Shown here: one piece after another, positions 1 through 64,000 of the stretch
Numbering within the stretch: position 1 is the first letter of the stretch
Layout: each line of letters begins with the position of its first letter
NCBI GenBank assembly: GCA_035500135.1
Contig: DATJXL010000089.1
Coordinates: 7,645-71,644 of the forward strand
Length of the DNA: 64,000 nt
Direction: 5' to 3'
From: Kofleriaceae bacterium
Lineage (GTDB): Bacteria; Myxococcota_A; Polyangia; Haliangiales; Haliangiaceae
Notes under the pieces: generated by a model
Seen by the model: the letters and a program-made list of their open reading frames with translations, nothing else
Told to the model about the DNA's origin: nothing
The model's database searches: none
Made by a program: the position numbers and the translations under genes

Positions 1-910
1 GCGAGCGCAGCGAGGAATCGCGATCCCCGCCGGTGTACAGGAACGACAGGTAGCGCACGATCGCGATCCGCGGCCGCGTGCGGCTCGTCGGCCGGTAGAC
101 GCACAGGTTGATGCCGACCTCGCTGACCGCATACGCGCCGTAGTCGATCGGATCGCAGCTGATCTCGGCGAGCGGCGGCGCGTGGTCGATGTTGGGATGC
201 GGATGCGTGCTCGCGTGCGTGCCGAACTGCAACGTGATGTCGTGGCGCGCGCCACCGCGCGCCAGCGTCAGCACGCGGCGGTCGCCTTCTCGCCGCGGCG
301 TCCACGGCACGGTGACGTCGGCGACCGTCGCGAGGATGTCGGCGAGCGCGTCGGCCGGCGCGAGCGACCGCGCCTCGAACCGGTTGGCCGCGACCCAGCC
401 CGCTAGCGGCGTGCCGTCGACCGCGACGACCGAGTCGCCGACCGCGATGTCTCCGCCGACGTCGGGGGCGACGGCGACGACGCGCAGCTCGGGCGCTGCG
501 AACGTGCCGCCGGGCCATAGCTCGATGCCGAGCTCGAGCCGCTGCTCCGCGGTTCCCGGCGGTGGATCGACGTAGCAGTGACCGTCGCGCAGGCTGTTTT
601 GCAGGTGAGCGAACGCGACGAGCCTCTGATCTCGGGTCGTGGCGCGCACGAGCTCGTCGCGCAAGCCCGGCACGTCGTCGCGCCAGGGGTGGCCGACGTT
701 TCGCTCGTAGCTCGCCGCGAAGTCGTGGTCGCGCTCGACGCGGGACACGAGCCGGTCGAACGGCGCGAGCTCGGGAGCGGGGGTGGGCGGCGCCGGCGGT
801 GCGCCTGTCTGGTCGCCGACACGGCTGTTGCAGCCCAGCACGAGCGCGAGCGCGACCAGCGAGCGGGCGGGAGCCGCTGGTCGCGAGGGCGTAGCCGAGG
901 ATCCCTGCAT
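1..910 (-). CDS. Lipoprotein, S41 (tail-specific / C-terminal processing) peptidase-like. Only the N-terminal part is present; the gene continues past the window start.
   Basis: Absent from the ORF track because it has no stop inside the window. Minus-strand ATG at 910-908, and I found no in-frame stop in any triplet down to base 2. N-terminus MQGSSATPSRPAAPARSLVALALVLGC is a signal peptide plus lipobox. PDZ-like GDIAVGDSVVAVDGTPLAGW and RIAIVRYLSFLY resemble S41 peptidases. GC3 is near-saturated. Track ORF 403..942(-) is a different, Arg-rich frame. Confidence 0.55.
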   Translation of the reverse strand, partial: MQGSSATPSRPAAPARSLVALALVLGCNSRVGDQTGAPPAPPTPAPELAPFDRLVSRVERDHDFAASYERNVGHPWRDDVPGLRDELVRATTRDQRLVAFAHLQNSLRDGHCYVDPPPGTAEQRLELGIELWPGGTFAAPELRVVAVAPDVGGDIAVGDSVVAVDGTPLAGWVAANRFEARSLAPADALADILATVADVTVPWTPRREGDRRVLTLARGGARHDITLQFGTHASTHPHPNIDHAPPLAEISCDPIDYGAYAVSEVGINLCVYRPTSRTRPRIAIVRYLSFLYTGGDRDSSLRS

Positions 911-1010
911 CCTGCGCTCCTCGATCTTACCCGCTTTCCCAACGCGGACGGACGGTGTAGAACCTAGCCCTCGCAAGGCCAACGACCGGCCAAAGGAAAT
1001 CATCGCGCAC

Positions 1011-1037
1011 ATGCAGCAGAGCCACGTGTACTCATGA
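1011..1037 (+). promoter_or_regulatory. Candidate 8-codon leader uORF (MQQSHVYS*) translationally coupled to infC
   Basis: ATG at 1011. The TGA at 1035-1037 overlaps the infC ATG at 1034-1036 (tcATGa). A purine tract AAAGGAAA (992-999) lies about a dozen nt upstream of the uORF ATG, whereas no SD-like tract precedes the infC ATG. Confidence 0.3.
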
Positions 1038-1759
1038 ACGTTCGACCGCCTGGAGGGCGATTCGATCGCCGCCGCCCGGAGCAGGGCCTTCGTATCAATC
1101 AACGGATTCGTGTTCCCGAGGTCCGGGTCATCTCGGACGAGGATCAGCTCGGGGTGATGCCCACCCACGAGGCCTTGCGTCTCGCCGAGGAGAAGGGGCT
1201 CGACCTCGTCGAGATCTCGCCTCGCGCGTTCCCGCCGGTCTGCCGGATCATGGATTACGGCAAGTACAAGTACGAGGAAGCGAAGAAGAAGCAGCAAGCT
1301 AGAAAGCGTGCTTCGACGGTGGAGACCAAGGAGATCAAGTTCCGCCCGAAGACGGAGGAGCACGATCTCGCCTTCAAGGTGAAGCACGTGCGCCGCTTCC
1401 TCGAGGCCGGCAACAAGGTCCGGCTCGCGGTCGTGTTCCGCGGCCGCGAGATCACGCACCCGCAGACCGGCATGGCGATGCTCAACAAGGTGGTCGACCT
1501 GTGCAGCGACATCGCGGCGGTCGAGGCCACTCCGAACATGGAAGGCCGGCGCATGATCATGGTCATCGCGCCCAAGCCGGGGGTGGTGCGCAAGGCGCAG
1601 GAGGCCAAGAAGGCCCAGGCGGCCGCGCAGGCCGCGGCCGAGGCCGCCAAGCGGACCCAGCAGCCGGGCAAGCCGGCCCCGCAGCCCGAGCCGGAAGAAG
1701 ACGAGGACTTGGACGAGGACGCGATCAACGCGGACGTCGAAGACGACGAAGACGAATAG
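1034..1759 (+). CDS. infC: Translation initiation factor IF-3 with a ~60-aa Ala/Gln- then Asp/Glu-rich C-terminal extension
   Basis: IF3 motifs LRINQRIRVPEVRVI, LDLVEISPRAFPPVCRIMDYGKYKYE, KEIKFRPKTEEHDLAFK and VFRGREITH. Followed by rpmI-rplT as in the canonical operon. No in-frame ATT/ATC start exists upstream after the stop at 965. Confidence 0.95.
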   Translation: MNVRPPGGRFDRRRPEQGLRINQRIRVPEVRVISDEDQLGVMPTHEALRLAEEKGLDLVEISPRAFPPVCRIMDYGKYKYEEAKKKQQARKRASTVETKEIKFRPKTEEHDLAFKVKHVRRFLEAGNKVRLAVVFRGREITHPQTGMAMLNKVVDLCSDIAAVEATPNMEGRRMIMVIAPKPGVVRKAQEAKKAQAAAQAAAEAAKRTQQPGKPAPQPEPEEDEDLDEDAINADVEDDEDE

Positions 1760-1853
1760 GGAATCGGGAACCGGGAACCGGAATTCGGAACTCCTTGTTC
1801 CGCTTCCCTATTGCCTATTCGGTCCCGATCAGCCATAAACCCCGTCCTCTGTC
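1759..1853 (+). promoter_or_regulatory. Structured infC-rpmI leader with five tandem heptads that can hairpin; possible L20 operator or attenuator
   Basis: GGGAATC GGGAACC GGGAACC GGAATTC GGAACTC (1759-1793) is followed by complementary GTTCC GCTTCCC ... CGGTCCCGATC (1797-1830). GGAAC/GTTCC closes a 5-nt loop. No T-run follows, so it is not a classical terminator. Confidence 0.3.
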
Positions 1854-2051
1854 ATGCCGAAGGTCAAGACTCACTCCGGCGCCAAGAAGCGGTTCAAGAA
1901 GACCGCGTCGGGTAAGTTCAAGTTTCAGCGCGTGTTCAAGCGCCACTTGCTGACGAATCGGAGCAAGAAGCGCAAGCGTCAGCTCCGCAACGCGGCGTAC
2001 GTGCCACCCGCGCACCATCACCAGATCGACGTTCTGCTCCCGTACGGATGA
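1854..2051 (+). CDS. rpmI: 50S ribosomal protein L35
   Basis: MPKVKTHSGAKKRFKKTASGKFKFQRVFKRHLL is the canonical L35 N-terminus. Position between infC and rplT. Confidence 0.95.
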   Translation: MPKVKTHSGAKKRFKKTASGKFKFQRVFKRHLLTNRSKKRKRQLRNAAYVPPAHHHQIDVLLPYG

Positions 2052-2067
2052 GACCGAGGAAGTAGCC

Positions 2068-2406
2068 ATGCCCCGCGCAAAACGAGGATTCAAGGCCCGC
2101 CGCCGCCGCAACCGCGTGCTCAAGTGGGCGAAGGGCTTCCGCGGCAAGCGGAGCAAGTGCCATGCGATCGCGAACGAAGCCGTTCAGCACGCGTGGATGC
2201 ACATGTATCGCTCGCGCAAGGTGCGCAAGCGCGACTTCCGCGCGCTGTGGATCCAGCGCATCAACGCGGCGTCGCGCAACCTCGGCGTCAGCTACTCCAA
2301 GCTGATGGGCAAGCTCGGCAGCGCGAACATCCAGCTCAACCGCAAGATGCTCGCGGAGATCGCGATCAGCGATCCGGTCGCGTTTCAGCAGATCGCCACC
2401 GCGTAG
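2068..2406 (+). CDS. rplT: 50S ribosomal protein L20
   Basis: MPRAKRGFKARRRRNRVLKWAKGFRG...FRALWIQRINAA is the canonical L20 sequence. Confidence 0.97.
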   Translation: MPRAKRGFKARRRRNRVLKWAKGFRGKRSKCHAIANEAVQHAWMHMYRSRKVRKRDFRALWIQRINAASRNLGVSYSKLMGKLGSANIQLNRKMLAEIAISDPVAFQQIATA

Positions 2407-2532
2407 GCGAAAACGGCCGCGCACGTCGCGGGCGTCGTTGTCGCTGCGCTTCCGGTCCTCGCGTACAGTCGTACGCTCCGGTCCGGTTCTCGCTCCGCCT
2501 CGCCGGCGACGTTCCTCGCTCGGTTTCGCGTC

Positions 2533-3560
2533 ATGAAGGCTCAGCTGATCTCGCAACTCGAAGAGCTTGCTCTGCAGTTCGAGCAGGTCGTCCAGCCGCT
2601 CGCCGACGAGCAGGCCATCCGCGCCGCGCAGGCGCAGTTCCTCGGCAAGAAGGGCAAGGTGTCCGAGCTGATGAAGGAGCTCGGCAAGCTGCCCGCCGGC
2701 GACCGGCCCGCGGTCGGCGCCGCCGTCAACAAGGTCAAGCAGACGATCGAGGGCCAGGTCGCGGCGCGCCTCGGCGAGCTCGCGGCCGCGGCAGCCCAGG
2801 CCGACCTCGCGCGCACGGTCGACGTCACGCTGCCGGCGCGGCCGGTCGGCGGCGGCCACCTGCACTTGCTCACGCTCGTGCGGCAGGAGGCGGTGCAGAT
2901 CTTCGCCGAGCTCGGCTTCGTGGTCGCCGAAGGCCCGCAGATCGAGACCGACTGGCACAACTTCGAGGCGCTCGGGATCCCCGGCGACCACCCCGCGCGC
3001 GACATGCAGGACACGTTCTTCGTGTCCGAGGAGATCGTGCTGCGCACGCACACGAGCCCGGTGCAGATCCGCACGATGCTCACGCACAAGCCGCCGATCC
3101 GCATCGTGGCGCCCGGGCTCGTCTACCGCCGCGACGACGACGCGACGCACAGCCCGATGTTCACGCAGATCGAAGGCCTCGCGGTCGACGAGGGCATCTC
3201 GTTCGGCGATCTCAAGGGCACGCTGCTCCACTTCGTGCAGCGGTTCTTCCGCAAGGACCTCGGCATCCGGCTGCGGCCGAGCTACTTCCCGTTCACCGAG
3301 CCGTCGGCCGAGGTCGACATGCAGTGCAGCTTCTGCGGCGGCTCGGGCTGCCGGCTGTGCAAGCACACCGGCTGGATCGAGATCGGCGGCAGCGGCATGG
3401 TCGATCCGGTCGTGTTCGAGCACTGCGGCATCGACGCCGAGCGCTACACCGGCTTCGCGTTCGGCATGGGCATCGAGCGCATGGCGATGCTCCGCCACGG
3501 CGTCAACGACATCAAGTTCTACTACGAAGGCGACATCCGGTTCCTGGAGCAGTTCGAACC

Positions 3561-3564
<4 letters not shown>
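2533..3564 (+). CDS. pheS: Phenylalanine--tRNA ligase alpha subunit
   Basis: Class II aaRS motifs: HPARDMQDTFF, RTHTSPVQIR, GLVYRRDDDATHSPMFTQIEG, FPFTEPSAEVD, GSGMVDP and FAFGMGIERMAML. Confidence 0.97.
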
Positions 3565-5978
<2,414 letters not shown>

Positions 5979-5987
5979 GATAGCGGC

Positions 5988-6752
5988 GTGGGCTATCCGT
6001 TCGGGCGCTGGGTGATGATCGATCGTCTTCCGGACGAGCCGATCATCGCGTTCGTCTATCTCGATCCGCACGCGGGGCCGTCGGCCAAGGGTGGCCTCGC
6101 GAGCGAGCCGACGATCGCGACGATGCCATCGCGTACGGTGCGGCTGTCGCCGCAGTGGCAGCTGACCGAGCTCAGCGACGCCGAGGCCGCCGCGCGCCAG
6201 CTGCCGGCGCGCCCGACCTGGCTCGATCACTACGGCCCGCAGCCGCAACCCGAGTCCCCGTGGCACCGCGATCCGCTGCTCGCCGGCAAGTTCCACGCGC
6301 AGTACCCCGACGACATCCAGACCCTCGTCCACGACGGCGATCCGCGCCGAACGCGCCGAGGGCCCGAGCTGTGCTGGGTGCGGATCCTGCGCATCGATCG
6401 CGCGCCGACGCGCCGGCTCGACGCCAGCGGGATCGAGCCGAGCCGCCACGTCTACGTCGGCGAGCTCATGAACCAGCCGCACACGCTGACGTCGGTGAAG
6501 CGCGGCGATCGCGTCAAGCTGATCTCGGTCCACGGCCTGCCGCATCCGCTCCACGTCACCGACGACTACCTGCGCGAGCGCGAGGACTGGACGATCACCC
6601 CGTGCGACCGCTGCGGCGCCAGCGAGTGCTTCGACCCGCCGAGCGTGATGGCCCGGGTGCGGTTCCCCGACGCGCCGCCCGGCGCGGTGATCGAGCGATT
6701 CACGTCGTTCTGCTCGCACTGCGGGGGGATCCAGCAGCTCCAGCACACGTGA
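5988..6752 (+). CDS. Hypothetical protein with C-terminal CxxC...CxxC ribbon, inserted between pheT and ihfA
   Basis: 254-aa ORF in a GC3-rich frame. GTG at 5988 (alternative ATG at 6015). C-terminus TPCDRCGASEC...FCSHCGG. I recognise no family. Confidence 0.6.
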   Translation: MGYPFGRWVMIDRLPDEPIIAFVYLDPHAGPSAKGGLASEPTIATMPSRTVRLSPQWQLTELSDAEAAARQLPARPTWLDHYGPQPQPESPWHRDPLLAGKFHAQYPDDIQTLVHDGDPRRTRRGPELCWVRILRIDRAPTRRLDASGIEPSRHVYVGELMNQPHTLTSVKRGDRVKLISVHGLPHPLHVTDDYLREREDWTITPCDRCGASECFDPPSVMARVRFPDAPPGAVIERFTSFCSHCGGIQQLQHT

Positions 6753-6800
6753 TTTTTGAAATCGCGCAAAGACCTGTGTTACTCATGTCTTATGGCGCGA

Positions 6801-7091
6801 ATGACCAAGGCGGACATCATCGAGTCGGTCTACGAGAAAGTAGGCGGCTTCTCGAAGAAGGAAGCCGCCGAGATCGTCGAGACCGTCTTCAACGTGGTGA
6901 AGGAGACGCTCGAGCGCGGCGAGAAGATCAAGATCTCCGGATTCGGCAACTTCGTCGTGCGCGACAAGAAGGACCGCATGGGCCGCGACCCGCAGCGCGC
7001 CGTGCCGATCCTGATCCCCGCGCGCCGCGTGCTGACGTTCAAGCCCAGCCAGGTATTGAAGAACATACTCAACGGCTTGCCGCCGGTCTGA
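6801..7091 (+). CDS. ihfA: Integration host factor alpha subunit (HU/IHF family)
   Basis: MTKADIIESVYEKVGGFSKKEAAEIVE...ISGFGNFVVRDKKDRMGRDP...PARRVLTFKPSQVLK matches IhfA. Position after pheT as in enterobacteria. The ATG at 6801 is preferred over the track start 6756. Confidence 0.9.
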   Translation: MTKADIIESVYEKVGGFSKKEAAEIVETVFNVVKETLERGEKIKISGFGNFVVRDKKDRMGRDPQRAVPILIPARRVLTFKPSQVLKNILNGLPPV

Positions 7092-7117
7092 CGATCGAGT
7101 ACGAAGTCGGTCCCACC

Positions 7118-7191
7118 CGAGGCGTAGCGCAGCCTGGTAGCGCACCAGACTGGGGGTCTGGGGGTCGCAGGTTCAAATCCTGTCGCCTCGA
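7118..7191 (+). tRNA. tRNA-Pro (anticodon GGG)
   Basis: Hand-folded cloverleaf. Acceptor CGAGGCG/CGCCTCG; D arm GCGC-AGCCTGGTA-GCGC; anticodon stem CCAGA/TCTGG with loop CTGGGGG; T arm GCAGG-TTCAAAT-CCTGT; discriminator A. CC is encoded but not the full CCA. Confidence 0.9.
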
Positions 7192-7198
7192 CCGGGAC

Positions 7199-7226
7199 GG
7201 ACGGCTTCCCCAGCCGTCCACCTTTT
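7199..7226 (+). terminator. Intrinsic terminator after tRNA-Pro
   Basis: GGACGGC-ttcccca-GCCGTCC stem-loop followed by ACCTTTTC. It lies between the plus-strand tRNA and the convergent minus-strand lipoprotein gene. Confidence 0.55.
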
Positions 7227-7246
7227 CGGCCGGGCGCCGGTGTCGC

Positions 7247-7414
7247 TCAATAGTAGTGCCACCGGCAGCGATAGCCGTCCCAGTAGTAACCCGTTCGACA
7301 GCGGTAGCCGTAGGAGTAGTAGGTCGGGGTATAGGCCGGGTGAGACTCGACGTAGCAGCCGGCGAGCACGCCGGTGAGCGAAGCGACCGCGAGCAGTTTC
7401 TTCAGGAGACGCAT
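7247..7414 (-). CDS. 55-aa Tyr/Gly/Arg/Cys-rich mini-lipoprotein
   Basis: MRLLKKLLAVASLTGVLAGC (lipobox) followed by YVESHPAYTPTYYSYGYRCRTGYYWDGYRCRWHYY. It is the real 3' end of shadow ORF 7247..8491(-). ATG at 7414-7412. Confidence 0.6.
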   Translation of the reverse strand: MRLLKKLLAVASLTGVLAGCYVESHPAYTPTYYSYGYRCRTGYYWDGYRCRWHYY

Positions 7415-7474
7415 GATCGCGGATGCAGCATGCGCCGTGCCGGGATCGCATAGACTGCGCCGAGGCAACGATCG

Positions 7475-8245
<771 letters not shown>

Positions 8246-8249
8246 CGCC

Positions 8250-8582
8250 GTGACGAAGATCTGGATCGTGCTCGCGCTCGCCGCATGCGGCGCGCCGAGC
8301 AAGCAGCCGCCGGCGCCGATCCCGCCGCAGCCGGTCGCGAGCTGCGACAGCGTGCGCGGCAAGGTCGAGCAGCTGTATCGCGCCGAAGCCGAGGCCAAGG
8401 AGCCACGCCGCGTCGACGACGCGGTCGCCGACAACACGCACATGGTCCTGGTCGACTGTGCGAAGGATCCGGCGCGCGAGGTCGAGTGCATCGATCACGT
8501 CGCGACCGTCGGCGAGCTCGAGCATCGTTGCCTCGCGCCACTCGATCCCGAAGGCCGCGAAGGGGAGGCGCTCGCGCGATGA
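8250..8582 (+). CDS. Cys-containing lipoprotein, unknown function
   Basis: GTG start. MTKIWIVLALAACG lipobox, with four further Cys. GC3-rich frame. Confidence 0.6.
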   Translation: MTKIWIVLALAACGAPSKQPPAPIPPQPVASCDSVRGKVEQLYRAEAEAKEPRRVDDAVADNTHMVLVDCAKDPAREVECIDHVATVGELEHRCLAPLDPEGREGEALAR

Positions 8583-8977
8583 CCCGACTCGCGCTCGTGG
8601 TCGCGCTCGTCGCGTGTGGCGGCTCGCAGCCACCACCGGCGCAGCCGGAGCCGCAACCGCAGGGCCCGACCGACACGCGCAGCCCGATCGAGAAGCGCCG
8701 CGACGCTGCGTGCGACGTCGTGGCCAAGCGGACGTCCGCCTGCGCGGCCGAGAGCGAGAAGGCGCTGCTCGCGGCTGGCAAGATCTCGCAGCAGGAGTAC
8801 GCGGAGGCCACCGATCCGAGGGTCATCGCCAAGGCGGCCGACATGTACGCCGAGAAGTGCAAGTCGCGGGACTACTCGTCCCGACAGATCCGCGTGCTCG
8901 AGAAGTGCCCGCAGTACGAATCCGAGTGCACCCCGTTCTTCCAGTGCCTCGATAACGTCCAACCGCAAGCCAAGTAG
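8579..8977 (+). CDS. Cys-rich lipoprotein, unknown function
   Basis: ATG at 8579 overlaps the previous stop (ATGA). MTRLALVVALVACGG lipobox, with seven further Cys (EKCPQYESECTPFFQC). Real part of track ORF 8285..8977. Confidence 0.65.
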   Translation: MTRLALVVALVACGGSQPPPAQPEPQPQGPTDTRSPIEKRRDAACDVVAKRTSACAAESEKALLAAGKISQQEYAEATDPRVIAKAADMYAEKCKSRDYSSRQIRVLEKCPQYESECTPFFQCLDNVQPQAK

Positions 8978-8993
8978 CGCTACTCTCGCGGCC

Positions 8994-10085
8994 ATGAAAT
9001 GGCTCTCGCTCGCGCTCGTCACCGTGGCCGCACTCGCCGGCTGCACCAAGAAGAAGGAAGAAGCACCGGCGGGTGGCGGTAGCGCCGGCTCGGCGGCGCC
9101 GGCCAAGCCCGCGCAGCGCCCGTCGCAGCTGCCGCTCGCGCAGCTGCCCGCGCTCGACCTGCCGGCCGATGCGAAGCGCGCCGAGAAGGTCGCGCTCGGC
9201 CACGTGCTGTTCTTCGACCAGCGACTGTCCGCGAACAACGATCGCTCGTGCTACTCGTGCCACCAGAACGAGGACGGCAACGGCGGCCACGATCCGCTCG
9301 CGATCGGCTCGGGCGGAAAGCCGCTCACGCGCCACGCGCCCGTGATCTGGAACGTCGGCTACTTCAAGAGCTCGTTGTACTGGGACGGCCGCGCGGCGTC
9401 GCTCGAGGACAACGCGAAGGGCGCGTGGGGCGGCGGCAACATGGGCGTCGGCAAGGACAACCTCGACAAGAAGGCGGCCGAGATCGCCGCGATTCCCGGC
9501 TACAAGAAGCTGTTCGAGGCCGCCGGCTTCACCGGCGACATCAAGGCCGATCAGGTCGCGCAGGCGCTCTCGGAGTACGAGCGCACGCTGATCTGCAAGG
9601 ACACGCGTTACGACAAGTTCGCGGCCGGTGACAAGACCGCGATGAACGACCAGGAGCAGCGCGGGCTCGACGTGTTCCTCGGCAAGGGCAAGTGCTTCAT
9701 GTGCCACGCGCCGCCGTTCTTCACGCAGGCGATGGGCGTCGACAACGTCGCGTTCTTCAACGTCGGCATCGGCACGTCGGGCGTCGCCGACGACAAGGTC
9801 GATGTCGGCCGCATGAAGATCTCGAACAACACCGCCGATTGGGGCGCGTTCAAGCCGCCCAGCCTGCGCAACATCACGAAGAGCGCGCCGTACTTTCACG
9901 ACGGCTCGGTCGCCAAGCTCGACGACGCGGTCAAGCTGATGGCGAGCGGCGGCATCGCGAACAAGAACAAGACGCCGCTCCTGAGCGACGCCGGCCTCAG
10001 CGACGCCGAGCGCGGCGATCTGCTCGCGTTCCTCGCGACGCTCGACTGCCCGGGCAAGCTCGAGCAGCCGGCGAGCATGCCGTAG
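8994..10085 (+). CDS. Di-haem cytochrome c peroxidase (CCP/MauG family), lipoprotein
   Basis: MKWLSLALVTVAALAGC. Two CxxCH haem motifs (CYSCH, CFMCH). PSLRNITKSAPYFHDGS is typical of bacterial CCP. Real part of track ORF 8616..10085. Confidence 0.9.
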   Translation: MKWLSLALVTVAALAGCTKKKEEAPAGGGSAGSAAPAKPAQRPSQLPLAQLPALDLPADAKRAEKVALGHVLFFDQRLSANNDRSCYSCHQNEDGNGGHDPLAIGSGGKPLTRHAPVIWNVGYFKSSLYWDGRAASLEDNAKGAWGGGNMGVGKDNLDKKAAEIAAIPGYKKLFEAAGFTGDIKADQVAQALSEYERTLICKDTRYDKFAAGDKTAMNDQEQRGLDVFLGKGKCFMCHAPPFFTQAMGVDNVAFFNVGIGTSGVADDKVDVGRMKISNNTADWGAFKPPSLRNITKSAPYFHDGSVAKLDDAVKLMASGGIANKNKTPLLSDAGLSDAERGDLLAFLATLDCPGKLEQPASMP

Positions 10086-10088
10086 CCG

Positions 10089-10505
10089 CTACCGCGCTTT
10101 GGCCTGGTTCAGCGCGACCGCGGCGCGCACGAGCGCCACGAGCGCCTGCTCGTCGACTGTTTCGCCCTCGCGGAAGTCGATCGCGCGCCGCGTGTTGCCT
10201 TCGAGGCTGGAGTTGAACATGCGCGTCGGATCGGCGAGTGCCGCACCCTTGGCGAACGTCATCTTCACGACCTGCTTGTAGGTCTCGCCCGTGCAGATGA
10301 TGCCGTCGTGCGACCACACCGGTACGCCGCGCCACTTCCACTCCTCGACGACGTCGGGATCGGCTCGGTGGACGAGCGCGCGGAGCCGGCCGAGCAGCTT
10401 GCCGCGCCAGTCGGCGAGCTCGGCGATTCGCGCGTCGATCCGCTTCGAAGCGGAACCAGGTGCAGCAGACTTCGGTTTGGCCGCGCGCTTCTTCTTGCCG
10501 GGCAT
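10089..10505 (-). CDS. DUF1801 (YdhG-like) domain protein
   Basis: 138 aa. ADWRGKLLGRLRALVHRADPDVVEEWKWRGVPVW...MTFAKGAALADP is the pattern typical of DUF1801. Confidence 0.8.
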   Translation of the reverse strand: MPGKKKRAAKPKSAAPGSASKRIDARIAELADWRGKLLGRLRALVHRADPDVVEEWKWRGVPVWSHDGIICTGETYKQVVKMTFAKGAALADPTRMFNSSLEGNTRRAIDFREGETVDEQALVALVRAAVALNQAKAR

Positions 10506-10509
10506 GTCG

Positions 10510-11757
10510 CTACTCTCGGGGCCTGGAATCTACCTCGTCGACCCGGACCAAGACGTGGATCTCCTGGCCCGGCACGGGTAGCGGAAGGATCCACAGCACG
10601 AGCTCGAGCGGGCTCTTGTCGGCGCCGCGATAGACCTTCGCGCGCCGCTCGGCGGGCTTGCCGTCGGCGTGCACCGCGCGCAGCGCACGCTGCAGGCCGG
10701 GCACGTACGTCGCGAGCGCGGTGTCGGCGACCGCGAGGCCTTCGAGCTCCTTGGTGTCGTCCTTGCCGACGAGCTTCGCGAACGCGCGGTTCGTCGCGGC
10801 GAGCCGGCCCTCGACCGACAGCAGCGCCTGCGGCACGCGCGAACGCTCGAACGCCTGCGCGAGCGCGGCGGCGTGCGTGTTCTCGGCGCGCACCGTGCCG
10901 CTCGCCTTCGTGCGACGCCGGCCCATGTCGAGCATGTCCATCACCGTGTTGAGCTCGTAGCGAAATGCGGCCGCGGTCGCATGACGCTCGCCCGGCTCCT
11001 TCGCCATCGCGCGCGCGATCAGCCCCTCGATCGCCTCGTCGACCGCCTCGCCGCGCCGCTTCGCGAGCGGCTCGGGCTCGAGCTGGATGTGCGCCATCAG
11101 GATGTCCATCACGCTGCCGTCGAACGGCAGCGTGCTCGTGAACAGCAAGTAACCGAGCACGCCGAGCGCGTAGATGTCGGTCGCGACGGTCGCCGGCGCC
11201 CCCGCACAACGCTCGGGCGCGAGGTAGTGCGGGCTGCCGCTGACTTGATCCTGATGCGCGTCGTGGCGGTGCGCGAGCCCGAAGTCGAGCAGCCGTACGA
11301 CGCGGCGGCGGCGCGTCGCGCTATCGGCGGTGGGCTCGGCCGCGAGCAGGATGTTGTCGGCCTTGACGTCGCCGTGGACGATGCCGCGCTTGTGAATGAA
11401 CTCGAGTGCGTCGGCGACCTGCGCGAGCACGTCGAGCGCGCGGCGCATCGATGGCTTGGCGCTCGAATCCGCGAGGAGCGGCTCGCCGTCGACGAGCTCC
11501 ATCACCATGTACGCGCCGAACTGCGCGTCCTCGCCGTAGTCGACGACCGAGACGATGTTCGGGTGCGAGATCTCGCTCGCGAGCTTCGCCTCCTGGATGA
11601 AGCGAGCGCGCGCGACCGTGTCGTCGGCGAACGCGGGAGCGATGATCTTGAGCGCGAACGCCTTGCCGAGCTGCACGTGCTTGGCGCGATAGACCTGACC
11701 CATCCCGCCTTCGCCGAGCCGGCCGTCCAGCACGTACCGACCACCCACCGTCTGCAT
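10510..11757 (-). CDS. Ser/Thr protein kinase (Hanks type) with C-terminal PAS-like domain
   Basis: GRLGEGGMGQVYRA, ALKII, HRDVKADNILL-like GIVHGDVKADNIL, DFGLA, SPHYLAPE. The C-terminal ~110 aa are PAS-like (LLSVEGRLAATNRAFAKLVG). The ATG at 11757 (MQTVGGRY) is preferred over 11775. Confidence 0.88.
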   Translation of the reverse strand: MQTVGGRYVLDGRLGEGGMGQVYRAKHVQLGKAFALKIIAPAFADDTVARARFIQEAKLASEISHPNIVSVVDYGEDAQFGAYMVMELVDGEPLLADSSAKPSMRRALDVLAQVADALEFIHKRGIVHGDVKADNILLAAEPTADSATRRRRVVRLLDFGLAHRHDAHQDQVSGSPHYLAPERCAGAPATVATDIYALGVLGYLLFTSTLPFDGSVMDILMAHIQLEPEPLAKRRGEAVDEAIEGLIARAMAKEPGERHATAAAFRYELNTVMDMLDMGRRRTKASGTVRAENTHAAALAQAFERSRVPQALLSVEGRLAATNRAFAKLVGKDDTKELEGLAVADTALATYVPGLQRALRAVHADGKPAERRAKVYRGADKSPLELVLWILPLPVPGQEIHVLVRVDEVDSRPRE

Positions 11758-11835
11758 CGCGATCCAGCGTAACACTACCCAGTTGCGACGCGGGCATAGC
11801 CCGAGCCTTACTCCCGCGGTAGATTGGCCGCGGCC

Positions 11836-11910
11836 GATCCCATAGCTCAGGTGGATCAGAGCGGCGGTTTCCTAAACCGCAGGCCGCAGGTTCGAGCCCT
11901 GCTGGGATCA
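11836..11910 (+). tRNA. tRNA-Arg (anticodon CCT)
   Basis: Hand-folded. Acceptor GATCCCA/TGGGATC; D arm GCTC...GAGC; anticodon stem GCGGT/ACCGC with loop TTCCTAA; T arm GCAGG-TTCGAGC-CCTGC; discriminator A. Confidence 0.9.
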
Positions 11911-11913
11911 CCG

Positions 11914-13152
11914 TCACGACCGCAGGATCTGCAGCTCGCCCTCACGCGCTCGCGGCAGGACCCCGGCGAGCTTGCGCGCGCAGCCGGTGTAGCCGAGCGC
12001 GAGCGAGCGCGTGAACGTGAACGCGAAGTCGTCGCCGACGCAGCCGGTCGCGAGCATGCGGACCAGGGGCCAGCGCACGCGCGGCCGCGAGCCGTGCAGC
12101 GCGACGATCTCGAGCCCGTGCGCCAGGCACATCGCGCGCAGCTCGTCGGGTTTGACGAACAGGTGATGGACGTGCAGGTCGCGCGGCGCGTTCGCGACGA
12201 ACCACGACACGCCCTTGACGACGACCAGGTTCGCGAGCCACGTGCGGTTGAACGTGTGGAAGAACAGCAGGCCGCCGGGCGCGAGCACGCGCGCGGCCTC
12301 GGCGACGACCCGCGCCGGCTCGGCGACGTGCTCGAGCAGATCCATCGCGCACACGACATCGAACCGCGCGGGCGGAAACGGCAGCGCGCACGCGTCGCCG
12401 CGCACGTACGTCACCGCCTGCGTGCGATCGTACGCGCGTGCGACCGCGAGGCTGTCGTCGCTGGCGTCGACTCCGACGACGCCGTGGCCGCGCTCGGCGA
12501 GCGCGTTCGCGAGAAAGCCCGCGCCGCAACCGAGGTCGAGCACGCGCCGAGGTCCCGGCCCGAGCGCCGCGGCGATCTTGTCGGCGATCCACGGATTGCG
12601 ATGGCGCGCCTCGGCGCGGAGCAGCGCGATCGGCGTGTCGGCGGCCTCGTACCAGCGCGGGCCGAGCTCGGCGTACCAGGTGTTATCGACGACCGGCGAG
12701 GCGCTCGGGCGGGCTCGCCGCCACGCGTTCCAGTAGATCGCCTGATACGCACCGAACGCGACCACGCCCGCGAGCTGGACCGCGAGCAGCGTGCCGTGAC
12801 GGCCGCTCCACCACAGCGCGCCGTACGCGGCGAGCACGACCGGATGCAGCGCGAACAGCATCGCGTGCAGCCAGTGCTCCCACGCGCTGCACAGCTTCGC
12901 GTGGATGCCCTCGTCCTTGGTCACGAACAGCGTCGAGGACGTCGCGAGCCCGACGTACACCGGGAGCGCACCCGACCACGTGCGCGGGGCCGCGAGCAGC
13001 CACGCGATGCACAGCGCGATCGACAGCGTGTCGAGTGGATGGCCGATGCGCTCCCAGCGCGGGAGCTCGCGCTTGCGATGGAACACGCCTTCGTCGGCGA
13101 CCATCGCGAGCGCCTGCAGCGCGATCGGCACGGCGGCGAGCGCGAGCGTCAT
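11914..13152 (-). CDS. Fusion of a ~150-aa four-helix membrane domain with a class I SAM-dependent methyltransferase
   Basis: ATG at 13152 overlaps the PKS stop (ATGA). N-terminal hydrophobic helices carry EGVFHRKRELPRWERIGHPLD and WEHWLHAMLFALHP. MTase motif I is RVLDLGCGAGFLA, followed by VVGVDAS and APGGLLFF. Real 3' 412 codons of shadow ORF 11914..14283. Confidence 0.8.
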   Translation of the reverse strand: MTLALAAVPIALQALAMVADEGVFHRKRELPRWERIGHPLDTLSIALCIAWLLAAPRTWSGALPVYVGLATSSTLFVTKDEGIHAKLCSAWEHWLHAMLFALHPVVLAAYGALWWSGRHGTLLAVQLAGVVAFGAYQAIYWNAWRRARPSASPVVDNTWYAELGPRWYEAADTPIALLRAEARHRNPWIADKIAAALGPGPRRVLDLGCGAGFLANALAERGHGVVGVDASDDSLAVARAYDRTQAVTYVRGDACALPFPPARFDVVCAMDLLEHVAEPARVVAEAARVLAPGGLLFFHTFNRTWLANLVVVKGVSWFVANAPRDLHVHHLFVKPDELRAMCLAHGLEIVALHGSRPRVRWPLVRMLATGCVGDDFAFTFTRSLALGYTGCARKLAGVLPRAREGELQILRS

Positions 13153-14243
13153 CGCTTCTCGAGCAGCGCGCCGCAGATCGTGAGGCCGGGCCCGAACGAG
13201 AGGCTCGCGACCAGCGCGCCGCGCGGGATCCGGCCGTCGGCGATCATGCGCGTCCAGATGTACGGCAGCGTCGCCGACGACATGTTGCCGTGGTCGTGCA
13301 GCACCGCGTGGCTGGTCGCGACCTGCGCGGGGTCGAGCTCGAGCATCTCGCGGACGCGCTCGACGATCTTCGGGCCACCCGGGTGGATCGCGAACACCGC
13401 GTGCTTCGCCGCGGCCACGCTGCCGCCGGCGCGCCCGAACAGCTCGAGCGTGAAGCCGCGCACCTCGCGCGCGACCAGCTCGGGGACGTCGCGCGCGAGC
13501 GTCATCTGCATGCCGCGGTCGCCCGCGATCCACGTCATCGCGTCGCCCGAGTCGGGCACGACGCGTTCGTGCAGCGCGAGCACGCGCAGCCCGGGCTCGA
13601 CGCCTGCGGCCCGCTCGGGGACGAGCGTGTAGCGGACGAGCCCGTCGCCGAACAGGCTCTGCACGACGAGCTGGCCGGGCGCGTGATCGCGGGGGTCGAC
13701 GTGCAGCGAGCACAGCTCGGTGTGCGCGATGTCGACGCGGCGCGCGCCGGTCGCGAGGGAGCCCGCCGCGATGCGCAGCGCCGGGACGGCCGCATAGCAG
13801 CCCATGTGATAGGCGTGCGTGACCCGCGTCGCCCACCGCCGCGCCGCGACGATCTTCTGCGCGCCGCTCGGCGACGCGTAACCGGTGCACGTGACGTGGA
13901 CGAGCTCGTCGGGCGGCACGCGCTCGCCCTCGTACGCGCGCGCGAAGTACGCGTCGACGACCTCCTGGAACGCCCGCGTGCGAGCGGCGGTGCCCGCGTC
14001 GACGAGGCGCGGCCCGCCCGGCGCGTCGAGATCTTCGATCGAATGGCCGCGCCGCGCGATCTGATCGGGCGAGCACGCGACATGGCGGATCACCGCGCCG
14101 ATGCGCGCCGCGAGGCGCGCACGCTCGAGCTCGTCGCGTTCGCCGCGCGCGTGCGCCGCGGCGAGCCATGCGAGCGCGCGGTCCTGAGCGATCTCGAAGC
14201 GCGGCGGCGTCGCGACGAAGCGAGCGAGCACGGGCGTGGCCAT
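13149..14243 (-). CDS. Type III polyketide synthase (chalcone-synthase-like)
   Basis: Catalytic triad contexts: YHMGCYAAVPAL (Cys), FAIHPGGPKIV (His) and HGNMSSATLPYI (Asn). The internal ATG (MATPVLARF) at 14243 is preferred over the GTG at 14357. Confidence 0.88.
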   Translation of the reverse strand: MATPVLARFVATPPRFEIAQDRALAWLAAAHARGERDELERARLAARIGAVIRHVACSPDQIARRGHSIEDLDAPGGPRLVDAGTAARTRAFQEVVDAYFARAYEGERVPPDELVHVTCTGYASPSGAQKIVAARRWATRVTHAYHMGCYAAVPALRIAAGSLATGARRVDIAHTELCSLHVDPRDHAPGQLVVQSLFGDGLVRYTLVPERAAGVEPGLRVLALHERVVPDSGDAMTWIAGDRGMQMTLARDVPELVAREVRGFTLELFGRAGGSVAAAKHAVFAIHPGGPKIVERVREMLELDPAQVATSHAVLHDHGNMSSATLPYIWTRMIADGRIPRGALVASLSFGPGLTICGALLEKR

Positions 14244-14507
14244 GAGCCGCGCGCGGCTGCACGATTCGCGCCCCCGGGCGCACGCGCGCGGCACGGAGAT
14301 CCGTTGCCTCCCGAAATGCACTTCGTGCGCAGGCCGCTCGCCGTGCGCGGACGACACGCGAGGAATGTCGAGTCGATACGCTCCCGCAGCACCATGCGCA
14401 GGGTTGGGACAGCCGTCATTTTGCGCAGATCTTCAACGAGATTTTGCTTGGCTGCGACCGAAGCGTCGCCATACGGTCCCGGCGTCCATTAGTTGGGAGA
14501 CCAAGCG

Positions 14508-15458
14508 ATGCGCTCGATGTTCGCGATCGTGATGATGATGTTCGCTGCTTGTGCCAGCCCCGAGATGGGCAATGGCGGCAACGGCTCGGGCTCGGGATCG
14601 GGCTCCGGCTCGGGTTCGGGCTCCGGCTCCGGCTCGGGCTCGGCGACCGTGACCGACCTCGTGTTCGCGGTCGTCGGCGACACCCGGCCGTCGTCGATCG
14701 ACGACACCACGAACTATCCGACGTCGATCATCACGACCATCTACGAGGACATCGAAGCCGAGAACCCCAAGCCCGCGTTCGTGGTCGGCACCGGCGACTA
14801 CCAGTTCGCGAGCACGTCGGGATCCGAGCAGATGCCGCAGCTCCAGAAGTACATGGGCGCGCGCGCGAGCTACACCGGCCCGTTCTACCCGGCGATGGGT
14901 AACCACGAGTGCACCGGCGCCGACGACTCGAACTGCGGCTCGGGCCAGAGCGACGGCATCACCAAGAACATGTCCGACTTCGAGAGCGCGATGCTCCAGC
15001 CGATCGGGATGAGCGAACCCTACTACGTGCAGAACGTGAAGGCGATGGACGGCAGCTGGACCGCGAAGTTCGTGTTCGTCGCGTGCAACGCGTGGAGCTC
15101 GACGCAGTCGAGCTGGCTGTCGCAGCAGCTCGCGGTCTCGACGACGTACACGTTCGTGGTGCGTCACGAGAGCGTGGCCGACATGTCGACGACGCCGTGC
15201 TCGGCCAGCCAGAGCGTCATCGACGCGCACCCGCTGACGCTGCTGATCGTCGGCCACACCCACGAGTACCGCCACGAGTCGTCGGATCACGAGATCATCG
15301 TCGGCAACGGCGGCGCGCCGCTCACGAGCGGAGTCAACTACGGCTACGTCATCGTCGCGCTGCAGAGCAACGGCGTCCTCAAGGTCACGGCCAAGGACTA
15401 CCAGAGCCACGACGTGCTGGACACGTTCAACATCACGGCGTCCGGGGCAGGCGCCTGA
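14508..15458 (+). CDS. Calcineurin-like metallophosphoesterase lipoprotein with (GS)10 linker
   Basis: MRSMFAIVMMMFAAC lipobox. Motifs VVGDTRP, GTGDY, MGNHE and VGHTHEY. Confidence 0.8.
   Translation: MRSMFAIVMMMFAACASPEMGNGGNGSGSGSGSGSGSGSGSGSGSATVTDLVFAVVGDTRPSSIDDTTNYPTSIITTIYEDIEAENPKPAFVVGTGDYQFASTSGSEQMPQLQKYMGARASYTGPFYPAMGNHECTGADDSNCGSGQSDGITKNMSDFESAMLQPIGMSEPYYVQNVKAMDGSWTAKFVFVACNAWSSTQSSWLSQQLAVSTTYTFVVRHESVADMSTTPCSASQSVIDAHPLTLLIVGHTHEYRHESSDHEIIVGNGGAPLTSGVNYGYVIVALQSNGVLKVTAKDYQSHDVLDTFNITASGAGA
14583..14642 (+). repeat. Coding microsatellite (GGC TCG-type x10) encoding (Gly-Ser)10
   Basis: Read directly: ggc tcg ggc tcg gga tcg ggc tcc ggc tcg ggt tcg ggc tcc ggc tcc ggc tcg ggc tcg, in frame within the phosphoesterase gene. 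Confidence 0.9.
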
Positions 15459-15488
15459 GCGCCCGACACGCGCGTATACTCGCGCGCG

Positions 15489-18400
15489 ATGCGTAGGTCG
15501 CTCGTCTCGGTCTCGATCCCGCTCCTCCTCGCCGTCGCCGTCCCGGCTCGCGCCGATACCGTCGACGACCTCGTCGCCAAGCACCTGGCCGCGCGCGGCG
15601 GCGACAAGCTGCGCGCGCTCAAGTCGCTGCGCCTCACCGGCACGATGGTGTTCGGCACCGGCGACGGCAGCGTCGAGACGCAATGGGGCGAGCTGATCGC
15701 TCGGCCCGGCCAGATCCGCGACGAGTTCACCGTCCAGGGCCTCACGCAGACCGTCGCGTACGACGGCAAGGACGCGTGGAACGTGTCGCCGTTCCAGGGC
15801 CGCCGCGACCCCGAGCGGTCGTCGGTCGACGACGCCAAGCCGCTCGCGCAGCACGCCGACTTCGACGGCCCGCTGATCGACTACCGCGCGAAGGGTAACC
15901 GCGTCGAATACCTCGGCACCGAGGACGTCGACGGCACCGACGCGATCAAGCTGCGCGTCACCCGCAAGGACGGCGACCTCGCGTACATCTACCTCGATCC
16001 CGATTCGTACCTCGAGATCCGCGAGCAGGACGTCCATCGCGCGCGCGGCGCCGAGGACATCTCCGAGACCGACTTCGGCAGCTACGGCCAGGTCGCGGGC
16101 GTGTGGATCGCGTTCTCGATCGAATCCGGGCCGAAGGGCCAGCCGCGCGGGCTGCACTTCACGATCGAGCGCGCGGAGCCGAACATCGCGCTCGATCCGG
16201 GGCTGTTCCGGTTTCCGACCCAGCCGGTGACGCGCGTCGCGGTGGCCGGCCCGCCCGAACCACACGCGGCCGAGGCCGCGACGCCGCCGGCGCCGGCGCG
16301 GCCGGCCGTGTTCGACTCCGGCACGATCAGCGGCCTCGGCGCGCGCAACATCGGCTCGGCGGCGATGAGCGGGCGCATCGCGGCGGTCGCGGGCGCTGGC
16401 GAGGGCGGCAAGACCACGCTGTACGTCGGCGCGGCGTCGGGCGGGGTATGGCGCTCGTTCGACGGCGGCACGACGTTCAAGCCGGTGTTCGACAAGCAAC
16501 CGGTGCAGTCGATCGGCGCGATCGCGATCGATCCGTCGAATCCCAAGACCGTCTGGGTCGGCACCGGCGAGGCGTGGACGCGCAACTCGACGTCGATCGG
16601 CGACGGCGTGTACCGGTCGACCGACGGCGGCGAGACGTGGACGAACGTCGGCCTGCGCAGCTCCGAGCGCGTCACGCGCATCCTCGTCCATCCCCGCAAC
16701 GGCAACATCGTGTACGCGTGCGTCCCCGGCAAGCTGTGGAGCGACAGCAACGAGCGCGGCCTGTACCGCACGACCGACGGTGGCACCACCTGGTCGCTGG
16801 TGTTGCCCGGCGCGAACGCGTCGACCGGCTGCTCGAGCGTGACGATGGATCCGAAGAATCCCGACGTCCTGATCGCAGGCATGTGGGACTTCCGGCGCAA
16901 GGGCTGGACGTTCCGCTCCGGCGGCGAAGGCCCGGACGCGCCGAGCGGCAGCGGCCTCTACCGATCGACCGACGGCGGCAAGACCTGGCGGTCGATCGCG
17001 CACGGCAAGGGCCTGCCGGCCGGGCCGTGGGGTCGCGTCGAGACCGTGATCGCGCCGTCGGATTCGCGCGTGGTGTACGCGCTGATCGAGTCGAAGGACT
17101 CGGCGCTGTACCGCTCCGACGACGGCGGCGCGACGTGGGAGCAACGCGACAGGAGCAGCAAGATGGTGTGGCGCCCGTTCTACTTCGCGCGCCTCGTCGT
17201 CGATCCGACCAACCCGAACCGGCTGTTCAAGCCCGACCTCGGGTTGATCGTCAGCGAGGACGGCGGCCGCAGCTTCTCCGACACCGGCGGCGGCTCGCAC
17301 GGCGACTGGCACGACCTGTGGATCGATCCGCAGAATCCCAAGCGCGTGGTCGGCGGCGACGACGGCGGCCTGTGGATCTCGCAGGACGGCGGCAACCGCT
17401 GGCTGCACGCGATGAACCTGCCGGTGTCGCAGTTCTATCACGTCAGCGTCGACGACCAGGACCCGTATCAGGTCTACGGCGGCCTGCAGGACAACAGCTC
17501 GTGGGTCGGCGACAGCGCGTACCCCGGCGGCATCACGAACTCGCGGTGGACGAACCTGTGCAACAGCGACGGGTTCTGGACGATCGTCGACCCGACCGAT
17601 CCGCACGCGGTGTACTGCGAAGGGCAGGGCGGCTATATCTCGCGCGTCGACCGCCGCACGATGGTGTCGCGCGACATCCAGCCCAAGGCCGGCTACCACG
17701 AGAAGCTGCGCTTCAACTGGAACACGCCGATCTACGTGAGCCCGACGCAGAAGGGCACGATCTACCTCGGCTCGCAGTTCCTGTTCCGCTCGCGCGACCG
17801 CGGCGACAGCTGGGATCGCATCTCGCCGGATCTGTCGACGAACGATCCCGAGAAGCAGAAGCAGGAGCTGTCGGGCGGCATCACGGTCGACAACTCGTCG
17901 GCCGAGATGCACACCACGATCTATTCGATCAGCGAGTCGCCGAAGAACGCGAGTGTGATCTGGGTCGGCACCGACGACGGCAACGTCCAGCTCACACGCG
18001 ACGGCGGCAAGTCGTGGACGAACCTGGTCAAGAACGTGCCGGGCCTGCCGGCGAGCTCGTGGGTGAGCTGGATCGAGGCGAGCCGCTTCGATGCCGCGAC
18101 CGCGTACGCCGCGTTCGATCGCCACACGTTCGGCGACATGACGCCGTGGGTGTACGTCACGAAGGATTTCGGCAAGACGTGGACGCGCATCGTCGCGCCC
18201 GAATCGGGCGTGCGCGGCTACGCGCACGTGATCAAGGAGGACGCGGTCAAGGCGAACCTCCTGTTCTGCGGCACCGAGCTCGGCCTGTGGATCTCGGCCG
18301 ACGCCGGCGCGCACTGGGCGCGGTTCACCGGCGGCGGCTTTCCGTCGGTCGCGGTGCGCGAGGTCCAGGTGCACGCGCGCGACCACGACCTGGTCATCGC

Positions 18401-19448
18401 GACGCACGGCCGCGGCATCTGGATCATCGACGACCTGACGCCGCTGCGCGCGCTGTCCGACGAGCTGCTCGCGAAGCCGGTCGCGTTCCTGCCGACGCGT
18501 CCGCCGCAGCAGCGCATGCAAGCCAGCGGCGGCTGGGTCGAGGGCGACGCGACGTTCGTGGGTGACAATCCACCGAACGGGCTCGTCGTCACGTACTACC
18601 TGCGCGCCCGCCACGTCTACGGCCCGATCGAGCTGCAGATCCTCGACTCGGCGGGCAAGCTCGTCGACACGCTCACGCCGACGAAGCATCGCGGCATCAA
18701 CCGCGTGGTGTGGAGCATGCGCGTCAAACCGCCGCGGGTGCCGCGGGCCGCGCAGATCGCGGGCGGCTCGACGCAAGGGCCGCGCGTCGTGCCGGGCACG
18801 TACACGCTGCGCATCGTGCGCGGCAAGGAGGTCGTCGATCAGAAGGTGGTGATCGGGCTCGACCGCCGCGCGCCGTACACGGTGGCCGACCGCAAGGCGC
18901 AGTTCGACACCGTGATGCGCGCGCGTGCCGTGTTCGAGGACATGAGCAAGGTCGTCGACAAGATCGAGGCGACGCGCGAGACGCTCGAGGAGCGCACGCG
19001 GAAGCTCGCCGCGTCGGATCCACTCGGCGCGCAGCTGAAGGGCGCGCTCGCGAAGCTCGCCGACATCAAGCAGAGGATCGTCGCGACCAAGGAAGGCGGC
19101 GCGATCACCGGCGAGGAGCGCATCCGCGAGCACCTCGACTACGTGTACGGCGCGGTCAACGGCTGGGAGGGCCGTCCCGGCAAGTACCAGGTCGATCGCA
19201 TCGCGGTGCTCGCGCACGAGCTCGCCGATGCGAGCAAGGACCTCGACGCGTTCCTCGCGAAGGACGCGCACGCCTACGACAGCGACCTGCGCGGCCGCGG
19301 CCTCGATCCGATCCCCGGCATCGCCGACATGGAAGAGGATTACGAGCGCGACCACGAGGGCAAGCTCGACGATCTCGAGCTCGAGTGCATCAAGTCGCGC
19401 GGCCGCGACTGCCAGGCGAGCGTGCAGGCGGCTGCCGAGAACGACTGA
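15489..19448 (+). CDS. Secreted 1319-aa BNR/Asp-box (sortilin/VPS10-like) beta-propeller protein with N-terminal LolA-like lipoprotein-sorting-type domain
   Basis: Signal peptide MRRSLVSVSIPLLLAVAVPARA. About 11 Asp-boxes (SFDGGTTF, STDGGETW, TTDGGTTW, STDGGKTW, SDDGGATW, SQDGGNRW, TRDGGKSW ...). Confidence 0.85.
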   Translation: MRRSLVSVSIPLLLAVAVPARADTVDDLVAKHLAARGGDKLRALKSLRLTGTMVFGTGDGSVETQWGELIARPGQIRDEFTVQGLTQTVAYDGKDAWNVSPFQGRRDPERSSVDDAKPLAQHADFDGPLIDYRAKGNRVEYLGTEDVDGTDAIKLRVTRKDGDLAYIYLDPDSYLEIREQDVHRARGAEDISETDFGSYGQVAGVWIAFSIESGPKGQPRGLHFTIERAEPNIALDPGLFRFPTQPVTRVAVAGPPEPHAAEAATPPAPARPAVFDSGTISGLGARNIGSAAMSGRIAAVAGAGEGGKTTLYVGAASGGVWRSFDGGTTFKPVFDKQPVQSIGAIAIDPSNPKTVWVGTGEAWTRNSTSIGDGVYRSTDGGETWTNVGLRSSERVTRILVHPRNGNIVYACVPGKLWSDSNERGLYRTTDGGTTWSLVLPGANASTGCSSVTMDPKNPDVLIAGMWDFRRKGWTFRSGGEGPDAPSGSGLYRSTDGGKTWRSIAHGKGLPAGPWGRVETVIAPSDSRVVYALIESKDSALYRSDDGGATWEQRDRSSKMVWRPFYFARLVVDPTNPNRLFKPDLGLIVSEDGGRSFSDTGGGSHGDWHDLWIDPQNPKRVVGGDDGGLWISQDGGNRWLHAMNLPVSQFYHVSVDDQDPYQVYGGLQDNSSWVGDSAYPGGITNSRWTNLCNSDGFWTIVDPTDPHAVYCEGQGGYISRVDRRTMVSRDIQPKAGYHEKLRFNWNTPIYVSPTQKGTIYLGSQFLFRSRDRGDSWDRISPDLSTNDPEKQKQELSGGITVDNSSAEMHTTIYSISESPKNASVIWVGTDDGNVQLTRDGGKSWTNLVKNVPGLPASSWVSWIEASRFDAATAYAAFDRHTFGDMTPWVYVTKDFGKTWTRIVAPESGVRGYAHVIKEDAVKANLLFCGTELGLWISADAGAHWARFTGGGFPSVAVREVQVHARDHDLVIATHGRGIWIIDDLTPLRALSDELLAKPVAFLPTRPPQQRMQASGGWVEGDATFVGDNPPNGLVVTYYLRARHVYGPIELQILDSAGKLVDTLTPTKHRGINRVVWSMRVKPPRVPRAAQIAGGSTQGPRVVPGTYTLRIVRGKEVVDQKVVIGLDRRAPYTVADRKAQFDTVMRARAVFEDMSKVVDKIEATRETLEERTRKLAASDPLGAQLKGALAKLADIKQRIVATKEGGAITGEERIREHLDYVYGAVNGWEGRPGKYQVDRIAVLAHELADASKDLDAFLAKDAHAYDSDLRGRGLDPIPGIADMEEDYERDHEGKLDDLELECIKSRGRDCQASVQAAAEND

Positions 19449-19473
19449 CGTCACGGCCCCGGCGCCGCCGTCG

Positions 19474-20913
19474 TCACGAGCGCGCGAAGATCACCGGCCT
19501 GGTGTCGCGGCAGCCGGCCCACAGCCGCTCGTACAGCCGCTGGTACTCGGCCGGCCGGCGCAGCGGATGCGAGAACCGGTGCAGGTCCTGGAAGATGTCG
19601 AAGCTCAGCCGCGACGGCAGCGCGTTCCACACGCGCGCGCGGCCGAACGTGAGCGCGATCGGGCCGAGCTCGGCGTCGAGCACGGCGAGCAGGTCGCTCG
19701 CCCAGCACTCGAGGCCGGCGATCGTGCGCCCCGTGTCACCGTCCGGCGCGTCGACGAACGCGCATGCCTCGGGCGAGTGCTCGAACACGCGGCGCGCGTC
19801 GCCGTCGCGGAGCGCGAAGCAGAACGTCGGTCGGCGCTCGCCGCACTCGCTGACCAGGAGCGACGCCAGCCCGCGGAACACCGCACCGCCGACCAGCGAG
19901 CCCGCGAGCTCGTGCAGGCGCGCGCGCAAGCGCTCGAGCTCGCCGGCGCGCAGCTCGCGCCGGCCGGTCGCGGGCGCGTAGTCCTTGACGTCGACCGCCG
20001 CCTTCGCGCGCGACGGCCAGCTCTCGCGCGGCGCGGTCGCGAGCCACGGCTGCGCCGCGTCGACCTTGTGCAGCTTGCCCGCGCGCATCGTCCACGTCTG
20101 CCCCGGCACGCCGCTGTAGAACTTCTCCTTCGCGTACACCTTGGCCATCTGCGCGCACACGGCCTCGGTATCGACACAGAACACGCGCTGGTTCAGCCAC
20201 GCGCGCTCGCCGGTGAACGAGAACCCGCCCGCGCACGTGATCATCGCGGCCGGCGTGCCCCACGCGGTCGTGATCAACTTGTGGCCGACGCCCATGTTCA
20301 CGAACACCTGCTGGGTGTGCTCGACGCGCTCCTTCAGGTAGTCGGCCATGTGGCTCCAGTCGAGCGCGTTGTTCGTCCACGTCACGAGGCCCGGGCGCAT
20401 CGCGCGCGCGGCCGCCCACTCGACGTGGCGCTGCGTGAGCGGGATGTCGACCATCGAGAACAAGCTGCCGTGCCCGTCGGTCGACCGGACGAGGTACGGC
20501 AGCGTGTCCCACTCGTCACCGCAGTTGGTGGTGACGTGATCGCCCGCGAACGGGATGACCTCGAGATCGCCGAACCGCGCCGGTACGCCGGCCACGAGCG
20601 GGTGCACGGTGAAGCCCATCTCGGCGAGAATCGCGCGCGCGGCGGTCGAGCTGCGCGACGACAGCCAGATCGGGATCGCGCGGTCGAGCTTCGCGAGCGA
20701 CGGGATATCGAAGTGATCGTCGTGCTCGTGGGACAGCACGACCGCGTCGAGCCTGGGGAACTGCGCCGCCTCGAGCCGGCGCGGCGGCCACACCCGGTAC
20801 TCGAGCGCGTGCGATGCGCCGAAGTCTTCGCACAGAAGGCCGTCGACGAGCACCGCGGCGCGCTCGCTCTGGAACAGCCAGCCCTGGTGGCCGAAGAACG
20901 TGGTCGCGAACAT
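19474..20913 (-). CDS. MBL-fold metallo-hydrolase with ~250-aa C-terminal extension
   Basis: MFATTFFGHQGW...VVLSHEHDDHFD (HxHxDH). ATG at 20913-20911. Real 3' 479 codons of shadow ORF 19474..21654. Confidence 0.8.
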   Translation of the reverse strand: MFATTFFGHQGWLFQSERAAVLVDGLLCEDFGASHALEYRVWPPRRLEAAQFPRLDAVVLSHEHDDHFDIPSLAKLDRAIPIWLSSRSSTAARAILAEMGFTVHPLVAGVPARFGDLEVIPFAGDHVTTNCGDEWDTLPYLVRSTDGHGSLFSMVDIPLTQRHVEWAAARAMRPGLVTWTNNALDWSHMADYLKERVEHTQQVFVNMGVGHKLITTAWGTPAAMITCAGGFSFTGERAWLNQRVFCVDTEAVCAQMAKVYAKEKFYSGVPGQTWTMRAGKLHKVDAAQPWLATAPRESWPSRAKAAVDVKDYAPATGRRELRAGELERLRARLHELAGSLVGGAVFRGLASLLVSECGERRPTFCFALRDGDARRVFEHSPEACAFVDAPDGDTGRTIAGLECWASDLLAVLDAELGPIALTFGRARVWNALPSRLSFDIFQDLHRFSHPLRRPAEYQRLYERLWAGCRDTRPVIFARS

Positions 20914-21084
20914 GGGGACGATGATACGGTCGGAGACGTGCCGCGAAGGGTCCACGAACCGATAAGTCGCTCGAAGATCGCGGCCGAGGCGCCGGCGTGG
21001 CGAGGCGCGGCGAGAACCGGAGCGGCGCGTACTCGCCGTACGCAAGCACCGGAAGCGCAGCCGCAACGAAGCCACGGCGGATGG

Positions 21085-21831
21085 ATCGGCCGCGAGCACG
21101 AGCGAGATCTCGGTTCGCGGGCCCTCACGCGCCGTGATCTGTTCCGCCTCGTCGGCGGCGCCGCCGTGCTCGCGAAGCTGCCCGCGTGCGGCGACAACGC
21201 CGGCGATCGCGTGTTCACGTCGGCCGAGCTGACCATGCTGTACGACCTCGCGAACGTGATCATCCCGCCCGACGACACGCCGGGCGGCGCCGAGCTCGGC
21301 GCGATCGCGTTCATCGAGGCGCTCGTCACCGCCTACGACCACGATCCGCCGATGATCTACGCGGGCGGGCCGTTCTCCGACCGTGCCGGCGCGAGCGACG
21401 ACGGCTTCGCGAATTTCATCGAGCTCGATCGCGTCAGCGATGCGGCGTGGCGGCTCGACACCGCGAGCATCAAGCAGCAGCTCGTCGCCGGGCTCGCCGC
21501 CGCGCGCGCGCTCGGCATCAGCGATCCGGCCAAGCTCTACGACGCGCTCGACGCCGACTTCCAGGCGCTCCTGTTCGAGCTCGTGACCGAGGCCGCGTGG
21601 GCGGCGCCCGAGTACGGCGGCAACCCGAACCTCGCCGGCTGGGCGATGATCCACTTCGAAGGCGACAGCCTGCCGATGGGCTACAGCCAGTGGAACGGCA
21701 GCGGCTACGACGAGCGCGGCGACGCGCCGATGTCGACGCCGAACCCGAGCGATCCCGAGCCGCTGACCGACGACGTCCGCCAGGTCATCATGGAGGTCGT
21801 GGCGGTGCTCGGCGGGCAGACGTTTCCATGA
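21085..21831 (+). CDS. Gluconate 2-dehydrogenase subunit-3-like Tat lipoprotein (small partner of the GMC oxidoreductase); start codon unresolved
   Basis: Twin-arginine signal plus lipobox: SRALTRRDLFRLVGGAAVLAKLPACG. The stop overlaps the GMC ATG. No ATG/GTG/TTG lies in frame between 20941 and the RR motif; 21085 is an ATC. Confidence 0.6.
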   Translation: MGREHERDLGSRALTRRDLFRLVGGAAVLAKLPACGDNAGDRVFTSAELTMLYDLANVIIPPDDTPGGAELGAIAFIEALVTAYDHDPPMIYAGGPFSDRAGASDDGFANFIELDRVSDAAWRLDTASIKQQLVAGLAAARALGISDPAKLYDALDADFQALLFELVTEAAWAAPEYGGNPNLAGWAMIHFEGDSLPMGYSQWNGSGYDERGDAPMSTPNPSDPEPLTDDVRQVIMEVVAVLGGQTFP

Positions 21832-23537
21832 GACGTACGGTGTTCGGCAACACGTCGCTGTCGCAGTTCGACGCGATCGTGATCGGCTCGGGCGCGGGCG
21901 GCAACCCGGTGACGTACGTGTTGACCGCGAACGGCATGAAGGTGCTCGTGCTCGAGGCCGGGCCGTGCCACCTCGACTACCTCGACGATCCGACGCAGGC
22001 GCCGGTGCCGCGGTTCTCCAACGACGAGCTCAAGATCGAGCACCGCAACTTCATCGAGATGCACTCGGAGGTCGAGCCGCGCACGTGGCGCAACTCGCCC
22101 GCCGACGGCGATCGGATCGACTCGCTCACCGGCAACGTGCAGAACCTGCCGAAGACGGTCGGCGGCGGCGGCCTGCACGCGGATCTGAAGATGCCGCGCT
22201 TCCAGTCGACCGACCTCCAGCTCGGCACGCTGCTCGACATCCCGGGCACGACGTTCGCCGACTGGCCGGTGCAGTACGACGAGCTCGAGCCGTTCTACGC
22301 GTGGGGCGAGCGGCTGTGCGGCGTGCAAGGCAGGGCCGGCGCCGATCCGTTCGCGAGCGCGCGCTCGAGCGACTACCCGATGCCGCCCGGCAACCCGATG
22401 TACGGCTCGATGCTCGTCGGCACCGGCCTGTCCGCGCTCGGCTACACCATGTTTCCGTATCCGACCGCGGTGAACTCGGTCCCGTACGGCGGGCGGCCGG
22501 CGTGCGTCGATTGCGGGTTTTGCTCGGGCTATCCGTGCCCGACCAACGCGAAGGGCTCGACCGCGATCACGATGCTGCGCAGCGCGCTGCTCACGAACAA
22601 CTGCCAGCTGCGCGCCGAGACGCGCGTCGCGAAGCTCGTCCCGAGCGCGACCGGCACCGCGATCGCGAGCGTGCAGACGATCGAGCCCGACGGCTCGCAG
22701 GGCTCGTACACGGCCGATCGCATCGTGCTCGCGGCCAGCCCGATCGAGGACGCGCGGCTGCTCCTGCTCTCGGGCGGCCTGGGCAACTCGAGCGGCCTCG
22801 TCGGTCGCAACCTCATGTTCCACTACCAGACGATCTGCCTCGGGATCTTCGATGACCGCGTGCACGGCTATCGCGGACGCACGGTCGATCACGGCTTCGC
22901 CGATTTTCGCGGCGTGCCGAACGATTCGAATCATCCGCTCGCGGGCATCGTCGAGATCTCCGGCGGCGGCCTGCCGATCGGCGAGGCCGCGTTCTACAAG
23001 CGGATCCTCGATCAGCTCGGCGCGGGCCGCTGGAACGGCGCGCTGTTCAAGAAGCTGATGCGCCAGTCGCCCGGGCGCGACCGCGTGATGGTGATGGTGA
23101 TCCAGGCCGAGGACGCGCCGCAGGCGACGAACATCGTCGATCTCGATCCATCGATCACCGACCTCGACGGGCTGCCGGTGCCGCGCATCACCTACCAGAA
23201 CCACACGTTCGAGGTCAGCGCCGGGCAGTTCTACGAGCCGAAGCTGATCCAGATCTTCGGCGCGGCCGGCGCGCGCTACGCCGCGATCGCGCCGCGCGAT
23301 CCGCTGCCCGGCTCGCAGCACGTGATGGGCACGCTGCGCTCGGGTGTGGACTCGTCGACGAGCGTCACCGATCCGAACGGCAAGTTCTGGGACCTCGGCA
23401 ACCTGTGGGCGAGCGACGGCGCGCTGTTCCCGACGTCGTCGGGCTACAACCCGACGATGACGATCGTCGCGCTGGCTTTGCGCGTCGGCGCCGCGATCGT
23501 GAACCCGACGTCGCCCGAGAGCGTGATCACGTCGTAA
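21828..23537 (+). CDS. GMC-family FAD oxidoreductase
   Basis: FDAIVIGSGAGGNPV Rossmann motif. ATG at 21828 overlaps the previous stop (ATGA). 569 aa. Real part of track ORF 21186..23537. Confidence 0.88.
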   Translation: MRRTVFGNTSLSQFDAIVIGSGAGGNPVTYVLTANGMKVLVLEAGPCHLDYLDDPTQAPVPRFSNDELKIEHRNFIEMHSEVEPRTWRNSPADGDRIDSLTGNVQNLPKTVGGGGLHADLKMPRFQSTDLQLGTLLDIPGTTFADWPVQYDELEPFYAWGERLCGVQGRAGADPFASARSSDYPMPPGNPMYGSMLVGTGLSALGYTMFPYPTAVNSVPYGGRPACVDCGFCSGYPCPTNAKGSTAITMLRSALLTNNCQLRAETRVAKLVPSATGTAIASVQTIEPDGSQGSYTADRIVLAASPIEDARLLLLSGGLGNSSGLVGRNLMFHYQTICLGIFDDRVHGYRGRTVDHGFADFRGVPNDSNHPLAGIVEISGGGLPIGEAAFYKRILDQLGAGRWNGALFKKLMRQSPGRDRVMVMVIQAEDAPQATNIVDLDPSITDLDGLPVPRITYQNHTFEVSAGQFYEPKLIQIFGAAGARYAAIAPRDPLPGSQHVMGTLRSGVDSSTSVTDPNGKFWDLGNLWASDGALFPTSSGYNPTMTIVALALRVGAAIVNPTSPESVITS

Positions 23538-23549
23538 TATCGGCGATCG

Positions 23550-24482
23550 ATGAGCAAGGTCGTCGCGTGTCTACTGGCGCTCGCGGTCGCGTGCGGAAAA
23601 TCGGGCTCGGACTCGGGCTCGAGCTCGGGCTCGAAGGACCGGCCGAAGGTCGCGGTCTCGATCTTCCCGCTGTACGACCTGGTACGGCGGGTCGCGGGAG
23701 ATCGCGTCGAGGTGCTGCTCGTGCTGCCGCCCGGCCGCAGCGAGCACGAATACGATCCGACGCCGAAGGACATCGCGCGGCTCGACGGCGCGAAGCTCGC
23801 GATCGCGATCGGCCTCGACATGGACACGTGGGTCGAGACGATCGTGAAGGGCGCGGGCGGGGCGCCGATCTTTCACGTCGGCGACAAGATCAAGACCATG
23901 CCGATCGCGGTCGAGCCGATCGGCGAGGCCGAGGCGCACGCCGGCGAGGCCCCGGATTCCGACGACAAGCCGGGCGCGCCCGATCCGCACGTGTGGCTCG
24001 ATCCCGAGCGGATGAAGTTGGTCGTCGACTCGATCGCCGAGCAACTCACGGCGATCGATCCCGAGGGCAAGACCGCGTTCGCGGCCGCCGCGGACAAGCT
24101 GAAGGGTGAGCTGCAGACGTTGGACGCGAAGATCGCCGCGCGCGCGAAGACGTGGTCGAAGACCACGATCGTGACGTTCCACGGCTCGATGTCGTACTAC
24201 GCGAAGCACTACGGGCTGCGCATCGCGGCCGTCGTCGAGCCGCTCGCCGGCAAGGAGCCGACCGCGGCGTACATCGCCGAGGTGCTCGGCGCGATCAAGG
24301 CCGGCCACGCGGCGGCGCTGTTCTCCGAGCCGCAGTTCGACAAGGCTCCGGCCGAGACGATCGCCAAGGAGGCCGGCGTGCCGCTCGGCGAGCTCGATCC
24401 CGTCGGCGGCGTGACCGGGCGCGACAGCTACGAGGCCCTCCTGCTGTGGAACACCGACCAGCTCGACAAGGTGCTCAAGTAG
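23550..24482 (+). CDS. znuA: Metal (Zn/Mn) ABC transporter substrate-binding lipoprotein, ZnuA/TroA family
   Basis: LLALAVACG lipobox. VSIFPLYDLV, EHEYDPTPKD, DPHVWLDP. Acidic/His loop EAEAHAGEAPDSDDKPG. Confidence 0.82.
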   Translation: MSKVVACLLALAVACGKSGSDSGSSSGSKDRPKVAVSIFPLYDLVRRVAGDRVEVLLVLPPGRSEHEYDPTPKDIARLDGAKLAIAIGLDMDTWVETIVKGAGGAPIFHVGDKIKTMPIAVEPIGEAEAHAGEAPDSDDKPGAPDPHVWLDPERMKLVVDSIAEQLTAIDPEGKTAFAAAADKLKGELQTLDAKIAARAKTWSKTTIVTFHGSMSYYAKHYGLRIAAVVEPLAGKEPTAAYIAEVLGAIKAGHAAALFSEPQFDKAPAETIAKEAGVPLGELDPVGGVTGRDSYEALLLWNTDQLDKVLK

Positions 24483-25316
24483 ATGACGACGACGGTCCCG
24501 CCGCCGATGAAGTCGCTCGAGCGCCGCAACAGCGCGCGCGCGCTCGGCCAGACGCGGCCGGATCCGGCGATGGCGCACGTGCTCGACGTCGAGCACGTGA
24601 AGATCGCGATCCGCGGCAGGACGATCATCGATGGCATGTCGTTCTGGGTGCCGAAGGGCGAGTTCGTCTGCTTGTGCGGGCCGAACGGCGCCGGCAAGTC
24701 GACCCTGCTCAAGGCGATCATGGGGCTCGTGCCGATCACGAGCGGCCGCATCACGATCCGCGGCGAAGAGGTCGCGGCCGGCCATCGCCACGTCGGCTAC
24801 GTGCCGCAGCGCAAGGGCTTCGACCGCGACTTTCCGGCGCGCGCGGTCGATCTCATCGTCGCCGCGCTCCGCGGCAAGTGGCCGGCGCACATCCGCGACG
24901 ACGAGCGCGAGCACGCGCGCCGCGCGCTCGCGAAGATCGGCGGCGAGCGCCTGCTCGACAAGCCGCTCGCCGGGCTGTCGGGCGGCGAGACCCAGCGCGT
25001 GTTCCTCGCACGCGCGCTGATCACCGAGCCGTCGCTGCTGATCTTCGACGAGCCGACCGCGGGCGTCGACGCGCGTGGCCGCGCCGAGCTGATCGAGCTG
25101 ATGATGCAGATCTCGCGCTCCGACGAGCTCGCCGCGATCCTCGTCACCCACAACCTCGCCGCGGTCGCGGCCACCGCCGAGCGCATCGTGTACATCGAGG
25201 CCGGCCAGCTCCTGTGCTGGGGCCTGCCGGAGGAGCTGCTCGGCCAGCGATCGCTGACCGCGCTCGCCGCGTTCCAGGCGACCGATCATCACGCCGCGGC
25301 GGCCGACGAAGAGTGA
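24483..25316 (+). CDS. znuC: Metal ABC transporter ATP-binding protein
   Basis: Walker A GPNGAGKST, signature LSGGETQR, Walker B LLIFDEP. Confidence 0.9.
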   Translation: MTTTVPPPMKSLERRNSARALGQTRPDPAMAHVLDVEHVKIAIRGRTIIDGMSFWVPKGEFVCLCGPNGAGKSTLLKAIMGLVPITSGRITIRGEEVAAGHRHVGYVPQRKGFDRDFPARAVDLIVAALRGKWPAHIRDDEREHARRALAKIGGERLLDKPLAGLSGGETQRVFLARALITEPSLLIFDEPTAGVDARGRAELIELMMQISRSDELAAILVTHNLAAVAATAERIVYIEAGQLLCWGLPEELLGQRSLTALAAFQATDHHAAAADEE

Positions 25317-25323
25317 CCGCCGG

Positions 25324-26154
25324 ATGATCCACTTCTTCGCCGACCCGCTGCACTTCGCGTTCATGCAGCGCGCGCTCGTCGCCGGCCTCGCGGTGGCGGC
25401 GGTGTGCGCGGTGATCGGCGTGTTCATCGTGCAGCGCGGGCTCGCGTTTCTCGGCGACGGGCTCGCGCACGCCGCGTTCGGCGGCATCGCGATCGGCTTG
25501 TTCCTCGGCGCGTCGGTCGAGCACGCGGTGTGGATCGCGATCCCGTTCACCGCGGCGGTCGCGCTCGGCATCGGGTTCGTGCTGCGGCGCACGTCGCTGC
25601 GCGGCGACGTCGCGACCGGCGTGTTCTTCTCGTTCAGCTTCGCGCTCGGCGTGTTGTTCCTCGGGCTCAGGACCGCGAGCGATCGCCAGATCGACGTCGA
25701 GAGCCTCTTGTTCGGCAACATGCTCGCGGTCGCGCCGGAGGTCCTCGAGGTCGTCGTCGCGGTTGCCGTGCTCGCGCTCGTGCTCACGGTCGCGCTGTGG
25801 TCGCGACTCGCGTACGCGATCTTCGATCCCGAGCTCGCCGCGATCTCCGGCGTGCCGGTCGCCGTGCTCGAGTACCTCTTGCTCGCCGAGACCGCGGTCG
25901 TCGTCGTCGTCGCGGTCAAGACGGTCGGGGTCGTGCTGGTGTCGAGCTTCGTCGTGATCCCGGCGGCGACCGCGCGCCTGGTCGGCTCGACGCTCGCGCG
26001 CGCCACCGCGCTCGCGCTCGCGATCGGAATGCTCGGCGCCGCGGTGGGGCTGTTCGTCAGCTTCCACCTCGACACGCCGACCGCCGCGACGATCATCCTC
26101 ATCCATTGCGCGGGCTTCGCCACCGCGCTGGCGTGGTCACGCCTGCGCCGATAG
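25324..26154 (+). CDS. znuB: Metal ABC transporter permease (ABC-3 family)
   Basis: 276 aa, 8-9 hydrophobic helices. FMQRALVAGLAVA... is typical of ZnuB/MntB. Confidence 0.9.
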   Translation: MIHFFADPLHFAFMQRALVAGLAVAAVCAVIGVFIVQRGLAFLGDGLAHAAFGGIAIGLFLGASVEHAVWIAIPFTAAVALGIGFVLRRTSLRGDVATGVFFSFSFALGVLFLGLRTASDRQIDVESLLFGNMLAVAPEVLEVVVAVAVLALVLTVALWSRLAYAIFDPELAAISGVPVAVLEYLLLAETAVVVVVAVKTVGVVLVSSFVVIPAATARLVGSTLARATALALAIGMLGAAVGLFVSFHLDTPTAATIILIHCAGFATALAWSRLRR

Positions 26155-26217
26155 CACGCGCTGTCTCACCCGCTTTTCGTGCGACATCGCGCGCGAGCTT
26201 CCTCGTACAATGGGACC

Positions 26218-27012
26218 ATGCGCTACCTCGCGATCGTGCTCGTCTTGATCGGCTGTGGTACGGACTCGATGCCCGGCGGCGGCGGCGGGGGCGGCGGTGG
26301 TGGCTCCGCGACCATGGTCTCCGGCACGATCTCCACCGCCACGACGTGGTCGGGTACGATCGAGGTCACGGGCGCGGTGACGATCGCGGCCGGTGTCACG
26401 GTCACGGTCGATGCCGGCGCGATGATCGAGACCGGCTCCGCGATCACGATCGACGGCACCCTCGACATCGAAGGTACGAGCGGCTCGACGGTCTCGGTCG
26501 GTCCCGCGGGCACGACGGCGCACTGGCCCGGCTTCACGGTCGCGAGCGGCGGCACGCTGACCGCGCACTACATGGACGAGGTCGGTGGCGCCGTGAACAT
26601 GGCCGACGGCAGCACGGTGACGATCTACGATTCGCACCTATCGCAAGCGAGTCACGATCTCGTCGTGGTCGAGGGTGGCACGCTCGACATCGAGTACTCG
26701 TCGATCGGCGTCGAGTCCGGCCAGACCGACACCACGCACTGCGACACGCACTTCGACGGCGCGACCGCGATCACGATCACGCACACGAACATCAGCTCGT
26801 CGGCATACGGCTCGATGTTCTACGCCGGCTCGAGCGTCGACTGGACCTACGACAACTGGTTCGACAACGCCACCGACGTCGCGACCTCGCCCGGCGTCAC
26901 CGGCACGTTCAGCTACGGCTGGTTCCAGAAGGGCGACGCGCCGAGCGGCAGCGGGATCGTCGCGCAGAACATGTCGAGCACGCGCGTCACCGACGCCGGG
27001 CCGCGGCCCTGA
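26218..27012 (+). CDS. Lipoprotein with poly-Gly linker and parallel beta-helix-like Gly/Thr-rich repeats
   Basis: MRYLAIVLVLIGCG lipobox, then a Gly run. Repeated GxTVTVxxGA / GGTLxxxxS segments. ATG at 26218 inside track ORF 26179..27012. Confidence 0.65.
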   Translation: MRYLAIVLVLIGCGTDSMPGGGGGGGGGGSATMVSGTISTATTWSGTIEVTGAVTIAAGVTVTVDAGAMIETGSAITIDGTLDIEGTSGSTVSVGPAGTTAHWPGFTVASGGTLTAHYMDEVGGAVNMADGSTVTIYDSHLSQASHDLVVVEGGTLDIEYSSIGVESGQTDTTHCDTHFDGATAITITHTNISSSAYGSMFYAGSSVDWTYDNWFDNATDVATSPGVTGTFSYGWFQKGDAPSGSGIVAQNMSSTRVTDAGPRP

Positions 27013-27110
27013 GGCTTCCGCTACCCACCGTCTGAGGCACATTGCCTCGGGCCGCTTCGGCCACCGAAGCTTGTACGCGGGGCGTGGTGGTGCTTCCATG
27101 GGTCGAACAC

Positions 27111-27980
27111 ATGGGTTGCTTGTGCTGTGGTGCATCGGCGGAGGTGGGAACGCTGTGTCGGCCGTGCGCGCACGACGTCGCGCCGTGCGACGGCTTGATT
27201 CCGGATCACGTGCGCTCGAACGTCGACTCGACGGAAGCGGCGGCGTGGATGGTCGACGGCTTCGGCACCGCACACGCGATCGGGCCCAAGACGGCGATCG
27301 GCCGCAACCACGAGGGCGAGCTCGTGGTGCTCGCGAGCTCGGTGTCGCGCGAGCACGCCGAGCTGCGCAAGACCGACGCCGGCTGGCACGTGCGCGACCT
27401 CGGCAGCCGCAACGGCACGTTCGTCGATGGCGTTCGCGCGCAAGGCCGGCAGCAGCTCGGCGCGCGCTCGCTCGTGAAGGTCGGCGACGTCGGGCTGTGG
27501 TTCCTCGCCGAGGTCATGGACGAGCCGCTGCCGCCGCCGTCGATGGCGACCGCGAGCGCCGGATCGGGCCTCGTGCGCTACCACCTGTCGGCGGGCTCGC
27601 TCGAGCTGTGCCTGGTCGGCGCGAACGACGGCGCGGCGGGCGGCGCCCTGCTGTCGCGTGCGGCCGGCACCGAGACGTGGAGCGAGCGCGGGCTCGCGCC
27701 GCTCGAGTACCAGCTGTTGCGCGCGCTGTGCGCGCGCGCGACCGAGGAGGCCGAATCGCCGTCGGCAGTGCGGGGCTGCGTGCAGACCCGCCAGCTCGCA
27801 CGCGACCTGCCGTTCCAGTCGAAGTACGCGAACGAGGAGAACGTGCGCCAGGTCGTGCGGCGCCTGCGCGCCGTCCTCGGCGAGCTCGCGGTCGACGGCA
27901 TCCTCGCGGTCGCGCCCGGCCGCGGCTATTACCTGTCGTGCAAGGTCTCGGCGCTCACCGGCGCTTCGACAGATCGATGA
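27111..27980 (+). CDS. Zn-ribbon - FHA - OmpR/PhoB-type winged-helix regulator
   Basis: MGCLCCGASAEVGTLCRPC. FHA: AIGRNHEGELVVLASSVSREHAEL...WHVRDLGSRNGTFVDG. C-terminal wHTH: LAPLEYQLLRALC...VRQVVRRLRAVL...GRGYYL. Confidence 0.8.
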   Translation: MGCLCCGASAEVGTLCRPCAHDVAPCDGLIPDHVRSNVDSTEAAAWMVDGFGTAHAIGPKTAIGRNHEGELVVLASSVSREHAELRKTDAGWHVRDLGSRNGTFVDGVRAQGRQQLGARSLVKVGDVGLWFLAEVMDEPLPPPSMATASAGSGLVRYHLSAGSLELCLVGANDGAAGGALLSRAAGTETWSERGLAPLEYQLLRALCARATEEAESPSAVRGCVQTRQLARDLPFQSKYANEENVRQVVRRLRAVLGELAVDGILAVAPGRGYYLSCKVSALTGASTDR

Positions 27981-28113
27981 CGATCTTCTGCGTGGAGATC
28001 TCGCGCTCGTCACGCGGCGAGCGCGGTGGGCGGCGTTCGTCGAGGCGAGCGATCGCGTCGATCGCGACCGCCGCGATCACGAGCCCGAGGAAGATGTAGA
28101 TCGCCAGCTGCAT
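27955..28113 (-). CDS. Candidate 52-aa single-TM protein downstream of the kinase pair
   Basis: Below the track size cut-off. AGGAAGG SD 6 nt before the ATG (28113). MQLAIYIFLGLVIAAVAIDAIARLDERRPPRSPRDEREISTQKIVIDLSKRR. 47 of 52 codons end in G/C. It overlaps the FHA gene 3' end by 26 nt (convergent). Confidence 0.4.
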   Translation of the reverse strand: MQLAIYIFLGLVIAAVAIDAIARLDERRPPRSPRDEREISTQKIVIDLSKRR

Positions 28114-28166
28114 GATGCCTTCCTACGCTTGCGATCTACCGTGGATCTCCGGTCCGACCCTTTGCT

Positions 28167-29786
28167 TCACGCGTTCCTCACGCCTCGCGCGCCGCCCTCG
28201 GCTTGGTGACGGGCCGCGACCGCGTCACGCTCGCCGAGATCGACGGTGATCGTCATCGTCGGCGTGCTCGCGGCAACGACCTCCGCCGCGGCCTGGACGT
28301 GGATCTCGCGCCACCAGCGGCGCGCCTCGGCGTCGCTCCAGTCCTTCGCGGCAGGCACCGCGCGCAGCGCGGCCGCGAGGTCCGCCGCGGTGCGGTAGCG
28401 GTCCTCCGGGGTCTTGGCGAGGCACTTCATCACGATCGCCTCGAGCTCCGGCTGCACGTACGTCGCGATCACCTTCGACGGCGGCACCGGCGCCGACGTC
28501 ATCGTCTTCATGCAGATGTCGATCGCGGTCTTGCCCTGGAACACCTGCGTGCCGGTCATCAAGTAGTAGCCGACCGCGCCGATGCCGTAGAGATCGGCCG
28601 CGCGGCCGATCTTCGTCGGATCGACGATGACCTCGGGCGCGATGTAGCCCGGCGTGCCGAGCACGACCTGGGTCGAGACGTCGGTGTTCGCGGTCAGCTC
28701 CTTCGCGAGCCCGTAGTCGAGCACCTTCGCGACGTCGGGCATCGCGCCGCGCTCGCACAGGATGATGTTCGCCGGCTTGACGTCGCGGTGGATGATGCCG
28801 CGGTCGTGCGCCTCCTGCAGCGCACCGCACACCTGCTCGAGCACCTTCGCGATGCGCGCGCTCGGTTGCGGCCCGTAGCGGCGCACCAGCCGCGACAGGT
28901 CGATGCCGTCGAGGTACTCCATCGCGTAATAGAACACGCCGTCGCTCGACCGCCCGTAGTCGAACACCGCGACCGTGTTCGGGTGCGTGAGCTCGCTCAT
29001 CTCCTGGACCTCGCGCTCGAAGCGCTCGAGATCCTCGGGCCGATCCGACGGCAAGAGCTTGACCGCGGTCGGCCGGCGCAGCATCAGGTGCTTCGCGAGG
29101 TAGACCTCGCCCATGCCGCCCGCGCCGATCTTGCGGACGAGCGTGTACTGGCCGACCTGCTGCGCGGCGCTGACCTGCTTGCGCAGGCCGTAGATCGTCT
29201 GCGAGCCGGCGCTCGACAGCCAGATCGGCATGCTCGCGAGCAGTAAGAACGACAGGAAAAACGCGCTGGGCGGCAGGCTCGGGTCTTGCCAATGCTTGTA
29301 TGCGAGTGCCGCCGCCGAGATCATCATCGGCACGAACGTCGAGAAGCTCGTGACGGCCGTGCGCAGCCCGCTGCTGGGTACGATCAGCGCGCGCGCGTAG
29401 ACCGTGAACGCGTAGTAGAGCAGCGACGCGTACGAGGCCGGGGTCAGGTCGTGCTGCACGAACGCGCTCGCGCCGAACGCGGTGCCGATGCCGACCGAGT
29501 AGATGAGGTCGGCGCGATGGAGCGCCCGGAGCGACAGCTTCGTGCGCACGAGCAGCACCCACACGAACGCCATCGTGCCGAGCCCGACGCCCGAGCCCGC
29601 GAACACCTCGCGGTAGTACTTCGGCGCGACCTCGTCCGGATACACGGTGTACAAGCCCCACAGAAATCCGATCAGCGCGGCGAGGCTCCAGAACATCAGC
29701 TTGAACAGGTAGGCGAGCCGCTCCTGCAGATACTCGCGGGCCTGCTCGTCCGCGCTCTCGCGCGGCTTCTTGCGCGCGATCTTCAC
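28167..29786 (-). CDS. Ser/Thr kinase with N-terminal six-helix membrane domain (RD type)
   Basis: GTG at 29786 overlaps the upstream kinase stop (GTGA). ~230 aa with 6 hydrophobic helices, then IGAGGMGEVYLA, TAVKLL, IIHRDVKPANIIL, DYGLA, GTPGYIAPE. Confidence 0.85.
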   Translation of the reverse strand: MKIARKKPRESADEQAREYLQERLAYLFKLMFWSLAALIGFLWGLYTVYPDEVAPKYYREVFAGSGVGLGTMAFVWVLLVRTKLSLRALHRADLIYSVGIGTAFGASAFVQHDLTPASYASLLYYAFTVYARALIVPSSGLRTAVTSFSTFVPMMISAAALAYKHWQDPSLPPSAFFLSFLLLASMPIWLSSAGSQTIYGLRKQVSAAQQVGQYTLVRKIGAGGMGEVYLAKHLMLRRPTAVKLLPSDRPEDLERFEREVQEMSELTHPNTVAVFDYGRSSDGVFYYAMEYLDGIDLSRLVRRYGPQPSARIAKVLEQVCGALQEAHDRGIIHRDVKPANIILCERGAMPDVAKVLDYGLAKELTANTDVSTQVVLGTPGYIAPEVIVDPTKIGRAADLYGIGAVGYYLMTGTQVFQGKTAIDICMKTMTSAPVPPSKVIATYVQPELEAIVMKCLAKTPEDRYRTAADLAAALRAVPAAKDWSDAEARRWWREIHVQAAAEVVAASTPTMTITVDLGERDAVAARHQAEGGARGVRNA

Positions 29787-31375
29787 GCCGCTTCCTCGCC
29801 GCGCTGGCCGATGTCGACCGTGATCGTGGAGTCGGCGTGCTCGGGCGCGTCGAGCAGCTCGACCGGCTTGGCGTGCTCGGCCCACCATTCGCGCGCGCGC
29901 TCGATCTCCCAGCGCGGCACGGCGGCGAGCGCGGCCGCGAGCTCGCTGGCGTCGCCGAAGCGATCGGCCGGCTTCTTGGCGAGGCAGCGCAGCACGATCG
30001 CCTCGAGCGTCGGATCGACCGCGACGTGCGTGGACGGCGGCACCGGTGTCGCCTCGACGTGCTGGCGGCACACGTCGATCGAGCTCTCGCCTGCGAACAC
30101 CGGCTTGCCGGTCAGCATGAAGTAGCCGACCGCGCCGAGCGAGTAGAGATCGACCGCCGGACCGACGCGATCGGGATCGGTCATGCGCTCGGGCGCGACG
30201 TAATCCGGCGTGCCGAACACGATCTGCGACGACGCTCCGGTGCCGGCCGTGAAGTCCTTGACGAGGCCGTAATCGAGCACCTTCGCGACGTCGGGCTGGC
30301 CGCCGCGCTGGCACAGGATGATGTTCGCGGGCTTGATGTCCTGGTGGACGATGCCGCGCCCGTGCGCTTCGGCGAGCGCGCCGCACACCTGCTCGAGGAT
30401 CCACGCGACGCGCCCGCTCGGCTGCACGCCGTGCACGCGCACGAGCTGGTCGAGCGTCCAGCCGTCGCCGAGATACTCCATCGCGTAGTAGAAGACGCCG
30501 TTGTCGCTGCGGCCGTAGTCGAACACGACGACCGTGTTCGGGTGCGTGAGCTCGCTCATGTGCTGCACCTCGCGCTCGAAGCGCTCGAGGTGCGCGCCGA
30601 CGCGATCCGGCATCAGCATCTTCACCGCGGTGTGGCGGCGCAGCATCAGGTGGCGCGCGATCCACACCTCGCCCATGCCGCCGGTGCCGATGCGGCGCAC
30701 GAGCGTGTACTGGCCGAGCTGCTGCGCCTCGCGGACCTGGCGGTTAAGATCGTAGATGATGTTCGAGCCCGCCGCCGACAGCAGGATCGCGACGCCGGCT
30801 AGCACGAGGAACCCGACGACGAATGCCGGCCCGGGCAGGGCCTGCCGCGACGACAGCGCGACCGCGGCGACCGCGAGCGGCGCGAATGCGAGCCCACCGG
30901 CGAGCGCGGTGCGGCGGCCCGTGCTCGGCACGATCAAGCCGCGCGTGAGCACCGCGAAGCACTGGTAGCACAGGCAGCAATAGGCAGCCGGGCGAAAGTT
31001 GTACGCGATCAGCGCCGACCCCGCGAACACGCAGCCGGTGCCGAACGCGTAGAACAGATCGATGCCGTACAGCGACGCGAAGCTGAGGTTCGGCCGGCGC
31101 ACGAGCAACAGGCGCCAGATCGACGCCATGATCGCGAGCCCGACCGCCGACAGCGCGTAGACATACTTCTGATACGTCGGCTCGATCGACGGAAAGCTCG
31201 CGTAGAGCACGAACAGGAACGCGATCAACGCCACGAACGTCCAGAACATCAGCTTGAACAGGACGGTCAGGCGCGCCTGCAAGTACGACCGCGACTCCGC
31301 CTTGCCGGAGGTCGACCACGGAACGCGCAGGTTCCGCCGAGATCGTGCCGCATCTGCCACCACTTCCACGTTCAT
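29783..31375 (-). CDS. Ser/Thr kinase paralogue with N-terminal six-helix membrane domain (non-RD: HQD)
   Basis: Same architecture and collinear similarity to the downstream gene. IGTGGMGEVWIA, TAVKML, IVHQDIKPANIIL, DYGLV, GTPDYVAPE. Confidence 0.85.
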   Translation of the reverse strand: MNVEVVADAARSRRNLRVPWSTSGKAESRSYLQARLTVLFKLMFWTFVALIAFLFVLYASFPSIEPTYQKYVYALSAVGLAIMASIWRLLLVRRPNLSFASLYGIDLFYAFGTGCVFAGSALIAYNFRPAAYCCLCYQCFAVLTRGLIVPSTGRRTALAGGLAFAPLAVAAVALSSRQALPGPAFVVGFLVLAGVAILLSAAGSNIIYDLNRQVREAQQLGQYTLVRRIGTGGMGEVWIARHLMLRRHTAVKMLMPDRVGAHLERFEREVQHMSELTHPNTVVVFDYGRSDNGVFYYAMEYLGDGWTLDQLVRVHGVQPSGRVAWILEQVCGALAEAHGRGIVHQDIKPANIILCQRGGQPDVAKVLDYGLVKDFTAGTGASSQIVFGTPDYVAPERMTDPDRVGPAVDLYSLGAVGYFMLTGKPVFAGESSIDVCRQHVEATPVPPSTHVAVDPTLEAIVLRCLAKKPADRFGDASELAAALAAVPRWEIERAREWWAEHAKPVELLDAPEHADSTITVDIGQRGEEAA

Positions 31376-31387
31376 CGGAATCTTGCC

Positions 31388-31414
31388 AGATCCGTCCCTC
31401 GTTCACGCGGATCT
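31388..31414. promoter_or_regulatory. Inverted repeat AGATCCG-N13-CGGATCT in the divergent kinase/operon control region
   Basis: Read directly. It lies 13-39 nt from the kinase ATG (31375, minus strand) and 73-99 nt upstream of the 31487 ATG. Confidence 0.25.
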
Positions 31415-31486
31415 AACGCGCCACGCTACTCGTAGCTCACGTCGTGGCGATGGGGACCTCACGCGCGGCCGGGCGACAAGGGATTC

Positions 31487-32419
31487 ATGCAGTGGCGACT
31501 CGTCTCCGGTCTGCTCGTCGCGACCACGTCGGTCGCGTCGGCCGACGACCCGTCGCCCGATGCCACGCCGACGACACCGACGACACCGGTGCGGCGCGAG
31601 GACGCCACGTTCGGTCAGATCTTCGGCGGGCCGTTCCAGTCGTCGCGGCTGTTCGCGATGCCGACCGCCGACACGGTCGGCCCGTACATGCTCGCGCTAT
31701 CGGGCGAGGGCAGCCTGCTCGAGCAGCCGGGCTTGCTCACGTCGGCCGGCGTGGTCGCGATCGGGTTCGGCGATCTCGCGCAGCTCGAGTACCGCCACAC
31801 CGAAGCGATCAGCGTGACCGGCGTCAACGCGCCGGTGCCCGCGGTCGGCGCGCAGTTCCGGCTGCCGATCCCCGAGCAGCCGAACGTGCCGGCGATCGGG
31901 ATCGCATATCGCCAGGGTTTGCCGCGTGACGAGCAGGTCGGCATGGCGACGGTCGAGGAGTCGGTCACCGACATCTACATGGTCGCGCGCGAGCGGCTGT
32001 CGGTCGCGCCGTGGCTGACGCTCCACGCCGGCCTGCGCTACTCGCCGTCGCACGTGACGGTGACCGGCCTGCCGGCCAAGAGCGCCGACCTCTGGCTGCC
32101 GGCCGCCGGTTTCGAGCTCGCGGTCAACCGCGAGGCGCGCGTCGTCGGCGAGACCGAGCTCGTCCCGCAGTTTCATTTCGACCCGGGCGACACCGCGCCG
32201 CGCATCACGACGGGCGCCGAAGCCCGGCTCGGCCTGCGCTGGGCGCTGTTTCACGCGGTGACGCTCGACGCCAGCTTTGGTTACCAGCTCGACGAAGCGA
32301 TGGGCTCCATCGGGGGCCCGCGCGACGTCGTGCAGGAGTGGGACATCCGGCTCGGTGCCGAGGTGTTCGTGCCCTGGGGTGCGCTGGCCTGCCGCGCCGC
32401 CGGGGTGTTCTGCGACTAA
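31487..32419 (+). CDS. Secreted protein, paralogue 1 of an unrecognised family
   Basis: Signal peptide MQWRLVSGLLVATTSVASA. Shares blocks with the next two genes (MPTADTVGP.., IGFGDLAQLEY, AQFRLP..PAIGIAYRQG, IYMVARERL...LHAG). Confidence 0.7.
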   Translation: MQWRLVSGLLVATTSVASADDPSPDATPTTPTTPVRREDATFGQIFGGPFQSSRLFAMPTADTVGPYMLALSGEGSLLEQPGLLTSAGVVAIGFGDLAQLEYRHTEAISVTGVNAPVPAVGAQFRLPIPEQPNVPAIGIAYRQGLPRDEQVGMATVEESVTDIYMVARERLSVAPWLTLHAGLRYSPSHVTVTGLPAKSADLWLPAAGFELAVNREARVVGETELVPQFHFDPGDTAPRITTGAEARLGLRWALFHAVTLDASFGYQLDEAMGSIGGPRDVVQEWDIRLGAEVFVPWGALACRAAGVFCD

Positions 32420-32444
32420 CGCGGCCCGAGGAGAGGAGTCAGTG

Positions 32445-33695
32445 ATGAAGAAGCTATGGATCGTCGCTCTCGTCGCCGGCATCGCCGCGACCGCGGACGC
32501 ACAGCCGAGCGACCCGTACAACCACGATGCGGGTGGCAACGGCAGCGCGCAAGCGCCGCCGCAGGAACCGCAACCACCGCCGCCACCGCAGCCAGGGCCG
32601 GAGCAACCACCGCCGCAGCAGCACACCGTGCGCGTGCTCGGACGCACGCGCATGTACGAGCTGCCGAACGAGGCGAGCGCGGTGATGACCTACGTCGAGC
32701 CGAACGAGCAGCTCGTGCCGGTGCGCACCGAAGGCGAGTGGACGTACGTCGAGAACTGGCGCGGCCAGGCCGGCTGGATCAAGACGTCGCGGGTCGCGGC
32801 GGCACAGGCGCCGGCCTCGCCCGACGACGCCGCGGCCGAGGAGGCGAAGCAGGAGCCACCGAAGAAGCCGGAAAAGCCGCGGCCACCCGATCCGCCGGTC
32901 GATCTGCCGATGCTGATCGCGGCGCCGACCGGCTGGCTGTTGCCGGCGGCGGTCCTGTACTCGCGCACCGGCCTCGACACCGGCGGCGGGTTCACGTCGG
33001 ATAACCGCGTCGGCCTCGGCGACGTCGCCGAGTTCGGCGTGAAGACGCTCGATCAAGTTCGTTCGTGCTCGGGCCCGACGACGCTCTCGGACTGCGCGAA
33101 CTCGGCCAGCGCGATCCAGCCGTATTTCACCGCGATCTTCCGCATGGGTGTCGGCGAGGACCGCTTGTTCGACGGCCAGCCCGGCCTCGTGCTCGGCTTC
33201 GAGAAGTCGTTCGAGCGCGACGACGGCGACAACGCGACGCGCATCGCCGAGCTCACGCTGGTCGCGAGCAAGAAGCTCGGCGATCGTGCGTCGATTCACG
33301 TCGGCGCCGCGTTCTGGGATGCCGAGTTCACCAACTCGACGTCGGACACCACGGTCGCGCTGCACAACCTCGACGGCGGCTTCGCGAACCAGATCCGTCC
33401 GTTTGCCGGCCTCGCCGCCAGCCCGATCGCGAAGTCCGAGCTCCTCGTCGACCTCAGCTGGGCGCCGCAGTTCTGCTACGCCTGCAACACGTCGGGGCCG
33501 ACCGACAACCAGCAGATCCGGTTGCGGCCCGAGCTCGCGTGGGGCGTGCGCTACAAGGTCGCCGACTGGATGCTGCTCGAATCCGGCGTGCGCGTGCCCG
33601 ACATCGGAAACGCGAACCTGCTCGACGCGCAGATCTACGGCGCGGTGACATTCGTGACGTGGGGCCTCCGCCACGCGGTGGACAGCGTGAAGTGA
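32445..33695 (+). CDS. Secreted protein, paralogue 2: Pro-rich linker + SH3b-like domain + family domain
   Basis: GAGGAG SD. MKKLWIVALVAGIAATADA. PPQEPQPPPPPQPGPEQPPPQQ. SH3b-like RVLGRTRMYELPNEASAVMTYVEPNEQLVPVRTEGEWTYVENWRGQAGWI. Family blocks APTGWLLPAA, VGLGDVAEFGV, FRMGVGEDRLFDGQPGLVLGFEKS. Confidence 0.75.
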   Translation: MKKLWIVALVAGIAATADAQPSDPYNHDAGGNGSAQAPPQEPQPPPPPQPGPEQPPPQQHTVRVLGRTRMYELPNEASAVMTYVEPNEQLVPVRTEGEWTYVENWRGQAGWIKTSRVAAAQAPASPDDAAAEEAKQEPPKKPEKPRPPDPPVDLPMLIAAPTGWLLPAAVLYSRTGLDTGGGFTSDNRVGLGDVAEFGVKTLDQVRSCSGPTTLSDCANSASAIQPYFTAIFRMGVGEDRLFDGQPGLVLGFEKSFERDDGDNATRIAELTLVASKKLGDRASIHVGAAFWDAEFTNSTSDTTVALHNLDGGFANQIRPFAGLAASPIAKSELLVDLSWAPQFCYACNTSGPTDNQQIRLRPELAWGVRYKVADWMLLESGVRVPDIGNANLLDAQIYGAVTFVTWGLRHAVDSVK

Positions 33696-33696
33696 C

Positions 33697-34437
33697 GTGC
33701 GTCGATTCGCGATCATATGGATCGCGTTGGCCGCGCGGGCGGCTGCCGCCGACCCTCCAACCGTCGACCACGTGGTCACGGCGCCGACCGCGTGGCTGCC
33801 GGCCGCCGGCACGGCGATCGGCAGCGCGTCGCTCGACCAGCACGGCACATCGTCGATCGTCGTCGGCTATGGCCTCGGCGGGATCGCCGAGGTCGAGCTC
33901 GGCGGCGACGGCGACGTCGACCAGTGCGACAGCGTGGCGTGCAAGTCGCGGCTCTACCAGGCGCGCGCCACGTTCCGCGTCGGCGCGCGCCAGGACGAGT
34001 GGTTCGACGGCCAGCCGGCGCTCGTGTTCGGCGTGCAGGAGTCGTTGCCCGGCACGCGTCGCGTCGGCGAGGCGTACGTGGTGGCGAGCCGCACGCTCGG
34101 CACCGGATTCGGCTCGTGGCGCCTGCACGCCGGCGCGATCGCGCTCGACGCGACCGCGGACGATGGCTCGCGGCTCGGCTTCACCGTGCGGCCGATCGGC
34201 GCGATCGAGCTCGTGCCCGCGCAGTATCCGAAGACCACGATGATGCTCGACGTGACGTGGTTGCCCGAGCTGCACGCGCCCGGCTCGATGACCGCGCCGG
34301 TGCAGGCGGCGTGGCTCGGTGGCTTCGGCGTGCGCTATCAGGCCTTGTCGTGGGGATCGATCGAGCTCGCGATCCGCGCGAGCTCGGTCGAGGACCGCGG
34401 AGTGATGGTGCGCATCAACGGCGTGCTCGGGCAGTAG
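33697..34437 (+). CDS. Secreted protein, paralogue 3
   Basis: GTG start 1 nt after the previous stop. MRRFAIIWIALAARAAAA. Blocks APTAWLPAAG, YGLGGIAEVEL, FRVGARQDEWFDGQPALVFGVQES, YVVASRTLG. Confidence 0.7.
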   Translation: MRRFAIIWIALAARAAAADPPTVDHVVTAPTAWLPAAGTAIGSASLDQHGTSSIVVGYGLGGIAEVELGGDGDVDQCDSVACKSRLYQARATFRVGARQDEWFDGQPALVFGVQESLPGTRRVGEAYVVASRTLGTGFGSWRLHAGAIALDATADDGSRLGFTVRPIGAIELVPAQYPKTTMMLDVTWLPELHAPGSMTAPVQAAWLGGFGVRYQALSWGSIELAIRASSVEDRGVMVRINGVLGQ

Positions 34438-34457
34438 CTGGGGTAAGCTGCCGCTCG

Positions 34458-34805
34458 ATGCATGGGGGCATCGAGTGGTTGATCGACGCGCATGGCTGCG
34501 CGCCGGCCCGGCTGCGCGATCGCGACGCCGTGGTCGCGCTGCTCGAGCGCATCGTCGCCGACATGCAGCTGCACGTCGTGTCGCGCGCGGTGCACGTGTT
34601 CGGCGGCGAGGGCGGCGTGACCGCGCTGTACTTGCTCGCCGAGTCGCACCTGTCGATCCACACGTTTCCGGAAGCCGGCACCGCGACGCTCGACGCCTAC
34701 TGCTGCGCGCCGCGCGAGCCCGCCGCGTGGCGCGCGCTGTGCGGCGACGCGCTCGGGGCGCGCGACGTGATCGTGCGCGAGCTCGCGCGCGGAGTGATCG
34801 CGTGA
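34458..34805 (+). CDS. speH: S-adenosylmethionine decarboxylase proenzyme (small pyruvoyl SpeH/SpeD type)
   Basis: 115 aa. Self-processing motif LLAESHLSIHTFPE. Real 3' end of shadow ORF 33717..34805. Confidence 0.85.
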   Translation: MHGGIEWLIDAHGCAPARLRDRDAVVALLERIVADMQLHVVSRAVHVFGGEGGVTALYLLAESHLSIHTFPEAGTATLDAYCCAPREPAAWRALCGDALGARDVIVRELARGVIA

Positions 34806-37096
34806 AGACGAGCTGCCCGAACTGCGGCGCCGAGGTCGAGTTTCGCTACGACGACTCGTTCGTGCGCGTGTGCGACCACTGCCGGTGCGCCGTGCTGCGC
34901 ACCGATCGCGGCGTCGACTCGCTCGGCCAGGTCGCGGATCTGGTCCCGATGGACTCGCCGCTCGCGCTCTTCGCGGACGGCCATCTCGGTAGCGCCGGCT
35001 TCCTGCTCGTCGGCATGGCGCAGATCCGCCACGGCTCGGGCGGGCTGTGGCAGGAGTGGTACGCGAAGCTGGACGGCGGCAAGTGGGGCTGGCTCGCCGA
35101 GGCGCAGGGCCGCTACTACCTGACGTTCGAGGAGCCGGCCGCGGCGCTGCCGCCGTTCGAGTCGCTCGCCCCGGGCCAGGCGATCGAGCTGCCGGTGCAC
35201 GGCGTGTCGCGTCGGTTCACGGTCTCCGAGCACGCGGGGGCGGCGTACGTCGCGGCGACCGGCGAGCTGCCGTACAAGCTCGTGCCCGACGGCAGCTTCC
35301 GGTTCGTCGATCTCGACGACGGCGCCGGCACGTTCGCGACGATCGACTACGGCGACACCGGCGACGCACCGGCGCTGTACGTCGGCCAGCAGGTCACGCT
35401 CGACGAGCTCGGCATCCGCGGCGGCGAGCACGGCCCGTCGCGCGACGCGAAGATCGCGAGCCAGCGCCTCGCGTGCCCGAACTGCAACGCGCCGATCGAG
35501 CTACACGCACCGGGCGACGCGCAACGCTACGCGTGCACGTCGTGCAATCACCTGATCGCGCTCGACGGCAACCTGCGCGTGCTCGGCGGGCTCCCGCACA
35601 AGGCGTCGCCGTCGATCCCGCTCGGCAGCGTCGGCAAGCTGCCCGAAGGCGAGCTGACCGTGATCGGCTTCGTGCAGCGCAGCGCGCACGTCGACGGCGC
35701 GTGGTACCCGTTCGAGGAGTATCTCTTGTACGCGCCCGCCGTCGGCTTTCGCTGGCTCGTGTGCTCGGACGGCCACTGGAGCTACGTCCAGCCGGTCGCG
35801 GTCGGTGCGGTCGAGGCCGGCGTCACGGGCTGCCGCTACGACGGCGTGAAGTTCACGCGCTTCACGGGTGCGCCGCTGCGCGTCGATCAGGTCCTCGGCG
35901 AGTTCTACTGGCAGGTCGAGGTCGGCGAGACGGTCGACAGCGAGGATTTCATCGCGCCGCCCGCGATGCTGTCGTCGGAGACGACGCGGAGCGAGACGAC
36001 GTGGTCGCTCGGCACGTACATGACGATCCACGACGTCCAGCACGCGTTCGGCGACAAGAACCTGCCGATCGGACCGACGATCGGCGTCGCGCCGAACCAG
36101 GTCGATCGCAGCGAGCGCGCGGCGCGGTGGATGGCCGGCGGCGTGGGCGTGATGCTCGCGATCGGGATCGTCGCCGCGACGGTCGCGCCCGATCACCTGG
36201 TCTACGAGCACGCGATGGAAGTGCACGCTGGCTCGGCCGCGCCGGTCGCGCAGACCCAGCCGATCGCGGATGTCGGCACGCCTGGAAGTGGCGACGCGTG
36301 CGCGCAGTATCGCGTCGCCGTGCACAGCCTGCTGAGCTGCGAGGAGATCCCGAAGGAGTCGCGTGACTCGCTGGTGTCGGCGTTTCCGCTCGATTCGAGC
36401 GACGCTGTGGTCTGCCAGGCAGGCGTGGATTCGGTGAAGCAGATCCTCGCGCGCACCAAGTGCGAGCTCGGCAGCGCCAGTGGCAGCGGCAGCAGCACCG
36501 TCGCCGGCAGCGGAAGCGGCAGCAGTAGCGGCAGCGGCAGCGGCGAGCTGGAGGCTCCCAACGTGTTCTTCTCCGATCCGTTCCAGCTCGACTCCGGCCA
36601 CAACGTCGAGGTCGAGCTGAGCTCGCCGGTCGACAACGACTGGGTCTACGCCGCGGCCGATCTCGTCAACCAGGACACGGGCGATGTCGTCGAGGTCGAG
36701 AGCGACCTCGAGTACTACCACGGCATCGACGACGGCGAGGCGTGGAGCGAGGGCTCGCACCGGTCCACCACCGTGGTCGGCCCGCCGACCGGCGGCACGT
36801 ACATCCTGCGCGTCGAGGCGCAGCACGGCGGACACGGCGAGACCAGCCTCGCGATGGCGATCCATCAGGGCGTGTTTCGCGGGACCTACCTGATCCTGTT
36901 CCTCGGCGTGCTCGGCATCCCATGGCTGTTGCTCGGGCTGCACGCGTGGTCGATCGAGAAGCGGCGCTGGGAGAACAGCACCCGCGGCAAGCCGCCGGTC
37001 ACGTCGTTCACGATCGTGGTCGCGATCGCCGGTGGTATCGCGTTCGTGATCTGGGGCCTGTTCAAGCTGGTCGCGCGGAGCAGCAGCAATGACTGA
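34802..37096 (+). CDS. 764-aa membrane protein: 2 x (Zn-ribbon + DUF4178-like domain), TM, Cys-containing and beta-rich extracytoplasmic region, two C-terminal TM helices
   Basis: GTG at 34802 overlaps the speH stop (GTGA). CPNCGAEVEF..CDHCRC and CPNCNAPIEL..CTSCNHLI. LWQEWYAKLDGGKWGWLAEAQG and AWYPFEEYLLYAPAVGFRWLV resemble DUF4178. TM at AARWMAGGVGVMLAIGIVAATVA. GS-rich linker. Confidence 0.8.
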   Translation: MKTSCPNCGAEVEFRYDDSFVRVCDHCRCAVLRTDRGVDSLGQVADLVPMDSPLALFADGHLGSAGFLLVGMAQIRHGSGGLWQEWYAKLDGGKWGWLAEAQGRYYLTFEEPAAALPPFESLAPGQAIELPVHGVSRRFTVSEHAGAAYVAATGELPYKLVPDGSFRFVDLDDGAGTFATIDYGDTGDAPALYVGQQVTLDELGIRGGEHGPSRDAKIASQRLACPNCNAPIELHAPGDAQRYACTSCNHLIALDGNLRVLGGLPHKASPSIPLGSVGKLPEGELTVIGFVQRSAHVDGAWYPFEEYLLYAPAVGFRWLVCSDGHWSYVQPVAVGAVEAGVTGCRYDGVKFTRFTGAPLRVDQVLGEFYWQVEVGETVDSEDFIAPPAMLSSETTRSETTWSLGTYMTIHDVQHAFGDKNLPIGPTIGVAPNQVDRSERAARWMAGGVGVMLAIGIVAATVAPDHLVYEHAMEVHAGSAAPVAQTQPIADVGTPGSGDACAQYRVAVHSLLSCEEIPKESRDSLVSAFPLDSSDAVVCQAGVDSVKQILARTKCELGSASGSGSSTVAGSGSGSSSGSGSGELEAPNVFFSDPFQLDSGHNVEVELSSPVDNDWVYAAADLVNQDTGDVVEVESDLEYYHGIDDGEAWSEGSHRSTTVVGPPTGGTYILRVEAQHGGHGETSLAMAIHQGVFRGTYLILFLGVLGIPWLLLGLHAWSIEKRRWENSTRGKPPVTSFTIVVAIAGGIAFVIWGLFKLVARSSSND

Positions 37097-37331
37097 GCCC
37101 GCCGCGCGTCCACCCGATCATCCGCCGGTGCCGCGTCCCGGCCGCTCGGCGCGCGTGATCGCGGCGATCGTGTTCACCGCGATCGCGTGCGGCGGCTACG
37201 GCGCGATGGCGTACACGCAGCGCGAGCTGTGGGAGCCGCAGCACGACGAGGTCCCCGCCAGCGTGCGGACCTCGCCCGGCGGCTACCGCTCGTATCACTT
37301 CTGGCACACCGGCTATCACGGAGGCAAATAG
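37089..37331 (+). CDS. 80-aa single-TM protein
   Basis: The ATG overlaps the upstream stop (ATGACTGA). RVIAAIVFTAIACGGYGAMAY helix. GC3-rich. The terminal GGAGG serves as SD for the next gene. Confidence 0.55.
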   Translation: MTEPAARPPDHPPVPRPGRSARVIAAIVFTAIACGGYGAMAYTQRELWEPQHDEVPASVRTSPGGYRSYHFWHTGYHGGK

Positions 37332-37553
37332 ATGAAGCTCGACAACATGGGAGACGCGGCCGTCTCGTCGGCGGTGTTCGCCGGCATCGGTCTCGCGGTG
37401 TTCGGAATCGCGTTCTGGCTCATGACAAAGCTCGCGCCATTCTCGGTCAAGAAAGAGATCGAGGAAGATCAGAACACGGCGCTCGCGATCATCATGGCCG
37501 GGGTGATCATCGGTGTCAGCCTCATCATCTCCGCAGCCATCTCCGGGCAGTAG
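37332..37553 (+). CDS. DUF350 (YjfL-like) small membrane protein
   Basis: 73 aa, two helices. KKEIEEDQNTALAIIMAGVIIGVSLII matches the DUF350 pattern. The ATG abuts the previous TAG. Confidence 0.8.
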   Translation: MKLDNMGDAAVSSAVFAGIGLAVFGIAFWLMTKLAPFSVKKEIEEDQNTALAIIMAGVIIGVSLIISAAISGQ

Positions 37554-37581
37554 CTCGGGGCCGCCGATCGCGGCGGGCGCG

Positions 37582-39072
37582 TTGTACGCCAACGTGTTCG
37601 TCGTCGCGATCTGCGGCCTCGTCTACGAGCTGCTCGCCGGCACGCTGGGCAGCTACTTGCTCGGCGATTCGGTCACGCAGTTCTCGCTCGTGATCGGGCT
37701 CTACCTGTCGGCGATGGGCGCCGGTGCGTGGCTGTCGCGCAAGCTCGACGGCGATCTCGCGCGCCGGTTCGTCGAGATCGAGCTCGCGGTCGCGATCGTC
37801 GGCGGGCTGTCCGCGCCGGTGTTGTTCCTGTCGTTCGGCACGGTCGTGCACTTCCAGATCGTGCTGCTCGGGTTCGTCGCCGCGATCGGCGTGCTCGTCG
37901 GGCTCGAGCTGCCGATCCTGATGCGCCTGCTCGAAGGTCAGATGGAGCTCAAGGACCTGGTGTCGCGCGTGCTCACGTTCGATTACATCGGCGCGCTCGC
38001 GGCGGCGCTGATGTTCCCGCTCGTGCTCGTGCCGAAGCTCGGCCTCGTCCGCAGCTCGCTCGTCGCCGGCGTCGCGAACGCGGCGGTCGCGCTGTGGGGC
38101 ACGTGGCTGCTCGGCTCGCGGCTCGGCCCGCGCGCGTTCGGCGTGCGCGTGCGCGCGATCGTCGTGCTGGTCGCGATGCTCGTCGCGCTCGCGTTCGCGG
38201 ATCGGTTCACGACCTGGGCCGAGGACGAGATGTACGCCGATCCGATCGTGTTCACCGAGACCACGCCGTATCAGCGCATCGTCGTCACGCGCGGCCGCGC
38301 CGGCTTCCAGCTGTTCCTGAATGGAAATCTCCAGTTCTCGTCGGCCGACGAGTACCGCTATCACGAGGCGCTCGTGCACCCGGCGATCAGCGCGGCCGGC
38401 GGCGCGCCGAAGCGCGTCTTGATCCTCGGCGGCGGCGACGGGCTCGCGCTGCGCGAGGTGCTCGCGCACGCGTCGGTCGAGCAGGTGACGCTCGTCGATC
38501 TCGATCCGGCGATGACGTCGCTGTCGAAGAAGTTCCCGGCGCTCGCCGAGCTCAACCATCACTCGTTCGACGACCCGCGCGTCACCGTGATCAACGACGA
38601 CGCGATGGTCTGGCTCGACGACCATCCCGGGCAATGGGATGTCGCGATCGTCGACTTCCCCGATCCGAACACGTTCCAGCTCGGCAAGCTGTACACGCGC
38701 CTGTTCTATCGCCGCCTGCTCGCGCGCATCGCACCGGGTGGCGCGGTCAGCGTGCAGGCGACGTCGCCGCTGTTCGCCCGGCGCTCGTACTGGTGCATCG
38801 TCGAGACGATGCGCGCCGCCGGGTTCGCGGTGCGGCCGTATCAGGTCACCGTGCCGTCGTTCGGCGTGTGGGGCTACGCGCTCGCGCGCCGCGAGCCGTT
38901 CGATCCGCCGCGCGCGGTGCCGGCGCTGCCGCTGCGCTACCTGAACGAGGCCGCGCTCGCCGCGATGTTCGAGATGCCCGCCGACACGACCGAGGTGCCG
39001 GTCGAGATCAACCAGCTCGATAACCAAGCGCTGGTGCGGTACTACGAGCGCGAGTGGCGGCGATGGGAATAA
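37582..39072 (+). CDS. speE: Polyamine aminopropyltransferase (spermidine-synthase-like) fused behind a ~7-helix membrane domain
   Basis: Catalytic part has VLILGGGDGLALREV, VTLVDLDP and VAIVDFPDP. Track start 37513 (GTG) lies inside DUF350, where this frame has poor GC3. I prefer the TTG at 37582; the start is uncertain. Confidence 0.85.
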   Translation: MYANVFVVAICGLVYELLAGTLGSYLLGDSVTQFSLVIGLYLSAMGAGAWLSRKLDGDLARRFVEIELAVAIVGGLSAPVLFLSFGTVVHFQIVLLGFVAAIGVLVGLELPILMRLLEGQMELKDLVSRVLTFDYIGALAAALMFPLVLVPKLGLVRSSLVAGVANAAVALWGTWLLGSRLGPRAFGVRVRAIVVLVAMLVALAFADRFTTWAEDEMYADPIVFTETTPYQRIVVTRGRAGFQLFLNGNLQFSSADEYRYHEALVHPAISAAGGAPKRVLILGGGDGLALREVLAHASVEQVTLVDLDPAMTSLSKKFPALAELNHHSFDDPRVTVINDDAMVWLDDHPGQWDVAIVDFPDPNTFQLGKLYTRLFYRRLLARIAPGGAVSVQATSPLFARRSYWCIVETMRAAGFAVRPYQVTVPSFGVWGYALARREPFDPPRAVPALPLRYLNEAALAAMFEMPADTTEVPVEINQLDNQALVRYYEREWRRWE

Positions 39073-40631
39073 GCCGCCGCGAGTTCACGGCGATGCTGCT
39101 CGGCGCGCCGCTCGCGTACGCGTGCGCGCGGCGCGGACCGGCGCGCATCCCGCCCGGCGCGCTCGTCGAGACCGGCATGCGGCGCGGTCACGCGGCGGTG
39201 CGCGACGCGCGCGCCGTACCGGCCGTGCCGAGGTGGCGGCGCGTGAAGGTCGCGATCGTGGGCGGCGGTGTCGCCGGGCTGTCGGCGGCGTGGGAGCTGC
39301 GCCGGCGCGGCGTGACCGACGTCGTGATCGTGGAGCTCGACGACGTCTTCGGCGGCACCGCGCGCGGCGGCGAGTCGAGCGTGACGCCGTATCCGTGGGG
39401 CGCGCACTACATCGTCGCGCCGCAGCGCGACGACGATCTCGCGGCGCTGCTCGCGGAGATGGGCGCGATCGAAGGTCACGCCGCCGATGGCTCGCCGATC
39501 GTCGACGAGGCGCTGCGCTGCCGCGAGCCCGAGGAGCGCGTGTGGTGGCAGGGGCGCTGGTGGGAGGGCCTGTACCTCGACGCCGGTGCGAGCCCGGATG
39601 ATCGCCGGCAGCTCGCGGCGTTTCGCGCCGAGATCGATCGCTGGGCGGGCTGGCGCGACGAGCAAGGCCGGCGTGCGTTCGCGATCCCGCGCAGTACGGC
39701 GAGCCCTGCGCCCGAGCTGGCCGTGCTCGATACGTATTCGTTCGCGCACTGGCTCGACGCGCACGGCCTGGTGTCGCCGCGCCTGCGCTGGCTCGCCGAC
39801 TACGCGTGCCGCGACGACTACGCGCTGACCGCGGCGCAGACCAGCGCGTGGGCCGGCATCTTCTACTTCGCGGCGCGCCAGCGCGCGCCCGGCGCGGCCG
39901 CGCAGACCGTCGTGACCTGGCCCGACGGCAACGCGTCGCTCGTGCGCGAGCTCGCGCGCGGCGCGACGATCGAGCGCGGGCTCGCGGTGGTCGACATCGA
40001 CGAGGTCACCGGTCGAATGATCGCGGTCGGCGACGCCGGATGGATCGGCTTGGAATGCGACGCGATCATCTCGTGCGTGCCGCGGTTCGTGGCGAATCGC
40101 GTGATCCGCGGCCGGCGAGGGCAGAGCCACGGCGATTACGGCGCGTGGACGGTCGCGAACGTGCACCTGCGCGCGCGCCCGATCGAGCGCGGCCGCGGGG
40201 CGCCGCCGGCCTGGGACAACGTATTTCGCGACAGCCCGAGCCTCGGCTACGTGTGCGCGACCCACCAGCGCGGGCGCGATCGCGGCCCGACCGTGTGGAC
40301 GTGGTACTACGCGTTCGCCGACGACGATGCCGCCGCCGTGCGCCGCAAGCTCGCCGGCGCCGGCTACGACGAATGGGCCGAGGTCGTGCTCGCCGATCTC
40401 GAGCGCGCGCACCCCGACGTGCGCGAGCACGTCGAGCGCATCGAGGTCGCGTTCTGGGGTCACGGCATGATCCGACCGCGCGTCGGCGCGATGTTCGGCG
40501 CCGATCCGACCGTGCCGATCGGCCGCGTCCACTTCGCGCACACCGATCTGAGCGGGCTCGCGCTGTTCGAGGAGGCGTTCGATCACGGCCTGCGCGCGGC
40601 GCGCGAGGTCGCGGAGGCGCTGACGGCATGA
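39063..40631 (+). CDS. Tat-exported FAD-dependent amine-oxidase-like oxidoreductase
   Basis: MGISRREFTAMLLGAPLAYACA (twin-Arg signal). VKVAIVGGGVAGLSAAWEL dinucleotide fold. The ATG at 39063 overlaps the speE TAA (39070-39072). Confidence 0.8.
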   Translation: MGISRREFTAMLLGAPLAYACARRGPARIPPGALVETGMRRGHAAVRDARAVPAVPRWRRVKVAIVGGGVAGLSAAWELRRRGVTDVVIVELDDVFGGTARGGESSVTPYPWGAHYIVAPQRDDDLAALLAEMGAIEGHAADGSPIVDEALRCREPEERVWWQGRWWEGLYLDAGASPDDRRQLAAFRAEIDRWAGWRDEQGRRAFAIPRSTASPAPELAVLDTYSFAHWLDAHGLVSPRLRWLADYACRDDYALTAAQTSAWAGIFYFAARQRAPGAAAQTVVTWPDGNASLVRELARGATIERGLAVVDIDEVTGRMIAVGDAGWIGLECDAIISCVPRFVANRVIRGRRGQSHGDYGAWTVANVHLRARPIERGRGAPPAWDNVFRDSPSLGYVCATHQRGRDRGPTVWTWYYAFADDDAAAVRRKLAGAGYDEWAEVVLADLERAHPDVREHVERIEVAFWGHGMIRPRVGAMFGADPTVPIGRVHFAHTDLSGLALFEEAFDHGLRAAREVAEALTA

Positions 40632-41668
40632 AGCGCTGGCTGTTCTCGGCGCCGATCGATCTCGCCGTGTTCGGCGGCACCGCGATCGTGGCGCTCGCGC
40701 TGGTCGCGCTCGGCCCCGCGCTCGGCGTGCACGGCCGCGGCGACGCGCCGGAGTGGTCGTGGATCACGGGCGTCTTGCTCGTCGACGTCGCGCACGTGTG
40801 GTCGACCGCGTTCGTCGTCTACCTCGATCCGGCCGAGCTGCGCCGCCGGCCCGCGCTCTACGTCGGCGCGCCGATCGTCGCGTTCGCGAGCGGGATCGCG
40901 CTGTACGCGCTCGGCGAGGCCGCGTTCTGGCGCGCGATCGCCTACGTCGCGGTGTTTCACTTCATCCGCCAGCAATACGGCTGGGTGATGATGTATCGCG
41001 CGCGCACCGGCCAGCGCGACGTGCTCGGGCGCTGGCTCGACGGCGCGACGATCTACGCGGCGACGCTGTACCCGCTGATCTGGTGGCACGCGTCGCTGCC
41101 GCGCGCGTTCTCGTGGATGCGCGACGGCGACTTCGTCCCCGGCCTGCCGGCGTGCGTGATCGCGCCGGCGCGGACGATCTATGTCGCGCTGGTCGGGTCG
41201 TATGTCGTGCGCGCGTGCTTCGAGCGCCCGGTCGCGTGGGGCAAGCACGTCGTGGTCGCCGCGACCGTCGCGTGCTGGTACGTCGGCATCGTCGCGACCA
41301 ACTCCGACTACGCGTTCACGGTGTCGAACGTGTTCGTGCACGGCATCCCGTACATGGTGCTCGTCTACCTGTACGCACGCGCCGCGGCGCGCGAGCGCGA
41401 ATCGGCGCACGGCCTCGCGGCCCGGCTCGTGCGGCGCGGCGTGCTCGTGTTCCTCGCGACCCTCTGGCTCGTCGCGTACCTCGAAGAGCTCGTGTGGGAT
41501 CACGCGGCCTGGCACGAGCGCGCGTGGCTGTTCGGCGGCAGCTTCGACCTCGACCGCGGCGCCGTGTTGCTGGCACCGCTGCTCGCGGTGCCGCAGCTCA
41601 CGCACTACATCCTCGACGGCTTCCTGTGGCGTCGGAGGTCGAATCCGCGGCTGGGGCGCTTGCTCTAG
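40628..41668 (+). CDS. 346-aa polytopic membrane protein with His-containing TM motifs, unknown family
   Basis: The ATG overlaps the previous stop (ATGA). 8-9 hydrophobic helices. Motifs VDVAHVWST, VFHFIRQQYGW, NVFVHGIPYM, QLTHYILDGFLWRRR. Real part of shadow ORF 39806..41668. Confidence 0.7.
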   Translation: MKRWLFSAPIDLAVFGGTAIVALALVALGPALGVHGRGDAPEWSWITGVLLVDVAHVWSTAFVVYLDPAELRRRPALYVGAPIVAFASGIALYALGEAAFWRAIAYVAVFHFIRQQYGWVMMYRARTGQRDVLGRWLDGATIYAATLYPLIWWHASLPRAFSWMRDGDFVPGLPACVIAPARTIYVALVGSYVVRACFERPVAWGKHVVVAATVACWYVGIVATNSDYAFTVSNVFVHGIPYMVLVYLYARAAARERESAHGLAARLVRRGVLVFLATLWLVAYLEELVWDHAAWHERAWLFGGSFDLDRGAVLLAPLLAVPQLTHYILDGFLWRRRSNPRLGRLL

Positions 41669-41669
41669 G

Positions 41670-43061
41670 CTAGTTCGCCTCGAAGATCTCCCAGTACTGC
41701 GTCGGATCATCGGCGGTCGGATCGGATTCGATCGCGAGCGTGTGCGTGTTCACGGCGAGCGACGTGCCCTGGCCGAGGTACTCGTTCGTCAGCCGGTAGA
41801 CGCCGTCCGTGATCGGTTCGAGCAGCCAGTACTGGCCGCTGTAGTTCCCGGTCTGCGCCATCGTCCACGTGTCGAACGCCATGCCTTCGCCCTGGTAGCT
41901 GTTCGTCAGCCGGTAGTATCCGCCGCCGAGCGGGCTCAGCTCCCACCATTGGCCGCTGTAGTTGCCGGTCGCGGCGATCACGCCGGTGTCGAGCGAGTAG
42001 CTTCCGCCGAGCGCGACGTTCTGGATGTGAAACCACTCCGCCGGCGACGCGAACGTCGGGCTCGGGTTCGCACATGACAGGCTGCAGCTCGACAGCATGT
42101 AGCTCGGGTTGGCCTGGCACTGCGCCTCGAACGCCCACAGCGGGCACGAGGCGTTCGCGTCGGAGGCGTCGAACGCGATGCCGGTGATCGACGCGACGTC
42201 GCCGACGTTCGCCTGGCCGCCGAAATTCCCGTTGACGAACTCCCAGCTCAGCTCGGCCCAGCCGCCGTTGCCCCAGCCGGTGCCCCACGAGTTCAAGATC
42301 CACACGCCGTTCTCGTCGTACGCGAACGCCGCGATCGCGTGGCCGCCGCGCGACGACTCGCCGTCGCTGGGCGGGCCGACGAGGTAGCTCGACGACGTCG
42401 CGCCGTCGAACTCGGGATAGACCTGGATCGACAGGATCGCGGGCCGGCCCGCCGCGAGCGTGGCCTCGATCGCTTTCTGGACGCCGCCCGACAGGTTGCT
42501 CTGCTTGTAGCCGGTGATCTTGAACCGCCCGGCATTCGACTTCTGCGCGCTCGTCGGCTGCGTCGCGCAATCGAGATCGAACTGCATCGGCTCGTAATCG
42601 GTCTGCGTGTCGACGCCGTGGCTCTTCATCATGCCGAGCACGTGCTCGACGTACGATCCGTTGTCGCAGTTACCTGCCACGATCTGCGAGTACAGGAACA
42701 TCGGCGCGAACGTCGCGCCGGTATAGCCGTCGTGGTTCGCCCACCAGCCGAGCGCGCTGTGCGCGCTCGACCACGTCGTGCACGAGCCGGTGTCGCCTTG
42801 ATCTCCCGGTGGCGGCGCTTCACTCGACAGATCGACGCTCGACGGCACCGACAGCACCGGCTCGGTGTCCGATCCGGTGGTCGGTGGAAGCATCGCGCCC
42901 GTGCCGTGATGCACGGGTGATCCGGTCGCGGCGGCGTGCACGGTCATGGCCTGGCCGCCGCCGAGTGCGGCGGGCAGCCGGACGGCGATCGGCTCGTCCT
43001 GCGCGGTGGCGCAGGCGGCCAGGACGCTCGCGCCGATGGCGAGCGCGAATTCGATGCGCAT
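41670..43061 (-). CDS. Lipoprotein: papain-like (C1) cysteine peptidase + 4-Cys ShK-like module + ricin-type beta-trefoil lectin
   Basis: SVLAAC lipobox. Catalytic QGDTGSCTTWS, GGHAIAAFAY and LNSWGTGWGNGGW. CPLWAFEAQCQANPSYMLSSCSLSC. Three QxW repeats (GQWWEL, GQYWLL, TQYWEI). Confidence 0.85.
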   Translation of the reverse strand: MRIEFALAIGASVLAACATAQDEPIAVRLPAALGGGQAMTVHAAATGSPVHHGTGAMLPPTTGSDTEPVLSVPSSVDLSSEAPPPGDQGDTGSCTTWSSAHSALGWWANHDGYTGATFAPMFLYSQIVAGNCDNGSYVEHVLGMMKSHGVDTQTDYEPMQFDLDCATQPTSAQKSNAGRFKITGYKQSNLSGGVQKAIEATLAAGRPAILSIQVYPEFDGATSSSYLVGPPSDGESSRGGHAIAAFAYDENGVWILNSWGTGWGNGGWAELSWEFVNGNFGGQANVGDVASITGIAFDASDANASCPLWAFEAQCQANPSYMLSSCSLSCANPSPTFASPAEWFHIQNVALGGSYSLDTGVIAATGNYSGQWWELSPLGGGYYRLTNSYQGEGMAFDTWTMAQTGNYSGQYWLLEPITDGVYRLTNEYLGQGTSLAVNTHTLAIESDPTADDPTQYWEIFEAN

Positions 43062-43148
43062 GCGGTCAACCCTTCATGACGGCGGCGCGCGGTAGACGCG
43101 CGTGTACGGCGGACATTCAACCGGACACGATGAGGTAACCTCAGCGCA

Positions 43149-44387
43149 TCACGGTTCGAGCGTCCACGCCAGGCACGCGATCAGATCGTCGGCTTCTTCG
43201 AGGCCGATGCCGAGCCGGATCAGGCGATCGATCCCGAGGCGCGCGACGGTCTCGGCCGGCGTGAAGTACTCGCTGACCGTGCGGTGGTGGTTGACCTTGG
43301 TGACCAGGCCGTCGAACGACAGCGCGTAGCGCACGATGCCGCACGACGCGAGGCGATCGGCGAGCACGCGGTGCGCGGCCTCGTCGGCGTCGCGCACGCG
43401 GAACGCCAGCAACGAGCCCGTGCGCACGTAGTCGCGCGCGATCACCGCGGCATCGGGATGATCCGGCCGGCTCGGGTGAAACACGCGCTCGACGCGCGGA
43501 TGCTCGCCGAGCCACCCGGCGACGCGCGCGGCGGTCGCGCAGCGCCGAGCGTGGGCCTCGCGCGCGCGCGGCAGGTTCGCGGCGACGCGGCGCGCGCGAT
43601 CGTCGTCGAGGATCCCGCCGCGCATCGCGACGAGATCCATGATCTGGTTCGCGAACGCGGCGTCGTTGGTCGCGATGTAGCCGCCGAGCGCGGCGTCCTG
43701 ACCGCCGAGCGCCTTGGTGAGCGAGCCGACGACGACGTCGGCGCCGGTCGCGAGCAGCGGCGCGCGCACGCCCCACGGCGTCGCGATCGTCGAGTCGATC
43801 ACGAGCCGCGCGCCCGGCGCGCGATGCACGAGCGCGGCGAGCGCGGGCACGTCCTGCGCGCGCCCGAGCGGGTTCGTGAACGTCTCGGCGAACACCAGGC
43901 GCGTGTCGGCGCGCAGCGCGGCGGCGAGCGCCGCGTGATCGCCATCGTCGACGAGCGCGAGCGTGGCGCCGACTCGCTTGCACGTCGCTTCGAAGAACGC
44001 GCGCGTCTTGTTGTAGACCTGGCGCATCGCGACGACGTGCGCGCCGGCCGCAATCGCGCAGTCGGCGACGAGCGCGACCGCTTGCATGCCGCAATCGGCG
44101 ACGATCGCGCACCTGGCCTGCTCGAGCCCGCGCAGCGCCGCGATCAGCTCGGCCGTGCCGGGCGTGCCGTAGCGCGCGTACAGGTGCGGCAGCTCGGACC
44201 ACGCTCCGTCGCCGCGCAGCGTGAACGCGGCCTTCGCTTCCTGCCACGCGATGCCCTCGGCCGACGAGCCGAGGTCGCGCTGGATCGAGCGCCGCTCGGG
44301 GTGCAGATACGGCGCGTTGGCATCGATCGGCTCGTGGAGCGCGCGCGTCGCGGCGCTCGCGGTCGCCAGGCTCGGCTTGCCCGTCAT
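43149..44387 (-). CDS. PLP-dependent Cys/Met-metabolism enzyme (O-acetylhomoserine sulfhydrylase / cystathionine gamma-synthase family)
   Basis: PLP-lysine context VVGSLTKALGG. ATG at 44387 (MTGKPSL) overlaps the metX::hom stop (ATGA). Confidence 0.85.
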   Translation of the reverse strand: MTGKPSLATASAATRALHEPIDANAPYLHPERRSIQRDLGSSAEGIAWQEAKAAFTLRGDGAWSELPHLYARYGTPGTAELIAALRGLEQARCAIVADCGMQAVALVADCAIAAGAHVVAMRQVYNKTRAFFEATCKRVGATLALVDDGDHAALAAALRADTRLVFAETFTNPLGRAQDVPALAALVHRAPGARLVIDSTIATPWGVRAPLLATGADVVVGSLTKALGGQDAALGGYIATNDAAFANQIMDLVAMRGGILDDDRARRVAANLPRAREAHARRCATAARVAGWLGEHPRVERVFHPSRPDHPDAAVIARDYVRTGSLLAFRVRDADEAAHRVLADRLASCGIVRYALSFDGLVTKVNHHRTVSEYFTPAETVARLGIDRLIRLGIGLEEADDLIACLAWTLEP

Positions 44388-46696
44388 TCGACCACTCCGA
44401 GCCACAAGACGTGCGCGACGCGCCCGAGCTCGGCGACCTGCGCGGCGACCGTCGCGATCTGCGCGTCATCGCTCGCCGAGATCAGGAGGGCATGATGCGC
44501 GAGCTCCGACGCTCCGCGGCTCGCCAAGCTCTGCACGACCAACCCCGCGCGCCGGACGAGGCTGTCGATCCGGCGCGGCACGCCGACGTGCGGCTCGGCC
44601 GACACGCGCAGGTAATGGCGGCGCGCCGGCTGCGGCGCGAGCGCGGCCGTGCGCGGCACCGGCCAGCGCACCGAGTTGTCCTGCGCGAGATCGATCAGGT
44701 CGCCGAGCACGGCGCTCGCGGTCGGCAGCGCGCCGGCGCCCTTGCCGAACAGCGACAGATCACCCGACGACGTGGTGCGCATGTACACCGCGTTGTATTC
44801 CTCCTCGACCGACGCGAGCAGGTGCCAGTCCGGGAGCAGCACGGGCTCGACGGCGGCGACGAGGCCGGCGCCGGTGCGCGCGGCTCGGGCGATCGACCGG
44901 ATCCGGAAGCCCATGGCCTCCGCGAGATCGCAGTCGGCTGGCTCCAGCTCGCGAATGCCGCGAATCGCGAGCGTGGTAGGCGCGATCCACACGCCGAATG
45001 CGCGATACGCGAGGATCGATAGCTTGGCGGCGGCGTCGCGACCTTCGAGATCCGCCGACGGGTCGGCTTCGGCCAGCCCGAGCTGCTGCGCCTCGGCGAT
45101 CGCGCGCGCGATCGGCCACTCGTCCTGCTCGAGCCGCGTCAGCACGTAGTTGCACGTGCCGTTGACGATTGCCTCCAGCGTCTCGACCTCGTCGGCACGA
45201 TGCGACAGATGGCGGATGATCGGGATCGCGGCGGCGGCCGCGGCTTCGCACAGGAGCGGCGTCTCGGTCCGCTGCGCGAGCACGGCGAGCGCGTCGAGCC
45301 GGCGCGCGAGCAGCGCCTTGTTCGCGGTCACGACCGGCTTGCCGGCCGCGAGCGCGGCGCGCAGCGCGGGCTCGACCGCATCGCCGCCGGCGACCTCGAC
45401 GATCACGTCGACATCGGCGTCGGCGACCAGCTCGTCCGCGCGCGTCGTGCGTGGCAGCTGCGCCGCGAGCTCGCCGCGCGGTTTGTCCGGATCGCGGACC
45501 GCCAGCTTGGTGACGCGAAACCGCACGCCGTAGCGCTCGGCGAGCGCGGCCTCCTGGCGCGCGAGCAGCTCGAGCACGCCGCGGCCGACCGTGCCGCAGC
45601 CGATCATGCCGATGCGGATCTCGCGCAGCGGTCGCACCCCGACGCCTTGCCAGCGCGCGCGCGCCGGTTGCGCGGCAAAGCAGCCCGCGTCGGCGAGCAG
45701 CTCCGCGAGCCGATCTTGATCGGCGAGAAACGCGTCGTGGCCGAACTCGCTGTCGAGCTTCCACAGCGACGCGCTCGCGCCCGCCGCCTGCAGCTCGCGA
45801 TACAGCTCGTGCTGGAGCGCGAACGGGAACAGGAGATCCCCGGGTACGCCGACGACGATCACGTCGGCGGTCACCCTCGCGAGGGCGCGGCGGTCGCCGA
45901 TCTGGCAGCGATCGATCGCCTCGCTGAGCAACAGGAACGTGCGCACCGGGAACCGCTCGGCGAACCGCCGGCCGTGATGATCGAGGTACGCCGCGACCGG
46001 CGGCTGCGCGAGCTCTGGTCCGAGCACGCCGAACCGGGTGTCGAGCTCGTCGCGCCCGCGATACGTCAGCATGCCGAGCTGGCGCGCGCGCACCATGCCG
46101 GTCGCGACCTCGCCGGCGCGTTGCGCGTCGCGCACGAGCTCGCGCTGCAGGTGGCGCGTCGCGGTGCCCCAGCCGTCCGGACGCAACCCGGCCGAGATCG
46201 TGACCAGCCGCGCGACCCGCTCGGGATGGCGCACCGCGAGCGCGACGCCGACGAGCCCGCCCAGGCTCGCGCCGACGTAGGTGACGGCCGCCCGGACGCC
46301 GATGCCGTCGAGCCAGGCCGCGACCAGGTCCGCGAGCCCGGCCGCCGACAGCGGCGGCAGCGCGATGCCGGGATCATCGAAGTCGCGCCACGTCGACCCG
46401 TTGCCCGGCCAGCACGGCACGAGCACGGTCGTGTGCGCCGGGTCGATGCGGTCGGGCCCGTCGAGTGCCGGCCACCACGCCTCGTGGCCGTCGCCATCGC
46501 CGAACGGAAACGGCGACGCCGTGATGCCGCCGACCACGACGACGATCGGTGCGGTACCGAGCTCGGGCCCGAGCGCGTAGCCGGCGAGCTCGACGTCCGC
46601 GAGCGCGTGGCCCTCGATCACCATCGCCTCGCGATGCACGACGAGCCGGCGTGGGGCGTGGCGGGGCTCGACCGTTGCAGGCGTTATCGCGGACAT
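44384..46696 (-). CDS. metX: Bifunctional fusion: homoserine O-acetyltransferase (MetX, N-terminal) + homoserine dehydrogenase with ACT-like tail (C-terminal)
   Basis: MetX: VVGGITASPF, nucleophile elbow YVGASLGG, EFGHDAFL. Hom: IGMIGCGTVGRGV, VVTANKALLA, AAIPIIRHL, IVNGTCNYVL, DPSADLEGRDAAAKLSILA. Single 770-aa ORF. Confidence 0.88.
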   Translation of the reverse strand: MSAITPATVEPRHAPRRLVVHREAMVIEGHALADVELAGYALGPELGTAPIVVVVGGITASPFPFGDGDGHEAWWPALDGPDRIDPAHTTVLVPCWPGNGSTWRDFDDPGIALPPLSAAGLADLVAAWLDGIGVRAAVTYVGASLGGLVGVALAVRHPERVARLVTISAGLRPDGWGTATRHLQRELVRDAQRAGEVATGMVRARQLGMLTYRGRDELDTRFGVLGPELAQPPVAAYLDHHGRRFAERFPVRTFLLLSEAIDRCQIGDRRALARVTADVIVVGVPGDLLFPFALQHELYRELQAAGASASLWKLDSEFGHDAFLADQDRLAELLADAGCFAAQPARARWQGVGVRPLREIRIGMIGCGTVGRGVLELLARQEAALAERYGVRFRVTKLAVRDPDKPRGELAAQLPRTTRADELVADADVDVIVEVAGGDAVEPALRAALAAGKPVVTANKALLARRLDALAVLAQRTETPLLCEAAAAAAIPIIRHLSHRADEVETLEAIVNGTCNYVLTRLEQDEWPIARAIAEAQQLGLAEADPSADLEGRDAAAKLSILAYRAFGVWIAPTTLAIRGIRELEPADCDLAEAMGFRIRSIARAARTGAGLVAAVEPVLLPDWHLLASVEEEYNAVYMRTTSSGDLSLFGKGAGALPTASAVLGDLIDLAQDNSVRWPVPRTAALAPQPARRHYLRVSAEPHVGVPRRIDSLVRRAGLVVQSLASRGASELAHHALLISASDDAQIATVAAQVAELGRVAHVLWLGVVE

Positions 46697-46745
46697 GCGT
46701 CCGGGATATTAGAGGCGACGCCACCCGCCGCGCAAGCCGGAACGC

Positions 46746-46904
46746 TCAGCGCTGCGCGAGCTGGACGTGGTCCGCGTGTGCCGCGATCGAGATCGACTTC
46801 GCCTCGATCGCGCCGGCGAACAGGAGGACCGCGGCGAACGCGAGGTCGCGGATCCGGTTGATGCGCTGGCGGGTGGCGATGCTGTGGAGCCGGTTGTTCG
46901 TCAT
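46746..46904 (-). CDS. Candidate 52-aa membrane protein
   Basis: MTNNRLHSIATRQRINRIRDLAFAAVLLFAGAIEAKSISIAAHADHVQLAQR. 51 of 52 codons end in G/C. ATG at 46904. It is the 3' end of shadow ORF 46746..47186. Confidence 0.45.
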   Translation of the reverse strand: MTNNRLHSIATRQRINRIRDLAFAAVLLFAGAIEAKSISIAAHADHVQLAQR

Positions 46905-47097
46905 GCCGGAACCTAGTTCAACGGCGATGCCAGCCTGTGAAAATGCATGCTTAACGATCACGAAGTGCACGTCTGCTGGCTTGGGACTCAGCTCGCCATC
47001 TCGTGCGTTTGCTTGTGGGGGTCTTAATGGGAGTCGAGACCGTCCTGGACCACTCGGGTCTGCAATGGCGCGACGCCGCGTCGTGTCGATCGTTAGG

Positions 47098-48900
47098 ATG
47101 AGCCGGATGGTGGACAGCCCGCTCGCGCACGGCCCGACCTTGCTCGCGTCCGACCCGCGGCGCGACCAGCTCGAGCCCGGCCACACCGCGGGCGAGTACG
47201 TCGTCGATCGCTTCCTCGGCGCGGGGGCGATGGGCGAGGTCTACGCCGGCCACCATCCGGTGATCGGCAAGAAGGTCGCGATCAAGGTGCTGCGCCGCGA
47301 CGCCGGCTCGGCCTCGGACTCGGCCGAGCGCTTCGTGCGCGAGGCGCGCGCGGCGAGCCAGATCGATCACCCGAACGTCATCGACGTGTTCGCGTTCGGC
47401 AAGACCGACGACGGCCGCCTGTACCTCGCGATGGAGCTGATCGAAGGCCGCACGCTGCGCGAGGTCGTCGGCGAGGGCCCGCTCGCGGCCGACCGCGCGC
47501 TCGCGATCCTCGAGCCGATCGCGGACGCGCTCGACGCCGCGCACGCGCGCGGCGTGATCCACCGCGATCTCAAGCCCGAAAACATCATGCTCGCGGGCGA
47601 GCATCCGCGCGTGCTCGTGCTCGACTTCGGGCTCGCGAAGCTCGTCGCGGCGGCGGGCGAGGGCCAGGTGCTGCCGAAGACGCTGACCGGGCAGGGCACG
47701 TGGCTCGGCACGCCCGGCTACATGGCGCCTGAACAGTGGAGCGTCGACGGCGCGTGCGCGGCATCGGATCGCTATGCGCTCGGCGTGATCGCGTTCGAGC
47801 TGCTCGCCGGTGCGCCGCCGTTCCAGGCCGCGAGCGTGCCGGCGATGATGGAGCAGCACTTTCGCGCGCCGGTGCCGGCGCTGTCGGCGCGCGGCCGCGC
47901 GTTGCCGGCGAGCGTCGACGACGTGCTGAACCGCGCGCTCGCGAAGGATCCGGCCGCGCGGTTCGCCACCGCGCGCGAGCTGGTCGCGGCGCTGCGCGAG
48001 GCGCTCGCCGAGCGGCGCACGGTGGCCGTGAAGCGGCCGTGGTTGCCGGCAGCCGCCGGCGCCGGCGTGCTCGCCGTCGGCGTCGTCACCGTGCTCGCGA
48101 TCCGGCGCGGCGACGACGCGCCGCGTGCACCCGAGGTCGGCGTCGGCACGCTGTCGATCGCGATCAGCACGTTGCCCGACGGCGCCGACCTGACGATCGA
48201 CGGCAAGCCGGCGGGGCAGGCGCCCGCGACGATCAACCCCCACCGCGGCGACACGATCGAGCTCGTCGCCCGCAAGCCCGGTTACCTGGCGGCGCGCCGC
48301 ACGTTCATCGCCGGCGACGACGCGATCGCGGTCGGGCTCCGGCTCGAGACGGTGAGCCGCTTCGAGGGCGTGTGGCGGTTGCCCGACGGCCAGCTGCGCG
48401 CGTTCGAGCGCGGCGACGACCACGTCGACGTGTTCAAGCTCGACGCGGTCGCCGGCCCGCGCGCGTTCTATCGCCACTATCGGTTCGCGCCGGTCGAGAC
48501 CGGCGTCGCGTTCGCGACCGACGACGAGGTCGTCGATCCGCGCGCGCCCGACGAGCCGTCGTGCCACGTGCCCGTGCACGTCGAGTACCGCTACGACCCC
48601 GCAAAGGACGCGCTCGTGCTGCGCCGCGAGGTCGTCGAGCTCGATCTCGCCGACGGCCACTGCGTCGTTCACGCGCGCCGCGTCGACGAGGCGCCGGTGG
48701 CGCGCGCCGATGCGCCGACCGACACCGTCGTCCTTCCGTCGCCGGCCGGGTCACCTCCGAAAGCCCAGAAGCACCCGAAGATGATCAAGACATCGAACCC
48801 CACGCCGAGCGATAAGGAGCTTCACCTACAGGAGAAGGACGCGAAATCGAACAGCTCCAACGCGCCGCCGCAGGCCATGCCGCAACAGCAGGCATTCTGA
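47098..48900 (+). CDS. Ser/Thr protein kinase - TM - PEGA domain protein
   Basis: LGAGAMGEVYAG, VAIKVL, VIHRDLKPENIML, DFGLAK, GTPGYMAPE. TM at WLPAAAGAGVLAVGVVTVLAI. PEGA-like TLSIAISTLPDGADLTIDGK...ELVARKPGY. Start is one of ATG 47065/47098/47107. Confidence 0.85.
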   Translation: MSRMVDSPLAHGPTLLASDPRRDQLEPGHTAGEYVVDRFLGAGAMGEVYAGHHPVIGKKVAIKVLRRDAGSASDSAERFVREARAASQIDHPNVIDVFAFGKTDDGRLYLAMELIEGRTLREVVGEGPLAADRALAILEPIADALDAAHARGVIHRDLKPENIMLAGEHPRVLVLDFGLAKLVAAAGEGQVLPKTLTGQGTWLGTPGYMAPEQWSVDGACAASDRYALGVIAFELLAGAPPFQAASVPAMMEQHFRAPVPALSARGRALPASVDDVLNRALAKDPAARFATARELVAALREALAERRTVAVKRPWLPAAAGAGVLAVGVVTVLAIRRGDDAPRAPEVGVGTLSIAISTLPDGADLTIDGKPAGQAPATINPHRGDTIELVARKPGYLAARRTFIAGDDAIAVGLRLETVSRFEGVWRLPDGQLRAFERGDDHVDVFKLDAVAGPRAFYRHYRFAPVETGVAFATDDEVVDPRAPDEPSCHVPVHVEYRYDPAKDALVLRREVVELDLADGHCVVHARRVDEAPVARADAPTDTVVLPSPAGSPPKAQKHPKMIKTSNPTPSDKELHLQEKDAKSNSSNAPPQAMPQQQAF

Positions 48901-48969
48901 CCCCCGTGCTAAGATGATCGAGGCGTGGCAGGGGACGAAGAAGTACGGGCTCGTGCGACGTTGGCGGAG

Positions 48970-49812
48970 ATGGCCATGCGCATCTCGCGCGGGCCACACG
49001 CCGCGCTCGGCGTCGCCGAGCTGTCGACGCCGGAGCAGGTGCGCGCCGCGTTTCTCGAGCTGACCAAGCAGTTCCATCCGGCACGGTTCGGCCGGCTCCC
49101 GGCCGACGTGCAGCGCCAGTCGACCGAGGTGTTCCTCGGGATCAAGAACGCGCACGAGACGCTGATGCGCTCGCTGGGCGCGTCGACCAAGCCGGGCCGC
49201 TCCACGCCGAGCGGCGCGATCCCGGCGATCGCGGCCGAGGGCTCGCAGTCGATGCCGGTCGCCGGCAAGCCGGCCGCGCCGGTCCAGTCGCGGACCTCGA
49301 CCGGACCGCTCCCGCGCGCGATCGGGACGCAGGCGCCGCCGGCGGCGCGGACGGGCTCGATCCCGGTCACCCGGGCAGGCTCGCCGCCCCCGGCTCGCCC
49401 CGGCACGCCGCCGCAAGATCGTGCCGCGCGCGCGCCGACGCCGGCGCTCGGCATCCCGCTCGCGCGCCCTGGCACGCCACCGCAAACGCGGCCCGGCTCG
49501 CCGCCGGCGGCGGCCGAGCCCGCGCCACGCCTTCCCGCCGACGCGTTCGACGAGCAAGCCGGGCTCGAGGTCGCGAAGGCGCTGCTCGCGCGCCGCGACT
49601 GGTCGACCGCGCGCCAGGCGCTGCACGCCCTTGCCGCGCGCGTCCCGCAGTCGAAGTCGTATCGCGCGCTGCTCTGCTATGCGCGCGGACGCGAGGCTCA
49701 GGCCGCGAACAAGCCCGAAGACGCCGCGCTCGAGTTTCAACGCGCGCTCCAGCTCGATCCCGATCTGCGCGACGCCAGGACCGCGCTCGCCGAGATCCAG
49801 CGCAAGCGTTGA
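48970..49812 (+). CDS. J-domain-like protein with degenerate HPD (HPA), Pro-rich linker and C-terminal TPR-like region
   Basis: ALGVAELSTPEQVRAAFLELTKQFHPARFG...VFLGIKNAHETL aligns to a J domain, but Asp of HPD is Ala. C-terminus ALEFQRALQLDPDLRDA is TPR-like. Confidence 0.65.
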   Translation: MAMRISRGPHAALGVAELSTPEQVRAAFLELTKQFHPARFGRLPADVQRQSTEVFLGIKNAHETLMRSLGASTKPGRSTPSGAIPAIAAEGSQSMPVAGKPAAPVQSRTSTGPLPRAIGTQAPPAARTGSIPVTRAGSPPPARPGTPPQDRAARAPTPALGIPLARPGTPPQTRPGSPPAAAEPAPRLPADAFDEQAGLEVAKALLARRDWSTARQALHALAARVPQSKSYRALLCYARGREAQAANKPEDAALEFQRALQLDPDLRDARTALAEIQRKR

Positions 49813-49831
49813 GCTATAGTTTCACCGAGCG

Positions 49832-51382
<1,551 letters not shown>

Positions 51383-51501
51383 CGGGAATGACCGCGACCG
51401 GCGGCTCGTGCGATGCCCCAGCATGGGCGTGACTACCGGGTCGCGTCGCAGAATCGGTGTTATGTCAACTCGGGGCACGGTACGTGCAGACATGGGTCTG
51501 C

Positions 51502-51891
51502 ATGAAATTCCTGTGTCTCGCCGCGGTGCTCGCGGCCTGCGCGACTACGAGCTATTCGACCGCGACCCAGACCGCGGACGTGCCGTACGGAGAAACCGGC
51601 ACCGTGGTCGCCGTGCGTGAGGTGACGAGGCGCGTGCAAGGTCAGCCCGCCGCCGGCGCCGTGGCCGGCGGCTTGATCGGCGGGCTCGTCACGGGTCACT
51701 GGTTCGGCGCGGTCGCGGGCGGTGCGACCGGCGCGCTGCTCAGCTCGGGTTCGTCGGAGAGCCGCATCGCCGAGGTGACCGTGCAGTTCGACGACGGCCA
51801 GACCGGCACGTTCCAGTACCGCGACTACACGGTGCTTCGCCCCGGCCAGCGCGTGCAGCTCACCGCGGACGGGCCGATTCCCGCCGGCTGA
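51502..51891 (+). CDS. Glycine-zipper (SlyB / 17-kDa-antigen-like) outer-membrane lipoprotein
   Basis: MKFLCLAAVLAAC lipobox. AAGAVAGGLIGGLVTGHWFGAVAGGATGALL glycine zipper. Confidence 0.75.
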   Translation: MKFLCLAAVLAACATTSYSTATQTADVPYGETGTVVAVREVTRRVQGQPAAGAVAGGLIGGLVTGHWFGAVAGGATGALLSSGSSESRIAEVTVQFDDGQTGTFQYRDYTVLRPGQRVQLTADGPIPAG

Positions 51892-51939
51892 CGCTCCGTA
51901 TCCGCGGAATACGCCGAGGTCCGCGCCGGTTGGGCCCGC

Positions 51940-52245
51940 ATGGTCGACCGTCGTGTCCTCGTGCCGGTCGCGGGTAATCTCGCGCTGGTCGCGATCGCGT
52001 TGGCGGCGACGATCCGATCGACCTCGCCGCGGCCGATCGAGCTCCAGCCGATGCCGCGCGCGGTGGTGGTCCTCGCAGATCCGCCGCCGGACCCGCGCGA
52101 TGTGATCGAGCCCGAGCCGCCGGTCGTCGATCGCGGTCTCGTGCTCCGTCCGCCGTCCACCGGCGACGCGATCGACGGGTGGCTCTCGCCTTTCGAGCGC
52201 GCGCTCGCGCTCGCCTACGGTCTGTTCGCGCCGCACGCGCTATAG
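51940..52245 (+). CDS. Hypothetical 101-aa single-TM protein
   Basis: GC3-rich frame. NLALVAIALAATI helix. No recognisable family. Confidence 0.4.
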   Translation: MVDRRVLVPVAGNLALVAIALAATIRSTSPRPIELQPMPRAVVVLADPPPDPRDVIEPEPPVVDRGLVLRPPSTGDAIDGWLSPFERALALAYGLFAPHAL

Positions 52246-52252
52246 CTCGCAG

Positions 52253-55200
52253 GTGTCGGAAGATCCGCTGGCGCCGTTCGGCGAGCCCGCGCGCGCGTGG
52301 TTTCGCGGCGCGTTCGCATCGGCGACACCGGTCCAGGCCCGCGGCTGGGCCGCGATCGCGCGCGGCCGGCACACCCTCATGCTCGCGCCGACCGGCAGCG
52401 GCAAGACGCTCGCGGCGTTCCTGTGGGCGTTGGATCGGCTGGCGACACCCGGTGCGCCGGGCACGCGCGTCGTCTACATCTCGCCGCTCAAGGCACTCGC
52501 GTACGACGTCGAGCGCAACCTGCGCGCGCCGCTGGCCGGCATGGGGCTGCCGATCGCGATCGACGTCCGCACCGGCGACACGCCGGCCAAGGAGCGCGAG
52601 CGCCAGCGCAAGCAGCCCGGCGAGATCCTCGTGACCACCCCGGAGTCCTTGTATCTCGTGCTCGCCGGGCGCTCGCGCGAACGCCTGCGCGCGGTCGAGA
52701 CCGTGATCGTCGACGAGATCCACGCGCTCGCGCCGACCAAGCGCGGCATGCATCTCGCGCTCACGCTCGAGCGGCTCGCGCACCTGACCGGCCGCGATCC
52801 GCAGCGCATCGGGCTATCGGCGACCCAGCGTCCACTTACGGAAGTGGCTCGATATCTCGGCGGGGACCGCGAGGTCGAGATCGTCGACGCCAGCGCGCCG
52901 CCCGCGCTCGATCTCGAGATCGTCGTGCCGGCGGCCGAGATGGACCATCCGGGTACGGCCGCGAAGGATGCCGAGGTCTTCCGAGGAGGAGATGGACTGT
53001 GGCCGCTGCTCTACCCGCGCCTGCTCGACGACATCCTGGCGCACCGCTCGACCATCGTGTTCGTCAACTCGCGGCGGCTCGCCGAGCGCGTCGCGCAGCA
53101 GCTGTCCGAGCTCGCGGTCGCGCGCGGCATGACCGAAGACTTCGTCCGCGCGCACCACGGCTCGGTCGCGCGCCCGCAGCGGCTCGCGATCGAAGAGGCG
53201 CTCAAGGCCGGCCGGCTGCGCGCGATCGTCGCGACGTCGTCCCTCGAGCTCGGGATCGACATGGGCGCGGTCGATCTCGTGCTGCAGATCGAGTCGCCGG
53301 GCGCGGTGTCGCGCGGGCTGCAGCGCATCGGCCGCGCCGGCCACCAGGTCGGCGGCACCAGCCGCGGCCGGCTCTATCCGAAGTTTCGCGGCGACCTGCT
53401 CGAGACCGCGGTGGTGGCGCGCCGGATGGCGGCCGGCGACGTCGAGCCGATCCGCGTGCCGGAAGGCGCGCTCGACGTGCTCGCGCAGCAGCTGGTCGCG
53501 ATGGTCGGCGTCGAGCCGTGGCGCGTCGGCGAGCTCGAAGGCGTGGTGCGCCGCGCCGCGAGCTATCGCGAGCTGCCGCGCGCGGCGTTCACCGGCGTCC
53601 TCGACATGCTCGCGGGCCGCTATCCCTCCGACGAATTCGCGGATCTGCGGCCGCGGCTGACCTGGGATCGCCAGGCCGATGTCGTGACCGCGCGCCGCGG
53701 CGCCGCGTTGCTCGCCGTGACCTCGGGCGGGACGATTCCGGATCGCGGGCTGTACTCGGTGAATCTCGGCGAAGGCGGCCCGAAGGTGGGCGAGCTCGAC
53801 GAGGAGATGGTGGCCGAGAGCCGCAAGGGCGAGACGTTCTTGCTCGGGGCGTCGACCTGGCGCATCGAGGACATCACGCGCGACCGCGTGATCGTCTCGC
53901 CGGCACCGGGCGAGCCCGGCAAGATGCCATTCTGGCGCGCCGAGGGCCCCGGCCGGCCGGTCGAGCTCGGCCGCGCGCTCGGCGCGTTCACGCGCGAGCT
54001 CGACGCGCGCATCGCAGGCGGCGACGCGCCCGAGTGGCTCGCGCGCGACTACAAGCTCGACGTGTTCGCCGCGCAGAACCTGATCGCGTACGTCGCCGAG
54101 CAGCGCGCGCGCGGCGGGCTGCCGACCGATCGCGCGATCGCGATCGAGCGGTTCCGCGACGAGCTCGGCGACGAGCGCGCGTGCATCCTGACGCCGCTCG
54201 GCAGCCGCGTCCACGCGCCGTGGGCGCTCGTGCTCGCGCACCGGCTCGAGCAGCGGCTCGGCTACCCGGTCCATCCGCTGTGGACCGACGACGGCATCGC
54301 GCTGCGGTTTGCCGACGCCGACGTCGTACCCGGCGACGACGAGCTCGTACCCGATCCGGACTCGATCGAGCGCGAGCTGGTCGACGAGCTCGCGCGCGGT
54401 AGCCTGTTCGCGAGCCACTTCCGCCACAACGCGGCGCGCGCGCTGCTGCTGCCGCGTCGGCGGCCCGGCCAGCGCACGCCGCTGTGGGCGCAGCGGCTGC
54501 GCGCCCAGCAGCTGATGGGTGTCGCGCTGCGCTTCCCGGATTTTCCGATCACGCTCGAGACCTATCGCGAGCTCCTGCGCGACGTGTTCGACCTGCCCGC
54601 GCTGCTCGACCTGCTCGCCGCGATCCGCCGCGGCGAGGTCGCGATCGAGGCGACGCGGACGGATACCGCGTCGCCGTTCGCGCGCTCGCTCGTGTTCGAC
54701 TACGTCGCGGCGTACCTCTATCAAGGCGACGCGCCGGTCGCCGAGCGCAAGGCCCAGGCGCTCACGCTCGATCGCGAGCTGCTGCGCGAGCTGGTCGGCA
54801 CCGGCGAGCTGCGCGAGCTGCTCGATCTCGACGTGATCGCGGAGGTCGAGGCCGAGCTGCAGGCGACCGCCGAGGATCGCCGCGCGCGTGATGCCGACGA
54901 GCTGCACGATCTGCTGCGCCGGCTCGGCGATCTGTCCGACCTCGAGATCGCGGCGCGGTCGCGAGTCGCGGCCGACGCGCTCGTCGCGGCGGGCCGCGCG
55001 CGCCGGCTCACGCTCGGCGGTGAATCGCGCGTGATCGCAGCCGACGACGAGCCGCGCTACCGCGCGCCCGACCCGCACGATCTTGTGCCGCGCTACGCGC
55101 GCACGCACGGGCCGTTCACCGCCGCCGCGGTCGTCGCGCGCTGGGGCGTGCCGATCGCGAGCGTCGAGACCGCGCTCGCGCTCCTCGCATCGCGCGGCCA

Positions 55201-56536
55201 GCTCGTGCGCGGCGAGCTGCGCCCCGGAGCGACCGGCATCGACTGGTGCGATCCCGAAGTCCTGCGCCAGATCCGCCGCCGCACGCTCGCGAAGCTACGC
55301 GCGCAGGTCGCGCCGGTCGCGGACGCGACGTTCGCGGCGTTCCTGCCGCGCTGGCACGGGCTCGATCGCCCGCGCCGCGGCATCGGCGCGCTGCGCGACG
55401 CGATCGCGCGGCTCGAAGGTCTGCCGCTGCCGTTCGCGGAGCTCGAGGCGCGCGTCCTGCCCGGCCGCGTGGTCGACTACCACCCGCGCATGCTCGACGA
55501 GCTCGGCGCCGCGGGCGAGCTGGCCTGGATCGGCGCCGGCAAGCTCGCGCGCGACGGCCGCGTGATCCTGGTGCGGCGTGCCCGCGCCCGCGCGCTCGCG
55601 CCCGATCCGGTGCCGCCCGAGCCCGCGTCGCCGCTGCACGCCGCGATCCTCGAACACCTCGCGCGCGCCGGCGCGTCGTTCTTCGTCGCGATCGAAGATG
55701 CCGCGCGCCGCCCCCGTGCCCCCCGTGTCCTCGATCAGGCCGCGGGCGACGCTTCGTCGCGCGCTGACGTCGTGGCCGCGCTGTGGGATCTCGTCTGGGC
55801 CGGGCTCGTCACCAACGACACGTTCGCGCCGCTGCGCTCGCTCTCCGCGCCGAGCACGCGACGCATGAACCCATCTGCATCGTTCGGCGGCCGGTGGTCG
55901 CTCGTGACCGCGCTCGGCCCCGATCCGACCGACACCGCACGCGCTCACGCCCAGGCGACCGCGCTGCTCGATCGCAGCGGCATCGCGCGCGCGACCGGCC
56001 GCACCGCCGACGTCTTGCGCGCGATGGAGGACGCCGGCACCGTCCGTCGCGGCCACTTCGTCGCCGGGCTCGAGGGTCTGCAGTTCGCGTGGCCGGCCGC
56101 CGTGGATCTCCTCCGCGCGCCGCGGCGCGGCCAGGCACCGCGCGTCGACCTGCTGTCCGTGCTCGATCCCGCGTGCGCGTGGGGGAACGCCCTGCCCTGG
56201 CCGGCGCTGCGCGATCCGAGCGCGCGTCCGATGCAGCGCGCCGGCGCGTGCATCGTCCAGGTCGACGGCGCGCTCGCGCTGTGGATCGAGCCGAGCGCGA
56301 AGCACGTCGCGACCGCCGCGCTCGCCGACGACGTGATCGCGCTCGCGCTCGTGGTCGGGCTGCCGCAGCTCGCGCTCCGCCGGCGTCGCCGGGAGCTCCT
56401 CGTCGCGACGATCGACGGCGAGCCGGCCGCGCACTCGCGCTGGCGCGACGCGATCCCGGGTGCGCGCGCCGACTACCGCGGCCTCGTGATCCCGTGCGCG
56501 GATCGCGCAGGTCAGACAGCTGCAGACAGTCGTTAG
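52253..56536 (+). CDS. lhr: Lhr-like large ATP-dependent DEAD/DEAH-box helicase
   Basis: 1427 aa. ATPVQARGWAAI, Walker A APTGSGKT, DEIH, SATQRP, TSSLELGID, QRIGRAGH. Long C-terminal domain as in Lhr. Confidence 0.9.
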   Translation: MSEDPLAPFGEPARAWFRGAFASATPVQARGWAAIARGRHTLMLAPTGSGKTLAAFLWALDRLATPGAPGTRVVYISPLKALAYDVERNLRAPLAGMGLPIAIDVRTGDTPAKERERQRKQPGEILVTTPESLYLVLAGRSRERLRAVETVIVDEIHALAPTKRGMHLALTLERLAHLTGRDPQRIGLSATQRPLTEVARYLGGDREVEIVDASAPPALDLEIVVPAAEMDHPGTAAKDAEVFRGGDGLWPLLYPRLLDDILAHRSTIVFVNSRRLAERVAQQLSELAVARGMTEDFVRAHHGSVARPQRLAIEEALKAGRLRAIVATSSLELGIDMGAVDLVLQIESPGAVSRGLQRIGRAGHQVGGTSRGRLYPKFRGDLLETAVVARRMAAGDVEPIRVPEGALDVLAQQLVAMVGVEPWRVGELEGVVRRAASYRELPRAAFTGVLDMLAGRYPSDEFADLRPRLTWDRQADVVTARRGAALLAVTSGGTIPDRGLYSVNLGEGGPKVGELDEEMVAESRKGETFLLGASTWRIEDITRDRVIVSPAPGEPGKMPFWRAEGPGRPVELGRALGAFTRELDARIAGGDAPEWLARDYKLDVFAAQNLIAYVAEQRARGGLPTDRAIAIERFRDELGDERACILTPLGSRVHAPWALVLAHRLEQRLGYPVHPLWTDDGIALRFADADVVPGDDELVPDPDSIERELVDELARGSLFASHFRHNAARALLLPRRRPGQRTPLWAQRLRAQQLMGVALRFPDFPITLETYRELLRDVFDLPALLDLLAAIRRGEVAIEATRTDTASPFARSLVFDYVAAYLYQGDAPVAERKAQALTLDRELLRELVGTGELRELLDLDVIAEVEAELQATAEDRRARDADELHDLLRRLGDLSDLEIAARSRVAADALVAAGRARRLTLGGESRVIAADDEPRYRAPDPHDLVPRYARTHGPFTAAAVVARWGVPIASVETALALLASRGQLVRGELRPGATGIDWCDPEVLRQIRRRTLAKLRAQVAPVADATFAAFLPRWHGLDRPRRGIGALRDAIARLEGLPLPFAELEARVLPGRVVDYHPRMLDELGAAGELAWIGAGKLARDGRVILVRRARARALAPDPVPPEPASPLHAAILEHLARAGASFFVAIEDAARRPRAPRVLDQAAGDASSRADVVAALWDLVWAGLVTNDTFAPLRSLSAPSTRRMNPSASFGGRWSLVTALGPDPTDTARAHAQATALLDRSGIARATGRTADVLRAMEDAGTVRRGHFVAGLEGLQFAWPAAVDLLRAPRRGQAPRVDLLSVLDPACAWGNALPWPALRDPSARPMQRAGACIVQVDGALALWIEPSAKHVATAALADDVIALALVVGLPQLALRRRRRELLVATIDGEPAAHSRWRDAIPGARADYRGLVIPCADRAGQTAADSR

Positions 56537-56548
56537 CGGAAAGCCAGA

Positions 56549-56637
56549 ACGCCGCGGCAACTCGACTGGTCGGGTCCGCAGACGGCGCACGCCGCGGCAA
56601 CTCCGCGTAACCACGTGAACGGCCGGCGATCGCCGGC
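56549..56637. repeat. Two 15-nt perfect direct repeats plus a 16-nt perfect palindrome in the lhr-SRPBCC spacer
   Basis: ACGCCGCGGCAACTC at 56549-56563 and 56589-56603. GCCGGCGATCGCCGGC at 56622-56637. Confidence 0.5.
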
Positions 56638-56684
56638 TGGTATCCCGGTTGCTGTTAGGCATCGCAACCCCAAGGAGAAGTGTC

Positions 56685-57155
56685 ATGGCAACCGCCGCCG
56701 CCGCATATCCCGTCCCGTCACCGCTCGCGAGCGAGGTGTCGACGACCCTCACGGTCGGCGCTGGTGTGGCGTACGAGGTGTTCGCCGACGCCGGACAGAT
56801 CCCCCGCTGGTTGCCGCTGCTGCAGCACGCGCACGTGCTCGACCGCCGCGGCGATGGCCGCGCGCGCCGCGTCGCGTTCACGCGCAAGCTCGAGCGCGGA
56901 TCGCTCGGCTACACGCTCGAGTATTCGTACGACCCGAGCACTTACACGATCACGTGGTCCACTCCGGACGGATCGAACGTCGTCCTCACCGGCGAGGCGC
57001 GGTTCGTGCCGCTCTCTGCCCGCGCCTGCATGATGCTCTACCGGCTCGTGATCGAGCTTCCGGTCGTGGACGATCTCCTCGCCGGCGAGCTCGATGGTCA
57101 TCCCGCGTCGTTCGTGGTGGCCGAGTTTCGCGAGCACCTTCGACGCTTCGCGTAG
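56685..57155 (+). CDS. SRPBCC (START / polyketide-cyclase-like) superfamily protein
   Basis: AAGGAG SD before ATG 56685. 156 aa with the typical ...VFADAGQIPRWLPLL...W...G beta-grip pattern. The family call is tentative. Confidence 0.65.
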   Translation: MATAAAAYPVPSPLASEVSTTLTVGAGVAYEVFADAGQIPRWLPLLQHAHVLDRRGDGRARRVAFTRKLERGSLGYTLEYSYDPSTYTITWSTPDGSNVVLTGEARFVPLSARACMMLYRLVIELPVVDDLLAGELDGHPASFVVAEFREHLRRFA

Positions 57156-57248
57156 CCTAGCCTCCCCTACATGCTCTCCGCCGCTCGGTCAGCGGTGGGG
57201 TAACGCGCCGTGAAAACCCGTTGGCTCTCGGGCCGATCGGTTTGTAGA

Positions 57249-58115
57249 GTGAAGATCGTGTCGGAGGAGCGACGGTCGATCGAGAAGGCGGTGGAGGCGG
57301 CGGTGGCGCGGCCGGCATCGCCGGCATCTCGACCACCGGACCCGCCGCGCCTCGCGCGCGGCTCGGAGCCGAACCCCGCGTTCGATCCGACCCAGGAGCT
57401 CGTCGATCTCGAAGCGCGCCTCGATCGCTGCGTCGCCGCGATCGCGATGCACTTCCAGCCGATCGTGCACGCGACGACGCGCGCGCGCTTCGGTTACGAG
57501 GCGCTGCTGCGCTCGGCCGATCGCTCGCTGCCGCATCCCGGCGCGATCCTCGACGCCGCCGAGCGGCTCGAGCGCATCCCGCAGGTCGGACGGGCGGTGC
57601 GCGCGAACGTCGCGAAGACGATCGCCGAGGCGCCGGCCGAGCGCGGCGTCGTGTTCGTGAACCTCCACCTGCTCGACCTGTTCGACAAGCAGCTGCTGTC
57701 GCCGTTCGCGCCGCTGTCGAAGGTCGCGAGCCGCGTCGTGCTCGAGGTCACCGAGCGGACGTCGCTCGACGGCGCGATCGATCTGCCGTATCGCGTCGCC
57801 GAGCTGCGCGAGCTCGGGTTTCGCATCGCGATCGACGACCTCGGCGGCGGCCACGCGCGCATGGGCACGTTCACGCTGCTCGACTGCGACTTCGTCAAGC
57901 TCGACATGTCGCTCGTGCGCGACATCGACCAGCATCCGATGAAGCAGCGGCTCGCGCGCTCGATCACCGACCTGTGCCGCGAGCAAGGCACGAAGATCAT
58001 CGCCGAAGGCATCGAGACCCGGGCCGAGGAGCACGTGCTCGTCGAGCTCGGCTGCGACCTCTTGCAGGGCTATTTGATCGCGAAACCGGCGCTGCCGTTC
58101 TGCGATCCGCTGTAG
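57249..58115 (+). CDS. Stand-alone EAL-domain protein (putative c-di-GMP phosphodiesterase)
   Basis: FQPIV...GYEALLR, VFVNLH, LEVTER, IAIDDLGGG, VKLD, IAEGIET, LQGYL. Track start 57210 (GTG) has poor GC3 for 13 codons, so the GTG at 57249 is preferred; uncertain. Confidence 0.85.
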   Translation: MKIVSEERRSIEKAVEAAVARPASPASRPPDPPRLARGSEPNPAFDPTQELVDLEARLDRCVAAIAMHFQPIVHATTRARFGYEALLRSADRSLPHPGAILDAAERLERIPQVGRAVRANVAKTIAEAPAERGVVFVNLHLLDLFDKQLLSPFAPLSKVASRVVLEVTERTSLDGAIDLPYRVAELRELGFRIAIDDLGGGHARMGTFTLLDCDFVKLDMSLVRDIDQHPMKQRLARSITDLCREQGTKIIAEGIETRAEEHVLVELGCDLLQGYLIAKPALPFCDPL

Positions 58116-58124
58116 CCTCTCGGC

Positions 58125-60950
58125 GTGGCCCGCATCCTCGTGATCGTCGCGGTGGTCGCCGCGGCCGCCGGCGTCGCGCGCGCCGACGACGACGTCGCGC
58201 CGCTCGTCAAGCAGATGCGCGCGATCGAGGTGACCGATCCGTTCTCGGCCGCGAAGCTCGCGCGCCGCATCTACGAGGCGCGCCGAAAGCTCGCCGGCGA
58301 CGACCACGTCGAGACGATCCGCAGCAAGATCGACTGGGCGACGCTGCTCGTGCGCACCGGCGAGTACGCCGGCGCGATCAAGCTCGACCAGGAGCTGGTC
58401 GCGCAAGCCGACAAGCTCCACGGCGCCGACTCCGACGACGCGCGCGACCGGCTGCGCGCCCTGATCGGCGCGTACGAGCTCAACGGCGACGACGCCGACG
58501 CCGCGTTCCAGCGGCTGCTCGCGCTCACGCAGAAGCGCGACGGCGCGACCAGCATGCGCTACATGCACGAGCTGGTCGGTTACGGCCAGTACCTCGGCAT
58601 GCGCCAGCAGGACGCGGCCGCGCAGCAGGCATACGAGCAGGCGCAGCACCTCGCCGACGCCGCCGGCCACCCCGAGCAAGGCCCGATCACCGAGCTCGGC
58701 CTGCTCTACGTGAAGACCGCGCAGTATCCGCGCGCGCAGGCGGTGTTCGATCGCAACGTCGCGAGCCTGGCGTCGGCGCCGGCGCTGCAGCGCTTGCAGC
58801 GCTTGCAGTGGATCGGCTCGATCTTCCACATCCACGGCCGCGACGATCTCGCGAAGCCGTACTACGACCAGGCGCACCAGATCGGCGACGCCGAGATCGC
58901 GCGCGTCGAGAGCGAGCAAGGCCCGGCCGCGCGCGAGCTCGCGCCCGTCCTGTTCACGACCGGCTGGATGCTCTACGAGACCGGCGACTACGCGAACGCC
59001 GATCGCGTGCTGACCCGGCTGGTCGCGCTGCAGGAGAAGCTGCACGAGTCGATCGTGTCGTACGCGCAGCTCGCGAGCGCGCGGCGCGCGCTGGGCCGTC
59101 CGAAGGAGGCGCTCGACCTGTTCGGCAAGGCGAAGGATCAGATGGCCCGGCTGTCGAAGACGAACCACAGCGGCATGAACTCGATGATGGGCGACATCGA
59201 GCGCGAGCTCGGCCACTACAAGCACGCCGAGGAGCTGTACCTCGAGGAACAGGCCGACCTCGATCGCACGCGCGGCAAGGGCGCGATCCTCGGCCAGGGG
59301 CTGCAGCTCGGGCTCGTCGCGATCTACGTCGCGGCGCACGAGCTCGACAAGGCGCAGCGCGTGCTCGCCGAGGATCTCGACATCGCCGAGCGCGAGCTCG
59401 CGACCGTGATGGGCACCGGCACCGAGGCCGATCACCTGACCTACTTCGCGAACCAGGCGAACCAGCTCGACACCGCGATCGCGTTCGACGTCCAGGTCGC
59501 GCCGAAGAGCGCGGCGGCGACGCGGCTCGCGCTGACGACGCTGTTGCGCCGCAAGGGCCGCCCGCTCGACGCGGCCGCCGCGAACCTCGCGACGATCCGC
59601 GGCAAGCTGTCGCCCGAGGATCGGCAGCTGCTCGACGACCTCGCCGACGCGCGCGGCCGGCTCGCGAAGCTCGCGGTCGCGGGCCCGACCGGCGTCGCGG
59701 ACTACGGCAAGCAGGTCGCCGAGCTCGAGGATCGCATCCGCGAGCTCGAGGTCGCGCTCGGCAAGAAGAGCGCGCAGTACAGGGTGATCACGCAGACCGT
59801 CGATGTGCCGGCGGTGCAGGCCAAGATCCCGCGCGACGCCCGACTCGTCGAGCTCGTGAGCTACCAGCCGCGCGACTGGCACGCGCCCGACGTGCCGAAG
59901 CCGCCGCCGCTGCCGCGGCGCTACGCGGCCTACGTGCTCGGCGCGCGCGGCGAGCCGGTGGTGGTCGACCTCGGCCCGGTCCGCGCGATCGACGACGCGA
60001 TCGCGACGTTTCGCAAGGCGCTGGGCTCGCCCGACGACGATCACGTGGCCGAGCGCGCGCGCGCTCTCTACGACCTCGCGTTTCGCCCGATCGTGCCCGC
60101 GCTCGCCGGCGCGAAGCAGGTGCTGATCGCGCCCGACGGCGCGCTCAACCTCGTGCCGTTCGCCGCGCTGCACGACGGCAAGCGCTACCTCGTCGAGGAC
60201 TACACGTTCACGTTCCTGACGTCGGGGCGAGATCTATTGCGCCTCGGCGTGCACGGCAACCCGAGCGGCGGCCCGATCATCTTCGCGGATCCGGACTTCG
60301 ACGGCGGCGACGCACCGGTGCAGCCGGCCGGGCGCCGCTCGCGCTCGCTGACCGGCCTCACGTGGCCGCGGCTGCCCGGCACCGGCCAGGAGGCCGACGC
60401 GATCGCGCCCGCGCTCGCCGACGCGACCGTGCTGCGCGGCAAGCAGGCCACCGAGGCCGCGGTCAAGGCGGTGCACGCACCGCCGGTCCTGCACCTCGCG
60501 ACGCACGGCTTCTTCCTCGAGGGCAGCGACGACAACCCGCTGCTCGCGTCCGGGCTCGCGTTCGCGGGGGCGAACAAGCTCGCGTCGGGACACGAGGACG
60601 GCATCCTGACCGCGCTCGAGGCGTCGGGTCTCGATCTCTGGGGCACCAAGCTCGTCGCGATGTCGGCGTGCGAGACCGGCCTCGGCAAGGTCTCCAACGG
60701 CGACGGCGTGTACGGCCTGCGCCGCGCGCTCGTGATCGCGGGCGCCGAGAGCCTGGTGATGTCGCTGTGGCAGGTCGACGACAAGGCGACGCGCGATCTG
60801 ATGAGCGGCTACTACAAGCGGCTCAAGGCGGGCGAAGGCCGCAGCGCCGCGCTGCGCGCGGTCCAGCTCGAGCTCGCGCACCAGCCCAGGTACGCCCACC
60901 CGTACTTCTGGGCGAGCTTCGTGGCGGCGGGCGACAGCGGCCCGCTCTGA
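58125..60950 (+). CDS. Secreted TPR-repeat CHAT-domain (caspase-like) protease
   Basis: Signal peptide MARILVIVAVVAAAAGVARA. ~600 aa of helical TPR-like repeats. CHAT with His (VLHLATHGFF) and Cys (LVAMSACETG). C-terminus HPYFWASFVAAG is typical of CHAT. Confidence 0.85.
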   Translation: MARILVIVAVVAAAAGVARADDDVAPLVKQMRAIEVTDPFSAAKLARRIYEARRKLAGDDHVETIRSKIDWATLLVRTGEYAGAIKLDQELVAQADKLHGADSDDARDRLRALIGAYELNGDDADAAFQRLLALTQKRDGATSMRYMHELVGYGQYLGMRQQDAAAQQAYEQAQHLADAAGHPEQGPITELGLLYVKTAQYPRAQAVFDRNVASLASAPALQRLQRLQWIGSIFHIHGRDDLAKPYYDQAHQIGDAEIARVESEQGPAARELAPVLFTTGWMLYETGDYANADRVLTRLVALQEKLHESIVSYAQLASARRALGRPKEALDLFGKAKDQMARLSKTNHSGMNSMMGDIERELGHYKHAEELYLEEQADLDRTRGKGAILGQGLQLGLVAIYVAAHELDKAQRVLAEDLDIAERELATVMGTGTEADHLTYFANQANQLDTAIAFDVQVAPKSAAATRLALTTLLRRKGRPLDAAAANLATIRGKLSPEDRQLLDDLADARGRLAKLAVAGPTGVADYGKQVAELEDRIRELEVALGKKSAQYRVITQTVDVPAVQAKIPRDARLVELVSYQPRDWHAPDVPKPPPLPRRYAAYVLGARGEPVVVDLGPVRAIDDAIATFRKALGSPDDDHVAERARALYDLAFRPIVPALAGAKQVLIAPDGALNLVPFAALHDGKRYLVEDYTFTFLTSGRDLLRLGVHGNPSGGPIIFADPDFDGGDAPVQPAGRRSRSLTGLTWPRLPGTGQEADAIAPALADATVLRGKQATEAAVKAVHAPPVLHLATHGFFLEGSDDNPLLASGLAFAGANKLASGHEDGILTALEASGLDLWGTKLVAMSACETGLGKVSNGDGVYGLRRALVIAGAESLVMSLWQVDDKATRDLMSGYYKRLKAGEGRSAALRAVQLELAHQPRYAHPYFWASFVAAGDSGPL

Positions 60951-61066
60951 GAGGGAGAATTACCGCCAAGGCGCCTGAGACGCCAAGGCGCCAGAAGAAG
61001 TGGATCGGCCCGAATCGTTCCGCTGGCGCCTTGGCTCTGCTGGCGCCTTGGGGGTAACTCTTCTCA
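60951..61066. repeat. Composite ~115-bp palindrome filling the convergent CHAT/bamB spacer; probable bidirectional terminator or REP-like element
   Basis: GCCAAGGCGCC at 60965-60975 and 60982-60992. Reverse complements GGCGCCTTGGC at 61025-61035 and GGCGCCTTGGg at 61042-61052. Flanks GAGGGAGAATTAC / GTAACTCTTCTC are also partly complementary. Confidence 0.6.
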
Positions 61067-62218
61067 GTCGAGGTCGAACGCGTACAGGATGCCGCGGTTC
61101 GACATCACGAACAGCCGGCCGTCGGACGTGACCGTCGGCTGCGCCGAGACGCCGTCGCCGGGGTCGAAGTACTCGACGGTGCGGCCGCTCTTGCGCTCGG
61201 CGAGAAACAGGCCGTCCTCGGCGAGCGAGTACAGGAGCAAGTCGTTGTGGAGGACCGGCGTGCCGGGCTCGCCGCCGCCGCGCGCGCCGACGCGCCACAG
61301 GATGTTGCCGGCGAGGTCGATCGCGTACGTGCCGAGGTCGGCGACCGAGACGTAGAGCGTCTTGCCGTCGCTGGCGAGCCCGCCGACGTTGCCGGTCGCG
61401 CTCGGCGCGCCGACGTCGTAGAACGGCACGCGCCAGCGCACGAGGCCGGTCGCCTTGTCGAGCGCGAACACGCCGCCCGACGACGACGACGTGTAGACGA
61501 GCTCGCCGAGCACGAGCGGCGTCGCGTCGACATCCATGAAGCGTTCGGCATCGCCCTTGAGCGAGGTCGACCACGCGACCGAGCCGGTGTCCTTGCGCAG
61601 CGCGACCATCGTGCCGTTCGAGAAGCCGGTGTAGATGAGCTCGCCGTCGACCACGACGCCGGCGTGGCCGCGGAGCGTGTACTCCTCGGGCGTCTCGCTC
61701 TTGTACTGCCACCTGAACTTGCCGGTGTTGGCGTCGAGCGAGACGACCTGGTCGGCCTCGTTCGCGAAGTAGACGACATCGCCGACGATCGTCGGCGTCT
61801 GCTCGATCGGACCGCGGCTCTGGTAGCGCCACTGCTGCTTGCCGGTCTGCGCGTCGAGCGCGACGAGCACGCCCTCGGTCGTCGCGATGTAGAGCAGCCC
61901 GCCGCTGACGAGCGGCGCACACGCGACGCCGCCGATGTCCTTGCGCCAGCGCATCGCGCCGTTCGCGGCGCGCAGCGCGAAGAACTTGCCGCCCGACGAG
62001 CCGATGTACAGCGTGTCGCCGTAGACCGCGGCCGCCGCGAACTCCTGCGGCGCGATCTCCTGGAGTCGATCGGCGGTGACGAACCGCCACTTGAGCGACA
62101 GCCGATCCTCACCAGCTTCCTCGACGGGCTGGGCGCTCATCGCGTCGGCGCGGCGAAACGGCACGCGCCCGCAGCCGACCGCGGCGAGCACGAGCAGCGC
62201 GGCCGCAAGCCTCGTCAC
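61064..62218 (-). CDS. bamB: Outer-membrane protein assembly factor BamB (PQQ-like beta-propeller lipoprotein)
   Basis: MTRLAAALLVLAAVGCG lipobox. Repeated G.(L/V)(Y/F)..(S/T)..G.(L/V).A(L/V)D..TG...W blades. GTG at 62218 overlaps the upstream stop (GTGA). Confidence 0.9.
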   Translation of the reverse strand: MTRLAAALLVLAAVGCGRVPFRRADAMSAQPVEEAGEDRLSLKWRFVTADRLQEIAPQEFAAAAVYGDTLYIGSSGGKFFALRAANGAMRWRKDIGGVACAPLVSGGLLYIATTEGVLVALDAQTGKQQWRYQSRGPIEQTPTIVGDVVYFANEADQVVSLDANTGKFRWQYKSETPEEYTLRGHAGVVVDGELIYTGFSNGTMVALRKDTGSVAWSTSLKGDAERFMDVDATPLVLGELVYTSSSSGGVFALDKATGLVRWRVPFYDVGAPSATGNVGGLASDGKTLYVSVADLGTYAIDLAGNILWRVGARGGGEPGTPVLHNDLLLYSLAEDGLFLAERKSGRTVEYFDPGDGVSAQPTVTSDGRLFVMSNRGILYAFDLD

Positions 62219-62955
62219 TCGGCTCCGAGCGCGATCAAGCGCTGGTCGATCAGCACGACCAGCGGCGTGTCCTTGCCGAGCTCCTTGGCCTTCGCGAACG
62301 CGGTCCGGGCGTCGGCGGGCTTGCCGAGCAGCTCGAGCAGGCGAGCCTGGTGATAGAGCGCGTACGCGCGGCGCGGGCCCTTGTCGTCGGGCTGCATCGC
62401 CTGGAACGCGGCGAGTGCCTCCTCGAAACCCTTCTGGCGCGTGGCCGGATCCTTCTCGGCCTCGGCCTTGGCCTCGAGCGCGAGCCCGAGGCCTTCGCGC
62501 GCGAGCACGCCTTCGATGCCGGGCTCGGCCTGCGCGCGCTTGTACTCCGCGATCGCCTCGTCGATCTTGCCGGCCTCGAACAGCGCGCCTGCCTTGTAGC
62601 CGGCGCCCGCGAGGTCGGTCTCCTGCTTGCCGAGCGTGTCGAGCACGGCGTTCGCGCGCTCCTTCGTGTCGGCGAACGACGGCTGCTTCTCCTTCGGATC
62701 GGGAGGCTCGCCGGGAGTGCGCACCGTACGGTCGCCGACGTCGAGCACCTCGGCGAGCTGATCGGTCTGCTTCTCGAGCTTGCGATCCTTGAGCCAGATG
62801 AAGAAGAACACCACGCTCAGGATGACGGCCGTGATCGCGATCGCGATCACGATCTTCTTCATGTGCGGCAGCAGGCGCTCGAGGATCGACTCGCCCCCGA
62901 TCTGCACCGGTTTCGGGTCGAAGCCCGCTGGCTTTTTATCTTCCTTCTTGGCCAC
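62215..62955 (-). CDS. YfgM-like single-pass membrane protein with TPR-like periplasmic domain
   Basis: GTG at 62955. TM at KKIVIAIAITAVILSVVFFFIWL, followed by an Ala/Lys/Glu-rich helical repeat domain. Position immediately upstream of bamB as in E. coli yfgM-bamB-der. Confidence 0.65.
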   Translation of the reverse strand: MAKKEDKKPAGFDPKPVQIGGESILERLLPHMKKIVIAIAITAVILSVVFFFIWLKDRKLEKQTDQLAEVLDVGDRTVRTPGEPPDPKEKQPSFADTKERANAVLDTLGKQETDLAGAGYKAGALFEAGKIDEAIAEYKRAQAEPGIEGVLAREGLGLALEAKAEAEKDPATRQKGFEEALAAFQAMQPDDKGPRRAYALYHQARLLELLGKPADARTAFAKAKELGKDTPLVVLIDQRLIALGAE

Positions 62956-63015
62956 GACGACCCGCGATGTAGCACACTTCCGGGTGCAGTGGCTTGGACC
63001 CCGAACCCCGCGTAC

Positions 63016-63558
63016 ATGTTGCCCGCGATCGTGATCGCGCTGGCGCCGGCGGCCTACGCGGATGGCGACGATCAGGCGGTCTCGGTCGACGTCGGCTGGG
63101 CGACATTCTCGGCGCCCGGCCAGCCGCTCAAGAACTCGACCATGACCCCGCCCGCGGTGTCGCCCGACTTCGGCGGCGCGCTCGGCGTGGTCTACGAGCA
63201 CGGTGTCAGCACCGACATCTCGCTGCGCGGCGAGCTCGCCGGCCACATCTTCACCGGCGGCGAGGACAAGACCCAGACCGACCCGTCGTACGCCGCGCTC
63301 GGCGACGTCGGCGCGGTCTTTCGCTTCGACGTGCTGAAGTACGTGCCGTACGCGTTCGGCGGCGTCGGCGGCGTGTGGTCGACCGGCGGCCCGATCGATC
63401 GCGGCGGCGAATTCGTCGTCGTCATCGGCGGCGGCCTCGACGTGCTGACCAGCCGCGACCGGTCGTGGGGCATCGAAGGCCGGCTCGCGTCGTTCGGCGG
63501 CGACGTCACGGTGCTGTCGGTCGGCCTGCGCGGAACGATCCGCTGGGGCTACTTCTAA
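63016..63558 (+). CDS. Small outer-membrane beta-barrel protein
   Basis: MLPAIVIALAPAAYA signal. Alternating-hydrophobic strands. C-terminal OMP signature GLRGTIRWGYF. Real 3' end of shadow ORF 62350..63558. Confidence 0.75.
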   Translation: MLPAIVIALAPAAYADGDDQAVSVDVGWATFSAPGQPLKNSTMTPPAVSPDFGGALGVVYEHGVSTDISLRGELAGHIFTGGEDKTQTDPSYAALGDVGAVFRFDVLKYVPYAFGGVGGVWSTGGPIDRGGEFVVVIGGGLDVLTSRDRSWGIEGRLASFGGDVTVLSVGLRGTIRWGYF

Positions 63559-63576
63559 CCGGTCAAGGCTGGCGCG

Positions 63577-64000
63577 TCACTCGTCCCCGCCGGCGTGGCG
63601 ATCCTTGCGCGCCTTGACGACGATGCGCAGCGGCGTGCCGCGGAAGCCGTAGGCGTCGCGTAGGCGGTTCGCGAGAAAGCGCCGGTAGCTCGGCGCGAGG
63701 CCCTCGGGATGGTTCGCCCACAGCACGAACGTCGGCGGCTTGACGCCGACCTGCGTCAGGTAATGCACGCGCACGGCGCGGCCGTGGTGGAGCGGCGGCG
63801 GGCGTTCCTCGACGAGGTCGGCGAAGAAGCGGTTGAGCTGCGCGGTCGGGATGCGGCGCGCGTGCTCGGCGGCGACGCGATCGACGAGGTCGAGCAGGCG
63901 ATCGACGCCGTCGCCGCGCTGCGCGGACAACATGGTCGTCGGTGCCCAGGTCATGAAGTGGAACGTCTCGGTCATCGCCTCGCGCAGCTCGGCCGCGCGC
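63577..64000 (-). CDS. der: GTPase Der (EngA), C-terminal KH-like domain only; the 5' part lies beyond the window end
   Basis: IPTAQLNRFFADLVEERPPPLHHGRAVRVHYLTQVGVKPPTFVLWANHPEGLAPSYRRFLANRLRDAYGFRGTPLRIVVKAR matches the Der C-terminus. The frame stays open to base 64000. Confidence 0.85.
   Translation of the reverse strand, partial: RAAELREAMTETFHFMTWAPTTMLSAQRGDGVDRLLDLVDRVAAEHARRIPTAQLNRFFADLVEERPPPLHHGRAVRVHYLTQVGVKPPTFVLWANHPEGLAPSYRRFLANRLRDAYGFRGTPLRIVVKARKDRHAGGDE

Follow-up and report, generated by a model that had tools for sequence, protein, structure and literature searches.

Hanks-type Ser/Thr kinases (STKs) of bacteria are usually drawn with the kinase domain first, followed by one transmembrane (TM) helix and a sensor outside the cell. 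PknB-type Hanks kinases are RD kinases and are switched on when the activation loop is phosphorylated and the N-lobes dimerise. FHA domains read phosphothreonine, and in the PknH-EmbR system the kinase binds the regulator at its FHA domain and phosphorylates it. In mammalian adenylyl cyclases, two diverged 6TM-catalytic halves make up a pseudo-heterodimer in which one site is degenerate. EmbR is an FHA/winged-helix substrate of PknH and is encoded alongside it (PMC7785237). M. africanum, M. bovis and M. canettii have two paralogous pknH genes, the kinase domains of which are highly similar while the sensors differ, with recombination between the kinase domains (PMC7785237). Adenylyl cyclase membrane domains have been shown to be receptors, with lipids included among the ligands (PMC4821796, PMC11606603). 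A 2025 survey of ~300,000 bacterial STKs found a TM region N-terminal to the kinase in one of 42 families (bioRxiv 10.1101/2025.01.12.632604), in agreement with the original prediction for the locus described here that a polytopic domain placed before the kinase is an atypical layout.

The window, a 64,000-nucleotide stretch of DNA from a Kofleriaceae bacterium, contains two adjacent kinase genes, A and B, and a convergent gene for an FHA protein (Table 1). The closest known analogue of this arrangement is PknH1/PknH2-EmbR. In both, membrane Hanks STKs adjoin a transcription factor with FHA and OmpR-type winged-helix domains, and, as with PknH1/PknH2, the kinases of A and B are similar and look recombined and the sensors have diverged. 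Unlike PknH, which runs kinase, TM helix, extracellular sensor, A and B have a six-helix domain before the kinase and no extracytoplasmic domain. The gene tbd2 lies between pknH1 and pknH2, which are not translationally coupled, whereas A and B are coupled; EmbR is built as winged helix-BTAD-FHA, whereas in the neighbour here the winged helix comes last and no BTAD match was found. On balance, and with modest confidence, we read A and B as a conserved operon of two sensor kinases that are embedded in the membrane and probably act as a hetero-oligomer, with output through the FHA-winged-helix protein.

Table 1. Positions of the kinase pair, its domains and motifs, and the neighbouring FHA gene in the window.
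Feature	Position	Strand	Details	Basis
Gene A ('UP' paralogue)	29783..31375	-	530 aa, ATG start	ORF and translation
Gene A layout	29783..31375	-	6TM domain, helical linker, Hanks kinase (non-RD, HQD), conserved C-terminal tail	
A six-helix membrane domain	30767..31309	-	aa 23-203	Hydropathy and AF2 helices
A juxtamembrane helical linker	30710..30766	-	aa 204-222; TM6 runs straight into kinase strand beta1	AF2 single helix 182-219
A PknB-like kinase domain	29954..30709	-	aa 223-474	Pfam Pkinase, E = 1e-38; Foldseek
A catalytic-loop HQD	30338..30346	-	CAC CAG GAC; Gln in place of the HRD Arg	Sequence read
GTGA overlap, A stop codon/B start codon	29783..29786	-	A TGA = 29785-29783; B GTG = 29786-29784	
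Gene B ('DOWN' paralogue)	28167..29786	-	539 aa, GTG start	ORF and translation
Gene B layout	28167..29786	-	6TM aa ~11-194, linker 195-213, canonical RD kinase 214-465, tail	
B HRD	28782..28790	-		Sequence read
Zinc-ribbon + FHA + winged-helix protein	27111..27980	+	289 aa; convergent with A and B	Pfam, alignment

The two ORFs and their GTGA overlap lie exactly where the original prediction had placed them, and an SD-like GAGGAA is read at 29797-29792 on the minus strand, ahead of the B GTG. A and B are collinear over their full length, BLASTP aligning 519 residues with 54% identity (E = 0), and every common segment that the original prediction had quoted is present. Both are Hanks-type Ser/Thr kinases, with Pkinase (PF00069) scores of 133.7 bits for A and 159.5 bits for B against a cut-off of 31.7. 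In Foldseek the full-length model matched kinases only, led by PknB, PknA and Stk1, and the fold of the A kinase resembles that of M. tuberculosis PknB (E = 6e-19, 34-39% identity, TM-score 0.8-0.9, or 0.86-0.89 target-normalised for the top matches). The best NCBIfam model, PknB_PASTA (NF033483), matched the kinase part only, at 238 and 260 bits compared to an equivalog cut-off of 450. Unlike the PknB/Stk1 PASTA kinases, which have an N-terminal kinase, a single TM helix and extracellular PASTA domains, A and B have the kinase at the C-terminal end and no PASTA domains, and A is non-RD.

The catalytic loop reads GIVHQDIKPAN in A and GIIHRDVKPAN in B, placing B within the RD subclass and A outside it. 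Both retain the AVK Lys, the alphaC Glu (FEREV), the HxD Asp, the catalytic-loop Lys and Asn, DYG and APE; the sequence read confirmed in this way the claim of an HQD and an HRD copy that both keep the VAVK Lys, D(Y)G and APE. A pseudokinase is recognised by loss of the VAIK Lys, the HRD Asp or the DFG Asp, and neither A nor B has lost any of these; the catalytic Asp is lost in the relatives P0238 (HHG) and P0008 (HRG). Because the catalytic residues are all kept, A is predicted to be active. The tail after the kinase carries a conserved W..A..WW...T.TITVD.G.R motif. The idea that its T.TITVD is where the product of the neighbouring FHA gene docks was not supported as such: the motif (phi-x-phi-D-phi-x-x-R) is also kept in distant members that have no FHA neighbour, and its threonines are not invariant.

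The membrane domain had been predicted to comprise six hydrophobic helices N-terminal to the Hanks domain, and both topology checks gave this number. Hydropathy analysis of A identified segments at 38-56, 74-92, 105-123, 131-149, 156-174 and 184-202, the same six being found in the family-averaged profile, and AF2 placed helices at 23-60, 69-92, 99-123, 129-148, 153-173 and 182-219 with pLDDT 95-98 (87 for the whole A model). The predicted order of domains stood and their sizes needed correction, membrane domain and linker together taking up ~220 aa rather than ~230 aa, and the tail, described as short, ~55-75 aa. Across the family, the cytoplasmic side has ~10.7 K+R residues and the periplasmic side 2.6, which fits an N-in/C-in topology by the positive-inside rule. 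The periplasmic loops are ~13, 5 and 8 residues long, in line with the claim that there is no sizeable periplasmic loop. With loops so small, it is reasonable to suppose that the proteins sense within the bilayer or at it. D106 in TM3, R145 in TM4 and P150-S151 in the cytoplasmic turn after TM4 are invariant in alignments of 117-123 sequences. The linker is of fixed length across the family, with 24 residues from IIYGLR to the G-loop in 54 of 55 locus members and in 182 of 186 database members.

No known fold was recovered for this domain. The first ~210 residues of A and B gave no Pfam match, Pkinase being the sole Pfam domain, and the membrane domain of B reached EamA only below threshold (E = 0.01, 16.5 bits, cut-off 28.2). 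The membrane-domain profile found no PDB sequence at E <= 10, and the membrane-domain-only model had no significant fold match in Foldseek (best E-value 0.6). The one structural resemblance, and the best TM-score, was to the membrane domain of adenylyl cyclase 8 (probability 0.91, query-normalised TM-score 0.50), which at E = 0.73 is not significant. Six membrane helices with minimal loops, and a helical transducer that links them to a catalytic domain in the cytoplasm, are features shared with the class III membrane adenylyl cyclases (Rv1625c; mammalian AC1-9), whose catalytic domain works as a dimer. There is, however, no sequence similarity and the catalytic domains are unrelated, so the likeness is one of analogy only.

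Among 80 related genome loci, same-strand tandem pairs were found in seven (L001, L002, L003, L005, L006, L009 and L013), and six of these, all but L005, share the 4-nt ATGA/GTGA overlap; 4-nt overlaps are also present on the contigs of P0264, P0238 and P0159. The pair, its gene order and its overlap thus recur in at least ten other loci of Kofleriaceae/Haliangiales, which upholds the prediction of true paralogues in a translationally coupled tandem. In trees the UP and DOWN copies form separate clades, with A in the former and B in the latter, and in the membrane-domain tree the two clades branch as mirror images. Co-inheritance and coupled translation would also be expected of two independent sensors.

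Identity between the UP and DOWN copies of one locus is 0.42 in the TM domain and 0.69 in the kinase, which indicates that it is chiefly the membrane domain, and not the catalytic loop, that sets the paralogues apart. In a kinase-only tree, A and B of the window group together. The identity of their synonymous codons is 0.33-0.58 in most windows of the TM domain (0.82 in one) and 0.74-1.0 in most windows of the kinase (0.57 in one). From one codon-identity scan and neighbour-joining trees without support values, the kinase domains look partly homogenised, which would point to gene conversion.

Many related genomes have one kinase only at the same syntenic position (L004, L008, L010-L012, L015 and others), so a partner is not intrinsically required by the fold and homodimers must work. 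A and B might then be two independent homodimeric receptors with different membrane-domain specificities that share an operon and a regulator, with no heteromer and no mutual dependence. This would explain why divergence is greatest in the membrane domains, as expected of different inputs, and the same has been suggested for PknH1/PknH2, which have near-identical kinase domains and different sensors (PMC7785237). The strict gene order and 4-nt overlap in at least ten loci argue instead for stoichiometric co-production, and we regard independent receptors as possible but rather doubtful.

The HQD of A is unique among the 72 homologues from the 80 genome loci and the window, and in the wider family the catalytic loop is HRD in 212 of 241 members and HQD in only three. 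The A Gln codon, CAG at 30343-30341, is one transition away from CGG (Arg) and the window comes from a metagenome contig, as would be expected if the HQD were an assembly or sequencing error, a possibility that the original prediction had itself raised. HQD is, however, common to P0159 (82% identical to A, JGI sample 3300037258) and P0171 (89% identical, also from JGI), two independent metagenome orthologues on contigs other than that of the window, and the error reading is thereby refuted. The related idea that A is an inconsequential duplicate in decay sits badly with its intact ORF, its GC3 of 0.93 and its highly conserved motifs, and we give very little credence to either.

What did not survive the comparison is the notion that RD/non-RD pairing defines these genes. 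Both copies are HRD in each of the seven other tandem pairs, the UP copies of which have intact motifs; together with the 212 HRD members, this shows that the pair predates the Arg-to-Gln change. The alignments indicate that the HQD is real but recent. The clade sister to the HQD group reads HHG/KPAT, HHD/KPAS or HRD/KPTS, with degenerate Gly-loops and loss of the catalytic-loop Asn, and its downstream partners are canonical (P0184) or DOWN-type fragments (L082/L083). In place of the threonine of the activation-loop 'STQ', A has Ser and P0159 has Gln. In the lineage of the window, the upstream copy has recently lost the HRD Arg and probably also its dependence on an activation-loop phosphothreonine, and in the sister lineage the same copy is decaying towards a pseudokinase. 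Since the HQD is recent and decay of the UP copy is confined to the sister lineage, the non-RD state is, as far as these sequences tell, a late specialisation of the upstream partner and not the basis of pairing. Motif decay limited to the UP copy of one subclade, next to a canonical partner, would be easier to understand if the UP copy leans on the activity of its partner, and it therefore speaks against two independent receptors.

The same pattern could be taken further, to a reading close to the original prediction. A would no longer be chiefly an enzyme and would instead activate the RD kinase B allosterically or serve as its scaffold, and in the lineage of the window the contrast between RD and non-RD copies would be the functional core of the pair. 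Fixation of HQD in three orthologues, the relaxed phospho-acceptor (Ser in A, Gln in P0159) and the losses in the sister clade of the catalytic-loop Asn, the Gly-loop glycines and once, in P0238 (HHG), the catalytic Asp, while the downstream partners remain canonical, would all be in keeping with this. Yet A keeps every catalytic residue listed above and is predicted to be active, and non-RD kinases are generally active enzymes. The seven other genomic UP copies, HRD and intact, also imply that the pair evolved and persisted without this asymmetry. We consider a mainly regulatory A quite unlikely.

The best clue to function is the FHA-winged-helix neighbour, which the original prediction had overlooked. 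The 289-aa protein has an N-terminal CxxC...CxxC zinc-ribbon-like motif, an FHA domain (E = 2.5e-14) with the pThr-binding residues GR, SxxH and NG, and a C-terminal OmpR/PhoB-type winged helix. Trans_reg_C was detected in all 12 of 12 orthologues (best E = 3e-7); the window's own copy falls below the Pfam cut-off (19.2 vs 26.2 bits). In the PDB, the FHA profile matches Rv1747 and EmbR, the latter as the second-best match (E = 4e-11). The gene lies convergent and directly after the kinase gene(s) in 17 of the 80 related loci, single-kinase loci included, with 47-77% identity; in close relatives it is 66-77% identical and more conserved than the kinases. Because of this conservation and synteny, the neighbour is likely the output regulator, and its FHA protein would be the substrate. 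Three pair-bearing loci (L003, L006 and L009) have no FHA gene nearby, and distant family members in Polyangiaceae and Acidobacteriota have no FHA neighbour at E < 1e-8. Collectively, the A/B pair probably signals to the adjacent phosphothreonine-binding transcription factor.

In the hetero-oligomer reading that we favour, the input would be received by the six helices, packed into a compact bundle that is scarcely exposed to the periplasm and buries an invariant Asp in TM3 and an invariant Arg in TM4. A change in the conformation of the bundle would pass through TM6 and the rigid, fixed-length helix to the kinase N-lobe. Translational coupling would supply A and B in fixed proportion, and the two most likely cooperate as a membrane hetero-oligomer whose sensor halves differ. 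Once phosphorylated, one or both kinases would recruit and phosphorylate the zinc-ribbon-FHA-winged-helix protein and so change transcription, following the logic of PknH to EmbR. A bolder version, which we think unlikely, would make the six-helix domain a new class of intramembrane receptor for lipids or small hydrophobic ligands, and A/B an obligate hetero-dimeric receptor kinase akin to the 6TM+6TM adenylyl cyclases. The buried Asp-Arg would be its ligand or switch site, A would be evolving to a non-RD and eventually pseudokinase allosteric subunit, and the FHA-winged-helix factor that it drives would control a divergently encoded trio of envelope proteins.

These findings do not overturn current concepts. 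They describe a family with a eukaryote-like order, receptor before kinase, in which the input module is wholly intramembrane and of no known fold. The tandem pair offers a test case for control of a Hanks kinase by a membrane bundle through a rigid helix, for bacterial hetero-dimeric (kinase/pseudokinase-like) STK receptor pairs as in eukaryotes, and for pathways from STKs to FHA transcription factors outside Actinobacteria. Stepwise loss of catalytic motifs in the upstream copy of one sublineage may represent a pseudokinase in the making.

No description of the six-helix membrane kinase family was found in literature searches. CCM1, the sole one of the 42 bacterial STK families with a TM region N-terminal to the kinase, is like A and B in this respect but is described from Chloroflexota plus Cyanobacteria and other phyla, the present family being one of Myxococcota/Acidobacteriota and the two being compared by description only (bioRxiv 10.1101/2025.01.12.632604). 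Members of the present family occur in soil Myxococcota and Acidobacteriota, mostly in metagenome-assembled genomes, and make up at least several hundred clusters at 50% identity. A scan of one-genome-per-species bacterial genomes with patterns from the A/B alignment identified at least 586 fitting stretches that were confirmed as relatives. The profile used for the exhaustive search included ~70 kinase positions, which makes its 294,989 matches at E <= 1e-3 uninformative for the membrane domain; only the tier at E <= 1e-30 (651 clusters) and the listed full-span matches were used. A word-indexed search with the N-terminal domain had returned 8 fragments only, and the rarity that this suggested was misleading, as later searches found many more. 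One membrane-domain match, L033 5638-8283(-), has no kinase and no Pfam domains; its TM1-4 are followed directly by the tail motif, and it looks like a truncated relic.

The window has a G+C content of ~70%, and an ORF search of it returned two long minus-strand ORFs within 28167-31375, the upstream kinase gene A and the downstream kinase gene B. As the original prediction had it, they are adjacent collinear paralogues, 54% identical over 519 residues in a pairwise protein alignment. The reading frame of B extends farther upstream than GTG 29786, which was assigned as the start because of the N-terminal alignment with A and homologues. The predicted stop/start overlap is present, the TGA of A (29785-29783) sharing bases with the GTG of B (29786-29784), and GAGGAA lies 5 nt 5' of this GTG. 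Pfam recognised a protein-kinase domain alone (A 223-474, B 214-465), and found no domain in the first ~210 residues of either protein. Hydropathy revealed six hydrophobic segments, the same six being seen in the family-averaged profile, and AlphaFold2, run on a 117-sequence alignment, modelled six helices at pLDDT 95-98. Together with the HQD motif of A, the HRD motif of B and the retention in both of every catalytic residue, these observations show that the original description of the two genes was correct.

Lys and Arg cluster in the N-terminus, TM2-3 loop, TM4-5 loop and linker, with ~10.7 per sequence there and 2.6 in the remaining loops, which fits a predicted N-in/C-in topology with periplasmic loops of ~13, 5 and 8 residues. 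The expectation that no sizeable periplasmic loop exists thus holds for this predicted topology. The invariant residues of the membrane domain, D106 (TM3), R145 (TM4) and the P150-S151 turn, putatively mark a buried polar site. In the AlphaFold2 model, helix 182-219 runs unbroken from TM6 to the first kinase strand. Exactly 24 residues separate the TM6 end from the glycine loop in 54/55 and 182/186 sequences. Such a fixed linker is typical of what would be a rigid helical transmitter. The membrane domain had no match above threshold in Pfam, none at E <= 10 among PDB sequences and no significant one with Foldseek (best E = 0.6). The C-terminal tail motif is kept family-wide, distant Acidobacteriota members included; in the AlphaFold2 model its WW part is helical with good confidence, and its TITVD part forms a strand of low confidence.

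When bacterial genomes, one per species, were scanned, at least 586 stretches were confirmed as relatives. The best 80 all come from MAGs, of Myxococcota (Kofleriaceae, Haliangiales, Polyangiaceae, Labilithrix) and Acidobacteriota (Vicinamibacteria, Thermoanaerobaculia, Terriglobia). An HMM of the membrane domain identified 70 ORFs in 61 of these 80 loci, and a kinase then follows in 69 of the 70. At E <= 1e-30, an exhaustive profile search gave 651 clusters (50% identity); the 150 best-scoring hits match mostly along the section of the profile that covers the membrane domain, and those that are full-length are mostly ~510-590 aa. Family members are named 'serine/threonine protein kinase' or 'hypothetical' in the databases, and the family appears to be undescribed so far. 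In a recent atlas of ~300,000 bacterial STKs, a transmembrane region preceding the kinase is reported for only one of 42 families (bioRxiv 10.1101/2025.01.12.632604), so a membrane-domain-first layout is unusual but not unheard of. The reversed layout was rightly singled out as uncommon. The end of one ORF in the related locus L033 (5638-8283, minus strand) consists of membrane-domain helices TM1-TM4 and, immediately after them, the C-terminal motif IAVDLEGR. This ORF lacks TM5-6 and the kinase and is a relic probably left by internal deletion in a family member.

Same-strand head-to-tail pairs were found in seven other loci among the best 80 (L001, L002, L003, L005, L006, L009 and L013), six of them with an ATGA or GTGA stop/start overlap. 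Three more metagenome contigs, carrying family members P0264/P0184, P0238 and P0159, have the identical 4-nt overlap, and the downstream fragments on them belong to the B type. A neighbour-joining tree placed all upstream copies in one clade and all downstream copies in another, and in a tree of the membrane domain only, the internal branching order was equal in the two clades. The duplication is therefore older than the divergence of these genomes, and the gene order and coupling of the pair have been retained since. Paralogues of one locus are 42% identical in the membrane domain and 69% in the kinase, the latter value equalling the similarity between orthologues (68%). In the kinase-only tree the split between upstream and downstream copies is lost, and A and B are sisters. 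At identical residues, A and B use the same codon in 33-58% of cases in most membrane-domain windows (82% in one) and in 74-100% in most kinase windows (57% in one). These patterns are suggestive of kinase halves partly homogenised by gene conversion and sensor halves kept distinct.

The HQD of A is encoded by CAC CAG GAC (30346-30338), and A is the sole non-HRD protein among 72 family ORFs from the best 80 genome loci and the window. Among 241 database members, 212 have HRD and three HQD: A itself and the two orthologues nearest to it, P0159 at 82% identity and P0171 at 89%. As both orthologues lie on contigs distinct from that of the window, the Gln is real and inherited, and a sequencing or assembly error is ruled out. 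The sister group P0238, P0216 and P0264, with P0016 similar, carries HHG/KPAT, HRD/KPTS or HHD/KPAS and degenerate glycine loops; P0184, the downstream partner of P0264, is canonical. In place of the threonine of the conserved activation-loop 'STQ', A has Ser and P0159 has Gln. These changes indicate that, in one sublineage of the upstream copy, canonical RD/activation-loop control has gone, as have catalytic residues in some members. Older pairs are RD/RD, and with HRD so prevalent, the proposal that the module is in principle an obligate RD/non-RD pair did not hold up. The asymmetry is instead a recent derived state, a minor, lineage-specific aspect of the module. Elsewhere among the metagenome members, P0008, P0017, P0022, P0030 and P0033 no longer carry the catalytic Asp or Lys (HRG, HGD, HGN; K to T), some of them with a shortened C-lobe, so pseudokinase derivatives arise repeatedly beyond the window's subclade.

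Convergent to B lies a gene for an FHA regulator, whose start was assigned from orthologues and the 289-aa gene call on a B-bearing 75-kb ENA metagenome contig, ERZ27256576 (k141_2128868). The protein has a conserved N-terminal CxxC...CxxC, an FHA domain (E = 2.5e-14) in which the canonical residues GR/SxxH/NG are present, and a C-terminal OmpR/PhoB-type winged helix, Trans_reg_C being detected in 12/12 orthologues (best E = 3e-7). Its FHA profile matches Rv1747, EmbR, GarA and OdhI, each a Hanks-kinase partner. Among close relatives the regulator is 66-77% identical and the kinases are less conserved. It occupies the identical convergent position in 17 of the best 80 loci, single-kinase loci among them; the pair loci L003, L006 and L009 have no such gene. 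Judged by sequence and position, the FHA-winged-helix protein is likely the output of the kinase pair.

The closest known system is PknH-EmbR, in which PknH1 and PknH2 have near-identical kinase domains and differing sensors, with embR adjacent (PMC7785237). In contrast, A and B are reversed in architecture, polytopic and directly coupled in translation, and the window's regulator differs from EmbR in domain order and lacks BTAD. Six-TM membrane adenylyl cyclases, which join a hexahelical receptor-anchor through a helical transducer to a dimeric catalytic domain (PMC4821796, PMC11606603), offer a useful functional analogy, although the structural match is not significant by Foldseek. The module is real and conserved, a variant within a type of signalling system already known, and the membrane sensor domain at its base is uncharacterised. 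In the most economical model, an intramembrane or membrane-proximal stimulus would shift the six-helix bundle, the TM6 helix would pass this change to the kinase N-lobe, and the active kinase(s) would become phosphorylated and then engage the FHA-winged-helix regulator. A hetero-oligomer of A and B is favoured, as their translation is coupled and decay is asymmetric, affecting the upstream copy; since single-kinase loci exist, the six-helix kinase fold can also work alone.

Features of the window around and beyond the kinase pair
Feature	Position	Strand	Details
A	29783-31375	minus	ATG start, 530 aa
B	28167-29786	minus	GTG start at 29786, 539 aa
Tail motif W..(A)..WW ... T.TITVD(L/I)G.R in A	29801-29911		aa 489-525
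Same tail motif in B	28227-28334		aa 485-520
FHA regulator	27111-27980	plus	convergent to B; ORF from 27042, actual start ATG 27111, 289 aa
Signal-peptide protein	31487-32419	plus	divergent from A
Signal-peptide protein	32445-33695	plus	divergent from A
Signal-peptide protein	33697-34437	plus	divergent from A
AdoMet decarboxylase	34449-34805	plus	PF02675, E = 3e-25
DUF4178/zinc-ribbon membrane protein	34805-37096	plus	syntenic also in related loci L005, L008, L011, L013
Spermidine-synthase-domain protein	37513-39072	plus	long N-terminal extension
Flavin amine oxidase	39054-40631	plus	
Metal uptake operon	23550-26154	plus	ZnuA-type solute-binding protein, ABC ATPase, ABC-3 permease
Secreted protein	26179-27012		between metal uptake operon and FHA gene
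Hanks kinase	10510-11775	minus	N-terminal kinase + PAS domain, ordinary layout
Type III polyketide (chalcone/stilbene-like) synthase	13149-14357	minus	
Hanks kinase	46549-48900	plus	C-terminal PEGA domain, ordinary layout
Lhr-type large helicase	52253-56536	plus	
TPR-CHAT protein	58125-60950	plus	

None of the three signal-peptide proteins had a significant match in Pfam, SH3_4 being weakly matched by one, and they are mutually paralogous (E = 1e-17 and 1e-3). For each, a homologue lies beside the kinase gene(s) in 9-11 related loci. All three may be envelope proteins, and their genes are candidate targets of the FHA regulator. A polyamine-type gene cluster follows at 34449-40631 (plus strand). 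On the other side, the ZnuA and ABC-3 proteins had no match in the related loci, and for the adjoining secreted protein L008 and L013 each have a homologue close to the kinase locus. The two Hanks kinases elsewhere in the window both lack the six-helix domain. The STK richness of the genome is as expected for Myxococcota.

Follow-up and report, generated by a model that had tools for sequence, protein, structure and literature searches.

Among the closest described systems is that of Ravi, Anantharaman et al. 2024 (mSystems, PMC11237479), who described a neighbourhood of 7TM-SpdSyn, DUF350 and DUF4178 genes and mentioned variants with AdoMetDC, a polyamine oxidase or a potassium channel. As cited in that paper, Li, Kurihara, Kim, Liang & Michael 2019 (Biochem J 476:2579) linked AdoMetDC to a membrane-fused SpdSyn-like protein and DUF350, and are reported to have concluded that the fusion takes no part in making spermidine or spermine. 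Work summarised in PMC12803844 is stated there to place bacterial homologues of membrane-aminopropyltransferase (membrane-APT) fusions experimentally outside spermidine/spermine synthesis. In the E. coli clusters yjfIJKLMC and tolC-ygiBC, the products YjfC and YgiC carry the annotation of peptide-spermidine ligases.

Here, we analysed a window of 64,000 nt, i.e., the whole stretch taken from a Kofleriaceae (Myxococcota) MAG. It holds seven co-directional, overlapping ORFs on the forward strand (g1-g7, 34458-41668). With modest confidence, we lean towards reading their sequences as one operon encoding a membrane-organised aminopropyl-transfer system, i.e., a PspA-less variant of the AdoMetDC / 7TM-aminopropyltransferase / DUF350 / DUF4178 neighbourhood. 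The first-pass annotation of the window had presented a DUF4178/DUF350/TM-SpeE neighbourhood as novel. This was overstated given Ravi et al. 2024 and, as cited there, Li et al. 2019, while its remark that no function has been demonstrated to date stands. The neighbourhood itself being already described, what we add are leads, namely the Tat-lipoprotein export of g6, the outside-facing prediction for g5 and the Gly-Gly-Lys tail of g3.

Comparison with described systems

With the operon of Ravi et al. (e.g., Shewanella oneidensis SO_3762-3767), the locus shares the fusion of 7TM and Spermine_synth, YjfL/DUF350 and DUF4178. Also common is the order tail protein, DUF350, TM-SpdSyn, where the tail protein, encoded immediately upstream of DUF350, is membrane-anchored or exported and has a low-complexity tail. 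In contrast, the module studied here comes without the CesT/Tir-PspA dyad, the Band-7/SHOCT protein and the RHH regulator. In its g2 protein, DUF4178 occurs in duplicate with Zn ribbons and is joined to TM helices and to a domain in the periplasm, its tail protein (g3) is an 80-aa single-pass protein compared to the lipoprotein Ctha_1186 there, and the g7 family is an addition. The clusters of Li et al. 2019, as far as they are cited, have AdoMetDC, the membrane-fused aminopropyltransferase-like protein and DUF350 in common with our locus.

In the E. coli clusters, too, a DUF350 inner-membrane protein is found beside polyamine-conjugating chemistry, and an exported protein (YjfM ...HWGG, YgiB ...SMGG) has a C-terminal tail rich in Gly and aromatic residues. 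However, an ATP-grasp ligase is found there and an aminopropyltransferase here, YjfL spans the membrane with four TM helices and g4 with two, and no counterpart of PspA-family YjfJ, DUF2170, DUF2491 or DUF1190 was found in our module. In hhalign comparisons, g2 showed no homology to YjfK and g3 none to YjfM. The earlier description of yjfIJKLMC, with the DUF350 gene yjfL beside a PspA-family gene and a glutathionylspermidine-synthetase homologue, was correct. To our knowledge, a Tat lipoprotein oxidase, the g7 family and a GGK-tail protein are not part of the description given by Li and colleagues.

Layout and conservation of the locus

All ORFs are present where the first-pass annotation had placed them, and its reading of start/stop-overlapped genes was borne out by the sequence. 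That is, g1/g2 overlap in GTGA (34802-34805), g2/g3 in ATGACTGA (37089-37096), g5/g6 in ATGGGAATAA (39063-39072) and g6/g7 in ATGA (40628-40631), while the TAG of g3 is directly followed by the ATG of g4 (37331/37332). The g4/g5 junction, which had not been described, is an overlap of 41 nt if GTG 37513 is the start of g5; no other start codon is available before TM1. GC3 values range from 0.85 to 0.96 per gene, as expected for coding sequence in a genome of ~70% GC. No promoter, terminator or riboswitch signals were found inside the operon. Co-translation in fixed proportions, which the first-pass annotation had suggested from the layout, may apply.

In a census anchored on g7, which says nothing on how frequent the variant is among all TM-aminopropyltransferase clusters, the order g1-g7 is kept upstream of g7 in 36/54 informative loci (those with enough flank) from at least three phyla (Myxococcota, Acidobacteriota, Planctomycetota). 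The same gene order in so many loci from three phyla is more than chance and agrees with the conservation among relatives that had been presumed. Median intergenic gaps across conserved loci are -4 to 31 nt, with -4 nt for g1/g2 (n=30 loci). The Ralstonia and Alteromonas variants come without g7, the former also without g3.

Directly upstream of g1, three secreted proteins of 310, 416 and 246 aa are encoded on the same strand (u1-u3, 31487-34437), with gaps of 25, 1 and 20 nt (the latter up to g1) and GC3 values of 0.91-0.93. They show no Pfam family match aside from a weak SH3 match; u2 is a paralogue of u3 (E 5e-17), and u1 shows a weak relationship to them. u1-u3 probably share a transcript with g1-g7. 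They are lineage-specific and lie outside the conserved core, since the census found them in loci L001, L004 and L008 only, i.e., in close Kofleriaceae relatives.

Gene products

The family assignments made earlier (AdoMet_dc, DUF4178, DUF350, aminopropyltransferase, Amino_oxidase) all hold in profile searches. For g1 (34458-34805, +, 115 aa), we obtained PF02675 (AdoMet_dc) with E 2.6e-25 and 75.6 bits for TIGR03330 (cutoff 75.65). The protein aligns with the enzymes of Aquifex (2iii) and Thermotoga (1tlu) over stretches that include LLAES|HLSIHTFPE and the downstream Cys, and hydropathy and charge analysis revealed neither a signal peptide nor a TM helix. Judged by its sequence, g1 is an intact, cytoplasmic class 1b pyruvoyl S-adenosylmethionine decarboxylase proenzyme without export signal.

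The 519-aa product of g5 (37513-39072, +) reads as a seven-TM domain with a C-terminal aminopropyltransferase domain (PF01564, E 3e-35), which retains intact motifs for dcAdoMet binding and for the catalytic Asp (YQ, DEYxYHE, GGGDG, DFPDP). It reaches 659 bits for NF002956 (polyamine aminopropyltransferase, cutoff 472), and among solved structures it comes closest to Thermus SpeE 1uir/3anx (134 bits) and to thermospermine synthase. Only 22.5 bits are found for NF037959 ('fused MFS/spermidine synthase'), so its membership in the subfamily tested by Li et al. 2019 is uncertain. The seven TM helices are strongly conserved and so are acidic residues within the membrane. Over 43 orthologues, the mean K+R count per loop is 1.5/0/2.9/~0/3.6/0.7/2.8; this alternation together with the number of helices implies an N-in topology with the catalytic domain outside the cytoplasm. 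The catalytic domain is thus predicted, given only the positive-inside rule and the seven-helix count, to face the periplasm. What counts against this is that periplasmic catalysis would depend on dcAdoMet being available outside the cytoplasm, with MTA released there as well, for which no precedent is known.

g6 (39063-40631, +) encodes a 522-aa enzyme of the flavin amine oxidase fold (PF01593, Amino_oxidase, E 3.6e-12; PF13450 also matched). In 46/48 orthologues, a [ST]RR[DE]x[LV] motif and a hydrophobic stretch are followed by a Cys. With this twin-arginine signal and lipobox Cys, g6 is by sequence a Tat-exported, lipid-anchored and therefore periplasmic flavoprotein. Its PDB sequence matches are limited to the FAD-binding motif. 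In a structure search, the AF2 model (pLDDT 70) matched best to a putrescine-binding bacterial MAO (8p84/9h5p, E 7e-21) and also resembles putrescine oxidase 2yg3, the spermidine dehydrogenase SpdH 7d9f and MAO-A/B. The best structural matches, i.e., the Rhodococcus putrescine oxidase, the Thermoanaerobacterales MAO and P. aeruginosa SpdH, share the two-domain fold with g6 but only 16-22% sequence identity, and g6 differs in being a Tat lipoprotein and in having a polytopic partner.

This partner, g7 (40628-41668, +, 346 aa), belongs to a family without characterisation that comprises 3347 homologues (1030 clusters at 50% identity). About 10 helices with N-in/C-in topology are predicted. No Pfam/NCBIfam matches were found across 40 members even at E<=10, PDB sequence matches are absent, and Foldseek returned no match for the AF2 model (pLDDT 73, best E 0.26). 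Invariant are D11, D53, H56, Y106, H111, Q115, H238, P241, Y242, H326, D330 and W334; helix positions put the four His close to the middle of the membrane, with invariant Asp and Gln beside them.

Within the 764 aa of g2 (34802-37096, +), PF13785 (DUF4178) matches two stretches (E 1.9e-22) and Zn-ribbon families match weakly. Hydropathy and charge place residues 1-440 (Zn ribbon-DUF4178-Zn ribbon-DUF4178) in the cytoplasm, followed by TM 444-462, a periplasmic region 467-696, TM 697-715, a conserved RRWE loop and TM 736-754. In the conservation profile of 37 orthologues, residues 481-580 (nt 36242-36541) form a lineage-specific Cys/Gly-Ser insert, while a beta-rich domain at about 590-690 is conserved. 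A solved relative of g2 was not found, its PDB matches being confined to the Gly-Ser linker. g4 (37332-37553, +, 73 aa) matches positions 5-67 of the 133-position PF03994 (DUF350) profile (E 3e-14) and aligns with E. coli YjfL (hhalign E 4e-4), i.e., its two TM helices correspond to half of the 4-TM protein. Its conserved loop PFSxxKEIEEDQN is predicted to be cytoplasmic.

Sequence features make g2, g3, g4 and g7 inner-membrane proteins. The earlier picture of a membrane-organised envelope polyamine machine is sustained in that g2-g5 and g7, five products out of seven, are membrane proteins and that g6 is a Tat lipoprotein; that the envelope is also where a polyamine is made, attached or oxidised we can only infer.

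Proposed mechanism and alternative readings

In the mechanism we propose, g1 would make dcAdoMet in the cytoplasm and g5 would pass on the aminopropyl group, at the inner membrane or across it, to something other than the bulk putrescine of the cytoplasm. The cationic donor or acceptor would be conducted by the conserved acidic 7-TM domain of g5. The product so aminopropylated would face the periplasm and be oxidised there by g6 working with g7, be it for turnover or length control or for conversion to an aldehyde. g2, with its cytoplasmic ZnR-DUF4178 pair and periplasmic domain and as the gene coupled most tightly to g1, would serve together with g4 as scaffold or regulator.

As acceptor, the invariant periplasmic tail of g3 (37089-37331, +) would be the best candidate, and a new one. 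This 80-aa single-pass protein, for which Pfam and NCBIfam returned no matches, has a tail ...VRTSPGGYRSYHFWHTGYHGGK that ends exactly in Gly-Gly-Lys and is conserved in 19 orthologues. Its topology is predicted as N-in with the tail outside, the N-terminal flank being more positive in 18/19 orthologues. A lipoprotein nature of g3 was ruled out, as Cys34 is not conserved.

A specific form of this idea is that g5 aminopropylates the epsilon-amine of the C-terminal Lys of g3, once or repeatedly, yielding a membrane-anchored protein with a spermidine-like periplasmic tail that g6/g7 trim or oxidise. We regard it as tentative and, on balance, unlikely. For the acceptor role of the tail in general as well as for this form of it, the following observations speak. 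In 36/39 loci, the DUF350 gene is immediately preceded by an ORF ending in G(x)GK and the stop codon, compared to 0.24% of all ORFs with this ending, g3 is restricted to loci carrying g4 and g5, and the tail is predicted on the same side as the g5 catalytic domain and g6. A lipoprotein ending in ...SSGK is found at the same position in the distant Alteromonas plasmid variant. The ligases YjfC/YgiC of the E. coli relatives are encoded beside DUF1190 proteins ending in ...GG, both pairs being present in L001, and eukaryotes have protein-GG-spermidine conjugates. However, this basis is purely comparative with predicted orientations, and the Ralstonia variant carries g5 and g6 with no GGK-type ORF within 17 kb. 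The tail could equally serve as a docking or assembly motif. We also know of no aminopropyltransferase acting on protein lysine, which counts against this reading.

Ordinary polyamine biosynthesis seems improbable. Here, g1 and g5 would be a membrane-anchored SpeD/SpeE pair making spermidine, thermospermine or another free polyamine, g6 a catabolic or homeostatic oxidase and the rest unrelated membrane neighbours. As in canonical speD-speE, g1 is a canonical AdoMetDC and g5 keeps all standard catalytic motifs, passes the curated threshold of the NCBIfam polyamine aminopropyltransferase equivalog, has true polyamine synthases as nearest structures and appears to retain all residues known for putrescine-type substrate binding. 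But the transferase lies behind seven TM helices, the pair is set among five membrane or periplasmic proteins, the seven genes with their overlapping junctions keep one order across three phyla, and a Tat-exported lipoprotein oxidase would be needless for a free cytoplasmic product. Furthermore, the statement in PMC12803844 that membrane-APT fusions of bacteria have no part in spermidine/spermine synthesis, as far as it is given there, fits the first-pass verdict of 'not housekeeping speDE'.

A module for envelope stress or ion homeostasis along the lines of Ravi et al. is likewise doubtful. On this view, the enzymes would set or signal a local state of polyamines or of aminopropylation, which would in turn control membrane proteins (DUF350, DUF4178 and, in some lineages, a potassium channel), and no structural product would be built. 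Related operons contain PspA/CesT, Band-7/SHOCT or TelA-like genes, and g2 crosses the membrane with domains on both sides. In three Pyrinomonadaceae loci, moreover, a voltage-gated-type ion channel gene is inserted between g5 and g6, which fits the aminopropyl-transfer reading as well. However, no PspA, Band-7 or regulator gene was found inside the module or in the sampled flanks, and this reading leaves the chemistry unstated, i.e., it overlaps our preferred aminopropyl-transfer system instead of excluding it.

Quite improbable is periplasmic amine respiration or catabolism, with g6 as amine dehydrogenase, g7 as membrane electron acceptor binding haem or metal by its His and the other genes supplying or exporting substrate: the SpdH-like structure of g6, the four intramembrane His of g7, the ATGA overlap and the occurrence of the g6+g7 pair without the remaining genes speak for it, but similarity of g7 to known redox subunits was found neither in fold nor in sequence, its His lie at mid-membrane by invariant Asp/Gln and not on two levels as in di-haem cytochromes b, and g7 is also found alone in varied contexts.

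Layout and conservation of the operon

All seven plus-strand ORFs claimed by the first-pass annotation were found in the window, i.e., g1 (34458-34805), g2 (34802-37096), g3 (37089-37331), g4 (37332-37553), g5 (37513-39072), g6 (39063-40631) and g7 (40628-41668), and each of the junctions it quoted is exact on reading the sequence. The g4/g5 junction, not quoted there, is a 41-nt overlap if g5 starts at GTG 37513, the sole start codon before its first TM helix. Third-position GC ranges from 0.85 to 0.96 per gene, with a window GC of about 70%.

Upstream of g1, at a distance of 20 nt, are three co-directional genes for secreted proteins (u1-u3, 31487-34437, plus strand), themselves separated by 25 and 1 nt. 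Of these, u2 is a paralogue of u3 (E 5e-17) and shows a weak SH3 match as well as a Pro-rich linker. A protein kinase gene (29783-31375, minus strand) is divergent upstream of this series and a C1 peptidase/ricin-lectin gene (41670-43061, minus strand) is convergent downstream, which sets the limits of the transcription unit to about 31.4 and 41.67 kb. Inside it, we found no Rfam families and no promoter or terminator patterns beyond chance level.

The first-pass annotation had also called for a gene-neighbourhood census. Here, a 40-member g7 alignment was scanned against one genome per GTDB species, which yielded 80 loci that were then searched with all ten window proteins (u1-u3, g1-g7). The order was judged in the 54 loci whose flank upstream of g7 is 6.5 kb or longer. 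In 36 of these, from three phyla, g2, g5 and g6 lie upstream of g7, co-oriented and in the window order, and g1, g3 and g4 are also found in most. The order-keeping loci belong to Myxococcota, Acidobacteriota (Blastocatellia, Pyrinomonadaceae) and Planctomycetota (Gemmataceae, Pirellulaceae, Kuenenia), and median gaps between consecutive genes from g1 to g7 are -4, 9, -1, 5, 7 and 31 nt. g7 occurs alone in twelve loci and with g6 only in a few.

The flanking genes vary by phylum (ClpB, M16 peptidases, LPG_synthase_TM, DUF1501 and others), and u1-u3 are confined to close (Kofleriaceae) relatives. Together with the order found in the census, this marks g1-g7 as the conserved unit, and its gene order is not chance. 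u1-u3 may act with the module as partners in the outer membrane or the periplasm. As a separate observation, the module of Ca. Kuenenia, an anammox planctomycete, is immediately preceded by a gene with a lysyl-phosphatidylglycerol-synthase TM (flippase-like) domain (locus L083, 2638-3684).

Families and predicted location of the proteins

Profile searches bore out all five family assignments that had been made from the sequence alone (AdoMet_dc, DUF4178, DUF350, aminopropyltransferase, Amino_oxidase). The decarboxylase g1 scores 89.3 bits against PF02675 (cutoff 25, E 2.6e-25) and lies right at the threshold of the stricter equivalog TIGR03330 (75.6 bits, cutoff 75.65). It was aligned to the class 1b AdoMetDC structures of Aquifex and Thermotoga across the ES/H processing site, the His five residues on and the Cys, i.e., LLAES/HLSIHTFPE and ...DAYCC occupy the same alignment positions in 2iii and 1tlu. 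Neofunctionalised SpeD homologues exist that decarboxylate arginine or ornithine (PMC10407285); the linkage to an aminopropyltransferase favours AdoMet as the probable substrate of g1.

The aminopropyltransferase g5 reaches 659 bits against NCBIfam NF002956 (PRK03612; cutoff 472, residues 20-518), while its 22.5 bits against the 'fused MFS/spermidine synthase' family NF037959 are below the cutoff of 40. Its catalytic domain is nearest to Thermus SpeE and thermospermine synthase. The motifs YQ, DEYxYHE, GGGDG and DFPDP are retained, with the dcAdoMet-binding GGGDG and the catalytic D-x-x-D-P motif DFPDP aligning to GGGEG and DLTDP of Thermus SpeE. Across 43 orthologues, the TM domain shows strong conservation and holds intramembrane acidic residues (YELLAG, LGDS, GLELP, TFDY). 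Mean Lys+Arg counts of the successive loops in these orthologues are 1.5, 0, 2.9, ~0, 3.6, 0.7 and 2.8. With seven helices, these loop charges (N-in) place the catalytic domain outside the cytoplasm, which is a prediction only. dcAdoMet would then have to reach the periplasm, for which we know of no precedent. A fungal homologue is reported to be linked to an ER-lumen function, which is at least consistent in topology.

The oxidase g6 covers the whole Amino_oxidase profile (PF01593, 46.7 bits, cutoff 19.8). Its AF2 model (pLDDT 70, i.e., moderate confidence) matches 8p84 and 2yg3 in Foldseek with E 7e-21, and the nearest structures are a putrescine-binding bacterial MAO, putrescine oxidase, the spermidine dehydrogenase SpdH and MAO-A/B (E 1e-21 to 1e-16). 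The N-terminus in the window (SRREF...LAYAC) combines a twin-arginine motif, a hydrophobic stretch and a lipobox Cys. The same holds for 46 of 48 orthologues, which show [ST]RR[DE]x[LV] and a hydrophobic stretch that closes with a conserved Cys (LAAC, LSAC, SGC and similar); C21 is nearly invariant. Twin-arginine motif and lipobox Cys form a Tat lipoprotein signal, which makes g6 a periplasmic, Tat-exported lipoprotein.

g3 had been listed as a mere mini-TM protein, a description that misses its conserved tail. No Pfam or NCBIfam family matches it, and a homologue search with g3 returns close Kofleriaceae relatives only. Its N-terminal half is variable, but the protein closes with a conserved tail, VPxSVRxSPGGYRS[FY]HFWH[ST]GYxGGK, of which Gly-Gly-Lys are the very last residues. 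Planctomycetota loci are tblastn-negative for g3, yet hold a small single-pass ORF in the same slot that ends in ...YTGFRGGK, ...SWGGGK or ...GFGGK. Overall, an ORF ending in G(x)GK lies directly upstream of the DUF350 gene in 36/39 loci, compared to a background of 45/18415 ORFs of the same loci, and in two of the three remaining loci one lies a little further upstream. No G(x)GK-ending ORF was found in loci with only g7 or only g6 and g7. The tail is predicted to be periplasmic, given that the N-terminal flank is the more positive one in 18/19 orthologues. A lipoprotein nature of g3 was ruled out, as Cys34 is not conserved.

The membrane protein g2 matches DUF4178 (PF13785) in two stretches with 80.3 bits (cutoff 25), each preceded by a CxxC...CxxC ribbon, and all of these elements are kept in 37 orthologues. 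According to the predicted topology, the DUF4178 part is followed by a TM helix, a 230-residue acidic periplasmic region and two further TM helices. In this lineage, the periplasmic region comprises a Cys-rich/Gly-Ser insert and then a conserved beta-rich domain. Residues 481-580 (36242-36541), i.e., a four-Cys helical segment and a long Gly-Ser linker, are missing in most orthologues. g4 scores 53.6 bits against DUF350/YjfL (PF03994, cutoff 26) and covers half of the profile, that is, one 2-TM repeat.

For g7, a roughly 10-helix protein in its AF2 model, we collected 3347 homologues, and the large family comprises 1030 clusters at 50% identity. The g7 of the window is 100% identical to a protein of a Kofleriaceae MAG (Myxococcota). 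Among members about 35% identical, D11, D53, H56, Y106, H111, Q115, H238, P241, Y242, H326, D330 and W334 are invariant. g7 has no match in Pfam or NCBIfam, and 40 diverse members gave none in Pfam with the threshold relaxed to E<=10. Neither a profile search of PDB sequences nor AF2 plus Foldseek against the PDB gave a relative of known function.

Relation to described systems

The observation of the first-pass annotation is confirmed, as are its family calls, and its interpretation is borne out in part. Its belief in an undescribed neighbourhood is wrong, since Ravi et al. 2024 (PMC11237479) describe it; that a function is undemonstrated still holds. In their description of the neighbourhood, the order is LipoSIG+Ctha_1186+low-complexity, YjfL, TM+Spermine_synth, CesT, PspA, DUF4178 and RHH. 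In variants, other proteins stand in for the PspA dyad, and there is additionally an AdoMet decarboxylase, together with a polyamine oxidase and a potassium channel. They also cite Li et al. 2019. Like their second group, the window operon joins 7TM-Spermine_synth, DUF350, DUF4178 and an exported tail protein in one operon. Unlike that group, it is without the CesT/Tir-PspA dyad, i.e., neither the ten operon proteins nor the sampled flanks of the other loci gave a PspA or CesT match, and PspA is absent among the best 25 of 49 families of 30 other window genes. The locus is a variant of a described kind of system, with a compact architecture that is conserved across phyla.

In three Pyrinomonadaceae loci, a gene for an Ion_trans (voltage-gated-type) channel lies between g5 and g6 (L065 7155-8093, L033 4739-5566, L071 1984-2796), which echoes the potassium channel of the variants of Ravi et al.; in L026, a DUF4177 protein takes this slot. 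Further arrangements are found on plasmids. On Ralstonia solanacearum megaplasmids, a TM-SpdSyn (52% identical) is followed by a g6 homologue, with DUF350, a SHOCT-ending protein and DUF4178 being divergent. An Alteromonas mediterranea plasmid (L086) carries TM-SpdSyn, speD, a TelA-like protein, DUF4178, a lipoprotein and an 8-TM DUF350. Here, the TelA-like 'toxic anion resistance' protein is in the slot that PspA has in Shewanella, and the lipoprotein (11183-12715, 510 aa), directly upstream of the DUF350 gene, has a low-complexity Ser/Arg/Gly-rich tail ending in ...GPSSGK.

The E. coli cluster yjfIJKLMC is as had been stated, i.e., yjfL sits beside a PspA-family gene and a glutathionylspermidine-synthetase homologue, and YjfC and YgiC are annotated as peptide-spermidine ligases. 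Its parts (GSP-synthetase-family ATP-grasp ligase, DUF1190, DUF2491, DUF2170, PspA-family) are missing in the operon of the window. In hhalign, g2 gave no homology with YjfK (DUF2491), nor did g3 with YjfM (DUF1190), and the likeness of the tails is compositional only. A GSP_synth gene with a DUF1190-like tail protein follows g7 in one locus only (L001), not in the window or other loci. There, 11090-14083 encodes a 92-aa secreted protein ending in ...RGGFGGYFWTGGG, a GSP-synthetase-family ligase and a 282-aa protein, the first two forming a YjfM/YjfC-like pair.

Some neighbours of the window operon can be compared to L001 as well. The slot of its ligase pair is held in the window by the papain-family peptidase with ricin-type lectin domain. 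The upstream Ser/Thr kinase of the window, which has a polytopic N-terminal membrane domain, has a kinase counterpart in the same slot of L001. Further downstream (43149-46696, minus strand), the window encodes a Cys/Met-metabolism PLP enzyme and a fused homoserine O-acetyltransferase-like/homoserine dehydrogenase, which occupy the same slot in L001, L002 and L003. It may not be by chance that methionine supply lies beside an operon that consumes SAM.

Putative aminopropyl transfer and its alternatives

By sequence, the unit comprises a cytoplasmic AdoMetDC, a motif-intact 7-TM aminopropyltransferase, a periplasmic lipid-anchored flavin amine oxidase and four other inner-membrane proteins, all inherited together. 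With a slight lean in its favour, we read this as membrane-organised aminopropyl transfer with a periplasm-facing product on which g6 and g7 act. dcAdoMet from g1 would be handed to g5 which, at the inner membrane or across it, would use an acceptor other than bulk cytoplasmic putrescine. The aminopropylated product would face the periplasm, where g6 would act on it together with g7. g2, which appears to be the gene most tightly coupled to g1 and to have domains on both sides of the membrane, may serve with g4 as scaffold or regulators. The best candidate acceptor would be the GGK tail of g3.

AdoMetDC and a membrane-fused aminopropyltransferase are found together in thousands of bacterial genomes, reportedly without spermidine being made, and their target has been a standing question since 2019. 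The leads from this locus are the periplasmic Tat-lipoprotein amine oxidase, the predicted extracytoplasmic catalytic domain and the co-inherited small protein with its invariant Gly-Gly-Lys end. It is doubtful, though conceivable, that the acceptor of membrane-fused aminopropyltransferases ('polyamine-independent' AdoMetDC use) is a ribosomally made protein. In this reading, the C-terminal Lys of g3, which is invariant, would be aminopropylated by g5 at its epsilon-amine on the periplasmic side, yielding a protein-tethered spermidine-like tail.

The peptide-lysine version is attractive because its Gly-Gly-[N6-(3-aminopropyl)Lys] skeleton is that of a protein Gly-Gly amide-linked to spermidine N8 (plus a carboxylate). 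In E. coli-type clusters, the peptide-spermidine ligases could arrive at an equivalent product by ATP-grasp chemistry, joining spermidine to the DUF1190 proteins that end in ...GG and are encoded next to them; L001 has both gene pairs, and protein-GG-spermidine conjugates are documented in eukaryotes. Should g3 be the acceptor, or else a lipid on the inner membrane's outer face, a new envelope modification would result, along with first functions for DUF350, DUF4178 and a 1000-cluster polytopic His/Asp family without Pfam model. Aminopropylation of the g3 Lys would also be a new protein modification, in which a donor derived from SAM acts outside the cytoplasm.

Plain spermidine synthesis by a membrane-anchored SpeE appears improbable to us: the catalytic domain of g5 is SpeE-like, while the statement on bacterial membrane fusions in PMC12803844 reports them as not making spermidine or spermine, with the membership of g5 in the tested subfamily being uncertain. 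We also consider a stress or ion-homeostasis regulatory module to be unlikely; channel genes accompany some of the loci, and the operon proteins gave no PspA match. Least probable is a periplasmic amine dehydrogenase with g7 as its redox partner; g7 as a di-haem cytochrome b is not supported by helix position, which puts all four His near mid-membrane.

The long g7 'fusions' (M1 peptidase, LptD) and the neighbours of solitary g7 are heterogeneous, with no consistent partner. Nearby or apparently fused to solitary g7 (loci L030, L051, L063 and L054, proteins P0128 and P0167) we find LpxD, a neutral ceramidase, a BamB-like propeller, LptD and an M1 peptidase, i.e., surroundings that lean loosely towards envelope and lipid functions.
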